Origin: Candidatus Bathyarchaeota archaeon
GTDB lineage: Archaea > Thermoproteota > Bathyarchaeia > Bathyarchaeales > Bathycorpusculaceae
NCBI GenBank assembly: GCA_963767735.1
Contig: CAVYES010000008.1
Coordinates: 192,001 to 256,000, forward strand
Length of the DNA: 64,000 bases
Reading direction: 5' to 3'
Positions within the stretch are counted from its first letter, which is position 1, and each line of letters opens with the position of its first letter. A model generated the notes under the pieces. That model did no database searches. It was not told the DNA's origin and saw only the letters and a program-made list of their open reading frames with translations. The position numbers and the translations under genes were made by a program. Below, in pieces: positions 1 to 64,000 of the stretch.

Positions 1-1147
1 GGAAGAATCGCTCATAAAGTCAGGGTTTAACGCACAGTTCTCCTGGTTCGACTCGAAGGGGCAAGTTAACCAATCTGGCAACTGTGAACTCCGCGTGTAT
101 GAGAACGCACTTCTTATACTACCTCAAAAAAACGAACCAATTCGCGTTCCGTACTGCTATTTATTCCAAACCAGCAAAATAGAATACACCGTCGTTCTGA
201 ATACCGAGTTTGAAGAGAGGTTCGAATTTTCAAAACTTGGCGAAAAATTCGATGCCTTCGGCAAGAGCCTATCAGATGCGCTCAACAAAATGATGCTAAG
301 GTCGCAAACAACCATTAAAGAAATGATCCCAGAAACTGATCCTCTCAAAACGTACAAACTCGCTGCATTAATGAAAGACGGAAGAGCAGCTAAAAGAAAA
401 GACATAGACGCGATTTCGACAGAGCTCTGGCGACGGCTAACGAAGAAGCATCGACGAAGCAGGGATGGGTCAAGAATACGGCTTTCTCGACGCAATTGCT
501 CTAAAAGAGCAAGAATGCGTCGGAGTGAAACGAGGGCTCATGGGAGATTTAACAGGTGATTACATATGGCTACTGTTTCCGCTTATGCAGTTCGGGATCA
601 AACAAACTGCTGAATGTGTTGCTTTGGAAGCGTTCTCAACAAGCTCAAGTGACGAACAAAAGCCAGAAGCACAACTCGAGAAAAATAACATGGCCAGAGC
701 TTCCAACCAGGAGGATACAGAAGAAAAAAGCTCAAATGCAAGTGGAAAGGCAACTTACTTTTTTAGGCTTCTGAGTGGACAAGCCTACACTCAAGCTCAG
801 CGACGAAGAGCTGAAAATCGAGCTTGATAATTTTATCAAAAACATCAATCGTTGCATGATTGACATCAACTTCAGAAGAGAACCAATATACTTATCTGAT
901 GACAGCCTTGACAGCCCTAAATACACTCAGTACCGTTTTGCGGTGGCGAAGATACCGTCTGCTCAGGGTTTTGAGGAGCCTGTTCATTGGCAGAGTAATT
1001 CATTCGTCCTTCGACCAATGGAAGAATGACATCACAAATTTATTAGACTTAAACGCTAGTATTAAGGATGATTCGGCAAAATGGAAAAAAGGAGCTAATT
1101 TAGATTGCCAGGATATAAGCATCCATGCAAGTATTGTGGAAAATTAG
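1..1147 (+). CDS. Hypothetical protein, 5'-truncated by the window; probably one gene split by frameshifts (ORFs 95-559, 465-827, 775-1029, 860-1147)
   Basis: Overlapping same-strand ORF pieces in successive frames, running into the zinc-ribbon gene at 1105; no recognisable motif. Confidence 0.45.
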
Positions 1148-1440
1148 TGTCCTCTGACGATAATGTTTGTCCGTTCTGTGGTAAAGTTAACCCGGTAGGA
1201 CCCACTAGATGCCCCAAATGTCAGAATCCAACCGAAACAGGGCAAATCAGCTGCAGCCATTGCGGTTTGTCTTTACAAACCAATTGCCCCTTCTGCGGAA
1301 AAGCAACATTTTTCGGTGACTATTGCCAAAGCTGCGGCCTTCGACTGATGGTTGTCTGCCCAAAATGCGGCACTCAACAGCCTCCTCTGGGAGAGAAATG
1401 CATAAAATGCGGTAAACCGTTATATCCTATAAAGAGATGA
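1105..1440 (+). CDS. Double zinc ribbon (DZR) domain protein
   Basis: Eight CxxC pairs (CKYC, CPFC, CPKC, CSHC, CPFC, CQSC, CPKC, CIKC). Confidence 0.85.
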   Translation: MPGYKHPCKYCGKLVSSDDNVCPFCGKVNPVGPTRCPKCQNPTETGQISCSHCGLSLQTNCPFCGKATFFGDYCQSCGLRLMVVCPKCGTQQPPLGEKCIKCGKPLYPIKR

Positions 1441-2109
1441 ATTATATGACTCTTCAACCTTTTACCAGAAACTACCAAGACAACAGTACTGACGCGGGAT
1501 TTCAATTTACGTTTTTATGCGACATCTGTGGCGACGGCTATAAAACAGCCTTCATCCAATCAAAGACCTACAAAAAAGCAGGTCTGTGGAAAGGCTTTGG
1601 CAGTGTAGCCCAAATCGGTGGACAATTAACAGGTCACAGTAGTGGATACAGTGTTGGACAGGGCGCCGACGTGATGGGGCAACGTTTTCAGGGCATGACC
1701 CCTGAATGGCACAAAGAACACGAAGCTGCTTTTGATACTGCTCAGAACGAGGCCAAAGGCCACTTCTTCCGATGCCCAAGATGCCACAAATACGTTTGTG
1801 AAAACGACTGGAACGAACAAGAAGGTCTCTGCATCAATGACGCTCCTCGCGAAAGCACCGAAGTCGCCGCAGCCCGCAATGAAAAAATGGTAGCAGATAT
1901 CAAACAAAAAGCCGAAACCACACAGGTTTTCACAGGCGAAATAAGCAGCCGACAAACAATATGCCCAGTATGCGGAAAACCAGCCGGACAAGGCAAATTC
2001 TGCAACAAACTGCGGAGCGCCCCTAGGCTTAAAAGTCTGTCCCAAATGCGGAGCAAAAAATCCTGCTGGCACAAGCTTTTGCGGTGAATGCGGAACCAAA
2101 CTTACCTAA
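1437..2109 (+). CDS. Zinc-ribbon domain protein (frameshift near 2008 hides the C-terminal DZR)
   Basis: CDIC, CPRC..C, CPVC; the alternate frame continues CGAPLGLKVCPKCGAKNPAGTSFCGECGTKLT*. Confidence 0.75.
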
Positions 2110-2343
2110 CTGCAAACAACTCAAATCGCTCATCATTTACTCCAAAACCTAACAATGATACCGAAACCAACTCTTTTGCATCGCAAAGAAGAACCCAAAA
2201 CAAAAACAAATTTCGCTTTTTTCTTTTTTTAAGGCTTTTTTTGATAATTCTAGACCATTTGAAGCGATCAACTCGATAATTGAGTAACCTGTTTATTCGT
2301 AGAAACGAGTGAAAATCAGGCCATAATTTACAAAAGGGGCAAA

Positions 2344-2389
2344 GCGTGGGATGTGGGAGTTGAACCGACGAAGGCCTGCGCCAAAGGAT
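2344..2389 (-). mobile_element. Degenerate tRNA-Leu-like 3' half (att-site remnant)
   Basis: Reverse complement reads atcctttggcgcaggccttcgtcggttcaactcccacatcccacgc: long variable arm plus T-arm; no 5' half present. Confidence 0.65.
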
Positions 2390-2469
2390 TTCCTATCAAA
2401 TTGTGGTAATTGATTATTAGTAAGAATTGTTAGTAAATACCATGTGCCTAAGGGGTAAGGAAAAAAGAT

Positions 2470-2721
2470 ATGAGGCCAGTTACTGTTACGAAGCATTCGC
2501 AAGTTACAATACCCAAAGAAATACGTGAAGAACTGGGTATAACGGAAGGAGATAAGCTGAAGATGAGAATAGTGGAAGGCAACAAAATAATGATTGAAAA
2601 AGCAAGCGAAGAAGCGTGGAAAGACTGCACTGACTTTTTACCTGACGATTTCGAAAAGGTGCTAGCATCCACACGCGTTGACTCAACAAGCAGATTCAAG
2701 CACCTTGGGCTGGTTCCCTGA
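2470..2721 (+). CDS. AbrB/MazE/SpoVT family DNA-binding protein (orphan antitoxin-like)
   Basis: VTVTKHSQVTIPKEIREELGITEGDKL signature. Confidence 0.9.
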   Translation: MRPVTVTKHSQVTIPKEIREELGITEGDKLKMRIVEGNKIMIEKASEEAWKDCTDFLPDDFEKVLASTRVDSTSRFKHLGLVP

Positions 2722-3023
2722 ATTGCCACAAAAAGGAAAACCCGCTTTTTGCTTCGTCCCTTTCACCAAAATGAACCGCCGTTTGCAGGCCCTAAAAGTT
2801 TAGTGGCGCAGCGTTGGAACTTGAACCCCGAGGCAGTAGAGACATCGGCTCGCAAAACCCTATTTTTTCAGGCTAGTCATATTAAATTATTAAATAGTTT
2901 TTAATCTCGTTGACATAAAGATATCGAAAGCAGGATACTAGAAACAAGGGGTTGGGTCTTTGCTTCAATCAAAAGCAACAAAATTGATAGCACGCAACAG
3001 ATGACAAGCAGGGTGAATTAGAA

Positions 3024-3917
3024 ATGCACACTTTAGAATTGAATAATGTGTCTTCCGGCTACAATAAACAAGTCGTTTTACACGATATCAGCTTTAAGCT
3101 TCAAGAACCCTCAATCTACGTTGTTTTAGGGCCAAACGGCGCAGGCAAAACAACGCTGTTTAGAACAATCGCGGGCATACTAGAGCCATTCAGCGGAAAA
3201 ATTCTTCTCGACGACCAAAACACAACCACATCAGGCAAGACGCGCTCAAAAATAAGCTATCTCTCACAGTACAACGCAATGCCTGAAGAAATGACCGTGT
3301 TTAACGCGCTAAAATTTTACTCAGATATCGAAGGCGGAGACCCCGATAAGGTGATTGACCTGCTTGATCTTGGCCAACTAAAAAACAAGAGGTTTTCTGA
3401 CCTTTCACAAGGACAAAAAAAGAGAGCAGCAATCGCAAAGGTGTTCCTTCACGAAAGTGATTTGTACTTGCTGGATGAACCCACAGCGAATTTAGACCCA
3501 GCAGTTTCAAAAGAAATCCGAGATATCATCCTAAAACTAAGCAAAGACAAAATGATCCTGTACTCTTCCCACAACCTTTATGAAGCAACTGATATTGGGA
3601 CCTACCTTATTTTAATCAAAAATGGCTCAGTGACATTGTTTGATAAAATCTCAAACATTAAACCCAAACAGTACCGAGTAGGCATCAAAGCCTCAACGGA
3701 CATATCAAAAATCGTAGATGCCCACCGTGAGGGTGACTATTTTGTTTTGAATGTGTCTAGCCCTGAGGAAGCAGGGCTTGCTTTGAAGAAATTGGTTGAA
3801 AAGGGCGTTTTGGTTACTGAAATGCGTCAGCTTGATAATCCATTGCAGGAGCTTTTTGAGTCGTCAAATGGAAAGGTGGAAAAAACACAAAAGGAGCCTC
3901 AGCAAGTTGCCAAATAG
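3024..3917 (+). CDS. ABC transporter ATP-binding protein (exporter type)
   Basis: Walker A GPNGAGKTT, signature LSQGQKKR, Walker B LLDEPT, H-loop SSH. Confidence 0.95.
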   Translation: MHTLELNNVSSGYNKQVVLHDISFKLQEPSIYVVLGPNGAGKTTLFRTIAGILEPFSGKILLDDQNTTTSGKTRSKISYLSQYNAMPEEMTVFNALKFYSDIEGGDPDKVIDLLDLGQLKNKRFSDLSQGQKKRAAIAKVFLHESDLYLLDEPTANLDPAVSKEIRDIILKLSKDKMILYSSHNLYEATDIGTYLILIKNGSVTLFDKISNIKPKQYRVGIKASTDISKIVDAHREGDYFVLNVSSPEEAGLALKKLVEKGVLVTEMRQLDNPLQELFESSNGKVEKTQKEPQQVAK

Positions 3918-4581
3918 TGCCGTAATTTTTGCTAAACGAAGCCTCAGTTTGAGCAAAATATATTCGGCTGTAGGGATTTTTTTTGCTGCCTTCGGAGTCT
4001 TTGTATCAATTGCATTCATCCTTGCTGGGCAAAGTGTGCCTGTAGCGTACTTTCTTTTTCCCTCCGCGTTTATGGCTTTTGGGATGCTTATGTTCTCTAC
4101 ATCTGTTATACTGCTTTACGTCTATGACAAAAATAACGGAGTTTTGGAGTATCTACTTTCTCTTGGATGGAGTCAAAGCGACATCTTTAAGTGCTACTTG
4201 AAATCTGCCCTTTTAATTTCGCTAACCCTTTTCACTGCTGAATTTGTTGCCAATGTTGTAGCAATTGTGATTACAGGGGCACTTCAAGGTTTAGTGACGT
4301 TAGCTTTTACCGCCATGCTGGGTTTTTCAGCCATTTCTTTAATTACAATTGCCATGATGGCTTTCAGCTCATTACAGAAGCAGAGAGTAGGTGCTAATAG
4401 TCCTCTTGCTTTAACCATTGGCGTCCCGATTATCATTCCTACATTTTACATCCCGTTTTTTTTACCATTTTATGTCGCCATTTTAGTTGAGTTATTTATT
4501 ATCGCGCTTGCCGGTGGGCTGTCAATCGTATTGTTGATTTTGTCAAGCAGACTAATCAGAAGGGAAAAAATGCTTCCATAA
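3796..4581 (+). CDS. ABC-2-type transporter permease
   Basis: About six hydrophobic helices, DKNNGVLEYLLS motif, overlaps the ATPase gene; true start probably ~3868. Confidence 0.8.
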   Translation: MKRAFWLLKCVSLIIHCRSFLSRQMERWKKHKRSLSKLPNSAVIFAKRSLSLSKIYSAVGIFFAAFGVFVSIAFILAGQSVPVAYFLFPSAFMAFGMLMFSTSVILLYVYDKNNGVLEYLLSLGWSQSDIFKCYLKSALLISLTLFTAEFVANVVAIVITGALQGLVTLAFTAMLGFSAISLITIAMMAFSSLQKQRVGANSPLALTIGVPIIIPTFYIPFFLPFYVAILVELFIIALAGGLSIVLLILSSRLIRREKMLP

Positions 4582-4676
4582 ATGCCGAGCAGTTTGCAAG
4601 TTTTTTGAGCGCGAAGCCTAAGCGGCGAATCCAATTACATTTCAAAGGCAGTTATAACCCATCTCTTCAAATAGAC

Positions 4677-4901
4677 TTACTCAAATTCGGACCGGGGCTT
4701 TTCTGTTTGCTTGATAATGTATTGGATTACAAAAACGGTGACTTCTTTGTGATGCGGCACCCATGTGGTTAAAATATGCTGACGTACTGTTTTCTTGAAT
4801 GTAGTATGCTTACTGGATCTCACTTCTTGAAAGCCGTTAGACCTTAAAATTTCAATTACTTTTCGCTGAGGTAATGGTGGAAGCTTTGCCATGCATAACA
4901 C
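4677..4901 (-). CDS. hicA: HicA family toxin
   Basis: LPQRKVIEILRSNGFQEVRSSKHTTFKK...VPHH; directly downstream of HicB. Confidence 0.8.
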   Translation of the reverse strand: MLCMAKLPPLPQRKVIEILRSNGFQEVRSSKHTTFKKTVRQHILTTWVPHHKEVTVFVIQYIIKQTEKPRSEFE

Positions 4902-5130
4902 TCTTTGGAACCTTGACAGGAATGTTCGTTAGAGAAAAAGACATCAAATCATCCAGCGAAGGCTTTGCAGTGTCGGGGTCACTTAAGTATTCGTCTATGA
5001 GTTCAGTCATGTTTTCTTTTACCTCTTTTTCTGTTTTTCCTTGCGTAGCAATGTCCAAAATGGGGCAAGAGGCTACAAACCATTTTCCCTCTTTTGTTAT
5101 TAGAATTGGAAGAGGTATCTTCTCACACAT
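4852..5130 (-). CDS. hicB: HicB family antitoxin
   Basis: EGKWFVASCPILDIATQGKTEKEVKENMTELI. Confidence 0.85.
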   Translation of the reverse strand: MCEKIPLPILITKEGKWFVASCPILDIATQGKTEKEVKENMTELIDEYLSDPDTAKPSLDDLMSFSLTNIPVKVPKSVMHGKASTITSAKSN

Positions 5131-5280
5131 AATCGGTAGAATAGCCCTTTTTGCCTTATAAGGATTTTATCAAATCCAAAAGCAAAAGAAGTCATCTGGC
5201 GACATCTTTGCGACAGTTAATCAACACATATTGGCTAAAATACCCCCAATCGCGCCCTAATCGGCAAAAGGATGTAGTAA

Positions 5281-5305
5281 TGGTGCAGGGATGGGATTTG
5301 AACCC
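5281..5305 (-). mobile_element. tRNA 3'-end fragment (Leu-like) with CCA; att remnant
   Basis: Reverse complement gggttcaaatcccatccctgcacca = T-arm + acceptor strand + CCA. Confidence 0.75.
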
Positions 5306-5416
5306 CACAAACAAAAGTGTACTTTTCGCGATCCCCATTTTTGCGTTATTTCAGTTTCACCTGAGAGCCATAGCGAAAGACGATTTTTTTGAGCCTCAAA
5401 CCTATGCCGGGTTGAT

Positions 5417-6004
5417 TTAGTTTATTCTATTATATCTCAATTCAACAGCACCTGAATTGAACGTCTTTGTGCCGATTAGTTTCAGTTTCTGCCTCACATC
5501 AACGTCTTTTAGCAAAAGTTTTCCTTTGCCTAAAATCACAGGATGAACAACAATCAAGTACTCGTCAATCAACCCCAATTTCGCAAACGTCTGCGCCACC
5601 GTTGCTCCTCCCACCACGATCATGTTTTTTCCTGGTTGCTGCTTTAGTTTCTGGATTTCTTCGGCTATGTTGTTTTTAATCAGAGTGGAGTTTTTCCATT
5701 CTACGCCGTCCAGCGTGCTTGAGACTACAATTTTTCTGGTTTCGTCCGCATACCGTGAAAACTTTTTGTCGCTCTCAGAACTCTGAGGGTTACTTGCCGC
5801 TGCAGGCCAATATTTCTCCCATATTTGATAAGTGCTCCGTCCAAGAATAACAGTGTCCGCAAGATCGAGATTTTTCCACATTTCATCATGAAGGTCTTTC
5901 CACATTTTTTCCTTACCGAAAGGTGGAAGATAATCCATTTCATCGTTCGGTCCAGTGGAGAAACCGTCAAGCGTCATTTGCATTGACAAGATTACTTTTC
6001 TCAA
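5417..6004 (-). CDS. Dihydrofolate reductase family / RibD C-terminal domain protein
   Basis: MQMTLDGF, ILGRSTY, GGATVAQTF..GLIDEY.I.VHPVILGKG. Confidence 0.9.
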   Translation of the reverse strand: MRKVILSMQMTLDGFSTGPNDEMDYLPPFGKEKMWKDLHDEMWKNLDLADTVILGRSTYQIWEKYWPAAASNPQSSESDKKFSRYADETRKIVVSSTLDGVEWKNSTLIKNNIAEEIQKLKQQPGKNMIVVGGATVAQTFAKLGLIDEYLIVVHPVILGKGKLLLKDVDVRQKLKLIGTKTFNSGAVELRYNRIN

Positions 6005-6463
6005 AAAATCACCAAATTAAACCCACCAAATATCCTATAAAAATGTTTTTAGCTTGTCTCGCAGACACTTTTCATCTTGTTTTTCTGGCAGTCAAAGCTC
6101 ATCAAGTTTTATACCGTTAAGTCGATAATTCAGTTGCATGCCAAAGAAAGTATTACTTGAAGTTACCGACGAAACCTATGAGCAACTGGAAAGATTCTCT
6201 GCTTTTTACATTGGCTTCGTCAAATTCTATAGCAATATCTACACAGGTCTATGAAGTTAACTTAGCGGTGAAATGACGCTTTTTTGGAAAAATCATTGTA
6301 ATATATACAGAAAAATTTCATTTTTATTATATTTTTCTGAATGACTTTATTTGAAAAATACGAAATTGTTTTAAGTATCTTGAAACATATTTGTACCATA
6401 TATTGTAGCATATTAAGAAACATTAAAAAGCAAAATATGCATGTGTTTAACGGTGAAAAATTG

Positions 6464-6814
6464 ATGGCATCACGGTCAGAGGTCGAAAGCTGTTTTTCTG
6501 TCTTAGCAACAGGATTAGCGGGGCTAAGATTGCTAAAGACGTACGGCTTGAAGTCTAAAGAGTTGGATTTCTTTATTAATGCTATGTCTACAGAGGAGCA
6601 AGTCAAAATTTGTGCTTTTGCGCCATCACCATTACGCGAACAATACAAAGCATCGATCTCAGAAGCACAGACAAAGGTAAAGCAAGACATCGAAAGCCTG
6701 TCTGTTGAAGAGCCATCTGATAAAGCGATAGATGACACAATTAAAGATACAAAACAATTGTACGGTATATTGGCTGAGCTTCATAGAACAGCAGTCTCAG
6801 GTCTAGTCATCTAA
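6464..6814 (+). CDS. Hypothetical helical protein (likely start MASRSEVE)
   Basis: Open frame 6341-6814 whose upstream part is AT-rich and promoter-like; 11 bp before the 474-aa gene. Confidence 0.55.
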   Translation: MASRSEVESCFSVLATGLAGLRLLKTYGLKSKELDFFINAMSTEEQVKICAFAPSPLREQYKASISEAQTKVKQDIESLSVEEPSDKAIDDTIKDTKQLYGILAELHRTAVSGLVI

Positions 6815-6825
6815 AGGCCAATCAA

Positions 6826-8250
6826 TTGCAACTAACCGCTTTAATTCAACATATTGACGGATTAATAGCCGAAACCGATGACCAAATAAAGAAACTGAAA
6901 GATATTCCTTTTTCAAAAATTGCAGATATACTAGCTATAGCTATAACGAACTACAAAAATGGTCTAACTATAATTAACGACTGCTTGGATAATTCACTCA
7001 CAAAAAAAGCTTTAGCTATTTCAAAAATACAAACAAAAAACGGCGAATACCTGAGTGCAGATCAGATAATTTATGATATTTACCGAGAAACCGTGGGTTC
7101 AGCGTATAGCACGGCCGAGGGGTTTAATGGATCAATTGCCTTGCTAGTCGAAAGCTGTATCCCTTGGGAACTTTATTACTGGTCACTAGAAATTCCTCAA
7201 GGTTTTGGCGTAAGCAAACCTTTTGTTTTTCGACAAGGTGTACAGTTTATCAGTAAAAGTTTCAAAGATGAAATCATTAAACCGCTAGATCCGTTGATTG
7301 CAATAGCTAAAGATCCCAACATAAAAGGCTCTTTGATGCAAATCCAACCAGTTGACATTTTAGCAAAACACAAAATTGATGAGGGGTACGTCATAGATTG
7401 TATTAGGAGCGAAGCAGCAAATCCTATAATGTGGCCAATTCTATGCCATGAAATGTTTGAAGCGGTAGACAAGGATTTAGGCTTGACAGGTCAAAGTATA
7501 ATGAATAAATTTGAAATTTTTGTTAAGACGCAAACTGAGTCAATGCCAAGCATTAATGATGAGAAGTTAGCAAATGAAAATTGGCTTTTGGAAATTCTTA
7601 TGGATTTTCTAGCAATCACCAGTTTTGGCCCGATGTATGCTAAATCGCTTTTAGACTATTGCCAACGATCTCCTTATTATCCAACTCCTGAGCATCCTGA
7701 GATGTGCTACAGAATTTATTCCGTTTACTTGTACCTCACTTCGCCTGCATTGTCTCAAAGCGATATTTTCAAAAGATGCCAAGAGGTCGCGAAAGCTGAG
7801 ATACAGCCTGAGGTAAGCAGATATGAAGACGAAGGAAATCTCGATTCCGAAAATGAACGATCTCTTTCCGAACTTTTTAAGTTAATGACTAAATTCAGGC
7901 ATACAATTCCGGTTCCGACTTTTTTGCAAATCCTTGATAACTACATTGTTCAATCCCAGCCCTCGGGAGCAACTTTAAAGTCATTGCTAAAAAAAGGGAC
8001 CCCTGACTTTGAAAACAGACCAAAGTTCATACCCTTCAAGGACCCGTTGCTTTCTTTCGATAACATACAGAACGCTATTTTTCAAGGGGTATCTTTAGCG
8101 ATTCATCCTGATATTCTTCTTAATGTAGTAATCGCCAATGCTGATGATTACAACAAAGATGAGGACTATGATATCATTGTGGACAGCATCAAAAAATGGA
8201 AAATTAAAGAGGTCTGGAATTCATCTATTAGCCAGATCAAAAAGCTATAG
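6826..8250 (+). CDS. Hypothetical protein with degenerate zincin/M48-like metallopeptidase motifs
   Basis: PILCHEMFE, EILMDFLA...GPMY and EHPEMCYRI resemble the HExxH / ExxxD / HP....RI pattern. Confidence 0.55.
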   Translation: MQLTALIQHIDGLIAETDDQIKKLKDIPFSKIADILAIAITNYKNGLTIINDCLDNSLTKKALAISKIQTKNGEYLSADQIIYDIYRETVGSAYSTAEGFNGSIALLVESCIPWELYYWSLEIPQGFGVSKPFVFRQGVQFISKSFKDEIIKPLDPLIAIAKDPNIKGSLMQIQPVDILAKHKIDEGYVIDCIRSEAANPIMWPILCHEMFEAVDKDLGLTGQSIMNKFEIFVKTQTESMPSINDEKLANENWLLEILMDFLAITSFGPMYAKSLLDYCQRSPYYPTPEHPEMCYRIYSVYLYLTSPALSQSDIFKRCQEVAKAEIQPEVSRYEDEGNLDSENERSLSELFKLMTKFRHTIPVPTFLQILDNYIVQSQPSGATLKSLLKKGTPDFENRPKFIPFKDPLLSFDNIQNAIFQGVSLAIHPDILLNVVIANADDYNKDEDYDIIVDSIKKWKIKEVWNSSISQIKKL

Positions 8251-8847
8251 TTTTTTGTTTACAATTGTCAGAATGCCCGTCGTGAACTCCTTATCTGATC
8301 GTAGCATAGTGTTTAGCGTTTTTGCGTACTTCTTATCTTTTTTTGCTTGATAGGGAACAACAACGTTATCGTCCAAGGTTTCAAGTGTTAATGCCGCAAT
8401 CCGCTGTAAAGGGTGCAAGGCAACTGGCATCTTGCCAAGATTCGTAAGCTCACAGGTTACTTGACCCGTATATCCTGGGTCTATTCCTCCAGCTGTTGCA
8501 TGAATAATTAAGCCTAGCCGCCCCAAAGAACTTCTGCCATCTAATCTTCCCAGAATATGAGAGGGCAACCTAATTCGTTCAAATAGAGGCGCAATTGCAA
8601 AGTCTCCCGGTTGAAGAATAAATCCACGTTCGTTGAAACCAATGTTCCTTTCGTCGCCGTAATCTGGCTGCTCATCTCGCATAGGGTCATAATACGGTTG
8701 CTGTGAATGCTTTATTAAATAAACGCGATTTGCAAGTCTCAAGTCAATTTTTGCGCCTTGAATCTGATTTAAGTCTAATATTGGGTGAATAATAATTTCC
8801 CGTTTCATGAGGCTTTGGAAGATGTGCTCATCAGTAAGGACTGTCAT
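8245..8847 (-). CDS. dcd: dCTP deaminase (trimeric dUTPase-like fold)
   Basis: IDLRL, GRSSLGRLGLIIHATAGGIDPGYTGQVTCELTN. Confidence 0.92.
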   Translation of the reverse strand: MTVLTDEHIFQSLMKREIIIHPILDLNQIQGAKIDLRLANRVYLIKHSQQPYYDPMRDEQPDYGDERNIGFNERGFILQPGDFAIAPLFERIRLPSHILGRLDGRSSLGRLGLIIHATAGGIDPGYTGQVTCELTNLGKMPVALHPLQRIAALTLETLDDNVVVPYQAKKDKKYAKTLNTMLRSDKEFTTGILTIVNKKL

Positions 8848-9279
8848 CTATGCCTTTCTTCCTTTGAGAGCGCCATGTTTGACTTCTCCTCTATCATATT
8901 CCCAGAAATGCAGGCCCTTCGCAGTCTTAAAAACATAACAGCTATAGTCTTTTTTGTCTTCAGATTCAATTTCCAGCAAAGGAGAAAGTCCTGCAAGCAT
9001 TTCTTTAGCCAACCTATGCCTTGTCTTGAAATCGACATATCCGTTTTTGGCATGTATTTTCTTAAAAAGATCGGATGCTACCGGAATTAATCCGGCGAGT
9101 GAAATCATTATTTGGACTGCAACGTCAGGGGGGACAGGGGCAAACTTGTTTTCTTTAATTAGCTTAAATTCGATCGCTGAATCTCTGACTGTTTTAAGAA
9201 TATCCATGGAATCCTTTTGGGTCGTAATAACAACTAGTTCAAAGTCAGTACCAGTCATGGTTAATTCTGATAGAGGCAT
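8848..9279 (-). CDS. Hypothetical protein, directly abutting dcd
   Basis: Stop codon abuts the dcd ATG; one hydrophobic segment. Confidence 0.6.
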   Translation of the reverse strand: MPLSELTMTGTDFELVVITTQKDSMDILKTVRDSAIEFKLIKENKFAPVPPDVAVQIMISLAGLIPVASDLFKKIHAKNGYVDFKTRHRLAKEMLAGLSPLLEIESEDKKDYSCYVFKTAKGLHFWEYDRGEVKHGALKGRKA

Positions 9280-9522
9280 GCCGATTTAAGGTTTGCTTCT
9301 TTAGCCTCTCATAAAAAACCACTAAAAATATAATCGCTCGCGTTAACTCAACGAAAAAAGAAAGGCGTAAAACGATTACATGCACGGTCTCATAAGGATT
9401 TATCTTGGGGAGATTCACTTTGGGGGCACGGTAAATTAACTAACTAACAGATAAAAGTAGGGCAATAAAAAGGGGAGAATTGTTGCGGAGAAACATTAGG
9501 AGGTAATATCGCCACTTTCTCT

Positions 9523-9546
9523 GGGGTTTGAATCCTTCCCCGGCAC
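9523..9546 (+). mobile_element. Degenerate tRNA-Ser-like 3' fragment
   Basis: ggggtttgaatccttccccggcac is a near copy of 16000-16026. Confidence 0.6.
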
Positions 9547-9739
9547 TTTTATTTGAGCTTATTTTATCAAAATGGAACTTATTCAGGGCTAATCTGAGTC
9601 AGCATCTAAAAGTAACTTCAATACGGCGAGATTTTTACCGCTAATGTGTGTGCCCTAAAATGGGTTCAAGTGCTAAATAATTTGTAACCTTATACGGGAT
9701 TTAGCCAGAACTCGAAATGAGACGTGACGCTCACTTACA

Positions 9740-9761
9740 AGTGGGTCGAGGGGATTTGAAC
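9740..9761 (-). mobile_element. tRNA T-arm/acceptor fragment
   Basis: Reverse complement gttcaaatcccctcgacccact. Confidence 0.55.
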
Positions 9762-9778
9762 AGTAATGGGTTAGCGCG

Positions 9779-12700
9779 TTACCTGAAAGTTGACAGGAGC
9801 GATTTTCTTTGCAGCTTATTAGTATTGGAGGAGGAAATCGGCTCTGATGCTGGAAGGGCCAGAGGCTGACTCTTCGAGCGCTTCCTCAGGACTGCCACGG
9901 CACCGATGGTGACGCCCGCTACGCCTATTCCGATTCCTGCGTAAGCGTAGTCGTATGCTCTGTTCACGCTGGCCTTGAGACTGCTGATTTGGTTTTGGAG
10001 AGCAGCTTGGGAAGCGTTTAGGCTTTTCCCGAGACTACTAAGCTGGTTTTGCTGAGATGTCTCAGATGAATTGAGGCTGTTTAGGCTTCCCCCCAAACTG
10101 TTGGTCTGGTTTTGCACAGAGGCTTGAGATGACTTTACGCTGTTCAGGCTACTTGTAAGACTATTGGTCTGACTTTGCAGAGACTGAATGGAGCTCTGGG
10201 AGTTTTGTAGGCTGGAAGTTTCTGAGTTTAATTGGTTCTGGAAGTACATTGTCGAGTTGGCGCTGGAGCTGACTCCGTCTGTTTGGGTGGCGACTATCAG
10301 TAGCGAGTAGCCGCCGTCGGCATAGTTGGCGGTGTTTATGGTGAAGCTGAGCGTTCCGTTGTTGCTGAAAGTTTGGGTTGGCTGGTTGTTGAGGTAAACG
10401 ACGATGGAGTTAATGCTGTTTCCTGAGACGGTTACGCTTCCGACCAGGTTACCGGTATATTTTCCTCCGTTGGTGGGCGAAGAAATCTGAATCGTAGGTG
10501 GAAGCGGGGAGATACTCTGATAGCTTGACGATGTCAACGAAAGGTTCGAGTTAACAAGAGCAATTGAGTTTAGATCAGTGTTGACTAAGTTAATGCTGCT
10601 GTTTGAAGCGACAATTTCCCCACCGTGCACGCCCTCAAGCGTTAGGTTGGCGCCGTTTGCAAATATAGTCCCGTTTACAAACGAGTCTGAGATGACGGTT
10701 GTGCCTGACGTGAACCAGTTTGATCCCATGAAGATATCGTTAGACAGGTTCGCCGATTTTGTCACGTTGACTCCGCTCAAAGCTAGCCCCGAACTCTGCT
10801 GGAACAAGGTGATTTGTTGGTTTGACAAGTACACGTAGGGCTGTATAGAGAAGGCTTGCTGGGCGGAGAGCGCGGCGGTTGTGGGGAAACCGTCGTAGGA
10901 GATGCCTGTCACGTAGACGTCGTAAGGACCAGCATAATTGAACGAGTTATCATTTATTGGTGATAGAACGCCGGCATTGTATGGTGAAGGCAGCAAGACA
11001 TTGGCGGTCCACCTGTTCAGCGTCGGACTATACAGCAATGGCGTCAACTCAAAACCCTGATACTCCGCATACATTATGGCTGTGTAGTCATTCTGCAGTT
11101 CCTGCGGATAAATAACCGCCGAGTATTCACCCTGCGTAACTTCTTGACCATTCGGATAATGAATATCAGCAGTTATCTGCGCCGTTTGCCCCATATACAA
11201 AGTTGACGGCGAAAGCGTTATCTCAGGAGTTATTGCGCCACTCGAAACAAGGATTTGACCGTAAAAGGCGCCATTGAGGGTGTACCCAAGAGTCACAGAG
11301 CCATAGTTTGCCTGAAGCAAAATCGTGTACAACCCAGGAGCCGCGTTAGACGGGACCGTGAGCAAGCCGACCATTTCTGAATTTTGCAAAAACAGGCTCG
11401 TGCTCGCAACCGTTTGACCCGACGGAGTTAATAGAAAGGCATTGACGTTTGAGCCGCTGGCCACATCGGAACCGATTGTTTCGCCAGTATCATACGATGT
11501 CTCTTTTGCAACGTTCAATGGGGCAATGGGAGAGACAGAGAGAGTAAGTGATTGTCCAGGGGCTATCGCGCCAGGTTCCACTGCCACCTCAGGGAGGACG
11601 ACGGCGGTTTGCAGGTAAATCCCATTGGTAAACGGTAGAAATCCATACGTGCCCCCCTGAAGCATCAAATCGATGGGGCCTGCTGGATATGGGGATGTTA
11701 GCGTCGCTTCAGTTACGTTTACTCCAGATACAAGGGTAGGTTGCAGCGTAACCGTGCCTTGAGAGCTGTAGAGATTATTGAGAATCGAATAGGAATTCAC
11801 CTGCATTGTGAGCGGTTGCAACGGGGCTGGATTGCCGTAGAGGTCTGTAGCGGTGACAACCACTTTTAAGCCTCCCGCTGTTGTCCATGGGTCTGTTGGA
11901 GTTGGACTAGTGAAGGTTGCGAGGTAACCAGCAAAAATTTCGGCGGAACCCGCCCCTGAAATTCCTGCTGATGTGCCGTTGACGTTGACGTATGCAACAC
12001 CGGACTGCTGCCCCATCACGAAAGAAGCACTAAAAGCCCCGCTTGCACTGTCGAAATTCATAGGAATGGATAAGGAAGCCCCATTAAGCGTCACAAGGCT
12101 GGCTGTAAAGCTTCCAGTAGTTATAGGCGTGAAGAAAGCTCCATTATAGATAGATGCTGTTACCTCAACAGTTTGACCCGAAGTGAATTCAAGTTGAGAT
12201 CCGCCTGTGGAGTTAGCGACTCCGACTAAAACGATTAGGCTGGACTGTGGATTTTGAGCGTTGTAGAGGGAAGCAATTTCGCCGATATTGGGACTACCCC
12301 ATCCTGTAGCAAGATTATAACCATAAGATGAAGTCCACGGGATAGTGTTGCCAAATGTGATAGGAGTGAAAGCTTTGGCGTAAGTAGCAGCGCTATTGCC
12401 CAGGCTATAAAGGAACGGATTGATGAGACCAAGCGGACCTCCCGCAGACTCAGCTACCAGTGTGAGTAGCCCCGAGAGAAGCTGAACAGATTCCGACGTG
12501 CCGCCCACAGCCATAACTGAACCCGAATCCACGATGAAAGTGGCTGGATTAACACCAGCCTGCAAAGAAAGATCTGGTTCCAATCTTCCGTTCGGATAAG
12601 AGGGAGGTGTCTGCTGACTTTGCTGATACCACGGCTTAGGCTCCACAAAACTTACCCCGCCTCCGCCTCCACCAGAATTAACAAAGTTCGGGACGTATCC

Positions 12701-13951
12701 GCCGTTCGACCACGCCGTTTGAGCGACCGTTTCGGTCCCGTTTGGTTGAGTGTAGAAGTAAGTTTGAGTTCCTCCCACAGCAGTAACATATGGTGAATTA
12801 TCTGGGTTTCCTAAGTTGCCTGCCGGGCCTGAACTGTAGCCACTTCCTCCTCCATCACCTGTGGAGCTTAGGAAAGTGATTCCCTCAAGCGAGCCCAACA
12901 TGAAGTACTGGTCGGGGAGAAACATGTTGAAATAAAACAGTGGTCCGCCAATGACAGAGTCCTCCCATTCGGGGGCAATAGAAAAGCTCATTGAAAGTGT
13001 AGTGACACTATCGTCACCTACTATTTGTGCAATATCATAGGCAAAACTTGGCGCGCCGGTCGTCACGTACATATCAATGGCGGCTTTAGGAGCCATTGCA
13101 TGCGATATCTCAACATCAAGAGATACTTCGGTGCTCCAGCCCTCCGAAACGCCAAGGTTAGGATTGTAGGGCACAATAGGTGTCACAGTCAAGCTCGGAT
13201 TTGAGAACCCGAATTGTGCATCGAAAAGCTGCAAATCTTGGGTGATGGTCGGAGAGCCAAAAAATTCAAGCAGACCAATAGTCTGGCCTTGGCCTTGGAA
13301 GCCCTGTGCATAAAGAGAGGTTGCGTTATAAACGCTCTGAAGAGCCTTCGCAGATGACGCTCCTTCCGAGAAGGTCACGTTTGCATTCGTTTGAGACGCT
13401 GCAGAACTTGCTACCTGTGGTTGAACCATAAGGCTTGTCGCGTTCGATGCAACAAAATAAGCTCCTTCAAACAAGGAATTCCCGCTCGTTACATAATAAG
13501 AGTCCGTGCCATTCGAGTAAATGTTCACGCTGGCACCAAAGTACTGATTAACCTGGGCAACAGTAGCCTGAACAATTATCATGGAATCCATAGATTGCCT
13601 AACAACCTGCAATCCGACCCCCTGAAGATAAGCAAGCATCGAATTATACGCGTCCACAGGCAAGAATTCCTGTTGAATCTGAGTACTGGTCAAAAATTGC
13701 CTAAACAAAGGCGACGAGGGGTTCGAAACTTGCTCCACCATAGAACTGAGAAGCCCCACATTTCTCAAAGGAATCGCAATGTTAACAAGCACAGAGAGAT
13801 CACTCGGCGCTTGACCCTGAAGAACATAGCCTAAAAGGGGCTGAGCAACATTGGAACTGGAATCAGCAACATAGAAACTGGCTCCCAAAACGCTGCTGAC
13901 CGACGAGACGACCAGCAAAATCAAAACTAAACTAACGATTAAGCCCTTCAC
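9779..13951 (-). CDS. Membrane-anchored S53 (sedolisin/kumamolisin) protease with prodomain
   Basis: Signal peptide; pro-kumamolisin domain (VSNPSSPLFRQFLT); EVSLD, STGDGG, GGTS catalytic motifs; GYNLATGWGSPN Ca site; long beta-rich region, S/Q/N coiled coil, C-terminal TM + KRSK. Confidence 0.92.
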   Translation of the reverse strand: MKGLIVSLVLILLVVSSVSSVLGASFYVADSSSNVAQPLLGYVLQGQAPSDLSVLVNIAIPLRNVGLLSSMVEQVSNPSSPLFRQFLTSTQIQQEFLPVDAYNSMLAYLQGVGLQVVRQSMDSMIIVQATVAQVNQYFGASVNIYSNGTDSYYVTSGNSLFEGAYFVASNATSLMVQPQVASSAASQTNANVTFSEGASSAKALQSVYNATSLYAQGFQGQGQTIGLLEFFGSPTITQDLQLFDAQFGFSNPSLTVTPIVPYNPNLGVSEGWSTEVSLDVEISHAMAPKAAIDMYVTTGAPSFAYDIAQIVGDDSVTTLSMSFSIAPEWEDSVIGGPLFYFNMFLPDQYFMLGSLEGITFLSSTGDGGGSGYSSGPAGNLGNPDNSPYVTAVGGTQTYFYTQPNGTETVAQTAWSNGGYVPNFVNSGGGGGGVSFVEPKPWYQQSQQTPPSYPNGRLEPDLSLQAGVNPATFIVDSGSVMAVGGTSESVQLLSGLLTLVAESAGGPLGLINPFLYSLGNSAATYAKAFTPITFGNTIPWTSSYGYNLATGWGSPNIGEIASLYNAQNPQSSLIVLVGVANSTGGSQLEFTSGQTVEVTASIYNGAFFTPITTGSFTASLVTLNGASLSIPMNFDSASGAFSASFVMGQQSGVAYVNVNGTSAGISGAGSAEIFAGYLATFTSPTPTDPWTTAGGLKVVVTATDLYGNPAPLQPLTMQVNSYSILNNLYSSQGTVTLQPTLVSGVNVTEATLTSPYPAGPIDLMLQGGTYGFLPFTNGIYLQTAVVLPEVAVEPGAIAPGQSLTLSVSPIAPLNVAKETSYDTGETIGSDVASGSNVNAFLLTPSGQTVASTSLFLQNSEMVGLLTVPSNAAPGLYTILLQANYGSVTLGYTLNGAFYGQILVSSGAITPEITLSPSTLYMGQTAQITADIHYPNGQEVTQGEYSAVIYPQELQNDYTAIMYAEYQGFELTPLLYSPTLNRWTANVLLPSPYNAGVLSPINDNSFNYAGPYDVYVTGISYDGFPTTAALSAQQAFSIQPYVYLSNQQITLFQQSSGLALSGVNVTKSANLSNDIFMGSNWFTSGTTVISDSFVNGTIFANGANLTLEGVHGGEIVASNSSINLVNTDLNSIALVNSNLSLTSSSYQSISPLPPTIQISSPTNGGKYTGNLVGSVTVSGNSINSIVVYLNNQPTQTFSNNGTLSFTINTANYADGGYSLLIVATQTDGVSSSANSTMYFQNQLNSETSSLQNSQSSIQSLQSQTNSLTSSLNSVKSSQASVQNQTNSLGGSLNSLNSSETSQQNQLSSLGKSLNASQAALQNQISSLKASVNRAYDYAYAGIGIGVAGVTIGAVAVLRKRSKSQPLALPASEPISSSNTNKLQRKSLLSTFR

Positions 13952-14721
13952 GAAAACACTTCCAGAATAAAAAAATCTTAATTTTCATAAACTCGCATCA
14001 TCCACCTTACTATCATCAGAAATTTAACTTCACGTGGGTCACACGCCCGCGCATTCCGCAACAAAAAGACTAGCTATTCTTGGTTATCTATTTTGAAAGT
14101 AATCTAATATATGCTTTTGTGACTACAAAGCGAAGTCTCAAACTTTTGCGCGCTTATACGGTGAAAGGCAAATATGCAAAAGCAACCATTACCCAATACC
14201 TTAAAGCTGTTCAGACTAGCATCACCACAATTAATTATTTTTTTCTTGATCACTGCGACACACCGACGCCTGCAAACAGGTTCTTGCATACAATTACTAA
14301 ACCACAAAACATAGGGAACCATGCCGATATAGGCAACAACGCCTATAACAGATCTAACCAAGGGCTAGAAGGGGATTATCTTGAAGATTACCCTAGGAAT
14401 AATCTACGTTAAGCATTCCCCACCACCTCCTTCGGAGCTGAATGGATAGTAAACCCTTTCTTTAGATTAATCATCATTACTTTCAATTATTTTTTTCTTA
14501 ATTACTCCAATGCCTATTCCCATAATAGGCGGAGACCACTTTTGTTGCCTAGCAGCCATTGCCAAAGTAACAACGCAGTAATCATGATAGCCTTCGGGCT
14601 ATGTTTTGTAAAAGTTCCTTAGCGTGGGAGTTGAAGTTGGCGTTGGAGCGGTTGTGGTTGCTGTTATGCAGTCACAGAGTCTTAAAGGCATGATTTTACA
14701 AAAATAACAACGGTGTTTTAA

Positions 14722-15006
14722 TTGGAAAAAAGCATGATGAAATATCAAGTTTTAATCAAAACGATTTCAGGAAAGGGCGGCGAGTTCTGGGAAGCGTTCA
14801 AAAAAATGCCTACCGAGCCAATGAAAGGAGTAATGGTGGAGTCTTCCTGGAGCTTATATGGATACTGGGATTTCGTTATTTTCTTCAAAGCCGACAGCAA
14901 TGAAAACAGCCTTCACTTCATCGGAGAGGTCTTACGAGCAATGCCGGGCATCGCCGATACCAGCACGTCACCGATGACCGTTCTCAAAGAACACAAAAAG
15001 CTATAG
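14722..15006 (+). CDS. GYD/Lrp-AsnC ligand-binding-like small alpha+beta barrel protein
   Basis: SLYGYWDFVIFFKAD...GIADTST pattern. Confidence 0.6.
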   Translation: MEKSMMKYQVLIKTISGKGGEFWEAFKKMPTEPMKGVMVESSWSLYGYWDFVIFFKADSNENSLHFIGEVLRAMPGIADTSTSPMTVLKEHKKL

Positions 15007-15224
15007 ACAACTGTATCGTAACTATTTCGTCCCTTCTTTTTCTTTCCAAGCATCTTGAAATGTGGTTGAAGGTCCATCCTCTGGCAAATTGAGTAGGGCA
15101 TGGATTTTGAAGCCTCATTGCTGTAGAGGCACTGCCCATCAATTCCTCTTTACGTGAGGGACTAACTCATTTAAATTCCCGTAAACATCTGGAATTGTGT
15201 GAATTCACTTTTTGAGAGTTTGAT

Positions 15225-15321
15225 TGGCGAGTTAATGGTGAAGGTTGTTCACTTTTCCAACTGGCTTTCGACGGTGATTTTTCCCCAGGGCATCTACTAT
15301 CCACTTACAAATAGCCAAACC
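15225..15321 (-). pseudogene. Histidine kinase HATPase_c C-terminal remnant
   Basis: Translates GLAICKWIVDALG/KITVESQLEK*TTFT (G2 box) with an indel and an internal stop. Confidence 0.7.
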
Positions 15322-15376
15322 CCTTCCTGGGCGTCGATACAAATTACTTGGGGTCTCTTAAAGAAAAGAGAGTGTA

Positions 15377-15709
15377 CTATTGTGTTTTGAGTCCGCTAAG
15401 TCTCTTGTTGAGTTCATCAAAGATCAGTTGCTTTTTCTCTTCGCTTAAGTTGAAGATAACCTTGTTAGCCATTTCATTTGAAATTGTAAAAATATAGTTT
15501 AATTTTATGACGCTGTCTTTTATGGCGCCTTCATTTTTGGTTAGGGGTATTCCCTTCATCTTAAGATTGCTTGTTATGCCCGCTATCACAACATTGCCAA
15601 GTTCTTCGAACAAAACCACGGCGGGTCTAACTTTCACTTCATCGGCATCAGTGAACTGCACTCTGGCAAGGATAACATCGCCAGGCTTAAGCATCTTCCC
15701 AAGCCTCAT
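15377..15709 (-). CDS. PemK/MazF family toxin
   Basis: PGDVILARVQFTD...KVRPAVVL...AGITSN. Confidence 0.88.
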   Translation of the reverse strand: MRLGKMLKPGDVILARVQFTDADEVKVRPAVVLFEELGNVVIAGITSNLKMKGIPLTKNEGAIKDSVIKLNYIFTISNEMANKVIFNLSEEKKQLIFDELNKRLSGLKTQ

Positions 15710-15929
15710 CTTCCTCGTTATCCCATAATTCTTTCATTTTCGCCTGCTGAATCCTATGGAGAAACTCATCGTATTGCCTTCTCTTGCCCGATTCCTTTGC
15801 AGTTTTTATTAAATTTAAAATGGTTTCGTTGTAGGTTTCTCTTGGGTATTTCCTGATATTTTTGAGTTCCTTAACTACCGATTTCTTAAGCTGTATTGAG
15901 GTAACATCTTCGTTTGTCATATAAGTCAC
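15687..15929 (-). CDS. Cognate antitoxin (RHH-like N-terminus, acidic tail)
   Basis: TSIQLKKSVVKEL..RETYNETI; ELWDNEEDEAWE tail; overlaps the toxin start. Confidence 0.75.
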   Translation of the reverse strand: MTYMTNEDVTSIQLKKSVVKELKNIRKYPRETYNETILNLIKTAKESGKRRQYDEFLHRIQQAKMKELWDNEEDEAWEDA

Positions 15930-15999
15930 TATAACTAACTATAGCTCATTATAATAAATTTATTGCCCCAAGCATTAAAGTTAGTGTTTCGTGCTCGCA

Positions 16000-16337
16000 G
16001 GGGTTCGAATCCCTTCCCCGGCGCCATCAACAAAGTAGGGTCCTTATTTTTGAGAACGCTCGCCTTACGGTCGACCAACCAAATTCGTAAATTGTTATTT
16101 TAGGGCAGCGTAAATTTAATATTGCTATAAGGATAAAGAGAAGCTATAAGACCCCCCCTCGGGGTCTGTCTCTGTCTGTCTATGTGACTCACTATGCCGC
16201 TGTTTGAAACAAAAAAGAGCAATATACTGCAAGACCTTTCCGTACTAGATACACAATCGGATCCACCAGACGGCATACTGCTCTGCCGCGAAACGCTCCT
16301 GACATTCATGGCTTCCAACGTCTCTAACATCTTTTAC
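16000..16337 (+). repeat. ~335-bp repeat, copy A, starting with a tRNA-Ser 3' end (16000-16026)
   Basis: ggggttcgaatcccttccccggcgcca plus ~310 bp matching the reverse complement of 54918-55252 (roughly 90% by eye). Confidence 0.95.
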
Positions 16338-16396
16338 TCGGTCTGTATCAAAGCTTATAGGGTCAACGAGATGTTTTCTATTGTAAGTGTCGGTTA

Positions 16397-16620
16397 TGGT
16401 AAAAATCAAGGGAAAAAAATTCACAGTAATCTTAAGAGAGGAGCTTGAAAGTGGCTATTCAGCTCAATGCCTGGAACTTCCTGGAGCGTTAAGCGAAGGC
16501 GACAGCCGCAAGGAAGCACTTGCCAACATTAAAGAAGCCATCGAAGGTTACTTGGAAGTTTTCCCAGAAGAAGTTTACCTGCTTAAACGCAAAAGAGAGT
16601 TCGTGGAAATAACTGTCTGA
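16397..16620 (+). CDS. hicB: HicB family antitoxin (short)
   Basis: GYSAQCLELPGALSEGDSRKEALANIKEAIEGYL. Confidence 0.9.
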
Positions 16621-16833
16621 AAAGCTGCCGTCTGTCTCTTGGCGGGAAATCATAAAGCTCTCGCTAAAGCCAAATTTACCGTTGCCGGCCAGAAGGGGAG
16701 CCACATATTTTTAGCTGATGGAAAACACAAACTCACCGTTCCACGCCATGACTCAGTCAAAAAAGGAACGCTTCTAGCCATAATACAACAAGCCGGGTTA
16801 ACAAAGGATGAATTTATTGAATTGCTCAAATGA
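16613..16833 (+). CDS. hicA: HicA family toxin (N-terminal frameshift)
   Basis: LPSVSWREI.../GQKGSHIFL...LTVPRHDSVKKGTLLAIIQQAGLT. Confidence 0.85.
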
Positions 16834-16841
16834 AAGGCGGT

Positions 16842-16879
16842 TGGAGGCTTCGGCGAGATTTGGACCCGCCACCATTACC
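16842..16879 (-). mobile_element. Degenerate tRNA 3' fragment at the accessory/core boundary
   Basis: Reverse complement ggtaatggtggcgggtccaaatctcgccgaagcctcca (T-arm + CCA). Confidence 0.55.
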
Positions 16880-17040
16880 TAACAAAGGGCATCCCCCCAA
16901 ATTGGTCAAAATTGATCAATACCACGGAAAAAGTTATGTTGAAGCAGCCCAATCACAAAAAAAGGAAAAACTGTAGAAATTAGAGAATTCTCCACTGAAA
17001 GGGTTAATATAGAGTTAAGTCACGCTATTTTACAAGAGCT

Positions 17041-17892
17041 GTGGGATTTGTGTTCAAAAGTGTGGGATTAGTCGCCCGCTACGATAAGAAACCAGCTTTG
17101 AAACTTACAGAAGAGTTGGCGGAGTATCTTTCAAAGAAAGGATTGAAGGTTTACATAGAAGATACACTGGCAGATAAAGTCACCACCACGCAGCAAGAGA
17201 TGGTTCCCCTCTCGCAGATGAAAACAGACTTCTTGATTACAATCGGCGGCGACGGAACAATATTGCGAACGTGCATAGGCCTCGCTAAGCCTGAACCGCC
17301 AATTTTAGCTATAAACATGGGACTCCGGGGGTTTTTGACTGAAGCGGAGCCGAAAAACGCTTTTGAAGCGGTAAATAAAATTCTTAGCGGCGATTACAAG
17401 ATAGAAAAATGTGCAAAGCTATCTGTGGTTGCGGGCGAAGATAGATTGCCTGATGCCTTAAATGACGTTGTTATTTCTGCGGGTGAACCTTCAAAAATAC
17501 TTTATACTCGGATATGTAAGGATGGCAAGCCGATTCTTAATTGCCAATCAGACGGTTTGATTGTGGCCACCGAAACGGGTTCTACCGGTTACTCTTTTTC
17601 TGCAGGCGGACCAGTTTTAGACCCCGCGCTGGGTGCTTTTGTTTTAACGCCTATTTGCTCGTTAACCGTGTTCCACCCGCTTGTTTTCCCCGCAAACTCC
17701 ACCATCACCTTCAACGTAATTAGGGCGGAGAAAATCCTTGTTCTCATAGATGGAAAATACCATAAGCAAGTAAACTGCAAGGAGCCAACCTTAGAAATCA
17801 AAGTATCCAAAAACGTAACTTCCTTCATAAGGTTTGAAACCGACTTTTACGACCGACTGAAAAGCCGGCTACTTTTTAAGGGAACAGAATGA
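17041..17892 (+). CDS. nadK: NAD kinase
   Basis: GGDGT, LND, DGLIVATETGSTGYSFSAGGP. Confidence 0.95.
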   Translation: MGFVFKSVGLVARYDKKPALKLTEELAEYLSKKGLKVYIEDTLADKVTTTQQEMVPLSQMKTDFLITIGGDGTILRTCIGLAKPEPPILAINMGLRGFLTEAEPKNAFEAVNKILSGDYKIEKCAKLSVVAGEDRLPDALNDVVISAGEPSKILYTRICKDGKPILNCQSDGLIVATETGSTGYSFSAGGPVLDPALGAFVLTPICSLTVFHPLVFPANSTITFNVIRAEKILVLIDGKYHKQVNCKEPTLEIKVSKNVTSFIRFETDFYDRLKSRLLFKGTE

Positions 17893-18446
17893 AAACTCAG
17901 AAAGAGCGGCCAGGCAGACGAGTCATTGTTCTAGACACTTCTGCTTTCTTGGCGGGCTATGACGCGTTCTCTGTAAGCGAAGAGCAAGTTACGGTTCCCA
18001 AAGTTGAAGAAGAAATAAGAAGAAACTCGATGGTTTTGGTTAGATTTTCAACGGCAATAGAGAGCGGAAAGGTAAAGGTTAAGGCTCCTTCGGAAGAGTT
18101 TTTGATTAAAATAAAAGCATCTGCAAACAGGGTTGGGGACTCATTTAAGTTATCGGAAACTGACATGCAGCTTTTAGCTTTGGCCTCAGAGTTGAAGGCT
18201 GCCGGCTATCTGTCTCAGATTGTTACCGATGACTATTCAATTCAGAATGTAGCGACGCAGATGGGAATCGATTTTTTGGCGCTGGCGACTTTTGGTATAA
18301 AGCGGCTTTTAGAATGGGTAAGGTATTGCCCGGCGTGTTACCGAGAGTACCCCGCCGACTACGCATCTAAGGAGTGCCAAGTTTGTGGAACACAACTGAA
18401 GCGAAAGCCCCGCAGAACAGTGAAAAAAGTAAAGACAAAAGGTTAG
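17889..18446 (+). CDS. nob1: Nob1 family PIN endonuclease with zinc ribbon
   Basis: VLDTSAF, LSETD, TDDYSIQNVA, CPAC...CQVCG. Confidence 0.92.
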   Translation: MKTQKERPGRRVIVLDTSAFLAGYDAFSVSEEQVTVPKVEEEIRRNSMVLVRFSTAIESGKVKVKAPSEEFLIKIKASANRVGDSFKLSETDMQLLALASELKAAGYLSQIVTDDYSIQNVATQMGIDFLALATFGIKRLLEWVRYCPACYREYPADYASKECQVCGTQLKRKPRRTVKKVKTKG

Positions 18447-19780
18447 CTTTCTTTCGCAACCTCGTTAATTGTATCTTCAACTATATCCAATGCCGCTGCA
18501 AGCATGTCAGTTTGTATAGTAAGCGGTGGAGCTATCCTAAGCGTTGACGAACCGCAAGTAACAACTGCTACTCCCCGTTTCCATGAACGCAAAATAACCT
18601 GAGAAGCCTTCTGCGGCGCATGCTTTCTTGTTTCTTTGTCTTCAACAAGTTCAACTCCGATCATCAGACCCTTTCCACGCACATCCCCAACTATGCCGCA
18701 AGTCACAGAAAAGTCCTCCAATCTTTTCATCGCGTAAGCGCCTTGCTTGTTGGCGTTATCGAGCAACTGCTGATCTTTAATTATGTCTAAGACCGCGTTT
18801 GCGGCAGCGCATGATAGTGGGTTTCCTCCAAACGTACTTGCGTGCGAGCCACTCGTCCAATCCATAATTTTTGCTTTAGCAATTGTAGCGCCGATTGGCA
18901 AGCCGGAAGCTAAACCTTTTGAAGTGCAGATTATGTCTGGTTCGAGACTCCAGTGTTCAACGGCGAACCATTTTCCCGTTCGGCCCATGCCAGATTGTAC
19001 TTCATCGTCAATTAGCAGTATTCCGTTTTTGTCGGCGATTTTCTTTAGTTTTGGGAAGAACTCGGCTGGAGGAACTATGTAGCCGCCTTCGCCCTGGATT
19101 GGTTCAAAGAGGATTGCCGCCACATCTTCAGGAGGCATAAACTTTTGAAGTACTTGCTCTTCAATGAAGTCTGCACACCAATAGTTACAGCTTGGCTGCT
19201 CCAACTTGAATGGGCATCGGTAGCAATAGGGGTAAGGGACATGAGTTACGCCAGGCATGAAGGGAGAAAAATGGCTTCTTTGCGCCGGTTTACTGCTGGT
19301 AAAAGCTAACGAACCCATAGTTCGCCCATGAAAAGCGTTGATGAATCCAATAAATAATGGTTTGCGCGTGTGCCATCTAGCAAGCTTTACCCCTGCTTCG
19401 ATTGCTTCGGTGCCGCTGTTGCCAAAGTAGACCTTTTTCTCAAATTCGCCAGGAACAATTTTCACCAACTTTTCTGCCAGGCTGATTGCTTCTTTGTAGT
19501 AAAAATCAGTGTTAGAATAACTAAGAAAACGGTCACATTGGCTTTTTATGGCTTCAACCACGCGTGGGTGACTATTGCCAACGTTCATGCAGCATATGCC
19601 GGAGTTTAAGTCGATGTATTCGTTTCCGTCAACGTCCTTAACTGTGCAATCATTTGCTGACTCAACAACCATAGGGTAATACCGCGTGTAAGATGGCGAA
19701 ACAAACTGCTCATCCATCTGAACAAGCTCTCTAGCTTTAGGGCCAGGCGGAGAAACAACAATTTTTGGATAATCGACCAT
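18443..19780 (-). CDS. Class III PLP aminotransferase (acetylornithine/4-aminobutyrate type)
   Basis: NSGTEAIE, AFHGRT, EPIQGEGG, DEVQSGMGRTG, SKGLASG, TFGGNP. Confidence 0.93.
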   Translation of the reverse strand: MVDYPKIVVSPPGPKARELVQMDEQFVSPSYTRYYPMVVESANDCTVKDVDGNEYIDLNSGICCMNVGNSHPRVVEAIKSQCDRFLSYSNTDFYYKEAISLAEKLVKIVPGEFEKKVYFGNSGTEAIEAGVKLARWHTRKPLFIGFINAFHGRTMGSLAFTSSKPAQRSHFSPFMPGVTHVPYPYCYRCPFKLEQPSCNYWCADFIEEQVLQKFMPPEDVAAILFEPIQGEGGYIVPPAEFFPKLKKIADKNGILLIDDEVQSGMGRTGKWFAVEHWSLEPDIICTSKGLASGLPIGATIAKAKIMDWTSGSHASTFGGNPLSCAAANAVLDIIKDQQLLDNANKQGAYAMKRLEDFSVTCGIVGDVRGKGLMIGVELVEDKETRKHAPQKASQVILRSWKRGVAVVTCGSSTLRIAPPLTIQTDMLAAALDIVEDTINEVAKES

Positions 19781-19853
19781 TTGGAAATGACTCCGGTTAA
19801 GCGTCTAGGAAAGATGCAATATTAACCTTTACGCACGGAGAATGTGAGGCTGG

Positions 19854-21674
19854 CTAAAGAAGCAGCAGAAGCAAAATCAAAATTAACCCTTCTAAACCGA
19901 AGATTGGGAACACCATTTGCTTTGCTCTTCGAAGAGTTTTGTCTACCAGGGTAGACATCGCCTGCAGATGGGTTTCCCCTATAACTCTGACATTGGAAAC
20001 AACAAGGTGGACGGCTCCAGCTTTGGATGACTCTAAGGTGGACTCTGCCTTTTTGGCGACATCACAGATGTATCCAATAAGAACTTCTTGATTCATCACT
20101 TCACCGACGGGATGGTAACCCCGCCGCACACTGCGCCCAGACGATAGCGCGCTTACTGCATGAGTGTCTGTGGTGAAAACTTCGCTCTCATCAAATCCAG
20201 CGGAGGTTAAGGCGGCAAGGATTTTCTCTCTCAAACCCGAAATCATGTTGTTGCCGTCGATTACCACGTAAGCGGTTTTCTGTGTGCCAACCTGAATAAC
20301 TGTCGCTGTGATGCCTCCTGCGCCCATGCCTTCTTTTAGGGTGAACTCTTTGGGGTAAACGGTGGCTGCTCCCACCATAAACCGCTCGGTCGGCAACGAA
20401 ACCGCTTTCTGTAGGCACTTGGAAGCCGCGGTTTGCAGAGCACCGACGTACTTCTCAACCTCAACCACGTCAGTGATGCTGTTGTGGGTGTTAGTGACTA
20501 TTGCTGACTTTAGCCCCATCTTGGATGCCATCTCATTAACCATGCGTCCTAACTCTTGGGGCAAGTCTTCAGTAGTTTTTGGTGCAAGGGAGAAAGAGAC
20601 AAAGGCGGTGTCGCCGAAAATTTGGCAGGATGCAGAGGCGACGTCCTCAGTGGCTCTGACGCAGGGTGAAGCTAAGTCTGCTGTTGCTGTAAACTTGGCT
20701 GAAGCAATGACCTGCGAGATTATTTTGTGGTTTTGCGCTTGAGAGGCTAAGTCAAGCTCGTGACCAAGAATACCCAGGGGAACGCAGGCGTTGCAACCAT
20801 ATTCCTTCTCGAAATCCTGCTTCATCAGCGACGGCAAGAGGCTGCTGCCGATGTTTTTGAATGGGCCAGGATGCACCTGTGGAACGATTATGGCTGCTTT
20901 AGGTTTGGATGCATCGAACTTGAGAAAATTAACTTCGATGTCAGCGTTTTCGCCAGTTTTTTCAAAAAGGTCTTCAAGAGGCTCGTTTAGCGAGGCTACC
21001 CAGTTAAGCATGAAGGCTCTAAACAGCGGCAAAGAATGTATTGAATAGGTTTTGCCCAGACGCTCCAAAGAGGACATAAAAACAAAAACTGCGACACATG
21101 CGACTACTGGAAAAATGATTATTAGAGGTGAAATCTGAATAAGGTTTATCGTTGGAATGCTACTCCAGAAAACAACAAACGCGACTATGCAGAGGACTGG
21201 GTTAATCAAAACTGCCGTGAGGTTTTTCCAAGTAGCCGCTGACGAGGTTGCAGTGAACACGACAGTTCTTAGTGTAACGACGGCGGCGTAGCCGACAAGG
21301 CAAAGTTTGACCCAGATTAAAGAGCCAAAGGGAAAGCTAAAGGCGAGTCCTATGAGGATAAAAATGAGCCAGAAGACCCAGCCTACTAGTGAAAGCACCA
21401 AAGTTCGCCGCAGCGAAAAAATCAGGTCCCGCCTGAGAAGCAACTGGGTAATTATCAAATCAGCAGCTATTGTTAAAACGAGAAGTGAAATGCCAAAGGC
21501 AAAAGAGCCAAGTAGCCCATCCCTGGAGGAAACAAAGAACGCTGAGAGACCTGCTATGATGCAGAGGGCGGCGACGGCTACGACGGCTGTTTTGAGTGAT
21601 GGAAGAGAAAACATGGAGGTGTAATGTTTTGATGCGCTGTCTATTGAGCTGTTAAGTTGACTTTTGCTCTCCAT
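19854..21674 (-). CDS. DUF2070 family membrane protein
   Basis: N-terminal TM bundle; VHPGPF, HELD, DGNN, TTDTH motifs. Confidence 0.85.
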   Translation of the reverse strand: MESKSQLNSSIDSASKHYTSMFSLPSLKTAVVAVAALCIIAGLSAFFVSSRDGLLGSFAFGISLLVLTIAADLIITQLLLRRDLIFSLRRTLVLSLVGWVFWLIFILIGLAFSFPFGSLIWVKLCLVGYAAVVTLRTVVFTATSSAATWKNLTAVLINPVLCIVAFVVFWSSIPTINLIQISPLIIIFPVVACVAVFVFMSSLERLGKTYSIHSLPLFRAFMLNWVASLNEPLEDLFEKTGENADIEVNFLKFDASKPKAAIIVPQVHPGPFKNIGSSLLPSLMKQDFEKEYGCNACVPLGILGHELDLASQAQNHKIISQVIASAKFTATADLASPCVRATEDVASASCQIFGDTAFVSFSLAPKTTEDLPQELGRMVNEMASKMGLKSAIVTNTHNSITDVVEVEKYVGALQTAASKCLQKAVSLPTERFMVGAATVYPKEFTLKEGMGAGGITATVIQVGTQKTAYVVIDGNNMISGLREKILAALTSAGFDESEVFTTDTHAVSALSSGRSVRRGYHPVGEVMNQEVLIGYICDVAKKAESTLESSKAGAVHLVVSNVRVIGETHLQAMSTLVDKTLRRAKQMVFPIFGLEGLILILLLLLL

Positions 21675-21937
21675 GTTTCCAACTCGGTTAGGCTTCCTTA
21701 TGGGATTAGGGAGGCTTATTAAAATTTAGCCTACACGAAGCTGCATGTCTCAGTTTTAAGGCAGGAAACACAAATTTTTTTGCAAACCAAAAAGTATCGA
21801 TTAGCAATTTAGCATAAACAAGTTAAAGCGCCATTGGGCAAAACGCCGCTTTGAGGTTTTTGGCAGGAAGTAAACATGCCTTTTGGAAGGGAACTGTTTT
21901 ATCTTTAGAATGACAATTGTATTAGTTTGCGAAGTCT

Positions 21938-22228
21938 ATGGCAGATCAAGATTTGCCCCTCTCGATATTTCATATGTTGGAGAGGAACGTGGGCAAGAAA
22001 ATCAGGGTTATTATAGATCCAGCTTACGGTTTTGAAGGCATCTTAGCCGCCGTGACGCATGACCCATCAGGAATTTGGCTTTCAGACGCAGAAGCGATTG
22101 TTTTGAGATCAACTATTGCTCAGCCTATCCCGCAAGTTGCAAGTCGAGAAGAAAGAAGCGAGCTATTTCTTCATTTAAATTCGGTTCAAAGAATAGAAGT
22201 ATTACACGCCACTGCACCGAGGCGGTAA
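21938..22228 (+). CDS. Sm/Lsm-like protein
   Basis: GKKIRVII...FEGILAAV...IWLSDAE...LFLHLNSVQRIE, Sm1/Sm2 pattern. Confidence 0.65.
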   Translation: MADQDLPLSIFHMLERNVGKKIRVIIDPAYGFEGILAAVTHDPSGIWLSDAEAIVLRSTIAQPIPQVASREERSELFLHLNSVQRIEVLHATAPRR

Positions 22229-22237
22229 AGGCAGCGT

Positions 22238-22415
22238 TTAACTGTCTATAACTATTTTTATTACAACTGAAAGAACTATCAATGAGACCGCAAAGACGAC
22301 AAGCAGTTCAGGTCTAATTTTTATTCCTTCAGTCTCTTCCTCAAAGAACCTCAGCAAACCTGCACTTGCTGCTGGCATTGGACCTGTATCTTTCTTCTTT
22401 CTTCCTAGTGCTCAC
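22238..22415 (-). CDS. secG: Preprotein translocase subunit Sec61beta (absent from the ORF track; one indel)
   Basis: Manual translation KDTGPMPAASAGLLRFFEEETEGIKIRPELLVVFAVSLIVLSVVIKIVIDS*. Confidence 0.85.
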
Positions 22416-22538
22416 CAAATATCCCTGCCCTTTCAATGTATTATTTGCATTAATTAATGTTACGCAGATTCCAAAATGTTTTAAGGTACTAAATATTTAA
22501 CTTGCCCAAAGTTAAGAGTACCCTAAATCTGGTGAGTC

Positions 22539-22832
22539 TATGCAATATAAAAGAATTTCAAGACATGATGCGGCAGCTATATTTCAAAAGAGACACAGAA
22601 CGCGGAATAGACGGAACATACAATTGGCTTGTTGATGAGGTTGCAGAGTTAGGGGAAGAATTGAAAAAAGGAACAGATCAAGAGGCTACTGAGAAAGAAT
22701 TTGCGGATGTAATTGCGTGGCTTGCGTCTCTTGGCTAACATAATAGGAATCGACCTTGAAAAAGCAGCCATCAACAAATACAACCATAAATGCCCAAAAT
22801 GCCAGCAATCACCCTGCCAATGCACATTTTAA
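22539..22832 (+). CDS. MazG-like nucleotide pyrophosphohydrolase (frameshift ~22733)
   Basis: WLVDEVAEL...EFADVIAWLASL, continuing ANIIGIDLEKAAINKY..CPKC...C.C. Confidence 0.85.
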
Positions 22833-23102
22833 CAAACTAAGCGTTTCTGCCCTAAACCTGTAGACGACCCAATAAGAGGGTCTACGTCCTTTACGGTGAA
22901 CTATACCTTCGTTTTCAAGAAGACGCAAATGATGCATGACAACACTGTAAGATAAAGAGGATTCCTTTGCAATTCTTACCGCACTATATGGCTGGTTCTC
23001 GAGAGCTTCCAATATTTTGGTTCTGGCTTTAAGACCGCTATTTACGTTTCTTATATTTTTCAAGTAAGCGTTCGGATGCAAAGTTTCCTTTATGCTATTC
23101 AC
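22809..23102 (-). CDS. ArsR-like winged-helix protein
   Basis: ARTKILEAL...IAKESSLSYSVVMHHLRLLENEGIV. Confidence 0.8.
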   Translation of the reverse strand: MNSIKETLHPNAYLKNIRNVNSGLKARTKILEALENQPYSAVRIAKESSLSYSVVMHHLRLLENEGIVHRKGRRPSYWVVYRFRAETLSLLKCALAG

Positions 23103-23140
23103 CGATTAATAAACAGCGGTTTACATTGAAAAGCTTTAGG

Positions 23141-26100
23141 TTAATTAAAATCAAAAAGTTTAGCTTGTTTGGGTTTTTTGTTATCGAACATGGAAGCTAT
23201 CTCTTCTTTTATAAGATCCATGCGTTGGGTGTAATAGTTGGGTAAGCCATATGTGTCAACAAGTTGCTGAGCTGCCACAAGATACTTCTCTATGCCACCA
23301 CGATAAACGGTAAGAGTCAGCTTTCCACCGCAGAATGGGCATTTCCCTTTGAGAGGCAGTCGACGGAACTTTTTGTTGCATGATTTGCACCTAAACGCTT
23401 GCGTTGAGAAAGCACGTAAATTCCCTGCTATGTCTCTGATGAAATGGGTGGTTAAAACTTTCAAAGCGACGCGTTCGACGTCTACAGCGTCAATTTTTTC
23501 GCCTAGCTCCAGTTGCATGTTGAGTTTTTCAATCATAGATTTGAATTCTTTGTAGGCGCTGTTAGCGTTGCCGAGGTTTATGTTTGTAACGGGAGTGGTG
23601 TATTGGAAGCCTTCAAACTGGGCTTCAGTTCCAAGCCTATGACTGATGACATCCATAATTGAACTCACGGGTCTAGCTTCGGCTTTCTCCAGAGTTTTTT
23701 GGTAAAATTCAAGCGGATAAGAAGCGTCAACGTCAAAATCATGCGCTTGCCTCTGCACTTCCTTGGTGTTAACAAACGGAATTAAAAGTATAGGAGCATC
23801 CATAATTCCGCCGATCTGAGCAGGCAAATAGACACGAGAAAAGTTCAGAAGCGTATCCAACGCCAGCATAATCGCGTCTTCATCACCGTCACAGTCCCGG
23901 CGTTTGGCTGAGTGCCAAATCGGATGAGCATAAATCAGGTTACGATCCGTGTAACCAACAATGCGACCTAAAATGCAAGCGCACGTGTGGGGGGCTAAAC
24001 CAAAAACCAAATGCCCAACGAGGTCTTCTGGCTTCTTAACGTTATAGTAAGGTGGAAGCTTGTAGACTCTTGCGAGCAAATCGTCAATGAAAGCCGCGAT
24101 CTGAATAAAGTATTCCCCTGCCTTGCTAGGGAATCACAATATCCTGAACCTTGAGCTCACAAACCTGATTAGGATCAGTCAAAGATGCGCCGTGTGTGTC
24201 GTAGCTGTATCCTAACTGCCTAATCTTTTCTACGGGCACTCCAACTTCGGCAGGCGTAAAATGCGTTAAAGGAGCGTTGGTGGCGTCAAATCGGATTGTG
24301 CCATCCTTGTAAACAGATAAGCCATATTTAGCTCGCAAAATTCCTTTTTCGACTATTTCAGGAGTTTTGTCTAGGTTCGTTAAGCCTTTGACGCCTCTTA
24401 GAATTTTCGGAGCTGGATAACCAAGCGACTTGCACGCGTCATCTACCATTTCTTTAAAGTTAACTGGTTGCCGCTGGTATTGAACTCCTTCTGTTTTACA
24501 GGTGGGGCAACTGTTATCTTTTACAGCCTTGCCGCAACGAGGACAACTTTTTTCAGCAACAGTGTCGCATCCGCAGTTGAAGCATTTTACCCTTAAAGTG
24601 TAAGTTTTACAGTTAGGGCACTTCCTCTTAACCATGTCGACAAACACAGGACCCTGCTTTGCAGCTTCCAAAAGGTCTCTATGTGAACCGCCAGCTAAGC
24701 TTACTGGAAAAAGAACATGAACAAGAGGCTTCATTTCCCGCCTTTTAGCCTTCTCAGGCCTTCCCATGCGGGCACCTACAAAGGTCGGTGCTTTGTCCTT
24801 AACTTGCACTCCTGAAAGCATGCTGATTGCCTCGAAGACAGAAGTAGTCTGAGTGCCCTCAATCGTATTTGTGGTGCCGCAGCCAAGACAGAACGCTAAA
24901 GCGGCGGCATCCTCGCCTTCCAGCAAAATCCTATTACTAATTAGTTTATGAGGAGCAAAGATCAATCTAAGTAACCTTACAACATTTTCATTGGCTTCGC
25001 CGAAAATTTTGCAAACGCATCCATCTGCCAAGGCGACTTCGCAGGAACCCAGCCATTTTTTCAGCACCTCAACTTCTTGAACATTGGTTAAGCTTGCCCA
25101 AAAGAATGTACGGGCGGGGTGCAAAGGTATGCCCATGCGAAGGCTGAGAAGTATTGCCTCTTTAGTCGTTGGTTTATTTCTAAAGGGGTCATCTAGAAAG
25201 CTTTTGAGCCTTTCCGCAGAAACCTGAGTGGCATTTGCCGCTTTCGCAGAATCTGAGCTAAATTTTTGGGTCAGAGCGCCCTGTAGGTCTTTAACCCACC
25301 ATTCCTCCACGTATCCCGAGGGAGGAAGCCCCTTGCTGGTATAGAGAAAGTCGCCAAAACTAATCAGGATGTCCCCTAGAAACAAGATTTTTTGGACCTT
25401 GCCTTTTATCTCCGGAAAATTTTCCATTGTTACTCGAACTACAGAATTATCCTTCAACAAAACAATGGGGGACTCAATAGTATCCACAGGAAGCGTAACG
25501 CAGCCTTTTCCTGGAAGCTCTAAGCGCATTTGGGTGCCTGCCGCAAGAAAATTCTCAACAACAAGCATAGTGGCGGGGTGGATGCCTACAGCTGAAAGGC
25601 CTGTGTTTCGTGATCGGCCATACCTTAATCTGAAGCCGCCTCGTCTTGAGGGGAAAGCGAAAATTGGTCGTCCCGCAATCACATCGTCCATAAAGCCGCC
25701 TGATTTCTTTTCAGATTTCTTTTTGAAATCTTTTAGCCAATCCCAGCCTTGGAAACCGATCTTATCGATAATCACGAAAACTTTTTGGGCCCGTCCAACG
25801 ATGCCGTCGTTTACCACGCGAAGGGCGCCGCCTCTGACGCGGTTAGTTTCTACTCTTGGGAGGTTTCTGTAGGAGGAAACTTCAACTGGGTCTGATTCAG
25901 TTCCTGTGCATTCGACTGGAATGAGGTTAAGCGCCCTCCTTAATTCCTCGTCAGGAATGTGATATTGGAAACGGCCAACTGATCGTTCATATAATCGCAA
26001 TTCTTCTATGAAGCGGGAGATTTCCTCCTCCGTCGGCTTGTACTTATCCAAGCCAAGCTGGGTCCGCACGAAGTCTCCCACGACTAAAGTTAACGCTTGG

Positions 26101-26552
26101 TCTGTTCCACCCGCTGACCTTATTGGACCTGCAAAGTAAATAGCCAGGTAACGTGTCCGATCGGCGTTAGTTTTTATTTTTACGTGAGCTATGCCTTGTA
26201 TTGGCGCTGCGGTTAAGCCTTCAGTGAAAATTGCCAGGGCAGTTCGTATTGCCTGCTCAGCCGCTTTTTCAGGTTCCATGTGACCAAATTTGCCTAGGAC
26301 GGTTTCTTCAGCAACTTTGAATGCGATTTCTTCTCTTTGCATTTTAGTGCTTAATTCTCTGATGCTGAGCGCAACGCCTTTGGGTCCAACTAGCCCTTCC
26401 ACTAAGTCAGCAATGTCTTGGGCAATAATGCACTCAGTTTTCAACGCGGGGTCAAAGCCTTCTGATCTAGCGCTGTCGCTTAACGCATACAATCGCTTGA
26501 GCTCATTTCCCATTGTGTCAACGTAGTTTTGATAACCCTTGCTGATATTCAA
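23141..26552 (-). CDS. polC: DNA polymerase D large subunit DP2 (one frameshift at ~24129)
   Basis: YFAGPIRSAGGT, FRLRYGRSRNTG, RMGRPEKA, KRRDCDGDED catalytic motif, C-terminal zinc finger; removing one C joins the two ORFs. Confidence 0.97.
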
Positions 26553-26642
26553 AGTGCAGCTTCCAGTGGCAACATATAGAGTAATGGGTTATTTTGGCTT
26601 TCTTAAAATTAAACGGAAATCTAATCCCAAGTCTGCCAAGCA

Positions 26643-27396
26643 TTAAACCTTAATGCTTTTGATTGCCTTAATGATTTCAGAGATCCTTTGTTTAGCATCA
26701 CTTGACTCAGTAACATTGCCGGTGACGATTATGTCTGCTCCTGCAGATACAGCAGCTACGGCTTGCTCTTTAGTTCTTATTCCTCCGCCCACTATGAGTG
26801 GAATTTCAATCACATGCTTAACTGCGTGGATCATTTCTGGGGGTACGGGATTTGCTGCTCCAGAACCGCCTTCCAGATAAATGAAGCGCATCCCAAGGTA
26901 TTGGCCTGCAAGGGCATGAGCGGCTGCAAGTTCAGGCTTAGAGTAGGGCACCGAGATGGCTTTTCCTACAACACCTGCAGTGCCGCCGTCTCCAACAATT
27001 ATGTAACCCATGGAAATAGGTTCTAAACCGTACTTTTTGACGAGCGGTGCGCCAAGAATCTGAGCGCCCATAAGAAAATAAGGATCAACCGAATTCAGAA
27101 GCGACATAAACCATATGGCGTCGGCGTAACTGCTAATTCCAGTTATGTTGTTTGGGAACAGTATTGTAGGAATTTTTACTGCGGACTTTATGTTCTTTAC
27201 TACGTCGTCAAGGTGGGCTTGAGAAGCAAATGTTGAGCCTCCAATCATTATGGCGGCGGTTCCGCTATTTGCAGAATTTTCAGCAATGCGTGAAGCTTGT
27301 AGGGCTGACACTTTTTCTGGGTCGATTAGCGTTATGTGGATTGATCCTTCGAGCTTTTATTTTTTCGAGTAAGTACTTTTCGATAGGCCCTAGCAA
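26643..27396 (-). CDS. Geranylgeranylglyceryl phosphate synthase (N-terminal frameshift)
   Basis: HITLIDPEK, IMIGGST, YLEGGSGA, VGGGIR. Confidence 0.92.
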
Positions 27397-27412
27397 AGCT
27401 ATTATCCTTCGA

Positions 27413-27682
27413 TTATTCTTTTTTTACGTTGGTTATAGGTGTTCTTTTTGTAGAACCATAAACCCGGTCTGTGAGCATACAGTAAACGTCAACTTCGCCT
27501 TGCGCTGGTTTAACGGGGAATTCTTCTTTAAGACCACAACTACTGCATTGTGCAACGGAATGACCACCGTCTTCTCTGGATATTTCAACTTTTACCGTTT
27601 CTTTTCCGCATTTTGGGCAAGAGAAGAATTTAGGTAAACGTTTCTTAGGAATATGAACTACTTTTTTCCTTCTTCGCCCCAA
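27413..27682 (-). CDS. elf1: Transcription elongation factor Elf1
   Basis: MGRRRKK...LPKFFSCPKCG...CSSCG...VDVYC. Confidence 0.9.
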   Translation of the reverse strand: MGRRRKKVVHIPKKRLPKFFSCPKCGKETVKVEISREDGGHSVAQCSSCGLKEEFPVKPAQGEVDVYCMLTDRVYGSTKRTPITNVKKE

Positions 27683-27727
27683 ATAACAGCCTTCTAAATT
27701 GATGATAATGTTGAATGATATTTATGC

Positions 27728-28624
27728 TTGTCCTTAAATACTTGCCTAGAAACCAAGAATATGAGGCTGCGTGAAAGCCAAGTGAAATTAACGCCTTCTG
27801 TCTTAGAAATGGATTTCTCAGAAGCTCAAAAAAGAATTTGCCGCTTCATTAAAGAGTACGTGGAAAACGCTGGGGCAAAAGGCATAGTACTGGGTCTTTC
27901 AGGGGGAATCGACAGTGCAACAATTGCAGCACTTTCAAGTCTTGCAATAGGCGGAGACAACGTGTTGGCTCTGATGCTGCCGGAAAAAGAAAACTTTAAC
28001 CAAAAAGACATCGACGATGCAAAAGTAGTTGCAGACAAATTTAAATTGCAAACACAAATCTGTGACATGTCAAATGTTTTAGAAGGCTTCTACAACAGCA
28101 TTCCAGCGTTTGAGCCAAAAGACAGGCTTTGTAAGGGCAACATTAAAGCAAGAACTAGAATGATTTACCTCTACTATTACGCTAACAAACTTAACAGAAT
28201 CGTTTGCGGAAGTTCTGACAAATCAGAGACAATGATGGGCTACTTCACTAAGTGGGGAGACGTCGCCTCCGATATAACGCCAATTATGGATTTATACAAA
28301 ACACAAGTTCGCAAACTCGCAATTCATTTAGGAATCCCAGAGGAGCTTGCATTAAAGCCTTCTACACCGGCGCTTTGGCCCAACCAGACTGCAGAAAACG
28401 AGCTTGGAATCAAATATGAAACCTTAGACCTAATTCTTTATGGGATAGAACGGTTTATGACTACTGAAGAGATTGCAAGTCAACTAAGCATTGAGAAGTC
28501 TATCGTTGACAAGGTTAAGATCAGATGGCTCGCAAATGAACATAAAAGAAGAATGCCATTACCCCCCAAAATTGGATATAGAACTGTGGGAAATGATTTT
28601 AGGCTTCCCAGACATACCTATTGA
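27728..28624 (+). CDS. nadE: NH3-dependent NAD+ synthetase
   Basis: GLSGGIDS, NIKARTRM, GYFTKWGD, LYKTQV. Confidence 0.95.
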   Translation: MSLNTCLETKNMRLRESQVKLTPSVLEMDFSEAQKRICRFIKEYVENAGAKGIVLGLSGGIDSATIAALSSLAIGGDNVLALMLPEKENFNQKDIDDAKVVADKFKLQTQICDMSNVLEGFYNSIPAFEPKDRLCKGNIKARTRMIYLYYYANKLNRIVCGSSDKSETMMGYFTKWGDVASDITPIMDLYKTQVRKLAIHLGIPEELALKPSTPALWPNQTAENELGIKYETLDLILYGIERFMTTEEIASQLSIEKSIVDKVKIRWLANEHKRRMPLPPKIGYRTVGNDFRLPRHTY

Positions 28625-29472
28625 AAAGTGGAAACAACATGAAAGACAAGATAAAACTTGCCCTTGCCCAAATAAGCAGTAAACGAGAAAACAAAGAGGC
28701 AAATCTACAGAAAATAGAAACATTAACCTGCAAAGCCAAAGAGCAAGGGGCAGATTTAGCCATTTTCCCTGAGATGTCATTAACTGGCTACGTGGTTAGA
28801 GATCAATTCTACGAGTTAGCTGAAACAATCCCCGGACCCACAGTTGAGAAAGTGGAGGCGTTGGCAAAGAAGACAGGGATGCATGTTATTTTTGGGATGC
28901 CGGAGTTAAGCGAAAAAACAAAAGCCACAATCTTTAACACCGCCGTCTTTGTTGGTCCAAAAGGTTTAATCGGTAAATACCGAAAAATGTATCTGCCAAC
29001 TCACAGCGTGTTTGAAGAGAAAAGGTACTTTCGCCCAGGTTATGAGACAGCCGCGTTTCAAACCGATTTGGGCAACATTGGCTTATGCATTTGCTATGAC
29101 ATTTTCTTCCCTGAAGTGCTTAGGCTTACCCGTTTGAAGGGAGCACAATTAATCGTCTGCATATCCGCATCTCCAGCTGTACGAAGAAGCTACTTTGAAA
29201 CTTTAACTTGCGCCAGAGCAATAGAAAACACGGCTTACCTCGCTTACGTGAACCTTGCTGGCGTTCAAGATGGCTTGCAATTCTGGGGAGGAAGCCGACT
29301 TGTTAGTCCAACTGGAGATGTTCTTGCGAAGGCAAAGTATGATGAGGAGGATTTTGTCACCTGTGAGGTAGATTACAGTGACCTGAGAACGGCAGAAACA
29401 TTCATCCCCACCCTAAAGGACCTTAGACCTGAACTTTTTGATAAACTAAAAGAGTACTCAGAAGGTCTATAA
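28621..29472 (+). CDS. Carbon-nitrogen hydrolase (nitrilase superfamily)
   Basis: FPEM, YRKMYLP, ICYD catalytic triad E-K-C. Confidence 0.93.
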   Translation: MKSGNNMKDKIKLALAQISSKRENKEANLQKIETLTCKAKEQGADLAIFPEMSLTGYVVRDQFYELAETIPGPTVEKVEALAKKTGMHVIFGMPELSEKTKATIFNTAVFVGPKGLIGKYRKMYLPTHSVFEEKRYFRPGYETAAFQTDLGNIGLCICYDIFFPEVLRLTRLKGAQLIVCISASPAVRRSYFETLTCARAIENTAYLAYVNLAGVQDGLQFWGGSRLVSPTGDVLAKAKYDEEDFVTCEVDYSDLRTAETFIPTLKDLRPELFDKLKEYSEGL

Positions 29473-29504
29473 TTCGAAAAGGCGATTGCAAAGCTAAGCA
29501 AGGG

Positions 29505-29600
29505 AAATCACAAAGACATCACAAGCCTATCACAATGCTGTGATATCAAGTGACTTGATGGTAAATCACCGTGATTTTAATGTGACAACATGACGTCACG
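29505..29600. promoter_or_regulatory. Dense array of (A/G)TCAC / GTGA(T/C) motifs
   Basis: About 10 half-sites in ~95 bp, including aaatcaccgtgattt and tgacgtca palindromes. Confidence 0.7.
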
Positions 29601-29980
29601 CTACCAATTTGAGTTTATTATTAGCCTTTTGGCATAAAAAAGTGAATTGATGAATGTTTCAACAGAAGCTGGCAATGATAATAAGTGAGTTTTAAAATAG
29701 CTTGTTAAAGCATGAATATCGGTTAGGAGCGACTTTGAAAAACTGCATTTTTGTTTAAAATTCACGGTAAAGCCAGCACCAGATATCGAATAATTTTGCC
29801 ATTTATCTGTTAATCGCACTTATTAATTGGCTAATTGAATAAAAACACTCACATTCACCGTATTTTGATGATTAACTCGTTTTTCGCGGCATTTATGACC
29901 GTCTGATAAAGTGGTTTTGCTTGGGCAAGACTTAAAAACTCGACTCAGTATACAAAAGCGTATCCATTTAGGCTACGGAG

Positions 29981-30472
29981 ATGACAGCGAGTTTGAAGCT
30001 AAAAGACGGCGTTCAAGCATGGCTAAACGGGGCATTAAACGACCCCATTGTAAAAATATTGGCTAAAAACAGCCAATTAACCAAAACACAACTTGAAACA
30101 CTGCTAATAGACATTTTAGCCGAGAACATCTCGGGCAAACAGTTAAAGTACGATGAAAAAGCCGATTTAAGACTAACTAAGGCTAAAATAAGCCGCGGCT
30201 CCTTTAACAGGACGTTAAAACAGTCTAAAGAAAACGTGATAAAATCAATCTACACGGTACTACTTTTAGGATATTTAGGAGTGTTTGACAGCACAACTCT
30301 TGACCCATATCTCGAAATAGCCAATAAACTGCACCAATATGTGGAGGCACACCAAGAGGCACCCGACAAGGAGGAGGAGCTAAAAGACCATCTAAAAGTC
30401 ATAGAAATCATTCGGGAAGAGCTTGAAACAAGCCTAAAACGGCTTTCTAGTCCATCAGAAGAGCACTTGTGA
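29981..30472 (+). CDS. Uncharacterised HTH-like protein near oriC
   Basis: SQLTKTQLETLL...ISRGSFNRTLKQSKENV helix-turn-helix-like segment. Confidence 0.7.
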   Translation: MTASLKLKDGVQAWLNGALNDPIVKILAKNSQLTKTQLETLLIDILAENISGKQLKYDEKADLRLTKAKISRGSFNRTLKQSKENVIKSIYTVLLLGYLGVFDSTTLDPYLEIANKLHQYVEAHQEAPDKEEELKDHLKVIEIIREELETSLKRLSSPSEEHL

Positions 30473-30766
30473 CGTCACAAATCACAGATAAAACCGAGTA
30501 TTTTTAAATATCAAAGGAAGTACGGAAAGTCAAAATATAAAGGTCATTTACAAGTCTTAATTTTAAAAATAACCTCAAATCACAGCTATACTATTGAGAG
30601 ATGAATGCGAAGATAGTAGAGGAAAATAGTTGTGACATGTGATATCATGACAAGCATGGCGATAACGTCACCGTAAACCTTAAAAAGTCCATGGATTACT
30701 GTGATGTGTGATGCAACTGATTAAATCACGTGCAAGTCACAGGGATGAAAAATCACGGTTGATTTT
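30467..30766. promoter_or_regulatory. Second TCAC/GTGA motif array
   Basis: Perfect 14-bp palindrome ttgtgacgtcacaa (30467-30480); tgtgacatgtgatatcatgaca; tgtgatgtgtgatg; aaatcacgtg; aaatcacggttgattt. Confidence 0.7.
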
Positions 30767-31480
30767 GTAACGATAATTTTGGGCGTTTTGCTTACCGTGA
30801 CCGTCGCAGCAACAGTCGAATATTATAGGCAAATACGTAAGGCACAAAAAGAGTATGAGAAAGCCAAAGGTGTTGTTGAAGACATAGTTCTTAGTTTTAA
30901 CCGAGATCTCAAGCGTGGAGCCGACAAACTAGATTTAATCGCGTTCAAAATAGAAGGAAACTTGGCCAAAGCGGACACCAGCCTAAAAAAAGTAGACACT
31001 TTAGAAAAAAGGCTATTGCCTATCGAAAATCAAATGGGCACTATTTCACAGACGGTTTCACAGAGTACCAATAAAATTCTCTCAGGATTAACAGATTTGG
31101 AATCTAAAATTAGAGATATTGAAGGGGCACAAGAGACGTTAAAATTGAAGATAACAGGCTTTGAAGAGCAAATTCAAAAGTTCAACGTTACTCCAGAAAT
31201 CAGCGAAACCGTCATCCCAATTAAACGTGACAAAGCAATGGCCTCATTAACAGACACAGAAATCACAGTGCTGGAAATGTTATCTTCAGAGGGACCCAAA
31301 ACAGCGCCAGAAATCAAAGACAGAGTTAAACTTAGCAGAGAACACACAGCAAGACTAATGAAAAAACTCTATGAAGAAGGATACTTAGAACGCGAAGTAG
31401 GCAAAATACCCTTCAGATACAGCATCAAAAAAGAGATGGAAAAGATACTGAAAAAGTCCGAGAGCAGCCCCTCGGCATAA
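30745..31480 (+). CDS. N-terminal TM + coiled-coil + C-terminal MarR-like wHTH protein
   Basis: Removing one A from the run at 30748-30752 gives MKITVDFVTIILGVLLTVTVAATVEYY (TM); heptad-rich middle; LTDTEITVLEML..EGPKTAPEIK...LSREHTARLMKKLYEEGYL. Confidence 0.8.
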
Positions 31481-31671
31481 ACCGCAAAGAAAGCGTCTCG
31501 TGACTGCCCAACCGACAAGAGTTATCCTGTCTCTACCATAGCGGTAAGTGTATGTTCCTTTTCAGGCATCCACGCCAACAGTTCTACTCAAATTGTACTT
31601 ACCTAAATTCGCGCTAAATACTTCTTAACCCAACAAAATTTATTTCAGTTTACTTCTCTTAGCAACTCAAG

Positions 31672-32100
31672 TCACTTTATTCTTTGTTTTATAGTTGCCT
31701 GAGAAATATTCGCTGTTTTGTACTTTAAGCTATTTGGCCCACCGGTCCTTAACAGCATACCTTTACTTGTCATCCTGGAAAGATAAGTGGAAACGGTACT
31801 AAGACTGACGGGTTCCTTAAGTTCCTGTTCATAAACAGACTGGATGTCCTTTGAAGAAAACCAAATCAAGGGAAAACTTTTCTGAATCACTGACTGAACT
31901 TTTTCGAAGCGTGAAAGTACACGATTTTGCAAGGACGCTCCTGTGCCCGTGGTTGGACCCTCGCCTGGTGCGCCGCCTAGCAATTCAACAAGATCTAAGA
32001 GTCGTAGAGCTTTGTCGCGGGTAACTTGACCCTCGAAAGCAATAGTATATCGATTTCCATCGCTATCGAACAGCTCAACACGCATTTTACGAGCTGGCAT
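31672..32100 (-). CDS. Uncharacterised wHTH protein divergent from oriC/cdc6
   Basis: WFSSKDIQSVYEQELKEPVSLSTVSTYLSRMTSKGML. Confidence 0.75.
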   Translation of the reverse strand: MPARKMRVELFDSDGNRYTIAFEGQVTRDKALRLLDLVELLGGAPGEGPTTGTGASLQNRVLSRFEKVQSVIQKSFPLIWFSSKDIQSVYEQELKEPVSLSTVSTYLSRMTSKGMLLRTGGPNSLKYKTANISQATIKQRIK

Positions 32101-32297
32101 TTAGTGTACACCACGAGGGTTGCTTCACAACTTTATACTTCACAGCTTATAGCTGTTATGGTGAATGATGAAATATAGAAAAAGCAGAATACAGCTTATT
32201 ATAATTAAATAGCCACAATTTTCATTCTTTTCAGCATAACGGACTTCACAGTAAATTAGATTAGCTGGATAATTAAGGTTCTTGCCTGGTTCCGCTT

Positions 32298-32886
32298 TTC
32301 CAGTAGAAGCGTAGGGGTGGCTTGTTAACAGTAAAGAGACAAGAAAAAAGTAATTTGAGGCAAAAGCAAACTGATTAAGCAGCAAATTTAATGATATTTC
32401 ACATGTATTCACAATTTTGTGAACCAAAAATGGGTGTGAGCTAAAGAAATTTATGGAAAGTTCATCCTAACTTGGAATTTAGAGAGATTATTGTCAATAA
32501 AACTTTGTTTCCGTTTCAATAAAGACAAATTACCATGGTAAAAATCATCTAACAGGCACCCCTGTGTTTCCTGTCGAAGTCTTCAAGCAAAAAAGAAGTA
32601 AAGAAATCTTAGGAAAAATATTTGCAGTAATCTTATCTAAAAATTTGGATAACAACTATTAATATATCAAAATATTATTAATACCTTAGAGTATATTACC
32701 TAATTATAGTAAATAGTTGTTCTTTACGTTAATTCACAAATTTTTTCCAGTAGAAACTTTGGGGTGTGCCTTGTTCTTAATTTGCTCAATTGTTATCAGA
32801 TGTTTTCATTGTTTTTTAGGATAGTTGTGCTTTAGAACCATTTTTTTGTACTGATTCCTTTATCTGTTCCAGACGAAATAAGGGTT
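32298..32886. other. Chromosomal replication origin (oriC) with ORB boxes and DUE
   Basis: ORBs: ttccagtagaagcgtaggggt 32298-32318 (+), ttcgacaggaaacacaggggtg 32557-32578 (-), ttccagtagaaactttggggtg 32745-32766 (+), gttccagacgaaataagggtt 32866-32886 (+); AT-rich stretch 32580-32744; directly upstream of cdc6. Confidence 0.9.
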
Positions 32887-32915
32887 GAGCCTCTGAAAAC
32901 TAGGGGATTGGAGAA

Positions 32916-34157
32916 ATGGGAAATTCAAACGTATTAGATGATGTGTTCGAGAGTTTCGTTAATGGGGTTCGGCTGTTTAAGGACAGAGAGGTTCTCAGAC
33001 ACGATTATCTTCCCGAAAAATTACCGCACAGAGAAGACCAAATAAAATTATTAGGACAAACAGTCGCGCCAGTTCTAAAGGATGCAAGATGTTCAAACAT
33101 TTTTATTTATGGAAAAACTGGGACCGGAAAAACAGCGGTTACAAAATACGTCTTAAGCCATCTAGAATCGAAAGCAAAGGAATATGGTGCGCCCGTAAAG
33201 TTTTGTTACATAAACTGCCGAATGACTGGTTCAGAATACCGAGTTTTCGCAAGCCTAAGCCAAAACCTTGGTATGTCAATCCCTTTTACAGGCTTATCTG
33301 TTGGTGAAGTGTTTGATAGGTTCAGAGCAGGTTTAGATTCTTCGAAAATAATTTTCATAATAATTCTCGATGAAATTGATGCCTTGATCAAGGACCGCGG
33401 AGACGCTTTCATGTATGAGTTAACAAGGATAAATGAAACTCTAAGTAAAAGCAAAGTTTCAATAATCGGCATATCAAATGACCTGCGCTTGAAGGAGTTT
33501 TTGGATCCTAGAGTTTTTAGTTCTCTTAGCGAAGAAGAACTAGTTTTCAGGCCATATGACGCAGCTGAACTTCGAAACATTCTTCTTGAACGCTCAAAAT
33601 TATCTTTCCAAGAAGGCGTTTTGTCTGATTCCGCATTAAGTATTTGCTCAGCTTTGGCTGCTGCAGAACATGGCGATGCAAGGCGAGCTTTGGATTTGTT
33701 GCGTGTTGCTGGAGAAGTTGCTGAGCGGCAAGGTGCCAAGTTGATTACAGAAGAGCATGTGCGTCAGGCAGAGAAGCATATTGAGCATAACCGAGTGGTT
33801 GAAGCGCTCAAAAATTTAACATTGCATTCAAAACTGGTGCTTCTTAGCGTTTATCACTTAAACAAACCAAGTGCTACCACAGGCGAAATATACGACGTTT
33901 ACAATGAACTGTGCGGCGAAATGGGTGCTGGTCTTCTGACACAACGCCGATTAGGCACGCTAATTAACGAGCTTGATTCCATGGGGCTTGTGAACGCGAA
34001 GGTTGTAAGCATGGGGCGGTATGGCAGAACCAAAAAAATCAGGCTTGAAATTTCAAGAAGCCTCATAAAGGATGTATTTGGCAACGATAACAGATTTAGT
34101 AGCCTGCTCAATTATTCCCTGCAATCCTCGCATAAAGGCTCAAATGGTACTAGCTAA
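32916..34157 (+). CDS. cdc6: Orc1/Cdc6 replication initiator
   Basis: LPHREDQI, GKTGTGKT, LDEID, HGDARRALDLLR, C-terminal wHTH GRYGRT. Confidence 0.97.
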   Translation: MGNSNVLDDVFESFVNGVRLFKDREVLRHDYLPEKLPHREDQIKLLGQTVAPVLKDARCSNIFIYGKTGTGKTAVTKYVLSHLESKAKEYGAPVKFCYINCRMTGSEYRVFASLSQNLGMSIPFTGLSVGEVFDRFRAGLDSSKIIFIIILDEIDALIKDRGDAFMYELTRINETLSKSKVSIIGISNDLRLKEFLDPRVFSSLSEEELVFRPYDAAELRNILLERSKLSFQEGVLSDSALSICSALAAAEHGDARRALDLLRVAGEVAERQGAKLITEEHVRQAEKHIEHNRVVEALKNLTLHSKLVLLSVYHLNKPSATTGEIYDVYNELCGEMGAGLLTQRRLGTLINELDSMGLVNAKVVSMGRYGRTKKIRLEISRSLIKDVFGNDNRFSSLLNYSLQSSHKGSNGTS

Positions 34158-34171
34158 ACCCTCTGAGAAAA

Positions 34172-35731
34172 TTAGTTAAATGAGAGAACAGTAGTCTCCA
34201 GCGTTTGCAAGTTTACCACTGGAACTTTTCCCGGCGTAGGAACCAACCCTAATTTCTCCATGTAATCGGTCTGTTCTTGCCAGCCGCCTGAATTCACAAC
34301 CAACACTCCGCGGTAATTGCAGTAACCTAAAACGTGAATATGCCCCGCATGAAAGATGTCTGGAACTCTATCGATGACCAGGTAATCACGGTTTTCTGGA
34401 GACAACATGGTTTTTCCACCATAAACTGGCGCTAAGTGGCGACTTTGCATAAGTAGCCTCATTGCTTTTTCTGGGTGATCATGATCCATTCCAGGCAGAA
34501 CAGCGATAATATCGTCTAAACTGCGGCCATGATACATTAAAACTTCTACTCCGTGTAGACTTAACAGGCATGGGCTTCCAACAGAGTGAATGTTCTTTTT
34601 ACCTTGCATTCCCGTCAAATAGCCTTCTGGTATGGCAGGTTGGGGTAAAGCTTTGCGTGACGCATCATGGTTGCCTGGGGAAATAATTATTTCAATGTAT
34701 TCAGGGATTTTTTCCAGATATTTCGCGGCAAAATTGTATTGTTTATGGACGTCTCGTATGGATAGTTCTTTTGCTTGGTTGGGGTAAACTCCAACTCCGT
34801 CAACAATGTCGCCTGCGATTAGTACGTATTTTACTCTGCCTGCTATTTCCTTCATTTGCTCGTTTCCATATTTCCCCTTAAGCCAAAGTATGAACCGTTT
34901 GAATGCTTCTTTTTGGAATTTGGTGCTGCCAATGTGAAGGTCTGATGTTAAGACAGCGTAAACTGGTTCTTGTGCTCTTTGTTGGGTTTTTCTGCCTATT
35001 TCAGGGAAAATTATGTCCTCAGCTAAGAAAAGGTTAGTTCTTGTTTTTATCACTGCCAAACAAACTACTTGATCAGGCAAAAGAAGAAGCGCTTTTTTCC
35101 TGACTTCTTCTGGTGCTTTTTGCGGCACTAAGACAGTTGTGCTTCCCAGCAAGTCTTCAACTGATAGTATCATTTGGTTTTTTGATTCTCTTTTTTCTGT
35201 TATCATGCAGATTATTTTGAGTTTTGTTTTAGCAGGTGATTTGAGTGCTTCAAGTATTGGTGTTGCAGCTTTAACGTCCATTCTTTGTCTAAGCAAGCGT
35301 TCAATTCGTTTAAACCTGTCTTGGAAATATTCCAGATATTCTTCAAGGGTGCCGTTGGAGCTAAGTTTGCCTGTTGAATCTTCCAGAATGTTAATGTTTG
35401 CTTTTATGTCCTTGGCGTAGGGATAAAAAGTGCTTTCAACTGTACTTATTTGCTGCGGTGTTGGTGGCTCTACGGCGTTTTGTTGTTGCTGAGGCTGTGT
35501 TTCTATGAGGGGTGCTGTTAGCTGTTGCACTAAGGTTTCTAAGAATACTTTGTCTATGAAGAACGGTTTTTCTTGCAAGTCTGCTAGCTTTTGAAGTGCC
35601 AAGTTTATAATGCCAACTGGGTCGGTTGTGTCTGAGTTTTGGCTTAAGAATTCAAAGGCTTCGCTGTTTAGTTGGTATCCCGCTGCGATTGTTGCTTCGA
35701 TTGCTTTTTGCAGTTTTTCTTTTTCGCTCAT
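34172..35731 (-). CDS. polB: DNA polymerase D small subunit DP1
   Basis: OB fold; SDLHIGS, AGDIVDG, PGNHD, YHG, HLAP, GHIH phosphoesterase motifs. Confidence 0.96.
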   Translation of the reverse strand: MSEKEKLQKAIEATIAAGYQLNSEAFEFLSQNSDTTDPVGIINLALQKLADLQEKPFFIDKVFLETLVQQLTAPLIETQPQQQQNAVEPPTPQQISTVESTFYPYAKDIKANINILEDSTGKLSSNGTLEEYLEYFQDRFKRIERLLRQRMDVKAATPILEALKSPAKTKLKIICMITEKRESKNQMILSVEDLLGSTTVLVPQKAPEEVRKKALLLLPDQVVCLAVIKTRTNLFLAEDIIFPEIGRKTQQRAQEPVYAVLTSDLHIGSTKFQKEAFKRFILWLKGKYGNEQMKEIAGRVKYVLIAGDIVDGVGVYPNQAKELSIRDVHKQYNFAAKYLEKIPEYIEIIISPGNHDASRKALPQPAIPEGYLTGMQGKKNIHSVGSPCLLSLHGVEVLMYHGRSLDDIIAVLPGMDHDHPEKAMRLLMQSRHLAPVYGGKTMLSPENRDYLVIDRVPDIFHAGHIHVLGYCNYRGVLVVNSGGWQEQTDYMEKLGLVPTPGKVPVVNLQTLETTVLSFN

Positions 35732-35985
35732 TTTGATCGTGTTCTTGTTAGCAAGTGAGTAAGTGCAAGCTTAATGTTTAGGCTCTTATGCTTTTGCGTT
35801 ATTTACTGTTTTTTGTTTGCAGGATAAATTTTTGAACGTTTAAGGCTTCTGTTGATTTACTGGTTAAATATCATAGCGTTTACTGTAGCGTTGATTACGT
35901 ATTAATTGTTAATTATTCAAAATCAACTTAGTTTATATAAATGATCTATAGTTTAGATATGTTATATCTTGATTGGGGTACCGTT

Positions 35986-36963
35986 ATGGGTGAATTACGG
36001 AAAGTTCAACAAACACCAACTGGCACTTTTTTTGTTTGTTTGCCTAGAGACTTGGGCTACAACAGAATGGTTTAAAAAAGGGCGCTTTAGTAAGTTTGGA
36101 TGTAACTAGTGATGGCAAGCTCATTGTTGATGCTGCAATATAATGTTGAGCCACCGCCTAAAGTTACTTCTTTAAACGTTGGTCCTTATCTTGGTCGGGA
36201 GATTATCGGTCGTTATCTTCTTGGCTATGACTGCATCGATATTGTTGCAAAGGATCGAATTGACTCTGATGTTAGAAAGATAGTGAAGTCAACTGCTAGT
36301 TCACTGGCTGGTTTAGAGATAGTTGAGGAAACAAGCTTCAAAAATTTCCTTGCAAACTCTAATGCAGCAGCCATCTGGGTTTATTCCTGAAAAAATTTTG
36401 CAACGCAACTATGCTATTGTGGCTGGGATGATTCGTGATGCCGCTAACTCTTTTATTATGGAGACGTAGAGTTGGCTAAGAACGTTATTGAGAGAGATGC
36501 TGAGAGTAACAAACTGTATTTTTTGTTGGTTAGAATTTTACGAACAATAATTCAAAATCCACGTTTAAGTGAGAAGCTTGGAATTACTCCGATAGAATGT
36601 TTAGATTATCGTTTGGCTGCAAGTTTAATTGAAGGCATAGGTGACGCATGCGTTCAGGTGGCTGCAAAAACCATAGCGCTTAATGGAGTGAAGTTTTCTG
36701 GAGAACTGCAGAAATTACTGGTTGATTTGCAAGCTATCTGTTATGAAGCTCATGAGCAAGCGTTGAAATCGTTTGTAACTAAAGACATTGCTTTGGCTGA
36801 GAATGTGCGTAACCTCCGAGGAAAAATCGATGCAACTTACACAAACATTGAACGAGTTGCAAAAGAGTCTTCTGTGGATTTGATGCCTCAAATTTTGGCA
36901 GCGGTTTCTTTCCTTAGGCAGATTTATGAACGCAGCGTAGACCTAGCGGACTTGGTCGTTTAA
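35986..36963 (+). CDS. phoU: AbrB-PhoU phosphate uptake regulator (frameshifted)
   Basis: MGELRKVQQTPTGTFFVCLP; VIERDAESNKLYFL; IEGIGD; several homopolymer shifts. Confidence 0.85.
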
Positions 36964-37028
36964 ATTACTTTTTTGTGTTGGTAAAGGGTTAAATTTCCTA
37001 GTTTACATTCACATCAGGGATAACTCAT

Positions 37029-37666
37029 ATGCCAAGTATTACCGATAAAGTGGCTAACGCTCTTTACATTTCTGGATGCTTAAAGTTTGGAAGCTTCAAA
37101 ATTAAGTCTGGAGCAATCAGCCCATACTACATTGACCTTGCCCGTTTGCTTTCTTCACCAAAACAGCTATGCTCTATAGCCGATTTGGCCGCTGAACAGG
37201 TCAAGCAGATAATGGTATCTGATAGAATAGATAAATTGGCATCCATTGAACTCAAAGGCGCGCTGATAGTGCCAAGCATCGCCTGCAAAGTAAACTTGCC
37301 TTGTATAGTTGTGCGAAAAGAAGAGAAAGCCTACGGCGTTACAGGCAGAATTGCCGGTGCAGACGTAGCAAAAGGCGACAACATTCTGTTTTTTGATGAC
37401 GTCATAAGCGAAGGTTTATCCAAAGTTGAAGGAATCAAGCCTCTGCAAGAGCTAGGCGGCAACGTTAAGCATTTACTAGTTGTTGTTAACCGGGAGCAAG
37501 GCGGCAAAGAGAACTTGGAGAAGCTTGGCTTCAAAGTGCATGCTTTAGCAAAAATCTCCGAACATCGTTAATTCACTGTATCAAAATAAGCAAATTTCAA
37601 AAGAGCAGACTGCTGAAGTTTTAGAGTTACGTAAAAAATTTTCAAGCGGCTAAGAATACCACTTAA
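37029..37666 (+). CDS. pyrE: Orotate phosphoribosyltransferase-like protein (C-terminal frameshift; end approximate)
   Basis: FGSFKIKSGAISPYYIDL, RKEEKAYG, FFDDVISEG PRPP loop. Confidence 0.85.
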
Positions 37667-37843
37667 CTATTTCCTTCGCATTGTCACTAGAATATCCACT
37701 CTTAAGAGGCCTTCTTAATTCCTTTAGCGTATAATCTCCATCTCTTTCCCACATTATATCTCAATAAGTGACCGCTTAAAATAGATATACCCTCATTTAT
37801 TGAGTGCCTCACAAAGGAATACACTTCAAGGAAGAACCTGACA

Positions 37844-38849
37844 ATGCAAGCCCAAAAACAAGTAGTCGAAGCCTCCTTACTCCAAGAGCTTACCCAGAAG
37901 ATTCAGGCAAAATCGAACTCATCCAAACACACATTTCATTTGTCTTCTTAACTAAAAATTTCGTTTACAAAGTTAAGAAAGCGGTAAACTTTGGGTTTTT
38001 AGATTTTTCCACACTTGAAAAACGGCGGTTTTTCTGTGAAAAAGAGTTAGAGCTCAACAGGCGACTTTGCCCAGAATCTACCTTGAAGTTGTACCAATCA
38101 ACAAATCAGACATTATCAAGATAAAAGGTACTGGCGAAACGGTTGAGTATGCCTTAAAGATGAAGCGTTTACCTCAAGAAAAAATCATGACAGTACTGCT
38201 TAAAGAAAACAAAGTGGACAATAAAACAATTGATGAACTAGCAAAAATAATCGCGCAATTTCATTCCAAGCGCACAAACAAGCAATGAAATAAACCAGTA
38301 TGGCTCACTTAAAATCATAAAGACTAACTGGGACGAAAATTTCTCTCAAACCCAAAAATACATCAACCAAACAATCCCGAGGCAGAGTACCAATTTATTC
38401 AAAACAAAGTAAACAGATTTCATGGAGAAGAAAAGCGCTTTTTGAAAGCAGAATAAAAAATGGCAAAATTAGAGATTGCCATGGCGATTTGCATTCAGGA
38501 AACATCTTCATAACCGATAAAATCTGCATTTTTGACGCTATAGAATTCAATGACCGCTTCAGATACTCTGATGTAGCTTCAGATGTTGCCTTTTTAGCCA
38601 TGGACCTAGACTTTCAACAGAGACCTGACTTATCAGGCTACTTCATCGAAAGGTACATAGCGTATTCCAAAGACCCACAATTAACGCAAGTGCTTGCTTT
38701 CTATAAATGTTATAGAGCTTATGTGCGTGGCAAAGTAATCAGCTTCAAACTAGATGACTCCCAACGTTAGCAGCGGAGAAAAAGCCGCGGCAACTAAAGA
38801 AGCACAAGCATACTTCAAACTGGCTGCCGATTACGCGAAAAAAATGTAG
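37844..38849 (+). CDS. Aminoglycoside-phosphotransferase-like kinase (N-terminal half of the APH/AAA_33 family; frameshifted)
   Basis: [60 protein letters not shown]. Confidence 0.85.
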
Positions 38850-38854
38850 ACAAA

Positions 38855-39722
38855 CTATTCGAATTGGTTGCCTACCCAATCGGGAACTTGAACCGTGCCC
38901 ATAATGATTGGTTTTTGATGGCAATCGCTTCCACCAGTCATAATTAACCCATGTTCCTTTGCGAACGCTACATAGTGGTTTGTTGTTTCAGCGGTGTTTC
39001 TTGAGTGCCAGCATTCAACGCCGTCAATGTACGGTAACATTTTTTCTTGGATAATTTCTGTTTGCTCAACTAACGATTTAGTTAATGCAACCAGCGAGGT
39101 TCCATGCGGATCGTTAGGGTGAGCCAAAACCAATTTTCCGCCAGCACCCCTGACTAGATTTGATGCTTCTTCTAGGTAAAGCGGGTACTTAGGCACATCA
39201 CACTTTACTAGGTATTTATCGAAGGCTTCTTGCCTCGTTTTAACGATGTTCTTCTTCACTAAATAATCTGCAATGTGAGGTCTGCCAAGCACTCCGTCAA
39301 CCGACTCTTCAATCTGTCTCAAATCATCCTTAGTTAATGCGGCAATGTGTTCTTTCTTAAATTCCGCGTTTAGGTTGTCAAGAATTTTTGCTGCTCTTTC
39401 CTCTCGATATTTTGCCATTGTTTCAAGCTTTCTTCCAAACGCTTTATTGTTGACGTCAAATTGGTAGCCCAAAAAATCTAGTGAAACGGCTTTGCCTTCA
39501 TGATACTTTGGATGTGCAAAGGTTACGTTTAACTCGACTCCAGTGACATAACGTATGTTTTCTTTTTTTGCTATTGCGATCGCTTGGGTTTGGCAGCCGA
39601 TAGAATCATGATCCGTAATTGCCATGAAGTTGATGTTTCGGTTTTTTGCTTCATTAAAAATTTCTTTGAACAGTTAGTTTCCCGTCTGAAGCTTTAGAGT
39701 GAATATGCAAGTCGGTTATCAT
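38855..39722 (-). CDS. PHP domain phosphoesterase (TrpH/YciV-like)
   Basis: DLHIHS..SDG, AITDHD, GRPHIA, LAHP, GGSDCH. Confidence 0.9.
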
Positions 39723-39737
39723 TAATGGACGTGTCCG

Positions 39738-40403
39738 TTACTTTTTCTCCATCCCTATAATGTACCAGTCCTTAGCGTTATCGTGGCAAGTATCAACTGT
39801 TAAATGCAGAATCTTAAGTGTTGGATAATTTTTCTTTATGTCCTCGATGTCTACTGGTTCAAACTTTTTCTTGTTAGCGAGATAAGCATCTACCGTTAAA
39901 GCGTTTGACTCATACTTCTCTTTAGTGCGCCTCTCAATCCTCGCAATCGACACTTCTTCAGGACAGCTTGTTTGCAAAATAACAAATGTCATATTATGCT
40001 TCGCTGCAATTTCGCCTGCTCGCCGCCTCAAATCTTGAGTAACAAAGGTTGCATCCAAAATAATGCCGGGAACATTTTTTTGAGCTAAATCGTCTGCCCT
40101 TCGGAAAACTTCATCATAGACAGACAGGCGTTTATTCATGTTTCCTGCGACTTTCGCGTCAAAAACATCCTCATTCTTTAAAACTTCTAAGCGGATTAAA
40201 TCGCTTCGGAGAATTGGGTACCCTTTGATTTTTGACACTTCCTCTGAGGTTTCTGTTTTCCAAGTTCCAGGTAATCCACAAGTAATCAGCAATGTTTTGG
40301 TTCCTAAATTGTCTTTGATAAATTTGGCAAAAGGTTCCTTCAATCTACAGACCTTCTTACTGTTAGCTTTTGACGAGTTGTAATTAAACTTTTTCCAGCC
40401 CAA
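39738..40403 (-). CDS. AAA_33 family P-loop kinase
   Basis: CGLPGTWKT, LRSDLIR, ILDATF. Confidence 0.85.
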   Translation of the reverse strand: MGWKKFNYNSSKANSKKVCRLKEPFAKFIKDNLGTKTLLITCGLPGTWKTETSEEVSKIKGYPILRSDLIRLEVLKNEDVFDAKVAGNMNKRLSVYDEVFRRADDLAQKNVPGIILDATFVTQDLRRRAGEIAAKHNMTFVILQTSCPEEVSIARIERRTKEKYESNALTVDAYLANKKKFEPVDIEDIKKNYPTLKILHLTVDTCHDNAKDWYIIGMEKK

Positions 40404-40502
40404 TAACTGATTGTGTGCAATTCCCAGATTTTAACTGTCCTTACCTTAAAGCAAATTCTAAATAGGTTGAAGACACATTCTTTCTAAAAAGAAGGAATAT
40501 TC

Positions 40503-41760
40503 ATGGAAGAATTCCAAGTTAAAGATAAAAGTTTAGCACCGCAAGGTCATTTACAAATTGAATGGGCATCACGCCATATGCCCGTACTAAACCTGATAAA
40601 AAACAGGTTTGAAAAAGAAAAACCGTTAAAAGGCTTAACTTTGGGCGCTTGCCTCCACGTCACAAAAGAAACAGCTGTTCTAGTGCAAGCATTAACTGCC
40701 GGAGGCGCCAAAATTGCGTTATGCGGTTCTAACCCGCTTTCCACCCAAGATGATGTAGCGGCAGCTTTAGCTGATGATGGTATTCACGTTTTTGCTTGGA
40801 GAGGACAAAACACTGAAGAATACTACAAGTGCATAGATAACGTGTTAGATTATAAGCCATCCATAACTCTTGATGACGGAGCAGATTTAGTCGGCACCCT
40901 CCACAGCAAACGCCAAGCTGCAACTGAAGAACGTTAAAGGCGGAACGGAAGAAACCACAACCGGCGTAATTCGTCTAAGAGCAATGGAAAAAGACGGCAG
41001 CCTCAAGTACCCAATCGTAGCCGTAAACGATGCCTACACAAAATACCTTTTCGATAACCGATATGGAACAGGACAAAGCACAATGGACGGCATCATAAGG
41101 GCGACAAACACATTGATAGCGGGCAAAAACTTTGTAGTCGGAGGTTACGGTTGGTGCTCAAGAGGCATAGCCATGCGAGCTCAAGGCTTAGGCGCCAACG
41201 TTATAGTAACAGAAGTCCAACCTACTCGTGCGTTGGAAGCAGTAATGAATGGTTTGCGTGTCATGCCAATGGCTGAAGCGGCAGCCATAGGCGACATATT
41301 TGTAACCGCCACAGGGGACATAAGTGTAATACGGAAAGAGCATATGCAAAAAATGAAGGATGGCGCCATAATGGCTAACAGCGGACACTTCAACGTGGAA
41401 GTGAACATAAAAGATTTAGAATCACTGTCAACCTCTAAAAGAACAATGCGTCCCAACCTAGAAGAGTACACGCTAAAAGACGGCAGAAAACTCTACCTCT
41501 TAGCCGAAGGCAGACTAGTAAACTTGGCAGCGGCAGAAGGGCATCCGTCTGAAGTCATGGACATGTCATTTGCTAACCAAGCGTTATGCTCAGAATACAT
41601 TGCTAAAACAGCGAAGTTAGCGCCTAAAGTGTTCACTGTTCCAAAAGAAATCGACGAAAAAGTTGCCGAACTAAAACTGAAATCGATGGGCGTAAACATC
41701 GACGAGCTTACGGCTGAACAGAAAAAGTACCTTTCAACCTGGGAAATGGGAACAACCTAA
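40503..41760 (+). CDS. ahcY: Adenosylhomocysteinase (frameshift ~40925)
   Basis: [44 protein letters not shown]. Confidence 0.96.
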
Positions 41761-41834
41761 ACAAGGGCATGCTTAAAATCATGACAAACTTTAAATTGCT
41801 TGACATAATACATGGCTATAAAGTGGTGACTTAA

Positions 41835-42174
41835 ATGGTTAGCAAAGATCAAGGAATAGGTGGAGCAATACTTGCCGTATGCGTTATAGTCGCTATAGTC
41901 TATCTCGTTTTAGTGATTGATCCTAGCTTAATTCGCTAAAACTGGAAACGACGTCAGGTTATATGCAGTACTGGTTCTTGTTTCCGTAGCATTTATCGCT
42001 ATTCTGGCGATCGGCGCATGGATAGGCTGGACAATGGCAACAACACCGCCTCCAAAACCAATTGAAGAAATAACAACCGAAATTGAAGAGAAAAAAGAAG
42101 AACCAAAAGCAGAAGCGCCAGCCAAAACAGATGAAGCAGCTGCCACCGACACAACAACCAAGAAAAAGAAATAA
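41835..42174 (+). CDS. Small two-TM membrane protein (one frameshift)
   Basis: MVSKDQGIGGAILAVCVIVAIVYL...WIGWTMATTPPPKPIEEI, acidic/basic tail. Confidence 0.7.
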
Positions 42175-42266
42175 ACTACATTACTTTTTCCTATCTTCAT
42201 TTTTTCATTTTTTTTATTCTAAAAATCTATCTTTCGAAAAAAAGAAAAATTTTTTTAGTTAAGTTC

Positions 42267-42593
42267 TCATTTTTCTAAGCATGCATTCAACAATATCTTG
42301 GCAAACGATGCATTCGTCAGGGATTTCTGATTTTTTTCTCGTTCACTTAAGTAGCCAAGGTGTTGTTGGCAGGCAGATGGTTTTTCTTGGTTTTTATTTG
42401 TCTTCTCTTTAGAGAGAATTGTTTCAGTTTGTTTTTTTTCCGGTTTATTGCTATCTTCTGCTTGCGGTTCAATTATTTTCGTTAAACAGAACGGGCAGGC
42501 GGCAAATGTCTGTGTTGAATCCTGCCTTAAGTTTAAGGTTTTAAGTGGCTTACTGAAAGCTTTGCCACAAGCAGGATTCGAGCAGGTAACCAT
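42267..42593 (-). CDS. Small Cys-rich zinc-binding protein
   Basis: CSNPAC, CPFC, C.HHLGYL-like motif; C-terminus frameshifted. Confidence 0.6.
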   Translation of the reverse strand: MVTCSNPACGKAFSKPLKTLNLRQDSTQTFAACPFCLTKIIEPQAEDSNKPEKKQTETILSKEKTNKNQEKPSACQQHLGYLSEREKNQKSLTNASFAKILLNACLEK

Positions 42594-42687
42594 TTTTTTT
42601 CCTCGTTTCTCTTTAACCGACGATAAACTGGTTTATTATAAATGATGCTTACTGGCTTATAGTGTTAATGAATCTTAAATAAAGATG

Positions 42688-44835
42688 TTAACTATCTATA
42701 CTGCGCACATGGGATGCGGGCTTCTTTGTGTCGGCGGTGCTTTGTGCATGGTTTAGACTTGTTTTTGGCTGATAGACGCACCATGGATCTTCAGTGAGAT
42801 AATCGCTTTTTAACTCAGCAGGTTCATGGAGGTCCCCGCAGAAATCGATAAAGTCATTTGAGAGACCATAGGCGCGTGCTCGGCAGCCACCGCATAAGGC
42901 GCGGTATTCGCAGACTCCGCATTTGCCTTTCAGCGAATTAGGATTCCTTAGATCGGTGAAGATTTTTGAGTTGAACCATATTTCCTTAAAGCTTTTTTCT
43001 CGTATATTTCCCAGTTTAATGGGCAAGTACGGGCAGGGTGTCACATCGCCATTTGGGTAAATGCGACAATAGTATAATCCTGCGATGCACCCTCGAATCC
43101 ACTGTCTCATATCTAAGCCCATGTCTTTGGCGATTCGCATAAACTGCGGTGCACATGAGGGTCTCACGTTTAGTTTGTGATTTGCAGTTTTTGCGAAGGT
43201 TTTTGTAATCATTTCCTCATATTTTTCGGGGGAAATATCGTTTATTTTTGTTCCTCGACCAGTTGGAACAAGGAAAAACAAGTGAAAGTTTTCGACACCT
43301 ATGCTCTCAGCTAATGACATTATGTCATCTATCTGATAATAGTTCTGCTGGGTTAATGTTGTGTTAACTTGAACAAGCACATTGTTTTTTCTCAAAGCAT
43401 TACATGCTTCGACTGCTTTCTCCCACGCGCCCGCAACTCCTCTGAACTCGTCATGCTGAGATGGAATATTGGAATCCAAGCTTATTGAAACGGTGGCTGT
43501 ACCGGCATCCTTGAGTTTTTTCGCTACGGTTTCGTCAATGAGGCTTCCGTTGCTTCCAAGTCCCATCTTCAAGCCTTTCCTTGAGCCGTAGTTTATGAGT
43601 TCAAAAATGTCTTCGCGTAGAAGAGGTTCGCCGCCGCTCAGTATTAACAGTGGTGCGCTAACTTGGTAGATTTGATCCATGAGATTTTTGGCTTCTTGAG
43701 TGGTTAATTCATTGTCAAGTTTTTTCTCTGTAGCGTTAATGTAACAATGAGAACATTTCATGTTGCATTCGCGCGTGATGTTCCATGACATAACCAGCGG
43801 AATAAACCGTTCAGACGCCTTAGCCGCGGGCGAGTGTGAAAGTTTTAGGTAAAACTCGCAGTTTCCATGGGTCGCTATCCGTTTAGGTTGCCAAAGCGTA
43901 AACGGGAAAGGAAGCACCGTGTCCAACATTGCTTTGGCATGCGCAAAACAGAAATGGGTACAGAAAAGAGCAGCGGCCTGAGGCGGTATACCGTATTTTT
44001 CTTCGGCGTATTTGTGGCTTCCAAAAATTGGGCAATTCAAAAACTCCATGTGCCCGTCCAACGTTTCAGTGCTCATGGTGTAATTTATGTAGTGGTCGCT
44101 TAACATGATTGATTGCAGTTTTTCTCTTCTCATGCCAACTTTAAGCGTCACGTCAAGAGCTATGTCAACGGTTTCCCTACCAAACTTGTCCTGCACCCTT
44201 CCCATAGTGCTCTCAAGCGCTGGCACGCCGATACTTTTCGACAGCTCAGCTGTTACTAGTAAACCCTTTATTGTTTCGTACTCTTGGATTAAACGCATCC
44301 GTATAATCTGCTCTGCCCATAAACGGAACAATTTTTTTAGTGCAACAGATGCTTTTATATTCTTGTTGTCTAGCAGGCTTTCGACTGCTTTCTTTTCATT
44401 GGTTAGATTTATGAAAAGGCTGATTTTTTCGGCTGTTCCAAGATGTGGGGTTGAGGCTACCTCATGAAAGCTTAAAGTAAACGGCGTAACTTCCATTGTC
44501 AGCTCTTTCACGTCAGATTCAAAATCGCTGTAAATCTTGTCAAGGTTTATGGATATGTCCGGTACGCTTACATGCAACTCCTCAATAAGCGCGCGTGTTT
44601 CCGACTCCATCTTCGTAACCATCGCCATATGATACAAAAGTGAGCCAGCCATGCCTGGATCGGCATGTTTGCCGCCGTTTTCTCCGTTAAAAATTTGAGA
44701 AAACAGCAACTTTGCCAAATCAAAGTCTTTTTCTGTTATTGCAGTTAAGGCTTGGTTGAGTTTCTGTTGTCTTGCAAGTAAAAGTTGAGCCCATTTATGG
44801 CATTGTCCGGCGTCGAATTTTGTTAACGAATCCAC
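42688..44835 (-). CDS. Radical SAM/SPASM protein (AhbD/NirJ-like) with a ~345-aa N-terminal extension
   Basis: CNMKCSHC, SGGEPL, GCIAG...CRIYPNGDVTPC, CGVCEYRALCGGCRARA. Confidence 0.88.
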   Translation of the reverse strand: MDSLTKFDAGQCHKWAQLLLARQQKLNQALTAITEKDFDLAKLLFSQIFNGENGGKHADPGMAGSLLYHMAMVTKMESETRALIEELHVSVPDISINLDKIYSDFESDVKELTMEVTPFTLSFHEVASTPHLGTAEKISLFINLTNEKKAVESLLDNKNIKASVALKKLFRLWAEQIIRMRLIQEYETIKGLLVTAELSKSIGVPALESTMGRVQDKFGRETVDIALDVTLKVGMRREKLQSIMLSDHYINYTMSTETLDGHMEFLNCPIFGSHKYAEEKYGIPPQAAALFCTHFCFAHAKAMLDTVLPFPFTLWQPKRIATHGNCEFYLKLSHSPAAKASERFIPLVMSWNITRECNMKCSHCYINATEKKLDNELTTQEAKNLMDQIYQVSAPLLILSGGEPLLREDIFELINYGSRKGLKMGLGSNGSLIDETVAKKLKDAGTATVSISLDSNIPSQHDEFRGVAGAWEKAVEACNALRKNNVLVQVNTTLTQQNYYQIDDIMSLAESIGVENFHLFFLVPTGRGTKINDISPEKYEEMITKTFAKTANHKLNVRPSCAPQFMRIAKDMGLDMRQWIRGCIAGLYYCRIYPNGDVTPCPYLPIKLGNIREKSFKEIWFNSKIFTDLRNPNSLKGKCGVCEYRALCGGCRARAYGLSNDFIDFCGDLHEPAELKSDYLTEDPWCVYQPKTSLNHAQSTADTKKPASHVRSIDS

Positions 44836-44979
44836 ATCCTCAAGGTAGTTAAGATTCTCATGTGAGGGTAAAAAAACCTAGCGGTAAAATATTCTTTGAT
44901 TAACGATAATGCGTCTCATCTGATGTTTTAATTTCGATAAGCTAATTAAGCTCTAAATTAACCATAAGCCACATCAAGG

Positions 44980-45276
44980 GTGAAAAGTTTGAGTTACGAT
45001 TGGATCTTTGCGTTAATAGGCTTCCTGATTATGTTTGGCTTCTTAGGGGGCATCGGCATAAACAAGCCCCGAGGAATGAGCGTTAAAATGTGGTGCGCTG
45101 GTTACCTAGGCGTTGCATTAGTTTTCGATGCGCTTGTAGTTTTAGGGCTGATCGGGCAAATTGCCTTAGTCACCGATTTGCTTTTGGGGCTTTCTGCAGG
45201 CGCCGCCACAGGGTTAGCCCTGCATGTCATGCATCATATCAATGAAGAAGGCGAACACCCAACAATTATGGGTTAA
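44980..45276 (+). CDS. Small three-TM membrane protein
   Basis: Three hydrophobic segments. Confidence 0.6.
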   Translation: MKSLSYDWIFALIGFLIMFGFLGGIGINKPRGMSVKMWCAGYLGVALVFDALVVLGLIGQIALVTDLLLGLSAGAATGLALHVMHHINEEGEHPTIMG

Positions 45277-45318
45277 ATCGAATAATTTTCTTAAAATTTT
45301 ATATATTTTTTTGTAGAT

Positions 45319-47187
45319 TTAGCCCCTTAGCCTGCTTAAGCTTTTATCAACATATTCTATTTGCAGCTTGCTTAACGTCTCGGATGTAGGTACGCCGTCT
45401 TGGTCCCATCCTGCTTGGAGATAGTATTGCTGCACTTTTTGTTTCACACTTGCTTTGTCAGCGGCTTGCCCCTTGCATGGTCCCGAAGGCAGAGGCTCAT
45501 AGAATCTTTCTGGGTTGTCATCATCAACTTTTGGATTCCACTGTAAATCTGGTCCACCCAAAAGCAGAAGTGCACGTTGTATCTGCAGCGTTTTCATTCC
45601 TCCACCATTTAGCCATCCCTTGCGGCTTAAGCTTTGACCTGTGACTGCATTGTAGAATTCATATCTAAAGTTTGGCGATATGCTGAATGAAGTGAAGATG
45701 CACATTACCGCTGAATCGTTGAATATTTGCCAAATCTCACTGCCCCAACCGTCAATGGGCAAGTCAGTCATGGATGAGTGGTCGCCTCCCTGCACGCTGC
45801 AGGCGTAGCCTATTTCCCGTGAAAAATCTCTTCCGCTTCGGATGCCATGCGCGCCGATGCTGATGCCCTTGCTTGTCACAGCGTATGGCAAAAGGTTTTT
45901 GGCTTTCATTTTTCCAAGCTTAAGCGCAGCGCGATAAGTGCCTTCAGCAAGCAAGTTTCCTATACCTTCTCGATACGCGATTTTCTTTGCTAAAACTGCA
46001 AACGCGTCAGCGTCACCCCATTTCAACTCTAAACCATCCAGGTCAACTTTCGTTAAGATGCCGCGTTGGAACAGCTCAGCCGCAAACCCCATGACGCTGC
46101 CTGCTTGGATGCCGCACATGCCTAAATCTTCAATAAGCGATGACAAATACACGTTCTCTTCAGGCGTGAACAACCCCAAATTTGGACCCAGAAAAGCCTG
46201 CAGCTCATAATCCGGATTATCCGTTATCGCACCTTTGTATTTGCCGGTGCGGATACAGCTGATTTTCAAGCAGTTTGTGGGGCAACCGAAATCGCTCCAT
46301 GCAGGTTTAACCCAAACCTTGCTCTCAAACTGATCTACGCCGTAACTTCTCTGGTCATGCCACTCCTCCTGCCAATTCCGAACGGGCTCAGAACTGGTTT
46401 CTGCTCCGAAATTGTAGCCTCCTCCGCCGGTTCCCCATCTGCGCCACAAAACGTTAGCGTAAGAGCCCTTGCAGACGTCATCGATCATCTGCTTGATTTT
46501 CTTCAAATCAGCGACTTCAGGCAGCGGTCCCGTGCCTTTAACCGCCACGGCTTTAAGGTTTTTTGAACCCATAACTGCCCCATAGCCACCATAGCCAGCC
46601 GCATGAGTCCACTTAGCAACAACCACCGATGTACGAACTTTCCGTTCACCCGCAGGCCCAATGTAGAGTTTAGCTGGCTCCTTCCAAACACCGACATGTG
46701 GATAACGCTCAGTTAGCAAGCGTCGGCATTCACGATTCAACAAAGTGTCTGTTTGTTTGCCGTCTTTGCCCCAGATGTCGCTAGCATCCCTGAGCTCCAC
46801 ATCAGAATCCTTAATGAATAGGTAAACAGGTTTCTCAGCTTTACCTGATACGATTACGCCGTCGTACCCTGCGCATCGGAGCTCAACCCCGAATTCGCCG
46901 CCAACCGTGGAGCCTACCATACCGTTGCTTTGGGGCGATTTGCCTGTTACACATGTTCTGCCACCTGGGAAATACCCCGTGAAAGGTCCGGGCATAAAAA
47001 ACAGAATGTTTTCTGGTCCAAGAGGGTCAATGTTCTCCCATTTCGAGATGAGTCTTTCGCTTAATATTTTTGCGGCGAGCGCTCTGCCTCCAACATAGTC
47101 TTTGAGCCACTCTTCTGGAAGCGTTGTGTTTTTGAAGCTCGATTTTGAAAGGTCCACTTCCAAGAATTTTCCGGCGTAACCAAGCAT
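45319..47187 (-). CDS. aor: Aldehyde:ferredoxin oxidoreductase family (W-pterin)
   Basis: DPLGPENIL, KSPQSNG, GAVMGSKNLKAVAV, REGIGNLLAEG. Confidence 0.93.
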   Translation of the reverse strand: MLGYAGKFLEVDLSKSSFKNTTLPEEWLKDYVGGRALAAKILSERLISKWENIDPLGPENILFFMPGPFTGYFPGGRTCVTGKSPQSNGMVGSTVGGEFGVELRCAGYDGVIVSGKAEKPVYLFIKDSDVELRDASDIWGKDGKQTDTLLNRECRRLLTERYPHVGVWKEPAKLYIGPAGERKVRTSVVVAKWTHAAGYGGYGAVMGSKNLKAVAVKGTGPLPEVADLKKIKQMIDDVCKGSYANVLWRRWGTGGGGYNFGAETSSEPVRNWQEEWHDQRSYGVDQFESKVWVKPAWSDFGCPTNCLKISCIRTGKYKGAITDNPDYELQAFLGPNLGLFTPEENVYLSSLIEDLGMCGIQAGSVMGFAAELFQRGILTKVDLDGLELKWGDADAFAVLAKKIAYREGIGNLLAEGTYRAALKLGKMKAKNLLPYAVTSKGISIGAHGIRSGRDFSREIGYACSVQGGDHSSMTDLPIDGWGSEIWQIFNDSAVMCIFTSFSISPNFRYEFYNAVTGQSLSRKGWLNGGGMKTLQIQRALLLLGGPDLQWNPKVDDDNPERFYEPLPSGPCKGQAADKASVKQKVQQYYLQAGWDQDGVPTSETLSKLQIEYVDKSLSRLRG

Positions 47188-47726
47188 TAAAATAACTCCT
47201 CGGCTTTCTCGCCATATAACTTAGTGGCAAGGTTTCTAGCAGTCACCTCTGGAGTGCGCGCGTAAAGTTTGAACTCGTGATCTCCCCGGTCAACAGCTTT
47301 TAAGCAGTTCCAACCGCCTTCCTGGCAGACTTTGGTGCACTGCGGGTCGCCGCCGCACAGGTCGCAGATCAAAATTTTCTTACTCTTAGGGTGAATATGC
47401 GGAACTTTACCCGGGCACGCATCTATGCATATGCCGCAGCCAGTGCATTTGTTCACGTTAACGATGACGGCGCTGGTGATCTTATTTATGCTGAGTGCTT
47501 TGAATGGACAAACCTCAACACAGGGATAATCCTCACATTGCGTGCATAAATGGGGAAATTCTGCCCCTGGAACAAGCATAAACACGCGAACTCTAGAAGC
47601 TTCAGGCCAAATTTTGTTCTCGTGACTCAGAGAGCAGGCGATTTCGCATTTGCGGCAACCGCTGCATTTTGTGAATTCTCGGCTTATCCAGATTGGGTTA
47701 GTGTTTTTTATTGTATTTTCTGCCAT
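47187..47726 (-). CDS. 4Fe-4S dicluster protein (AOR partner)
   Basis: CSGCRKCEIAC, CTQCEDYPCVEVCP, CTGCGICIDACP, CDLC. Confidence 0.92.
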   Translation of the reverse strand: MAENTIKNTNPIWISREFTKCSGCRKCEIACSLSHENKIWPEASRVRVFMLVPGAEFPHLCTQCEDYPCVEVCPFKALSINKITSAVIVNVNKCTGCGICIDACPGKVPHIHPKSKKILICDLCGGDPQCTKVCQEGGWNCLKAVDRGDHEFKLYARTPEVTARNLATKLYGEKAEELF

Positions 47727-48155
47727 TCTTTATCACATATAATGCAATTACAAGCCTTACCAAGGTTCTGCTTTTAAGTAGAAAAGTGTTTTGGAAATCT
47801 GCGACTCATCCTCGAGTTTTAATTCTGAGATAATAATTGCCAATAGAAAGGATTCAATCTCACTTTCCTAGTTTCTTCAAGACCTGTCAAACTTGCCCCA
47901 CAAAAGTTCGGGTTCACAACACAATATTCTGAAATCTGCCATTTTTTAGAAAATAGTGATTATTTTAATTATCGTTTCCAATAGAGCGGGGTGCTGTTTG
48001 TCTTTTTTTCTCATTTTTTTAACGTTATATTTTGCATTAAGATTGAAAAATTAACTAATTTTATTTAAGTAAATATGCGAATCTATTCGTTATATAAATT
48101 GACAACATTTATATGCAGATAAGAAACACAAATCTTTCCAAAGGATGAGGCATTT

Positions 48156-50092
48156 ATGGGAAAGTCCCTTACACGAAAAATAATAGAAAAACATCTGGTA
48201 GCAGGCGAATACGTACCAGGCAACGAGATAGGCATAAAGATTGATCAAACCCTGACTCAGGACGCCACAGGAACAATGGCATACCTGCAGTTCGAGGCAA
48301 TGGGTCTGAAACAGGTGAAGACCGAGCTTTCCGTCAGCTACGTAGACCACAACACCATCCAGGTGGGTTTCGAGAACGCCGACGACCACAAGTACCTTCA
48401 AACAGTGGCCGCCAAATATGGCATTGTTTACTCAAAGGCGGGAAACGGAATATGCCATCAAGTCCATTTGGAAAGGTTCGGCAAGCCCGGAAAGACCCTT
48501 CTCGGTTCCGACAGCCACACAACGACCGGAGGCGGAATCGGCATGATAGCCATTGGAGCCGGCGGACTGGATGTTGCTGTAGCCATGGGCGGAGGCGAGT
48601 TCTACTTAACATGCCCAAAAGTTTACAAGATAAACCTCACGGGCAGTCTCCAGCCTTGGGTTAGCGCCAAAGACGTGGTTTTGAAAATGCTGGAGATGTT
48701 CACAGTGAAGGGCAATGTCGGCGTATCATTGAATATGCTGGGCCAGGCGTAAAGAACCTCTCTGTTCCAGAGAGAGCAACAATCACCAACATGGGAGCGG
48801 AGATGGGTGTCACAACTTCCATATTTCCCTCGGACGAGGAGACCAAAAAGTTCCTCAAGGCACAGGGCAGGGAAGCCGATTGGGTCGAGCTAAAAGCTGA
48901 CGATGATGCGGAGTATGACAAAATTGTAGACCTTGACCTCAGCGAGTTGGAGCCTCTTGCGGCGGCGCCGCATAGCCCAGGCAACATAGTCCGAGTAAGT
49001 GACATGAAGGATATGAAGGTTGATCAAGTGATGCTTGGCTCCTGCACCAATTCTTCCTACAAAGAAATAGCCACTGTAGCCAAAATTATGAAGGGCAAAA
49101 AGGTTCATCCAGACGTATCATTCGGAGTTGCGCCAGGCTCAAGACAAGTTCTGCAGATGGCGGCAAGAGATGGTTACATCGGTGACCTGCTAGATTCTGG
49201 CGCTAGATTGCTGGAGGCGACATGTGGATTCTGCATCGGCAACAGCCAAAGCCCCAAATCGACCGGCGTTTCTCTAAGGACAAGCAACCGAAACTTCGAG
49301 GGAAGAAGCGGCACGGCGGATGCACAGGTCTACCTTGTAAGCCCAGAAGTTGCGGCTGTGGCAGCAATCACAGGAAAATTGACAGATCCCACGAAAAGCA
49401 GGCATAGAGTACCCGAAAGTTAGCATGCCAACAAAATTCCTCATAGACGACTCCATGTTTATTTTCCCCAAAGACGCCGACAAAAACGTTGAGATAGTCA
49501 AGGGGACCAAACATTGGCGCGCCACCAGTCAATGATCCAAATGCCTGAACAAATAGATGGGCGTTATCGGCATAAAAGTCGGCGACAAAATCACAACAGA
49601 CCACATAATGCCTGCTGGAGCCAGACTCAAATACCGCTCTAATGTGCCAGAATATTCAAAATATGTTTTTGAACCGATTGACAAAGCATTTCCAACCAGA
49701 GCAATGGAAGCAAAAAAGAAAGGGCTTGCACACAGTCATCGTTGCAGGCGAATCCTATGGTCAAGGAAGTTCCAGAGAGCACGCTGCACTATGCCCGATG
49801 TACCTTGGCGTCAAGGCAATCATAGCCAAGTCGGTGGAGCGAATCCACGCGGCTAACCTTGTAAACTTCGGCATAATCTCACTGTCTTTCAAGAACATGG
49901 CTGACTATGACAAGATAGAGCAGGGCGACGAAATTGAAATACCAGACATCAAAAAGAAACTGCAGAACAACGAGCCAGTCATCTTGGTGGACAAGACCAA
50001 GAACCTGCAAATCGAGCTTGGATACAACCTTTCCCAGAGACAGAAAGACATTCTTTACGCGGGCGGTCTGCTTCCCGTACACAGTCAAGTAA
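48156..50092 (+). CDS. acn: Aconitate hydratase (multiple frameshifts)
   Basis: [67 protein letters not shown]. Confidence 0.92.
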
Positions 50093-50112
50093 GAAGAAAA
50101 GAGGAATCTGCA

Positions 50113-51333
50113 ATGAACAAAATAAAGGTAAAGACACCAATCGTCGAGATAGACGGAGACGAAATGACCCGAGTAATGTGGCAAATGGTCAAAGACCAGC
50201 TTCTTTTGCCCTATCTTGGACATGAACCTTGCATACTACGACCTCCAGCTAAAGAAGAGGGACGAGACTGACGACAAAATAACCCTCGAAGCAGCAGAAG
50301 CCATAAAGAAATACGGTGTCGGCGTAAAATGCGCCACCATCACGCCGAACAAGGACCGGGTTAAGGAATACAACCTAAAGCAGGAATGGAAGAGCCCCAA
50401 CGGAACAATCAGAGCCGCGCTCGATGGCACAGTTTTCAGGGCACCCATCTTGGTGAAGAATATTCTGCCCGCAGTCAGGTCCTGGAAGAAACCAATCCAC
50501 ATCGGAAGACACGCCTACGGTGACGTGTACAAGAACTGCGAGTACAGGGTTCCAGAAGCTGGAAAAGCCGAGATTGCTGTTCACAAACACCGCAGGCAAG
50601 GAACTTTGGCGTGGAACCATTCAGGACTTCAAAGGTCCAGGCATCATTCAAGGCATTCACAACACCGACAAATCCATAGCCAGCTTCGCCAAAGCCTGCT
50701 TCACTTACGCCTATGACCAGAAACTTCATGTGTGGTTTGGTGCCAAGGACACGATTTCCAAAACTTATGACGCGCAATTCCGCAAGATATTCGAAGAGGA
50801 ATACCAGAATAACTGGAAAGCAAAATATGAGGAAGCGGGACTTGAATATTTCTTCACCCTCATCGACGATGCTGTTGCTAGGATAATGAAGACCGAGGGC
50901 GGTATGCTCTGGGCATGCAAGAACTATGATGGCGACGTTATGAGCGACATGCTGGGCTCAGCCTATGGCAGCTTAGCAATGATGACCTCCGTTCTTGTTA
51001 GCCCTCAGGGATACTACGAGTTTGAAGCTTCTCACGGCACAGTCCAGAAGCACTATTACAAATACCTGAAGGGTGAAAAGACCTCAAGCAACTCCATGGC
51101 TCTAATATTTGCTTGGACTGGTTGCCTCAGAAAGAGGGGCGAACTGGATCAAGACACCAGAAGTCGTGGAATTCGCGAAGAAGCTGGAAGAGGCGGCTCT
51201 TGAAACTGTTGAAAGCGGCATCATGACTGGTGATTTGATGGTTGTTGCCACACCAGACCCAAAGAACAGGAAGGTTTACACCGAGGAGTTTATTGCCGAA
51301 GTGGCAAAAAGGCTCAAGAAAAAGCTTGAATAG
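50113..51333 (+). CDS. icd: NADP-dependent isocitrate dehydrogenase (type II; frameshifted)
   Basis: [57 protein letters not shown]. Confidence 0.93.
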
Positions 51334-51346
51334 AGGAGAAGATAGA

Positions 51347-52663
51347 ATGGCGCACAAAGCGATCAGAGAAGCTGACGGCAAACGCATGCTCGCCCGTCTA
51401 TTTAAAGACTACTCCGAAGGAAAATACGACATCTCAGACAAGATTGTCACTGTCGGACCAGATACCGACATGGCGAAACTGCCGAATCAATACAAGTGGC
51501 TAACAACCGAAAAATTGGTTGTCAAACCTGACCAGCTGATAAAGCGCAGAGGAAAAAACAAACTCATCCTTGTCGACGCAAACTACGACCAAGCTAAGAA
51601 GTGGATAGAAGAGAAATCCAAGGGACCGATAACAATCTACGGCAAGTTTGATGCCAACGGAAAACCAGTGGACAAAGGAACAGTTGGGCAACTTACGCAC
51701 TTCATCATTGAGCCAATGGTACCCCACAAAGAATCGGACGAATGCTACCTTGCAATAATGTCAACCAAAGACGGCGACACAATCATGTTCTACCACGAAG
51801 GCGGAGTAAACGTTGGAGATGTGGACGCAAAGGCGGCACGCTTAGAAGTACCCATCGGCACATTCCCGACAGCTGGCAGAAATCGAGAAGAAACTTCTGG
51901 CAAAAGTCACGGCTGAACGCAAAAAGCGCCTTTCAGGCTTCATAGAAGCTTTGTTCAAATTCTATGCAGACCTGAACTTCACCTATTTAGAAATAAACCC
52001 CATTGTAGTGACAGAGGATTCGGTTATCCCACTGGACCTTGCAGCTAAACTGGACAGCACTGCCGAGTTTGAAAGCGGTAGCAAATGGGGCAACATAGAG
52101 TTTCCTGCACCCTTCGGTCGAACTCCATACTAAAGAAGAAGCTTTCATTGAAGACTTGGATGCTCAAGACTGGGGCTTCGCTTAAACTAACTGTTCTCAA
52201 CCCTGAAGGAAGAGTTTGGACAATGGTTGCAGGCGGCGGCGCATCAGTCATATACGCAGACACAATTACCGACCTTGGCTGCATGAATGAGTTGGCCAAT
52301 TACGGCGAATATTCAGGAGACCCAAGCGAGGAATTCACCTATCTCTACGCCAAAACAATACTTGACCTCATGACTCGAAATCCAAACCCAAAAGGCAAGT
52401 TCCTGCTCATAGGCGGTGGCATAGCAAATTTCACCGACGTAGCCAGCACATTCAAGGGCATAATCAAAGCCCTCAAAGAGTACCAAAGAGAACTTCAGGA
52501 GAACAAGGTCAAGATCTACGTTCGCAGAGGCGGACCCAACTATCAGGAAGGCTTGTGCCAGATGAGAGCGCTCGGCGAGAAGCTAGGCGTGCCGATTGAA
52601 GTCTATGGACCAGAAACTCACATGACCAAAATTGTTTCCATGGCTTTGAAGGGAGGAAAGTAA
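51347..52663 (+). CDS. aclB: ATP citrate lyase, ATP-grasp/citrate-binding subunit (frameshifted)
   Basis: [63 protein letters not shown]. Confidence 0.93.
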
Positions 52664-52664
52664 G

Positions 52665-54521
52665 ATGGCAAAGGCAAAATCAGCCAAGAAGACCAATCCA
52701 TATGAATTGTTCGATCGAAATACCCAAGCATTCATCTACAATAACCAGGTCAATGCAACGCAGAGGATGCTGGATTTTGACTATGCATCATGCCGCGAGA
52801 CACCTTCAGTCGCAGCAATAATCAACCCCACTGGCTCAGACAGTTTCTCAAAGTTCTTCTTCGGCACACGAGAAATCCTAATACCAGTTTACAAGACCAT
52901 CGAGAAAGCCGCAAAGATGCATCCTAACGTTGATGTCATGATAAACTTTGCATCCTTTCAGGTCAGCGGCAGCCTCAACTGAAGAAGCAATGGCCATACC
53001 GCAGATACGGACCATTGTAATAATCGCTGAAGGCGTGCCTGAGAGGCGAACAAAACTTCTCACCGCCAAGGCCAAAGCCCTCGGAAAAGTCATCATCGGT
53101 CCCGCGACTGTTGGAGGAATAAAAGCCGGCTGCTTCAAAATCGGCAACGCTGGCGGCACAATCGAAAACATCATTGAATCCAAACTTCACAGACCCGGTT
53201 CCGTGGGTTTCGTATCTAAATCCGGCGGTTTGAGCAACGAAGCATACAACATCATCGCTCGAAACACAGACGGTTTGTACGAGGGCATAGCCATCGGCGG
53301 GGACACATACCCAGGCTCCACACTGCTAGAACATCTTTTAAGGTTCGAGAACATTCCCGAGATCAAAATGCTGGTGTGCTTGGGTGAAGTAGGTGGAAAC
53401 GCCGAGTACGAGATTGCTGAGGCAATCAAGAACAAGAAGATAACAAAGCCGCTGGTGATTTGGGTTACTGGGACATGCTCCAAAGCATTCAAGACGGAAG
53501 TTCAGTTCGGCCATGCTGGCGCAAAAGCAGGCTGTGAAGTGGAAACCGCCGACGCAAAAAACGCCGCTCTCAAAGCCGCTGGCGCCATAGTTCCCAATTC
53601 ATATGACGACTATGACCAAGCGATAAAAGCCACATACGAGAGCTTAGTCAAAGCAGGGCATCATCAAGCCAAAGCCAGAACCCCCAGTGCCGAAGATCCC
53701 AATGGACTACGCCAAGGCAATGAAAGAAGGGCTCATCAGAAAACCTTCCAACTTTATCTGCACAATATCCGACGACCGAGGAGAAGAACTGCTTTACGGC
53801 AAGATGCCTATTTCCGAGGTCTTCAAAAAAGACATAGGAATCGGCGGAGTACTCAGTATCCTCTGGTTCAAACGCCTATTCCCAGCATATGCGACCAAAT
53901 TCATAGAAATGACCATTATGGTTACAGCAGACCATGGACCCGCAGTTTCTGGCGCCCATAACACCATAGTTGCGGCTAGAGCAGGCAAAGACTTGATGTC
54001 TTCAGTTGCAAGCGGCATGTTAACTATTGGTCCCAGGTTCGGAGGTGCCATCGACGGTGCAGCAGAAATGTTCTCCAACGCCTATGACATGAGGATTAAC
54101 CCCGATCCAGTTTGTCGAGGAAATGAAAGCGAAAGGTGAGAACATCCAAGGCATCGGACACTTAGTAAAGAGCATACACAACCCTGACAAGAGAGTCACG
54201 ATCCTGAAAGAATACGCAAAGAAACACTTCAAAAGCACCCCGCTCTTGGACTACGCCCTTGAGGTAGAGAAGATCACAACAGCAAAGAAAGACAACCTTA
54301 TCCTAAACGTTGACGGCTGCATCGGAATTTGCTTCGTCGACATGCTGAGAAGCGAGATGCCAAAGAATGAAGCCGACGAATACATACGGATGGGCGGACT
54401 AAACGGTTTATTCGTGGTAGGCAGAACCATTGGCATGACAGCGCATTTCCTAGATCAGAAACGGCTTAAACAGGGTCTCTACAGACACCCATGGGACGAC
54501 ATTGCTTACATGACAGAATAG
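52665..54521 (+). CDS. aclA: ATP citrate lyase, CoA-binding/citryl-CoA lyase subunit (frameshifted)
   Basis: [24 protein letters not shown] (phospho-His), [34 protein letters not shown]. Confidence 0.94.
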
Positions 54522-54543
54522 ACTTCTCTCTAAGAATCTGAAA

Positions 54544-54570
54544 GCGGTTTTTTCTTGACCGCCATTTTTT
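54544..54570 (+). terminator. Hairpin + T-tract after the acl operon
   Basis: gcggt...accgc stem followed by a T run. Confidence 0.55.
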
Positions 54571-54917
54571 CAATTAAGCATTAAGACTTTTTTGCGCGTT
54601 TTATTCTTCGCTCTCGACCAAACGTCTGAGCCATTCTAAATAATCATTTCCTGAAAGCCACTCAACGTGAGGTTTTTCTGAACTCTTGAAAGGCATGATC
54701 CGCACAAAATGACGACCATCCGCAGTCTTAAACAAAACAGCCTTGAAATCACCAAAGTCACTAACGCCTTCAGCAATCTTTTCCATCTTGCTAAATCAGC
54801 CCATAACAAGTACTCCGAGTCTGCATATAAAATTAACCTACGTTCAGGTTCCCTGCATTTTTCCACTAAAGAGACCAAGGGCTACCCCATATGAACATGT
54901 TTCTGGCACGACCTATT

Positions 54918-55252
54918 GTAAAGATGTTAGAGACGTTGGAAGCCATGAATGTCAGGAGCGTTTCGCGGCAGAGCGGTATGCCGTCTGATGGATCCGATTG
55001 TGTGTCTAGTACAGAGTTGTCGTGCAGTATAATGCTCTTTTTTGTTTCAAACAGCGGCATGTTATGTCACGTAGACAGACAGAGACAGACCCGGAGGGGG
55101 TCTTATAGCTTCTCTTTATCTTTATAGCAATATTAAATTTATGATGCCTTAAAATAACAATTTACGAATTTGGTTGGTCGACCGTAAGGCGAGCGTTCTC
55201 AAGAACAAGGACTCTACTTTGTTGATGGCGCCGGGGAAGGGATTCGAGCCCC
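54918..55252 (-). repeat. ~335-bp repeat, copy B (inverted relative to copy A); tRNA-Ser 3' end at 55226-55252, candidate provirus att
   Basis: Reverse complement aligns with 16000-16337. Confidence 0.95.
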
Positions 55253-55353
55253 AGTTTACTAGTAAACCGCTAAATTTTGCTTGCTTTCTTTTGGTGGCGG
55301 TAGACCGTAGGAACTAACAAACATGGAGAAAAACCAAGGTTTGAACTCTTCTC

Positions 55354-55378
55354 GGTTTGAGATCCAGCGGCCCCACCA
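55354..55378 (+). mobile_element. Degenerate tRNA-Pro-like 3' fragment
   Basis: ggtttgagatccagcggccccacca. Confidence 0.55.
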
Positions 55379-55611
55379 ATGCTCACGTTAAAAAGTACCA
55401 TTTTTTCCCCTCTTTTTATTCGCCTAATTTTAAATCAACCAGACTAACCGTTCATCAATCAGCTTCGTCAGAAATTTTCTACTGTATGGATTGCTTTTTT
55501 TGGTGTGGTCGTTGCGCGGAACCCAACTCGACGCGTAAGAACTCAATTGGTCAAATAGCTTCAAGCAGCGCTTGCTCTAAGTTCCAGCCCAAAGGAGGCA
55601 GCCCCAAATGA
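55357..55611 (+). CDS. Small Cys-rich viral protein
   Basis: CMDCFFWCGRC...C; start uncertain. Confidence 0.45.
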   Translation: MRSSGPTNAHVKKYHFFPSFYSPNFKSTRLTVHQSASSEIFYCMDCFFWCGRCAEPNSTRKNSIGQIASSSACSKFQPKGGSPK

Positions 55612-55877
55612 GCTTTGTCGCTGATTCGTTTAAGCCTCCTTGTCTTCTCGGATACTATCCCTGCATAAGTAATCCGTCATCAAAAGACTGCGCTAGTAAT
55701 GGACACTTGCTCTAAGGATTTGTTTTTCTGCAAGTTTGCAAAGCTTGCATATCCTGACGGGACCGATATCTCCTGCAAGACCTACAGTTTTAGTGATCGG
55801 AATTGTACGCATGGCGGCGGATCCTGTTCTAGGCGAGCATGCCTTGAGCATCGACGTTTTGGGGGGCACTGATTATT

Positions 55878-56930
55878 TTGGTTGCTGTATCTGATAACTC
55901 AACAGACAATAGTAGTAACTTAAGTGTAAACAGTTTAGTGCCTTCTTTGCAGGATAGGCGTAATAAGATTAGCAGCCGCGCCTTTTCAGTTGAATCCCGT
56001 GTTTTCCATATTATCGATGCTTCTGAAGTGGAGCTGCGTCCTGCCGAGATTGCTCGAATACTCCATAGCGATAAGAAACCCAAGGAAATAACGCCCGGCC
56101 AATACTCCACTGTCCGGGTTGTCTGCAAGAAACTGCTTGATAAAGGTAAAGTTGTGCAGCCGTACCAGGGGGCTTACTGCAACAAAATCACCCACACCGT
56201 GCGGTTCGTTCCACTTTGCGTGCATAATGTGACTTTGCTTGCGAAAGTCTGTCAAAATCTGAAGCATTGGGAAAATGACGAATTTATCGGGGGTGTCAAA
56301 ATTCATGTCTGTTTTGGGGCGGAGAGAAAGCAGGTCACTGGGTATATCGCTTGCGACGTCGGCGGGATGAGTCATGACGCTTGTCTTTTAGCGCTTAACA
56401 GGTGGTTTGAGATCGTTGAGGGGCGGCTGGGTTATTGTCTGCAGGATTTGGTTTTGCAGACGGTTGAGTTTAACAAGGATTATCATGGCAGGCGCATTGA
56501 CGGCTTTCAATGTGTGACTAAGAAGGATCTGTATGGGATTATTGATCGGACCTATCAGAAGGAAGAGGATGTAATCCGCCGAGAACGTAAGGTTACCCAG
56601 CCGATGAGCATTAACAAGTTTGAAGCGGAGATCCATAAGGGCATTGAGGAGATCGGACTTAGCCAGGAACGCTATGAGCTGCAGCAGGAGGTTCGGCGGA
56701 ATAGTGAGGCGATTAAGTTTACTAATAGCCGTATTTTGGAGGTTGAGAAGTTGACGGGGGCGATTTATCAGCATATGGTCAAGCTGCCGGTGCTGGATAG
56801 CGGCGTAGCTGAAAAGTTGGCCGTAGGTATTGAGCGGCTTAATGAGGCTTTGACTCGACTGAGCGATGCCGACGCGGATCCTAAGCGGTTGGATGAGAAG
56901 CAAAGTAAACTCGGGGAGTATGTAAGATGA
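55878..56930 (+). CDS. Viral protein with N-terminal wHTH and C-terminal coiled coil (possibly replication/regulatory)
   Basis: LRPAEIARIL...YSTVRVVCKKLLDKGKV wHTH; 350-aa intact ORF. Confidence 0.6.
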   Translation: MVAVSDNSTDNSSNLSVNSLVPSLQDRRNKISSRAFSVESRVFHIIDASEVELRPAEIARILHSDKKPKEITPGQYSTVRVVCKKLLDKGKVVQPYQGAYCNKITHTVRFVPLCVHNVTLLAKVCQNLKHWENDEFIGGVKIHVCFGAERKQVTGYIACDVGGMSHDACLLALNRWFEIVEGRLGYCLQDLVLQTVEFNKDYHGRRIDGFQCVTKKDLYGIIDRTYQKEEDVIRRERKVTQPMSINKFEAEIHKGIEEIGLSQERYELQQEVRRNSEAIKFTNSRILEVEKLTGAIYQHMVKLPVLDSGVAEKLAVGIERLNEALTRLSDADADPKRLDEKQSKLGEYVR

Positions 56931-57256
56931 GTTTGCAGATGACGGTTGATTGTCCTTGTCGCCATTGCCCCTGGAAGATGCGGAGCGAATGTGATCATTA
57001 CAGAAATGTTTGTTTGGAGATCCGTAGTTGCGCCCGCTGCGAGCAGGGACTTGAGCGATGCATCAAGGAGGGTTCTTGTTGAATCGCAATTTTTGCGCCT
57101 TTTTGGATGTAAACCCTTGTTTGAAGTTTGCGAGGCGTGTCTTTAGGAGCTTTTTTGCATGGTCTTTTTCCATGCTTTCGTCTTTGCCATTTCTTAGTGT
57201 GTCTGATCAGGCTAAGACACCATTATTTTCCATGATGTTTCAAGGAGTGACTATCC

Positions 57257-57812
57257 ATGATTGAACAAGACGAGCAAATATCTGGCGAAAACTCTGTTCA
57301 AATAGAGGAAAATAGCGTTGGAAAAGTCCGTAAAAAGGATCCGCGGAGCATTGAAAACAAGCTGGGGCGCCAGAAGTGGCATGAAATTAAGACTGATAAG
57401 ATTTATGCTCAGAATAAGCAGATTCTTGATGAGCTGCGTTGGATCCGTCACCGCTTGAAGGCGCTGGGTGAGAGTGATATCGATATGCCGATGCTTGAGC
57501 GGTACGCTTTCCGCGATCAGGTTGATAGCGAGATTTTTCAGCGAATAATGACTGCTGGGGATTCAGGTGTTTTCCCGAAAGATGTAGCTGTCGACGCAGC
57601 CTTGGCGAAGTATCATTTGAGGTATTATGACTGTAAGCCGCCGCGTTGTGAGGATGAATAAGCGTCTGCATTTTGAGGTTGGCGAGGTTTTGTTTGAGAA
57701 GCGGGGTCATAGGTGGGCAGTTACTAAGTTTGGTTTTGAGGTTTGGGGTAAGAGTAAAAAAGAATTTGACGAGGAAGTAAAAGAGGAAGGACCAAAATAT
57801 GGGGAATCATGA
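57257..57812 (+). CDS. Viral wHTH-like protein (frameshift ~57630)
   Basis: GVFPKDVA...YYD/VSRRVVRMNKRL...LFEKRGHRW. Confidence 0.55.
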
Positions 57813-57886
57813 GAAGAAACGTGCTAAGAAGCGTCAGCAAAAGCAACGTGAGTTATTGAAGAATTTAGGGTTATTTGGTGACAAAA

Positions 57887-58473
57887 ATGAGTGAAAAAAA
57901 GACAAGTTTGAAAGTTCCTCTTCTTGATGATTTGAAGCTTGAGGATCTTCGGCTTTTGAAGCATCATGAAGGGAATCCTAATCGGATGACTGTTAAGCAA
58001 AAAGAGCAGTTGTGGCATAGTTTGCAGCGTTATGGTTGGCTGGTTCCAATTATTACTGATGCCGACGGTATTGTTGCGGATGGTGAGCAGCGCGTTGACG
58101 TTTGCATTGCCCATGGCGAGTTTTTTGGTCCTGTTTTGCGTAGGCCTCTTACTGAAGCTGAAAGATTAATTGTTGGCCAAGAACTAAACAAGCTGCGAGG
58201 TAAGCATAATCGCGAGGCAGACCGCGCAGAGTACATAAAAATAGATGGTTTGGGTGAGCGATCTGATTTGGAATCGTTGCTTTCTGCTGTGGGCGAAGAC
58301 CTTTCTAAAATATTGAGTAGTAGCGTAGAGCGTGGCGGCAGTAATATGATTCCTGAGACCTGCGAAATAATTATTCGCGGTTTCAAGGGTAAAAAGTTCG
58401 ATGAGCAGGCTCAAAAGGCTGCTTGGGAAAAGTTACGGCTGAGGGTTATGACGCGGGGTTGCTGAATCTATAG
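57887..58473 (+). CDS. ParB/Srx-like N-terminal domain protein
   Basis: EGNPNRMT...SLQRYGWLVPII..DGIVADGEQR...LNKLRG. Confidence 0.8.
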
Positions 58474-59597
58474 ATGCCGTCTTTTGATTTGGTTTTCAGC
58501 TGGCATGCTGGCAATACTTACCGAGAGCAAGCAATTACCAGTACATATGATCTTAAAGACGTGAAGCTTGAGAAGCACCTTAAAGGGAACATTCCGATTG
58601 AAGGCCTAAACTGGCAGATAGGCTGTATTGTTGGGTCATCTGGGAGCGGAAAAACAAGTATAGCTCGGCACTGTTGGCCAGAGGCTTATTATGCTGATCT
58701 TAAAGAAAGATACAAAGAGCCTTGTTTTCTAAATGATTTCCCAGCTGAACTTACTATAAGTGAGCTTGGCGCCGCATTATCAAGCAGCTGGCTTTAGTGA
58801 GCCTCCTGCATGGCTGAAAAGCTATAGTGTGTTGAGTCAGGGGCAAAAGATGCGTGTTGATATTGCTCATGCGCTTTGTTTGCCTCAGCAGCTTGTTGTT
58901 TTTGATGAGTTTACTTCAGTGATTGATCGGAATGTTGCTCAAATTGGCTCTTATGCGATAAGCAGGGCAATTCGTCATCATCCAGGTAAGCAGTTCATAG
59001 CTGTTACATGCCATTTTGATGTTTTGGATTGGCTTGAACCTGACTGGATCTATAATGTTGATACCGGCAGAATTCTTTGATTATACGAATGTAAAAAAAA
59101 ACGATGTCACCCCCAAATTATTCTCTCAGTTCATAAATGCGATTTATCCATGTGGCAGGTCTTTAGGGAGCATCATTATTTGAATACTGAACGCCTTGGC
59201 GCCGGTGTTCGCTGCTACGTTGCCAAGCTGGGAGAGAAGCCCATTGCGTTTATTGCTGTTGCGCACGTGCATATGCTTGTTAATTATTTTAGGGTTAGCT
59301 CGACTTGTGGTTTTGCCTGATTACCAGGGCATCGGTGTAGGGAAGCGTTTACTGAATTTTATAGCGGAACTCTACACTAGCCAGCTTGACTTGCCCTTCT
59401 ACATTTTAACGACTAACCCGCAGCTTATCCATGGCAGTCTTTCTAATTGGAAGGTTAAGCGTGTAGGTCACATTAGCGGCGGAAGAACTGACAGCCGAAT
59501 AAATCGGGAAATTCGATCCTCAATCAGCAAGAACCGACTAACCGTTACACTACAGTACATTCCCAAAAGTAAATCTGGAGGCGCCACCGATGGCTAG
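58474..59597 (+). CDS. ABC-type ATPase joined to a GNAT acetyltransferase (frameshifted)
   Basis: GSSGSGKTS, LSQGQKMR, FDEFTSVIDR, VTCH; then FREHHYL and RLVVLPDYQGIGVG acetyl-CoA motif A. Confidence 0.8.
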
Positions 59598-59709
59598 ATG
59601 CAAGGGTTGTGGCAACAAGCTTTCCCATTCAAACAAGAGTGGGTACTGCCGAAAATGCTGGGGAAAACTCGTGCATACATTCAAGCAACAAACTAAAAAA
59701 GTCCCTTAA
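59590..59709 (+). CDS. Tiny zinc-finger protein
   Basis: MARCKGCGNKLSHSNKSGYCRKCWGK; overlaps the GNAT stop. Confidence 0.55.
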   Translation: MARCKGCGNKLSHSNKSGYCRKCWGKLVHTFKQQTKKVP

Positions 59710-59943
59710 CGATGCCTTTGAGCTTGCCTACAATAAGCAACAGTAAGACGTAAACATGCCCAAAGCGCCAATGTTGCACGACCCAAACGTCAATTATTGT
59801 ATAAGAGAATTATGCTTTTAAACCAAAAATAAAAGTTTGATGAATTGAAATTGCTGCTTAACTTGGGCATTATCTTCTTAATCAAGGCATCAATTTTGAG
59901 TTAGCTCTTTTCTTCAACTTATTTTGCCTATTTCTTTTGTTTA

Positions 59944-60917
59944 TTATTTACTCAAGTTAGCGGTTTTTCGATGCCTTCTATAAATTAACAGAACAATACT
60001 TAAGGCAACAACTACCGCTATAAGTGCAATTATTAGAATTTGTTCGTTAACGGTTATCATGGTCGGAGCTGGTGTGGGGCTTGGTAAAGGTGTCGGTAAA
60101 GGACTTTGTGACGGCAAAGGCAAAAATGGAGCAGTTTTTATCAAGTAAATATAACCCCATAATCCTTGGAAAGCTCAACTCAGAGTTTGCAATGCCCAGA
60201 CCTGCAAGTGCTCCATCTGACGTTTCAATGAGGGAAAATATTTTGAAAGGAAAATTGATGGTGCCATTATAAAAGTTGCAGGACCTGAATATGTAAGATT
60301 CTCAATCCATTGTGTATCGTTATTTGAATCGGTTTTCACAAGGGTAGGTGGCACAGTGTACGAACAGGATAATCAGCTGCATTTCCTGCTTCAAAGTAAA
60401 CGAACCCGCCATCACTGGTTTGAATATTTGATGAGAAGACGTAATGCGCTAAGTTTACAAACCGTACTTGTATTTTCATACCATTGAATATCTCCTTGTG
60501 AATTCAGTTTTATGAGTGTCGGAGTAGACTGAAAAGTTGTGCCGTATGTGTTCCATTCTCCCGCTATTTCATATCCGCCATCACTGGTTTGAATAAGGGT
60601 TGACGCTGTGAAACAAATTGATAGTTTTATTCCATTGCATGTTACCTGAAGAATCAAGCTTGTAGAGAGTTGAAGGAACATAAACTCAATTGGTAGGTGT
60701 AGCCGCAATCTAAAAAGGCGTATCCACCATCACTTGTTTGAATCAAGTTAGAAACTGCAGCAGTATTTCCCGACCCATATGATTTTTGCCATTGGGTGGC
60801 AGGAGGTGAAGTGTTGCTTGAGGTTTGGGCTGAAACTAAAGTAGGTTGAAGAATGATTAAGGACATTATGAAAACAACGACAAGAAATGAAGCGAAACTC
60901 TTACCTAAACTACGCAT
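59944..60917 (-). pseudogene. Host-type secreted/surface protein with QTSDGGY repeats, P/T linker and C-terminal TM; fragmented
   Basis: Signal peptide; LIQTSDGGY repeats; PSPTPAPT + TM + RRHRK; multiple breaks. Confidence 0.65.
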
Positions 60918-61277
60918 AATTCACTAAAGAAACATGGGCGATAAAAGGCTTTCGTAAAAGTTCCTTGACTAAGGTTTGGTCAAACGTTTCTTGACCAGGC
61001 AACTTGAGCGCTGTATCGACCTTTAAGCTAATCCGCGCGGGAAGGTCGATTTATCATTTAATACAGTAGCTATCTAAAATCATAAATCCCAAAAATGGGT
61101 AGTTACTCTTAAGAAGACAGCCAAGCAAGCGTTAGAGCTTAAATAGTCTTATCGTGAGAGATGTTTTGTACGCTGACTCGTTAGATTAATGGTTGCAGTT
61201 CCCTTATCCAGCTTCACAGGGCCAAAAGGAAAGTGGAGTGTACAGCTGCAACTAACAATGAAGGGTGTGTTTCTTGG

Positions 61278-61535
61278 ATGGGTAAACGCAGTAGTCCTGA
61301 GTCTAAACTTCGCAAGCAGGAGCGCCGGCAGGTTAGAAACATTCTGTTAACGTACAGTTTCAAGGATCGGCTGTCATCGGAGACTGTTTACACGCCTGAA
61401 CATGAAAAGATTGTTATGGCTCAATTGAAGGATAGGTTTGGTTTTACTCAGCATCTTGCCGAGCACGGCGAGGTTTTAACTTCTCCTCTAGGTGAATCGC
61501 CTACCACATACGAGCTGTTTGTTGGTGATGCCTAA
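61278..61535 (+). CDS. Hypothetical viral protein
   Basis: ORF whose stop overlaps the next start (taatg). Confidence 0.5.
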   Translation: MGKRSSPESKLRKQERRQVRNILLTYSFKDRLSSETVYTPEHEKIVMAQLKDRFGFTQHLAEHGEVLTSPLGESPTTYELFVGDA

Positions 61536-61882
61536 TGGCTTACGACAAAGACCTGTGCAGTGATGCCTGCAAGAATCCTCATTGCCCCTACATAACGCAG
61601 ATTAACCTTAACACTCAGGCGAATGCTGAAACCCGCCAAGTAATTGCTCAAATTAACAAGGCGTTAGAATCGCTGCTTGGCGAGGATCTAACAGGCTTGA
61701 ATGGCGGTGTTATCCGGACGCTTTTTGATAAGATTAGTGAGCTCGCGAAATGTCAACAGCGGGAGCGTACTAGTGCAGCTATCCAAAAGAGTTGGGTTAG
61801 CAACCTTAAAGCCTTCGGCGCTTTAGTCGTTAGTGTTGCATTAACCGCGGTTTTAGAGTATTGGCTTCTGAAGGGGTTCTAA
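61535..61882 (+). CDS. Viral protein with coiled coil and C-terminal TM
   Basis: C-terminal hydrophobic helix FGALVVSVALTAVLEYWLL. Confidence 0.55.
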   Translation: MAYDKDLCSDACKNPHCPYITQINLNTQANAETRQVIAQINKALESLLGEDLTGLNGGVIRTLFDKISELAKCQQRERTSAAIQKSWVSNLKAFGALVVSVALTAVLEYWLLKGF

Positions 61883-61886
61883 AATC

Positions 61887-62516
61887 TTGGCTTCTATTGA
61901 GGGCGAACGCATAGCCAAGCTGGAAGAGGCACTTGGCGCCGCACCAAAAAAAACCGACCAGCCAGTCGGATCTGGGGATAAGGAGCCTGAGGTTCATATG
62001 ACCCTTTCGCTTTTTCACCGCAGAAAGACGATGCTTGTAACCGATTGTATGGGGCGGCTTACTCCTGCGGCTATGGTGCATTTGGCTGATCAGTTTAATA
62101 CTTCTGTGGATACTTTGCAGCGAGATTGGGAGCGTAAGTCTGTTTGGGAGCCTTTTATCTGGGCGAACTTCGAGGCTAATGATCAGGGCAAGTCGTTGCT
62201 TAAGCAGTTGCAGCTTGCTCGTGAGGTAGCGCTTGAGTTGATGAATAGTCCTCGGCTTGGCGGGAATGCTCGGGTTGGGGCGATCGCGAGGTTTATTGAG
62301 GCTATTAAGACGGAGATTGAGCTTGAGCAGAGTTTAGGTTTGCTCTCTAAAGTGCAGCCTGGGCCGCTTGTTCAGAATAATTTTAATCAAATTACGGCTA
62401 AGTCCGAGACCAAAATAATGATTGACTTATCCAAGATGTCAGCTGATGATAGAAATGCCCTCTTACGAGCCGAGGAAGCTCTCACCCGAGCAGAGACAGC
62501 AGCTGGCCCGCAGTAG
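61887..62516 (+). CDS. Putative terminase small subunit
   Basis: HTH-like LADQFNTSVDTLQRDW, helical core, IDLSKMSADD tail; overlaps the terminase large subunit start. Confidence 0.6.
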   Translation: MASIEGERIAKLEEALGAAPKKTDQPVGSGDKEPEVHMTLSLFHRRKTMLVTDCMGRLTPAAMVHLADQFNTSVDTLQRDWERKSVWEPFIWANFEANDQGKSLLKQLQLAREVALELMNSPRLGGNARVGAIARFIEAIKTEIELEQSLGLLSKVQPGPLVQNNFNQITAKSETKIMIDLSKMSADDRNALLRAEEALTRAETAAGPQ

Positions 62517-63980
62517 CCTCCAATATTATGCACGATATCTTGGTTATGCTGATACGGCTTGGTTTCAAGACGAATGGTATAATCTCCTGCAGCCAGCAAA
62601 TGACCCAGCGCATTTTAGCCCTCTGCCCTGGCATACGCGAGCATTAAAGCAGCTGCATATTGAGGCGCCGCGCAAGCACGCGAAAAGTGAATGCATCTCC
62701 ATAAATTATCCTTCCTGGCTTATCGGGAATTATCCTGAAATCAGAATCGGGATCGTCAGCAAAACCGCTCCGCTAGCCGAACAAACAGTTGCAGCCATAA
62801 AGAACCGGATTGAAAATGATCCAAGATACTTCAGCATTTTCGGAGATCTAAAGCCTAAGAACCCTCAGAAATGGACCGATAGCGAATTTTACGTTAACCG
62901 CAAGACAATCAGCAAATTTGCCACTTTATATGCATGCGGTCTCGGCGGCTCATTAACGGGTCGCGGCTTTGACGTAATAATCGCCGACGACATTATTGAC
63001 GAGGAAAACGTCAACACTCCAAATCAGCTTGAGAAGGCCAGCCGATGGTTCTTCAAGGTCCTGCTAACAACTCTGTTTAGCAATGGCGCAACTTTGGTGA
63101 TTGGGACACGGTGGCATTATGCGGATCTTTATAATGATTTGATTCAGCCTCCGGAGAAAGGCGGCAAAGGCTGGCCCTGCAAAATTTACCGTGCCATCCA
63201 GAACTATGAAGATGTTGAGAAGGGCGCGGCGCCTCGGGTTCTTTGGCCTGAAGTTTGGCCTTATGAGCGGCTGATGAAGAAAAAAGATGAGATCGGCTCA
63301 GTTTATTTTTTAAGTCTCAATATCAGAATGACCCGACAAGTCATGGCGGGTGATTTGCTTAAGGCTGAGTGGCTGCATCCCTGGAATGAAGCACCGAATA
63401 ACAACTTTGTGCCTTCCTCTAATCTGCCAAAATACGCGGGTGTTGATCCAGCGCTCGGTGAAGGCGACTTATTTGCAGTCGCCACCGCGAGCTTATGATC
63501 GGGTTCTAAACCGAGCGTATCTCTATGATGTTTACGCTAAGCTGTTGCCGTATCCGGCTGCTATGCAGTTGATGCTGCAGCTTCACGGAATCCACAATTA
63601 CAGCTAAGATTTACGTGGAGTCAAACGCTTTCCAAAAAGTAATCATGTACATGCCTCAGCTGCAGGGCTTGCCGATTGTGCCGGTAGTGACGTCGAAAGG
63701 CAAAGAGGAACGGTTGATCCCGCTAAGCAGCCATTTTGAATCTAAACGTATAACCCTAAACCCAGCTTGGGTATATACCCAAAGTGAGTTCTTCCAGGAG
63801 TGGGTGCAGTTCCCAAGGAGTGCGCATGATGACGCTTTGGACTCCGTAGAGATTCTGGTTCGCAATCTGCTCGGGGTCACTTCGATGCCTGAAGGAAAAG
63901 GCGTATCGGTAATCAAGAAAAAACCAGAAACGTTGAGGATGATTAAAATGGAAAAAACTTTCAAAGGCGTTTTCCAATAG
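62455..63980 (+). CDS. terL: Terminase large subunit (frameshifted)
   Basis: APRKHAKS Walker A variant, LTGRGFDVIIADD, GTRWH..DL, GVDPA, ESNAFQ, FPRSAHDDALD nuclease motifs. Confidence 0.92.
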
Positions 63981-64000
63981 AAGTTCTCACGAATCAAGGA

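Follow-up and report, generated by a model that had tools for sequence, protein, structure and literature searches.

Pieces of tRNA 3′ ends of several amino-acid types lie scattered among toxin-antitoxin and other accessory genes in one stretch of a Candidatus Bathyarchaeota archaeon genome, raising the question of how such sequences came to be assembled where there is no tRNA gene. The stretch, hereafter the window, comprises 64,000 nt (assembly GCA_963767735.1, contig CAVYES010000008.1, abbreviated C8, positions 192,001-256,000, forward strand). A sequence-only reading had listed seven T-arm fragments and proposed an integron-like cassette array. Consistent with that reading, the window contains no intact tRNA, the array has no tRNA gene closer than 55 kb, and a profile search gave no PF00589 match anywhere on C8.

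tRNA Fragments as Recombination Sites

Fragments were scored by local alignment against the 3′ ends of the genome's own tRNAs, with 400 reversed 100-bp windows as the null; the null maximum was 15, and scores of 13 and 14 were reached by 5% and 1% of the windows, respectively. Five of the seven listed fragments exceeded this maximum, and the notion that the fragments match tRNAs no better than chance therefore fails for these strong sites. Genome-wide, 35 matches scored at least 20 (about six of them missed genes or pseudogenes), as compared with none in reversed and none in shuffled DNA, and the same scan over 32 kb of conserved flank gave four hits, each scoring 14.

Besides the hybrid site discussed below, the strong sites are a Leu(CAG/TAG)-type att at 5279-5312 (minus strand; best match Leu(CAG), score 23), within which homology to G097 ends at 5304; an element-end motif followed by a decayed Ser(CGA) att at 9470-9544 (plus strand; 9518-9544 scores 18); a Ser(CGA) att at 15988-16032 (plus strand), identical to the host tRNA end at 45/45 positions (score 44 for 15988-16031, 44/44); and a Thr(GGT) att at 16840-16897 (minus strand; score 40), in which a tRNA 3′ half (16888-16840) is joined to an element arm that also occurs in G075 and G020 without tRNA sequence. 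A contig of run X5 covers 16384-17091. The fragments thus occur in both orientations and represent at least three amino-acid types (Leu, Ser and Thr), as had been supposed. The site at 2799-2851 (minus strand; Leu-like, isotype uncertain) scores only 13, which is at chance level, but it is a decayed real site, since its G077 orthologue reaches a score of 20 and forms the end of the same AbrB unit. The seventh fragment, at 9740, was rejected as a boundary: it scores 14, again at chance level, it lies inside the S53 protease block, the G077 version is less tRNA-like, and G077 homology runs straight across it. A strongly decayed Ser(CGA) att at about 15312-15336 (plus strand) was absent from the original list; although not significant alone, it aligns with intact tRNA-Ser(CGA) ends in G131 and G094 and with att copies in G098 and G123. 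Two further sites lie to the left of the window, at C8:191495-191533 and C8:191310-191351.

Homology with relatives breaks exactly at 2353, 9523, 16032 and 16888. For example, homology to G077 starts at 9523, where that genome carries an intact tRNA-Ser(CGA) gene, and a stretch of homology to the same genome ends at 16032. Several fragments thus mark the points at which relatives gain or lose modules, as predicted, and can be taken as att sites bounding small integrase-less units. The proposed coincidence of fragments with module borders is partial, however, as no fragment was found at the borders at 4625-4660, 14159 and 16334.

An Island at an Intergenic Site

The array lies in a 20.9-kb island between the divergently read housekeeping genes eIF5A and NAD kinase (NADK). 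Its left end is at C8:188067; its right 17.0 kb occupy positions 1-17006, and the remaining 3.9 kb are left of the window. In 53 genomes the flanking bases C8:188066 and C8:209007 directly adjoin each other, so that 53 of the 117 matched genomes have an empty site, and another 35 carry different inserts of 1.2-55 kb, all of which break at the same 8 bases. An AT-rich core, ATATAGA, is present at both island ends as a 7-bp duplication, which extends to 14 bp in G047 and about 26 bp in G003. At the right end (16957-17014, plus strand) the duplicated core is joined to an end motif common to many inserts at the site, upstream of NADK (17041-17892, plus strand; PF01513, PF20143), the first conserved host gene. 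Judged by its sequence and position, the core is a putative TATA box. Among the 34 other inserts at the site, tRNA pieces were found in 10, of which three contain at least two types, and were not detectable in 24; only one of the 34 holds a full integrase. The same-contig eIF5A/NADK pairs listed all keep the ancestral orientation. We read the island as best explained by a decayed, promoter-targeted tyrosine-integrase element filled with integrase-less, tRNA-type cassettes. This container had been missed by the sequence-only reading.

Modules and Their Placement in Relatives

Each of the HicBA, MazEF, AbrB, S53 protease, HEPN-MNT and ABC modules is found, in some relatives and with no integrase, at the cognate tRNA gene or a copy of its att; this does not hold for the DHFR-like gene and the zinc-ribbon cluster. 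The gene labels given earlier were confirmed by Pfam, except that no family was matched by HicB1, the ABC permease or three dcd-block ORFs.

The zinc-ribbon cluster (1-2230, beginning at C8:191699, plus strand; Pfam DZR; frameshifted in the assembly) is cargo of a 3.0-kb insert between hybrid sites; its blocks are 83-89% identical in G075, G077 and G074 and stop some 100 bp before the att sites are reached, and a tRNA is nearby in 1 of 24 loci. An AbrB/MazE-type antitoxin (2470-2721, plus strand; PF04014) aligns with G077, G018, G023, G002 and G012; relatives have a PIN toxin gene after it, lost from the window by deletion. HEPN-MNT is found at Leu(TAA) sites in three of the four relatives inspected. 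Similarly, the ABC ATPase and putative permease (3024-4581, plus strand; PF00005) lie directly behind an intact tRNA-Ser(GCT) in G003 and G018, two of the six relatives inspected. The first HicB-like/HicA pair (4677-5130, minus strand; PF07927), whose unit is opened by the Leu att at 5279-5312, is preceded by a Leu-strand att in 2/17 loci and by none in 15/17.

A RibD-C/DHFR-like gene (5417-6004, minus strand; PF01872) appears to be a passenger, with no tRNA piece within 1.5 kb in any of nine loci in relatives. It is followed by a dCTP deaminase block (6341-9279; TIGR02274) with two unknown ORFs on the plus strand and dcd plus an unknown ORF on the minus strand; a distant homologue (26-57%) follows an intact tRNA-Ser(CGA) in G108, in the opposite orientation to its site. 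The 1390-aa, kumamolisin-type S53 protease (9779-13951, minus strand; PF09286) belongs to a block (9523-14159) whose left border is the att at 9470-9544 and which is 89% identical in G077, where a closing att, missing in the window, is present. An Lrp/AsnC-domain gene (14722-15006, plus strand; PF01037, just under cut-off) also occurs in or near the same-site inserts of G077, G127 and G072.

The MazF/PemK toxin and its antitoxin (15377-15929, minus strand; PF02452) form a unit of about 0.7 kb between direct Ser(CGA) sites, the decayed copy at 15312 being the left border; in 28 loci its neighbour is a Ser site in 11, Cys or Arg in 3 and neither in 14. Next comes a conserved element arm (16033-16334, plus strand) with four genome copies at 90-93% identity, another of which is at 54920-55252. 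The second HicB/HicA pair (16387-16833, plus strand; PF15919, PF07927; HicA frameshifted in the assembly) is flanked in G002, G019, G003 and G089 by an intact tRNA-Thr on one side and a Thr repeat on the other, and 11 of 33 among the matches listed extend to 16888. Direct att repeats without an integrase gene accordingly enclose MazEF (15312/15988) and AbrB (2344/2799) in the island, and HicBA2, HEPN-MNT and S53 in relatives. The Leu-AbrB-Leu-ABC and MazEF-Ser order recurs at this site in an independent genome, G077, which differs from the window genome by whole units between equivalent Ser sites. The window's own genome contains about nine integrase-less units behind tRNAs and two other mixed-type clusters.

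A Hybrid Leu/Ser Site and Its Reciprocal Partner

At 2300-2398 (minus strand) a Leu(TAA) 3′ half and T arm (2389-2353; Leu(TAA) score 31) are followed by a Ser(GCT)-type acceptor strand and arm. Before the junction, 2353-2389 matches Leu(TAA) at 34/37 positions and Ser(GCT) at only 25/37, whereas after it the match is 4/10 to Leu but 9/10 and 25/30 to the Ser(GCT)-type att of G003. The reciprocal hybrid half is at C8:191351-191290, left of the window and 3.0 kb from the 2353 hybrid, and its right half continues into the arm that follows the Leu(TAA) att before HEPN-MNT in G078. A hybrid-calling scan called the 2353 site hybrid and none of 37 intact tRNA genes. Hybrids make up 1/9 scorable non-gene sites in the window's own genome and 3/44 sites in other genomes (4/53 in total); further hybrids, Cys/Leu and Arg/Leu, occur in G124 and G098. 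In addition, one end motif, which has nine copies as against none in reversed DNA, adjoins Ser(GCT)-type strands in five cases and Leu-type strands in four.

The hybrid pair is likely the trace expected of cross-isotype integration at the T stem, its maker probably being an integrase encoded elsewhere. More than one event may lie behind it, because the 180-bp unit that ends the 3.0-kb insert already has a Ser strand at its start and a Leu(GAG)-like strand at its end in other genomes. No genome was found with AbrB, Leu att and HEPN in exactly the order expected before insertion, and in G077 the Leu att is present with different DNA behind it. As suggested earlier, cross-isotype T-arm recombination left traces, in the form of reciprocal hybrids, but relaxed specificity is not supported as the main source of the mix: in relatives most modules are located at the tRNA cognate to them, and only a minority of sites are hybrid.

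Integrases at the Site

An intact tyrosine integrase is encoded at the site in G047, as one 426-aa ORF with R-K-H-R-H-Y motifs whose end lies about 55 bp from the core. G057 is arranged in the same way, and a copy in G132 ends at the core, near a contig end. In a quick tree the site's integrases group as a 4-row clade (SH-aLRT 90), nested within an 8-row clade that has no tRNA within 1.5 kb, as compared with 15 of 22 other integrase loci ending at a tRNA. Comparison of relatives therefore suggests a candidate clade that would target the AT-rich core between the two divergent genes. The integrases examined have an IS1/IS1595-like zinc-binding N-terminus and score under the cut-off for each NCBIfam family-level model that they hit. 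The window's own genome has 16 PF00589 matches (11 over cut-off) and no close member of the site's clade (best 44%). An integrase remnant at the island's left end was seen only by eye and gave no tblastn hit, and no circle or excision joint was found in four low-depth sets of short contigs.

Comparison with Known Systems

The array is best read as accretion of the CIME or tycheposon kind and not as an integron. According to the available text on CIMEs (PMC5704250), the integrase is lost while attL and attR are kept, incoming elements use resident att sites, excision of composite circles is possible and chimeric internal att sites occur. The island resembles them in its integrase-less units with att repeats, in its hybrid internal sites and in the probable entry at resident att sites; unlike them, it is not attached with one att type to the end of a target gene, but lacks a tRNA gene, mixes Leu, Ser and Thr, and has its outer shell at an intergenic promoter word. 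Prochlorococcus tycheposon islands (10.1101/2020.12.28.424599) and additive flexible islands (PMC10872708), as far as the accessible parts of these papers describe them, contain tandem elements separated by partial tRNA copies, and their scattered integrase fragments and partial tRNAs are traces of older events. Partial tRNA copies between successive elements are present here as well. However, tycheposons usually adjoin a tRNA gene and carry by definition their own integrase and hallmark genes, whereas the island's units are 0.6-5 kb, integrase-less and at a non-tRNA site.

Among archaeal elements, the portion of PMC6563490 at hand describes cryptic integrated elements of Thaumarchaeota with att from 8 bp, 15 of 68 of them intergenic, which nest in one another and re-use one site through tyrosine recombinases. 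Short att, intergenic target, nesting and site re-use are shared with the island; the word "promoter" is absent from that paper's main text, and an integrase-less multi-type array does not appear in the portion at hand. Similarly, archaeal tyrosine recombinases, in the part available of PMC8371274, have att in tRNA 3′ halves, lose integrases after integration and integrate in tandem, and SSV1 tolerates two mismatches; crossing between tRNAs of different amino acids does not appear in that part, and the zinc-binding N-terminus of the integrases examined is a further difference. In contrast to an SSV-type suicidal integrase, the G047 ORF is unsplit and ends before the core, and the profile search detected no integrase pieces in the island. 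With integrons and CALINs, including archaeal ones (10.1101/2022.02.06.479319, available text), it has in common short toxin-antitoxin-rich modules with recombination sites between them and no recombinase in cis. It differs in its multi-gene units (1-5 genes), its tRNA-derived sites and its genes and sites on both strands, and it has neither IntI, attC hairpins nor ORFs in one orientation; the integron analogy is not supported.

Origin of the Array

We consider it probable that the tRNA fragments are att scars of small cassettes accumulated serially at orphan att copies in a decayed tyrosine-integrase element. As relatives suggest, a core-targeting element would have inserted between eIF5A and NADK and later lost its integrase, having carried or received tRNA-type att copies without a tRNA gene. 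Units of 0.6-5 kb, normally stacked behind tRNA-Leu, -Ser and -Thr genes, as the cassettes in relatives indicate, would have been cut out in circular form by trans-acting integrases and then inserted at the orphan sites, mostly those of their own type. A Ser(GCT)-strand circle may then have entered the Leu(TAA) site, with crossover at the T-stem word TCCCAC, which was open to it as no functional tRNA has to be restored at an orphan site; the product would be the two reciprocal hybrids 3.0 kb apart. Deletions have taken the PIN toxin and the closing att sites of S53 and HicBA2. By analogy with other islands, where this is established, toxin-antitoxin pairs likely favour retention.

An alternative that we judge unlikely is that the att pieces are passengers: tRNA-linked array blocks would have been moved wholesale by homologous or illegitimate recombination, through gene transfer of flanked DNA or paired inversions around a nearby origin, and the hybrids made by integrase-free deletion at short words. 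The ragged, att-free borders fit such a history, as does the DHFR-like cargo, which is not att-bound elsewhere. So do a 6.8-kb block of the window (48064-54840) that recurs in the same-site insert of G020 with no att detected, and cdc6 at 32916, between the island and the inverted second Ser arm copy. Yet the Leu site has kept its two halves as a reciprocal pair, divided at a single word, and deletion would not leave both. Moreover, the MazEF and AbrB units retain direct repeats at both ends, the difference from G077 is one of whole units, and the uniform orientation of the listed eIF5A/NADK pairs offers no inverted intermediate.

Far less probable is a dedicated integron-like platform, on which one loose recombinase reads any T-arm motif, perhaps in a folded single strand, and rearranges cassettes in order and orientation under selection. 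The island is dense in toxin-antitoxin pairs (HEPN-MNT, AbrB, two HicBA, MazEF), as are the archaeal integron cassettes described in the accessible text of 10.1101/2022.02.06.479319, shared end motifs join several tRNA strands, and the genome has its two further mixed-type clusters. Against this, no IntI was detected in the 95% complete genome (TIGR02249 best 42 bits against a cut-off of 265, none over it; the G047 enzyme scores 47), and 12 foldings of seven sites revealed no attC-like fold (z from -0.64 to +1.49). Most cassettes also stay with their cognate type from genome to genome, the integrase clades divide according to target, there is no fixed insertion point, and decay is unordered along the island. 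Chance look-alikes or an assembly mosaic are hardly credible despite frameshifts in core genes (DNA polymerase DP2, AdoHcyase), single-base differences to near-identical contigs and two of seven fragments at chance level, and are refuted for the five strong sites by the genome-wide excess of matches, the repeated order in G077 and the X5 contig, with the 2353 junction alone being without an independent bridging read.

Serial accumulation at orphan att copies thus remains our preferred reading, and it explains how accessory genes come to collect at a locus without tRNA genes in an archaeal lineage that is abundant and mostly uncultured. In the hybrids, recombination between att sites belonging to different amino acids is recorded at sequence level, a step regarded as allowing integrases to change target, and they provide defined substrates for testing. 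The candidate promoter-inserting integrase clade would have an unusual target and is a possible genetic tool. More tentatively, and with the balance somewhat against it, Bathyarchaeia may have a two-tier exchange, in which promoter-targeting integrases found tRNA-free platforms whose orphan sites take circles of any type via a 6-7 base T-stem overlap, an active multi-isotype shuffler of toxin-antitoxin and defence cargo. If true, such a system would do an integron's job without integron parts and offer a direct route for integrase target change.

An island at the eIF5A-NAD kinase junction

The modules lie within a 20.9-kb island (C8:188067-209006, C8 being the contig that carries the window) flanked by the genes for eIF5A and NAD kinase. 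We surveyed this junction in 120 genomes of the genus, of which 117 were matched, and counted from the listed rows. It is contiguous in 53 of the 117 and carries inserts of 1.2-55 kb in 35, the source genome included, while spacers below 350 bp account for 6 and split contigs or unlisted rows for 23. The breakpoint is the same AT-rich word throughout, duplicated over 7 bases in the source, 14 in the relative G047 and about 26 in G003. From its sequence and position this word may be a TATA box shared by eIF5A and NAD kinase; no ancestral tRNA gene was found upstream of NAD kinase in the 20 relatives opened. Pieces of tRNA occur in 10 of the 34 other inserts, with two or more types in 3, and where these pieces are of Ser(CGA) type all point towards NAD kinase, as in the source (7/7 inserts). 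Profiles of the right-end motif did not beat a reversed control genome-wide, and this motif is therefore described by eye only.

An island at the same site in G077 is partly homologous, sharing the stretches 2353-4625, 14449-15091 and 15330-16032 and carrying different units between its Ser sites; by eye, its genes comprise five pairs of toxin-antitoxin type and, after them, a type I restriction-modification-like cluster together with radical SAM and terminase-like genes. More than 40 genomes of the genus share, left of the window, a block with a 96-codon winged-helix-like ORF (C8:188384-188800) at 80-93% identity, a level far beyond that of core genes. Elsewhere in the window (48064-54840), genes for aconitase, isocitrate/isopropylmalate dehydrogenase and an ATP-citrate-lyase-like protein, split into several pieces, adjoin a Ser(CGA) attachment-site (att) copy at 55221-55252; in G020 a copy of this block with 87% identity stands immediately upstream of NAD kinase. 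The genes for DNA polymerase DP2 (23141-26552) and AdoHcyase (40503-41760) are split by frameshifts, probably through assembly errors, and a weak match to the terminase large subunit (PF03237, below cut-off) lies near the contig end (62422-63498).

tRNA 3′-end fragments in the island and the genome

Fragments were scored by alignment against the tRNAs of the source genome itself (3.04 Mb, 95% complete), with 400 reversed windows as the null (maximum 15); since core genes of the assembly contain frameshifts, single mismatches were given little weight. Five of the fragments proposed in the sequence-only reading scored 18-44, above the null, namely Leu(TAA) at 2353-2389, Leu(CAG) at 5279-5312, Ser(CGA) at 9518-9544 and 15988-16031, and Thr(GGT) at 16840-16897; the other two, at 2801 and 9740, reached only 13-14. 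In G077 the orthologue of the 2801 fragment reaches a score of 20 and likewise closes the AbrB unit, and 9740 was rejected as a module border because the block around it is unbroken in G077. At 15312-15336 a further Ser site, decayed, was recognized by its alignment with intact tRNA-Ser ends of relatives. As that reading had also held, the region is devoid of an intact tRNA or integrase: the window contains no tRNA gene, and nothing on C8 matches an integrase. Rfam returned no family match of weight for window positions 1-20000, and ARAGORN output at a lowered threshold was discarded as noise.

Genome-wide, 35 tRNA-end matches scored at least 20, as compared to 0 in each of two controls. Once the queries also comprised Ser(GCT) from a relative and six genes or pseudogenes missed before, there were 39 non-gene matches of at least 20, 13 of them downstream of the cognate gene and 26 elsewhere. 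The island holds 4 of the 39 where 0.27 would be expected, an excess biased by the choice of this region for its fragments. The 26 matches elsewhere include two further mixed clusters away from cognate genes, one with Arg, Cys, Leu and Ser fragments all on one strand (C6:337478-365841) and one with Thr and Arg fragments (C5:390070-397248). Three Ser(GCT)-type att copies lie at a contig start (C4:1-9000), and the tRNA-Ser(GCT) gene itself was not found in the assembly. Copies of tRNA 5′ ends (Arg-TCG and Glu-TTC, at C4:238406-238425 and C5:53400-53427) suggest elements that target the 5′ side of tRNA genes; in the source genome, the end of an integrase lies on the upstream side of tRNA-Arg(TCG), at a distance of 128 bp.

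Homes of the modules in relatives

Most modules have a home beside cognate tRNA sites in other genomes. In each of the four loci opened, HicBA2 is framed by an intact tRNA-Thr (anticodons GGT, TGT, CGT and GGT) and a Thr repeat, and 11 of its 33 listed matches extend to 16888. Among 28 MazEF loci, 11 have a Ser(CGA) site next to the module (the intact gene in three), 3 have Cys or Arg sites and 14 have none. AbrB has Leu(TAA) sites on both sides in 3/5 relatives, the PIN gene that follows it having been deleted in the source, and HEPN-MNT, left of the window, has Leu(TAA) sites in 3/4. The ABC pair stands behind tRNA-Ser(GCT) in 2/6 relatives. The S53 block follows an intact tRNA-Ser(CGA) in G077 (homology 9523-14159), and two 60% homologues showed no site.

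Several observations run counter to a cassette model in the strict sense: Leu sites accompany HicBA1 in 2/17 loci, no tRNA site was seen at the DHFR-like gene (0/9), a tRNA lies near the zinc-ribbon cluster in 1/24, and three module borders of the source island lack a fragment. The source showed neither a + strand Ser(GCT) remnant before the ABC genes, as present in G003 and G018, nor the closing Ser site expected near 14450. Repeats at 14210-14275 and 14449-14598 were read by eye as remnants of a membrane-anchor gene family and not as att sites. Four low-depth contig sets, from among 20 runs in which 7-33% of sampled words occurred, contained no circle joints; two other joints were found in them, 5921-9663 (33-base side) and 14159-14327.

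A reciprocal hybrid pair

The site at 2344 is a hybrid. On the minus strand it matches Leu(TAA) at 34/37 positions up to the word TCCCAC, versus 25/37 for Ser(GCT), and past this word it matches Leu at 4/10 versus 9/10 for the Ser(GCT)-type att of G003 (25/30 with the arm). Its reciprocal half lies 3.0 kb off (C8:191351-191290), where a cassette-end motif ends in TCCCAC and is followed by a decayed Leu(TAA) strand, continuing into the arm found after the Leu(TAA) att before HEPN-MNT in G078. A single Leu site divided at one word, with neither half lost, is the pattern that conservative site-specific integration leaves. No independent read is known to span the junction, the exact pre-insertion order appears in no genome compared, and in other genomes a 180-bp unit closing the insert already has a Ser strand at its start and a Leu(GAG)-like strand at its end, all of which tempers the reading of the pair.

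In a scan for hybrids, the source genome gave one among 9 scorable non-gene sites and none among 37 genes. At loci of other genomes, intact genes included, 3 of 44 distinct sites were called (Cys|Leu, Arg|Leu and Thr|Thr), and no sites came from the reversed genome. Of the 9 copies of one end motif, 5 join Ser-type and 4 Leu-type strands. For a second motif, a tRNA end comes next in 9/32 matches versus 7/1500 random stretches.

Integrases at the putative promoter site

One of the 34 other inserts, that of G047, contains a full integrase of 426 aa with a zinc-binding N-terminus and intact catalytic motifs. Its closest relatives end at the same AT-rich word, beside eIF5A in G057, near a contig end in G132 and before low-complexity DNA in G117. 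In a quick tree with long branches, these integrases fall in an 8-row clade without tRNA nearby; among the other 22 integrase loci, 15 end at a gene for tRNA-Cys, -Leu, -Arg or -Ala. The source genome also has an integrase adjacent to Leu(TAA) (C9:58558-59874). Integrase 3′-end remnants were seen by eye in several inserts, the source's being too decayed to score. Single-protein patterns covering close relatives of the G047 integrase found none in viral contigs.

Related integrases in G091, G045, G058, G081 and G076 end in AT-rich DNA, not at tRNAs; downstream of such ends, Pfam identifies secE-spt5, rps6e and a HIT gene. In the secE case, about 40 bp past the G091 integrase stop and within the promoter region, homology sets in to nearly all 112 other matched genomes. 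These integrases could represent promoter-targeting lineages, one junction having been seen of each.

Discussion

Taken as a whole, the island is probably best explained by a promoter-site element combined with integrase-less circles and later deletions. The element would seed the locus, and orphan att copies within it would take up circles that trans-acting enzymes had excised from tRNA-linked arrays, usually at sites of the same type and in at least one case between types, after which deletions would erode the array. The sites, the empty and filled alleles, the cognate homes of most modules, the hybrids and the integrase at this site in relatives were observed; the circles, the trans-acting enzyme, the order of events and any role of the toxin-antitoxin pairs are inferred. 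Passive block transfer or rearrangement, by which modules would arrive without such uptake, is unlikely. An integron-like shuffler, the cassette array first proposed from sequence, is improbable: under criteria in the available portion of 10.1101/2022.02.06.479319, the island fails on IntI and an attC-like fold, both absent, and on gene orientation, which is mixed. The island feature is real, and an artefact is very improbable.

An element-plus-circles island would work like CIME accretion (PMC5704250) and tycheposon islands (10.1101/2020.12.28.424599), and its shell resembles intergenic cryptic elements of Thaumarchaeota (PMC6563490), as far as the accessible parts of these accounts describe them. 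Archaeal integrases are known to use secondary sites with two mismatches (PMC8371274). A literature search, with subscription journals mostly outside its coverage, returned no description of a TATA-targeted integrase or of such arrays in Bathyarchaeia. For specialists, the points that stand out are the reciprocal hybrid across types and the integrase clade at the putative promoter site.

Follow-up and report, generated by a model that had tools for sequence, protein, structure and literature searches.

Do three uncharacterised genes beside a predicted archaeal replication origin, together with the short repeats packed around them, hold the origin at the membrane, or do the genes simply regulate themselves? 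The original prediction took the former view, proposing a tethering or segregation system made of a membrane-anchored coiled-coil protein (B) and two further DNA-binding proteins (A and C), and as a whole it was partly supported by the analysis, each of its refuting conditions that was put to a test turning out in its favour. Since the origin-adjacent genes, the motif, and the position are kept from Bathyarchaeia to the ammonia-oxidising Nitrosopumilus, the locus may provide a first handle on how the origin is held or controlled in such archaea. The gene order is A-B-C-oriC-cdc6-polD (Table 1), and, by gene calls and Pfam matches at this locus, the neighbours of the cluster are nadE, nitrilase, cdc6, and polD. 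The coordinates predicted for A and C agreed with the gene calls. The ORB-like repeats and AT-rich DNA upstream of the Orc1/Cdc6 gene, whose product has the lid and C-terminal winged-helix domains, were taken as the predicted oriC, in keeping with an archaeal Orc1/Cdc6-adjacent origin; two further Orc1/Cdc6 paralogues (29-30% identity) lie elsewhere in the genome. Two conserved non-coding blocks matched no Rfam family and no tRNA.

Table 1. Features of the locus; positions are counted from the first nucleotide of the window (the whole stretch of DNA analysed, 64,000 nucleotides)
Feature	Position	Strand	Description
Array 1	29505-29600		9 TCAC/GTGA half-sites, consensus aaa/gTCACa; imperfect palindrome aTGAcgTCAC at right end
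Two conserved non-coding blocks	29745-29825		tttgaaaaactgcatttttgtttaaaatt and ttttgccatttatctgttaa; genus-level alignment
A promoter (putative)	29931-29965	+	TATA-like CTTAAAAAC (29931-29939); ATAC-N6-GTAT inverted repeat GTATACAAAAGCGTATCC (29948-29965)
Gene A	29981-30472	+	163 aa; all-helical; TGA stop inside first GTGA site
Array 2	30467-30800		Palindrome TTGTGACGTCACAA and 13 TCAC/GTGA sites (counted in 30469-30800)
B TATA-like box	30678-30687	+	ccTTAAAAAg; TCAC site abuts upstream (30668)
Gene B	30755-31480	+	241 aa from ACG at 30755; 233 aa from canonical TTG at 30779
Gene C	31672-32100	-	142 aa; small beta-beta-alpha domain at the N-terminus, joined by a disordered linker to a winged helix at the C-terminus
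C promoter (putative)	32123-32146	-	TGTGAAG-TATAAAG-T-TGTGAAG (minus strand); TATA box between two TTCACA sites
TTCACA-class sites in oriC	32125, 32140, 32161(-), 32246, 32399, 32409, 32419(-)		Range 32125-32440
ORB-like 24-nt repeats	32296-32319 and 32743-32766	+	TTTTCCAGTAGAAnnnnnGGGGTG; AT-rich DNA between; taken as oriC
Orc1/Cdc6 gene	32916-34157	+	Cdc6_lid 88.2 bits, Cdc6_C 87.6 bits
PolD small subunit gene	34172-35731	-	Convergent with Orc1/Cdc6 gene

We counted TCAC and GTGA in 100-bp intervals. The interval 29501-29600 holds 9 copies against a mean of 0.61 (sd 0.82) for the window, in which the next densest spots are at 30657 (6 copies) and 15150 (5 copies). Throughout the genome (3.04 Mb), 9 copies per 100 bp were found solely at array 1, and at least 6 copies in just 8 regions, two of which belong to this locus; the other six differ in make-up, consisting for example of AAAAGTGARGAAA repeats or coding sequence. 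Composite sites are likewise rare genome-wide (TGTGAnnTCACA, two copies; GTGATnnGTGAT, five copies) and form no second cluster. The high local density of the motif, a test named beforehand, was thereby confirmed as unique in the genome. The presence of the perfect palindrome at 30467 (TTGTGACGTCACAA, 14 bp, 30467-30480), which overlaps the stop codon of A, and of a second array, predicted near 30577-30766, was confirmed as well. Together the arrays comprise about 22 half-sites at about 1.3-2.6 kb from oriC. Helical phasing was weak in array 1 (R 0.6, p ~0.04, uncorrected for the number of periods tried), and none was found in array 2.

The prediction of one common motif did not hold, as the locus contains three classes. 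The first, RTCACA/GTGAnnTCAC, extends from the stop codon of A through the promoter and start codon of B; the second, ATAC-N6-GTAT, lies at the promoter of A; and the third, TTCACA, is found beside the TATA box of C and among the ORBs, so that the origin-side copies at 32125-32440 read T-TCAC-A and not (A/G)TCAC(A). The second class accompanies a gene with 3096 homologues, those among the 120 listed being unnamed or hypothetical, and present in 164 of 201 Bathyarchaeia genomes. The promoter region of A is nearly invariant in the genus, and ATAC-N6-GTAT also occurs upstream of A in other orders, in loci devoid of B, and in Nitrosopumilaceae (TATACAgatTTGTATA); the 18-mer pattern of the repeat has two copies in the genome. 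Protein A matched no Pfam family, and its predicted structure (pLDDT 85.6) no PDB fold or sequence. Its conserved SRG(A/S)FNRTLxQ helix is possibly a sigma-70 region-4-like HTH, as hinted by a weak lead (feature score 0.79 to a cluster in which 14% of the members carry Sigma70_r4); no profile or fold match to sigma-70 region-4 or LuxR-like HTH domains was significant. For protein C, the Penicillinase_R profile scored 20.4 bits, under the cut-off of 22.6, and the winged helix of the predicted structure (pLDDT 69.7) gave weak fold matches (E 2.6e-3 to 2e-2) to the Fur DNA-binding domain, MecI/BlaI, RosR, and AspA. Contig X20 from an RNA library (31884-32104) stops 4 nt before the ATG of C, a weak hint regarding its promoter.

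Gene B had been placed at 30745-31480. The end was correct, while the ATG at 30745 was rejected as a start because it is out of frame (ATG AAA AAT CAC GGT TGA); most likely B starts at the conserved ACG, the TTG being the first canonical start. The A-run at 30748-30752, to which the original prediction had drawn attention, is covered without an indel by independent contigs from two DNA runs (X1 record 4, 30529-30902, 0 differences; X2 record 12, 29561-31444, with its sole indels at 29720 and 29907), which rules out a frameshift in B. The encoded protein comprises an N-terminal membrane helix (~nt 30764-30817), a heptad-rich coiled coil (~30827-31189), and a MarR/TrmB-type winged helix (~31247-31426). 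A hydrophobic 19-mer corresponding to the membrane helix is present in 49 of 55 orthologues, among them all 21 from the same order and all 11 from Nitrosopumilaceae, as had been anticipated; in every lineage possessing the helix it begins 2-3 residues past the start codon, and basic residues (YYRQIRK) follow directly. The heptad periodicity of residues 25-150 had a contrast of 0.645 versus 0.277 +/- 0.044, a value reached by none of 300 shuffles. Like MarR/TrmB-type archaeal regulators, B passes in its C-terminal domain (residues 157-216 of the 233-aa form) the Pfam cut-offs for MarR (30.8 bits, cut-off 24.6), TrmB (28.1, 25.6), and HTH_27 (27.3, 22.2); unlike Lrs14 and Sta1 regulators, it falls far below the respective NCBIfam cut-offs (27.3 bits versus 90 and 24.6 versus 80). 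Its recognition helix, (K/L)(T/S)REHTARLMKKL, has R, E, H, R, K, and L invariant across classes, and the motif is unchanged as well, the two observations being consistent with each other.

The arrangement is conserved. The order A-B-C-oriC-cdc6-polD was found in 18 of 20 order-level loci, the remaining two ending at contig ends; cdc6 lies at most 9 kb away in 16 of 20 class-level loci, and the origin-linked order recurs in 10 of 11 Nitrosopumilaceae loci (the 11th is cut by the end of the record) and in f51, f57 (two loci), and f61. The predicted origin linkage of the homologues was thus borne out. Among 13 genus-level sequences, array 1 keeps the positions of its sites with variable spacers, and in array 2 there is little or no variation in the palindrome, the two doublets, and the TATA-like box. 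Between A and B there are 9-18 sites in all 20 order-level loci, whereas the array upstream of A is at best weak in the order's other families. Loci with B, 55 in all, came from Bathyarchaeia, Nitrosopumilaceae, and other classes; in 46 of them, at least 6 sites fall within 331 bp around the start of B (median 9 versus 2.4 expected).

The presence of arrays goes with B, not with A. Of the loci with B, 44 of 51 have at least 6 sites in the 331 bp that follow A (median 11), versus one of six without B (median 1), a pairing of motif and protein that reflects co-occurrence among related, non-independent genomes. Where B is present and A absent, arrays lie upstream of B (13 sites in L094, 10 in L096, 6 in L095). 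Five Bathyarchaeia genomes keep A, C, and cdc6 and have neither B nor arrays, and a profile search in five of the six B-less genomes found no winged-helix B. There are exceptions: in locus L042 (genome G116) the palindrome and 8 sites follow A, no B was detected by profile, and an XRE-HTH/CBS gene lies downstream of the array, as it does in L051; and in the six loci with other genes between A and B (L051 and L057-L061), the arrays are at the 3' end of A and the region upstream of B is bare.

How could these elements work together? Our confidence is evenly divided on whether the locus is the core of an ancient origin-adjacent cluster of three sequence-specific DNA binders, each with its own site class, in which B binds the arrays, limits itself, and holds DNA at the membrane. 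According to this proposal, B would be a single-pass membrane protein with ~3 residues outside, a membrane helix, a cytoplasmic coiled coil of ~120 residues, and a MarR-type winged helix, and would bind (A/G)TCAC(A) half-sites as singles, GTGAnnTCAC palindromes, and GTGAnnnGTGA doublets. The bound sites would run from the stop codon of A over the TATA box, leader, and start codon of B, with the array upstream of A added in this genus, and B would keep its own synthesis in check. Since B would be unable to leave the membrane, it would keep the DNA to which it binds, 1.3-2.6 kb from oriC, there as a multi-copy protein-DNA patch, with a possible benefit for segregation, replication control, or the positioning of the origin. 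The probable targets of C are the TTCACA sites among the ORBs and around the TATA box of its own gene, and that of A is the ATAC-N6-GTAT site at its own promoter. A wider version of the proposal, which we consider unlikely, is that Thermoproteota have an origin-organising system made up of A, B, and C and predating the split of Bathyarchaeia and Nitrososphaeria, with C on TTCACA/GTTAACA between the ORBs and membrane-fixed B coating RTCACA arrays at a distance of 1-3 kb, so that the origin is held or sequestered at the envelope without an adjacent ParA. If true, archaea would thereby gain their first described origin-membrane tether and their first described chromosomal centromere-like array, and the idea could be tested in cultured Nitrosopumilus.

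The strongest competitor, to which we assign a modest chance falling short of an even one, is that the three genes are a cluster of autoregulated transcription factors with no structural role, each acting as a repressor of its own promoter and possibly also of neighbouring genes or cdc6. Adjacency to the origin would then be kept by a dosage or cell-cycle timing signal that comes from early replication, or by regulation of cdc6 by C, and the membrane helix would merely limit the amount of B that reaches DNA. The promoter geometry suits such a role as well as the proposal above: each gene has its own conserved operator at the TATA box or transcript start, and at B, whose promoter is assigned by its conserved TATA-like box, the sites abut that box, GTGAnnnGTGA doublets flank it on either side, one of them (GTGATGTGTGAT, 30701-30712) sits at the expected transcript start, and others are found within the 5' leader, across the ACG start codon, and at 30797. 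This position fully fits plain autorepression, and because the best-conserved array covers the TATA box, presumed transcript start, and start codon of B, the reading of B as only a local autoregulator keeps its force. Orthologues of B from Methanomethylicia, Culexarchaeia, and one Thermoprotei genome (L094-L097) have no membrane helix and still have arrays, none of the four within 9 kb of cdc6, which indicates that array binding would need neither the anchor nor the origin. B is also dispensable in several Bathyarchaeia families, and dispersed origin-proximal sites of the kind known from RacA, RicO, or ParB systems were absent from this genome and five Nitrosopumilaceae genomes, in which the sites occupy a single locus. 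An excerpt of a review of archaeal segregation voices the same caveat for SegB sites (PMC5120986).

Other features sit poorly with autoregulation alone. The 13-22 half-sites spread over 0.3-1.3 kb are more than one promoter needs; array 1 begins ~30 bp past the nitrilase stop codon and lies ~330 bp upstream of the TATA-like box of A, the distance to any recognisable promoter; and in Nitrosopumilaceae the sites reach into the coding sequence of A. Bathyarchaeia and Nitrosopumilaceae share the collinearity with oriC of five genes in four transcription units, which would be unusual for unrelated regulators. Moreover, a DNA-bound protein with a conserved membrane helix keeps its DNA at the membrane, whatever the purpose.

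That purpose might be replication control rather than segregation, the complex of B with its arrays and C on the TTCACA sites of oriC sequestering the new origin at the membrane or titrating a factor after initiation; we find this improbable. Its E. coli counterparts would be datA or sequestration by SeqA. No neighbour of cdc6 is more constant than C, the two being divergent in 47 of 48 loci with oriC between them, and in 46 C-cdc6 intergenic regions TTCAC was seen 276 times versus 77.4 expected (3.6-fold), while RTCAC was seen 49 times versus 105.8 expected. The palindrome TTCACAATTTTGTGAA (32408-32423), unique in the genome, lies among the TTCACA sites, and given their distance from oriC the arrays would be duplicated at once after initiation. 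However, neither C nor Cdc6 is connected with B by any result, a methylation-type motif plays no part, and B is missing in some lineages that retain C and cdc6.

A membrane-stored B that is freed by regulated proteolysis and acts on the arrays and other targets is a very improbable account. It would suit the architecture of B, in which a long linker joins the DNA-binding domain to a membrane helix and an extracellular domain is lacking, and sites outside the locus, though few, do exist, such as TGTGAGGTCACA in AT-rich DNA at C4:333889; against it, no sign of a regulon beyond the locus was found, and soluble orthologues of B have the same arrays. That the genes and repeats are the remnant of a partition cassette from an integrated plasmid or virus is hardly credible despite the resemblance of iteron-like arrays beside small DNA-binding genes to plasmid centromeres, as the genes are single copy, vertically inherited, and syntenic throughout the order, the class, and a second class, the locus has no integrase, tRNA, or motor gene, and PADLOC matched neither A nor C, its hits for B being weak and confined to the winged helix (Csa3/CARF).

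We compared the proposed membrane-bound array binder with known systems; its order of membrane helix, coiled coil, and winged helix was not found in the literature searched. ToxR and CadC are winged-helix binders fixed in the membrane by one helix that bind a promoter from there, with an N-terminal DNA-binding domain and a periplasmic sensor; B, unlike them, would expose ~3 residues outside the cell and has no sensor domain. In the plasmid centromeres ParR/parC and TubR/tubC, arrays of short repeats flank and cover the promoter of the binder operon, serving as centromere and operator in one. The array of B overlaps its own predicted promoter in the same way. TubR is a winged-helix protein, and the ParR and TubR systems are plasmid-borne, with an adjacent filament-forming motor gene and no membrane anchor; the B locus differs in having no actin-like or tubulin-like motor gene.

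Among archaeal site-specific binders, SegB of Sulfolobus and AspA of pNOB8 have sites just upstream of their own genes, which an excerpt of the review leaves undecided between centromere and operator, and AspA, which spreads outward from its site, is of the winged-helix type (PMC5120986). AspA is among the weak fold matches of C. As described in that excerpt, both proteins act with an adjacent ParA-type ATPase and lack a membrane helix, and SegB has two sites; here there are arrays, B has a helix, and no ParA/SegA ATPase adjoins the site-binding gene, which sets the locus apart from the SegAB/ParABS type. The predicted ParA independence is supported in part: the locus has no ParA-like gene, but the genome has five elsewhere (PF13614), the nearest ~105 kb away (C8:114996-116225).

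Bacterial tethers offer close parallels. RacA of Bacillus subtilis combines a DNA-binding domain of another type with a coiled coil, binds repeated and dispersed near-origin sites, and anchors the origin, contacting the membrane via a partner protein. B differs in its own membrane helix, its single-locus sites, and its Pfam MarR/TrmB domain. RicO, by contrast, combines a coiled coil with a DNA-binding domain and a helix that binds the membrane, and has origin-proximal sites; an excerpt of a report backed by genetics, ChIP-seq, and imaging proposes that it links the membrane with DNA near the origin (bioRxiv 10.64898/2026.03.06.710092). As far as that excerpt goes, the domains of RicO come in the opposite order, its C-terminal helix is amphipathic and not transmembrane, and its nine ricS sites are dispersed over ~700 kb, whereas the ~22 half-sites of the B locus lie in one place within 2.6 kb of oriC. 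Yet B, known from sequence alone, likewise appears to join a sequence-specific DNA-binding domain, a coiled coil, and a membrane element in a single polypeptide with sites near oriC, and by analogy RicO, so far as the excerpt describes it, may serve as a working bacterial precedent for a tether of the B type.

The DNA to the left of oriC, where three uncharacterised genes of DNA-binding type (A, B and C) are located, turned out to be exceptionally rich in TCAC and GTGA. Their combined density across the 64-kb window, which spans C8:192001-256000 of the genome, had a mean of 0.61 per 100 bp (standard deviation, 0.82); 29501-29600, within the array upstream of A (array 1), held nine copies and 30657-30756, within the array running from the A stop codon past the B start (array 2), held six, the next best window holding five. 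Nine copies per 100 bp were found nowhere else in the 3.04-Mb genome, as the original prediction of an unusual density beside the origin had led one to expect. Eight regions genome-wide reached at least six copies per 100 bp, two of them being the A-B-C locus; the six others were ruled out as further targets, being unrelated repeats or coding sequence. The oriented sites had the consensus a-a-(a/g)-TCAC-a, and their helical phasing, of which array 1 showed a weak form and array 2 none, was put to no use. No known RNA or tRNA was found in the spacers of the locus. Between array 1 and the A promoter (29745-29825), two conserved non-coding blocks with no Rfam match and no conserved ORF were noted, which may be a second promoter or binding region. 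Elsewhere in the genome, at C5:73398-73526 and C7:18114-18272, there are two copies of a AAAAGTGA(A/G)GAAA repeat block, alike in their flanks (gggttgcttttttg/a) and unrelated to the A-B-C locus.

Features of the locus beside oriC (window coordinates)
Feature	Position	Strand	Remark
nadE	27728-28624		
CN-hydrolase (nitrilase) gene	28621-29472		
Array 1	29505-29600		upstream of A
TATA-like box of A	29931-29939		
ATAC-N6-GTAT inverted repeat	29948-29965		GTATACAAAAGCGTATCC
Gene A	29981-30472	+	
Array 2	30467-30800		
Perfect 14-bp palindrome	30467-30480		TTGTGACGTCACAA
TATA-like box of B	30678-30687		ccTTAAAAAg
Probable ACG start codon of B	30755-30757		
Gene B	ends 31480	+	frame opens only at 30749
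Gene C	31672-32100	-	
TTCACA sites flanking the TATA box of C	32123-32146	-	TGTGAAG-TATAAAG-T-TGTGAAG
Further TTCACA-class sites	32123-32440, 32733		among ORB elements
Spacer between C and Orc1/Cdc6, taken as oriC			815 bp
ORB-like repeat, two copies	32296, 32743		TTTTCCAGTAGAAnnnnnGGGGTG, 24 nt
Orc1/Cdc6 gene	32916-34157	+	
PolD small subunit gene (polD)	34172-35731	-	

Phylogenetic footprints in an alignment of 13 genus-level sequences, with the promoters of A, B and C deduced from conserved TATA-like boxes, allowed us to distinguish three classes of sites. The first, RTCACA, comprises the palindrome, which includes the TGA stop of A, and in this genus also array 1. Around the promoter of B it is represented by a GTGAnnnGTGA doublet approximately 35 to 50 bp upstream of the conserved TATA-like box, another site abutting the box, a second doublet, GTGATGTGTGAT, at the expected transcript start, leader sites that vary in number, and a site over the B start codon. 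A candidate site for a dimer of the B winged helix would be GTGACGTCAC. The second class is the ATAC-N6-GTAT inverted repeat directly downstream of the TATA-like box of A, which recurs upstream of A in the related loci L042, L045, L052, L053, L056, L082, and L084. It is retained throughout Bathyarchaeia, even where B is missing, has the form TATACAgatTTGTATA in Nitrosopumilaceae, and is probably A's own operator. The third, TTCACA, flanks the TATA box of C and recurs deeper in oriC, where its palindrome TTCACAATTTTGTGAA has no second copy in the genome.

The copies on the origin side were then counted in 46 divergent C-cdc6 spacers at three taxonomic depths. TTCAC was observed 276 times (expected, 77.4) and GTT(A/C)AC 118 times (expected, 24.1), whereas RTCAC was observed 49 times against 105.8 expected. 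Since TTCAC is over-represented and RTCAC under-represented there, the origin-side copies belong to a class other than that of the two arrays. The view that a single motif runs throughout was thus upheld for arrays 1 and 2, which share the RTCACA class, and had to be given up for the origin-side copies (TTCACA) and for the A promoter site (ATAC-N6-GTAT). The equivalent spacer of Nitrosopumilaceae is rich in GTTAACA, and C may be an origin-binding protein. The spacer upstream of the Orc1/Cdc6 gene was taken as oriC from its sequence, the two ORB-like repeats included. Two further Orc1/Cdc6 paralogues lie far off in the genome, at C3:79710-80825 (30% identity) and C6:598439-599188 (29%).

The association of these genes with the origin was assessed in a sample of related loci, the taxon names of the relatives being taken from a few source labels. 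The organism itself falls in Bathyarchaeia, judging by the source names given for close homologues of A. B was present in 35 of 41 related genomes, and A was single copy in 164 of 201 Bathyarchaeia genomes (111 of the 121 high-quality ones). All 20 order-level loci fetched had A followed by B, 19 had C, and in 18 the same arrangement continued with cdc6 and polD; the missing genes fell at contig ends. Elsewhere in the class, 16 of 20 loci from other orders had cdc6 at most 9 kb from A; C adjoined cdc6 and B adjoined C in most of them, and nadE and the nitrilase gene were often gone. The B profile matched 196 of 301 genomes of the phylum, of which 20 loci were fetched. In family f39, whose proteins bear the source names of Nitrosopumilus species, A and B, a C gene convergent with B, a spacer resembling an origin, cdc6, and polD were present in all 11 loci, of which one is truncated where its record ends, and four loci of three more families (f51, f57 with two, and f61) also adjoin cdc6. 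The expected linkage of the homologues to the origin was therefore found both within the class and outside it. Loci named Methanosuratincola/Methanomethylicaceae and Culexarchaeum had B and C but lacked cdc6 in the surrounding 9 kb; B stood alone in one Thermoprotei locus and was accompanied by A in one locus of family f47. The synteny led us to reject a mobile-element reading of the cluster. Some relatives, namely members of the order outside the genus and a single genome within it, have two additional genes that come after C, on its strand, and before B: one encodes a HerA-like ATPase (DUF87, matching CedD and HerA weakly) and the other a 339-aa protein that belongs to no known family (L021:3479-6014; also L023 and L034-L038). 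The pair is absent from this genome and most of its genus. A defence-system reading of the pair was rejected, the HerA, mad8, and CedD matches being weak and far below the cut-offs.

The start of B had originally been placed at the ATG at 30745, which proved untenable, as an in-frame TGA follows five codons on. This ATG is not kept in relatives and sits in a purine-rich, Shine-Dalgarno-like stretch (GGGAT, GGAGG). A frameshift at the neighbouring A-run (30748) was ruled out, given this lack of conservation and the absence of an indel in contigs of two DNA runs. One of these contigs covers the run with 0 differences and the second, from another study, is approximately 3% divergent; since both are free of indels, the out-of-frame ATG is not an assembly error. 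Exactly 22 residues before a conserved YY(R/K) motif, 13 of 14 genus-level sequences have ACG, and the fourteenth (L032) has ATG, as do the B orthologues of other families in the order. Two loci, L027 and L030, offer no ATG, GTG, or TTG anywhere from the upstream stop to the YYR motif. Because of this conserved position and the two loci lacking a canonical start, B was taken from the ACG, its probable start codon, which falls inside a TCAC site (aaaTCACGgtt). The comparison argues for an archaeal gene that starts at ACG.

Translated from the ACG, B begins with a membrane helix of approximately 18 to 20 residues. With a helix defined as a hydrophobic 19-residue window of Kyte-Doolittle mean of at least 1.6, it was detected in 49 of 55 orthologues (21/21 in the own order, 12/14 in other Bathyarchaeia orders, 11/11 in Nitrosopumilaceae, and 5/9 in other classes), confirming the conservation assumed for it. 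The four clear helix-less orthologues (L094-L097) are also those not adjoining cdc6, which suggests, from very few independent events, that the anchor is linked to origin position. The coiled-coil region of about 120 residues had a heptad contrast of 0.645, compared with 0.277 +/- 0.044 in shuffled sequences, none of 300 of which reached it. The third part is a winged helix of the MarR/TrmB type, above the Pfam cut-offs; scores for Lrs14 and Sta1 were far below those of NCBIfam. Since basic residues follow the membrane helix, the coiled coil and winged helix should face the cytoplasm.

The arrays were found to accompany B. In the 331 bp around its start, at least six TCAC/GTGA sites were present in 46 of 55 loci (median, 9; expected, 2.4; Poisson P < 0.01 in 42), and in the 331 bp downstream of A they were present in 44 of 51 loci with B (median, 11) compared with one of six without it (median, 1), these related genomes being non-independent samples. 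In five of the six genomes without B, the B profile gave weak coiled-coil matches alone, with no winged helix. In most loci, Nitrosopumilaceae included, the first GTGA site takes in the TGA that ends A; in Nitrosopumilaceae the GTG/ATG start of B also falls inside a GTGAT. At loci lacking A, arrays occur upstream of B (13 sites in L094, 10 in L096, and 6 in L095). The recognition helix, (K/L)(T/S)REHTARLMKKL, has its R, E, H, R, K, and L invariant over 18 sequences. Taken together, the co-occurrence, the arrays at loci lacking A, and the invariant helix make B the best candidate binder of the RTCACA arrays, which is not proof. Against it, one related genome (G116, locus L042) has the palindrome and eight sites, yet no B was found; in six loci where inserted genes separate A from B, the arrays have remained with the 3' end of A and the B upstream region is bare; and L090, L092, and L097 are also poor in sites upstream of B. 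The RTCACA array is immediately followed by an XRE-HTH/CBS-domain gene in two Bathyarchaeia lineages (L042:7977-8660 and L051, approximately 9860-10450).

Less could be assigned to A and C. A had no match in Pfam, NCBIfam, or PADLOC; its predicted structure is all-helical and confident (pLDDT, 85.6), with no PDB counterpart by Foldseek (best E, 1.9) or by profile, and the language-model search gave a weak Sigma70_r4 lead and nothing else. In C, a disordered linker joins a small N-terminal beta-beta-alpha unit to a winged helix, for which the fold search gave generic matches and nothing more specific. A predicted complex of B residues 24-241 with C scored 0.00, which is no answer and counts neither way. 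The named homologues were without exception annotated as hypothetical or generic HTH proteins, and a literature search excluding supplementary files found no paper on these genes. Shares of the stretch occur in soil and peat runs, from which no habitat is claimed; contigs of four runs (X1, X2, X19, and X20) were compared with it. For A, contigs from RNA libraries covered one part, in a relative showing 21 differences; for B they spanned the 5' portion from 30738 over the ACG, and for C the 5' portion, stopping 4 nt before its ATG. These are weak hints, which cannot prove transcription, transcript ends, or levels, and uncovered parts prove nothing.

No dispersed regulon or dispersed centromere sites were found in this genome, composite sites being rare outside the locus and never clustered. 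Likewise, in five complete Nitrosopumilaceae genomes the doublet pattern occurred 17 to 27 times, compared with 4 to 12 for the reversed control, and the A-B junction was the one place where it clustered, with three hits in about 150 bp. The sole other TGTGAnnTCACA palindrome of the genome (TGTGAGGTCACA), at C4:333889 in AT-rich, promoter-like DNA, could be a second B-type target.

On present sequence evidence, the reading ranked first, to which we give about an even chance, is an autoregulated, membrane-attached nucleoprotein patch beside oriC. It is placed first because a protein anchored in the membrane and occupying an array of sites ties its DNA to the membrane irrespective of what this serves; B occupying the arrays would keep the DNA beside oriC there, and the attachment could serve positioning, segregation, or replication control. 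The minimal alternative, ranked second and in our view rather unlikely, is that A, B, and C are plain regulators, i.e., three autoregulated DNA-binding proteins. With 22 half-sites over 1.3 kb in this genome, B-type sites are more numerous and more widely spread than this alternative calls for. Also going beyond it are the sites inside coding sequence and across stop and start codons, the remoteness of array 1 from every promoter that could be recognised, the retention of the membrane helix in two classes, and the fact that five genes in four transcription units have stayed beside oriC through very deep divergence. As for the proposed independence of the membrane-attached patch from ParA, no ParA-type gene is present at the locus, but there are five elsewhere in the genome.

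In archaea without a known partition machine, origin positioning, segregation, and re-licensing are an outstanding question (PMC5120986). The locus described here provides defined cis sites and three small proteins beside oriC/cdc6, one of them predicted to be membrane fixed, from Bathyarchaeia to Nitrosopumilaceae, and the tether hypothesis is therefore directly testable, including in cultured ammonia oxidisers. Even the minimal reading yields predicted DNA sites for three uncharacterised, widely conserved archaeal DNA-binding families and predicted C-type sites within oriC. On the membership tests, B was not assigned to the RicO, SegB, or AspA families. The bacterial RicO (bioRxiv 10.64898/2026.03.06.710092) is the closest working precedent for B, and SegB and AspA (PMC5120986) present the same centromere-or-operator ambiguity as the B arrays.
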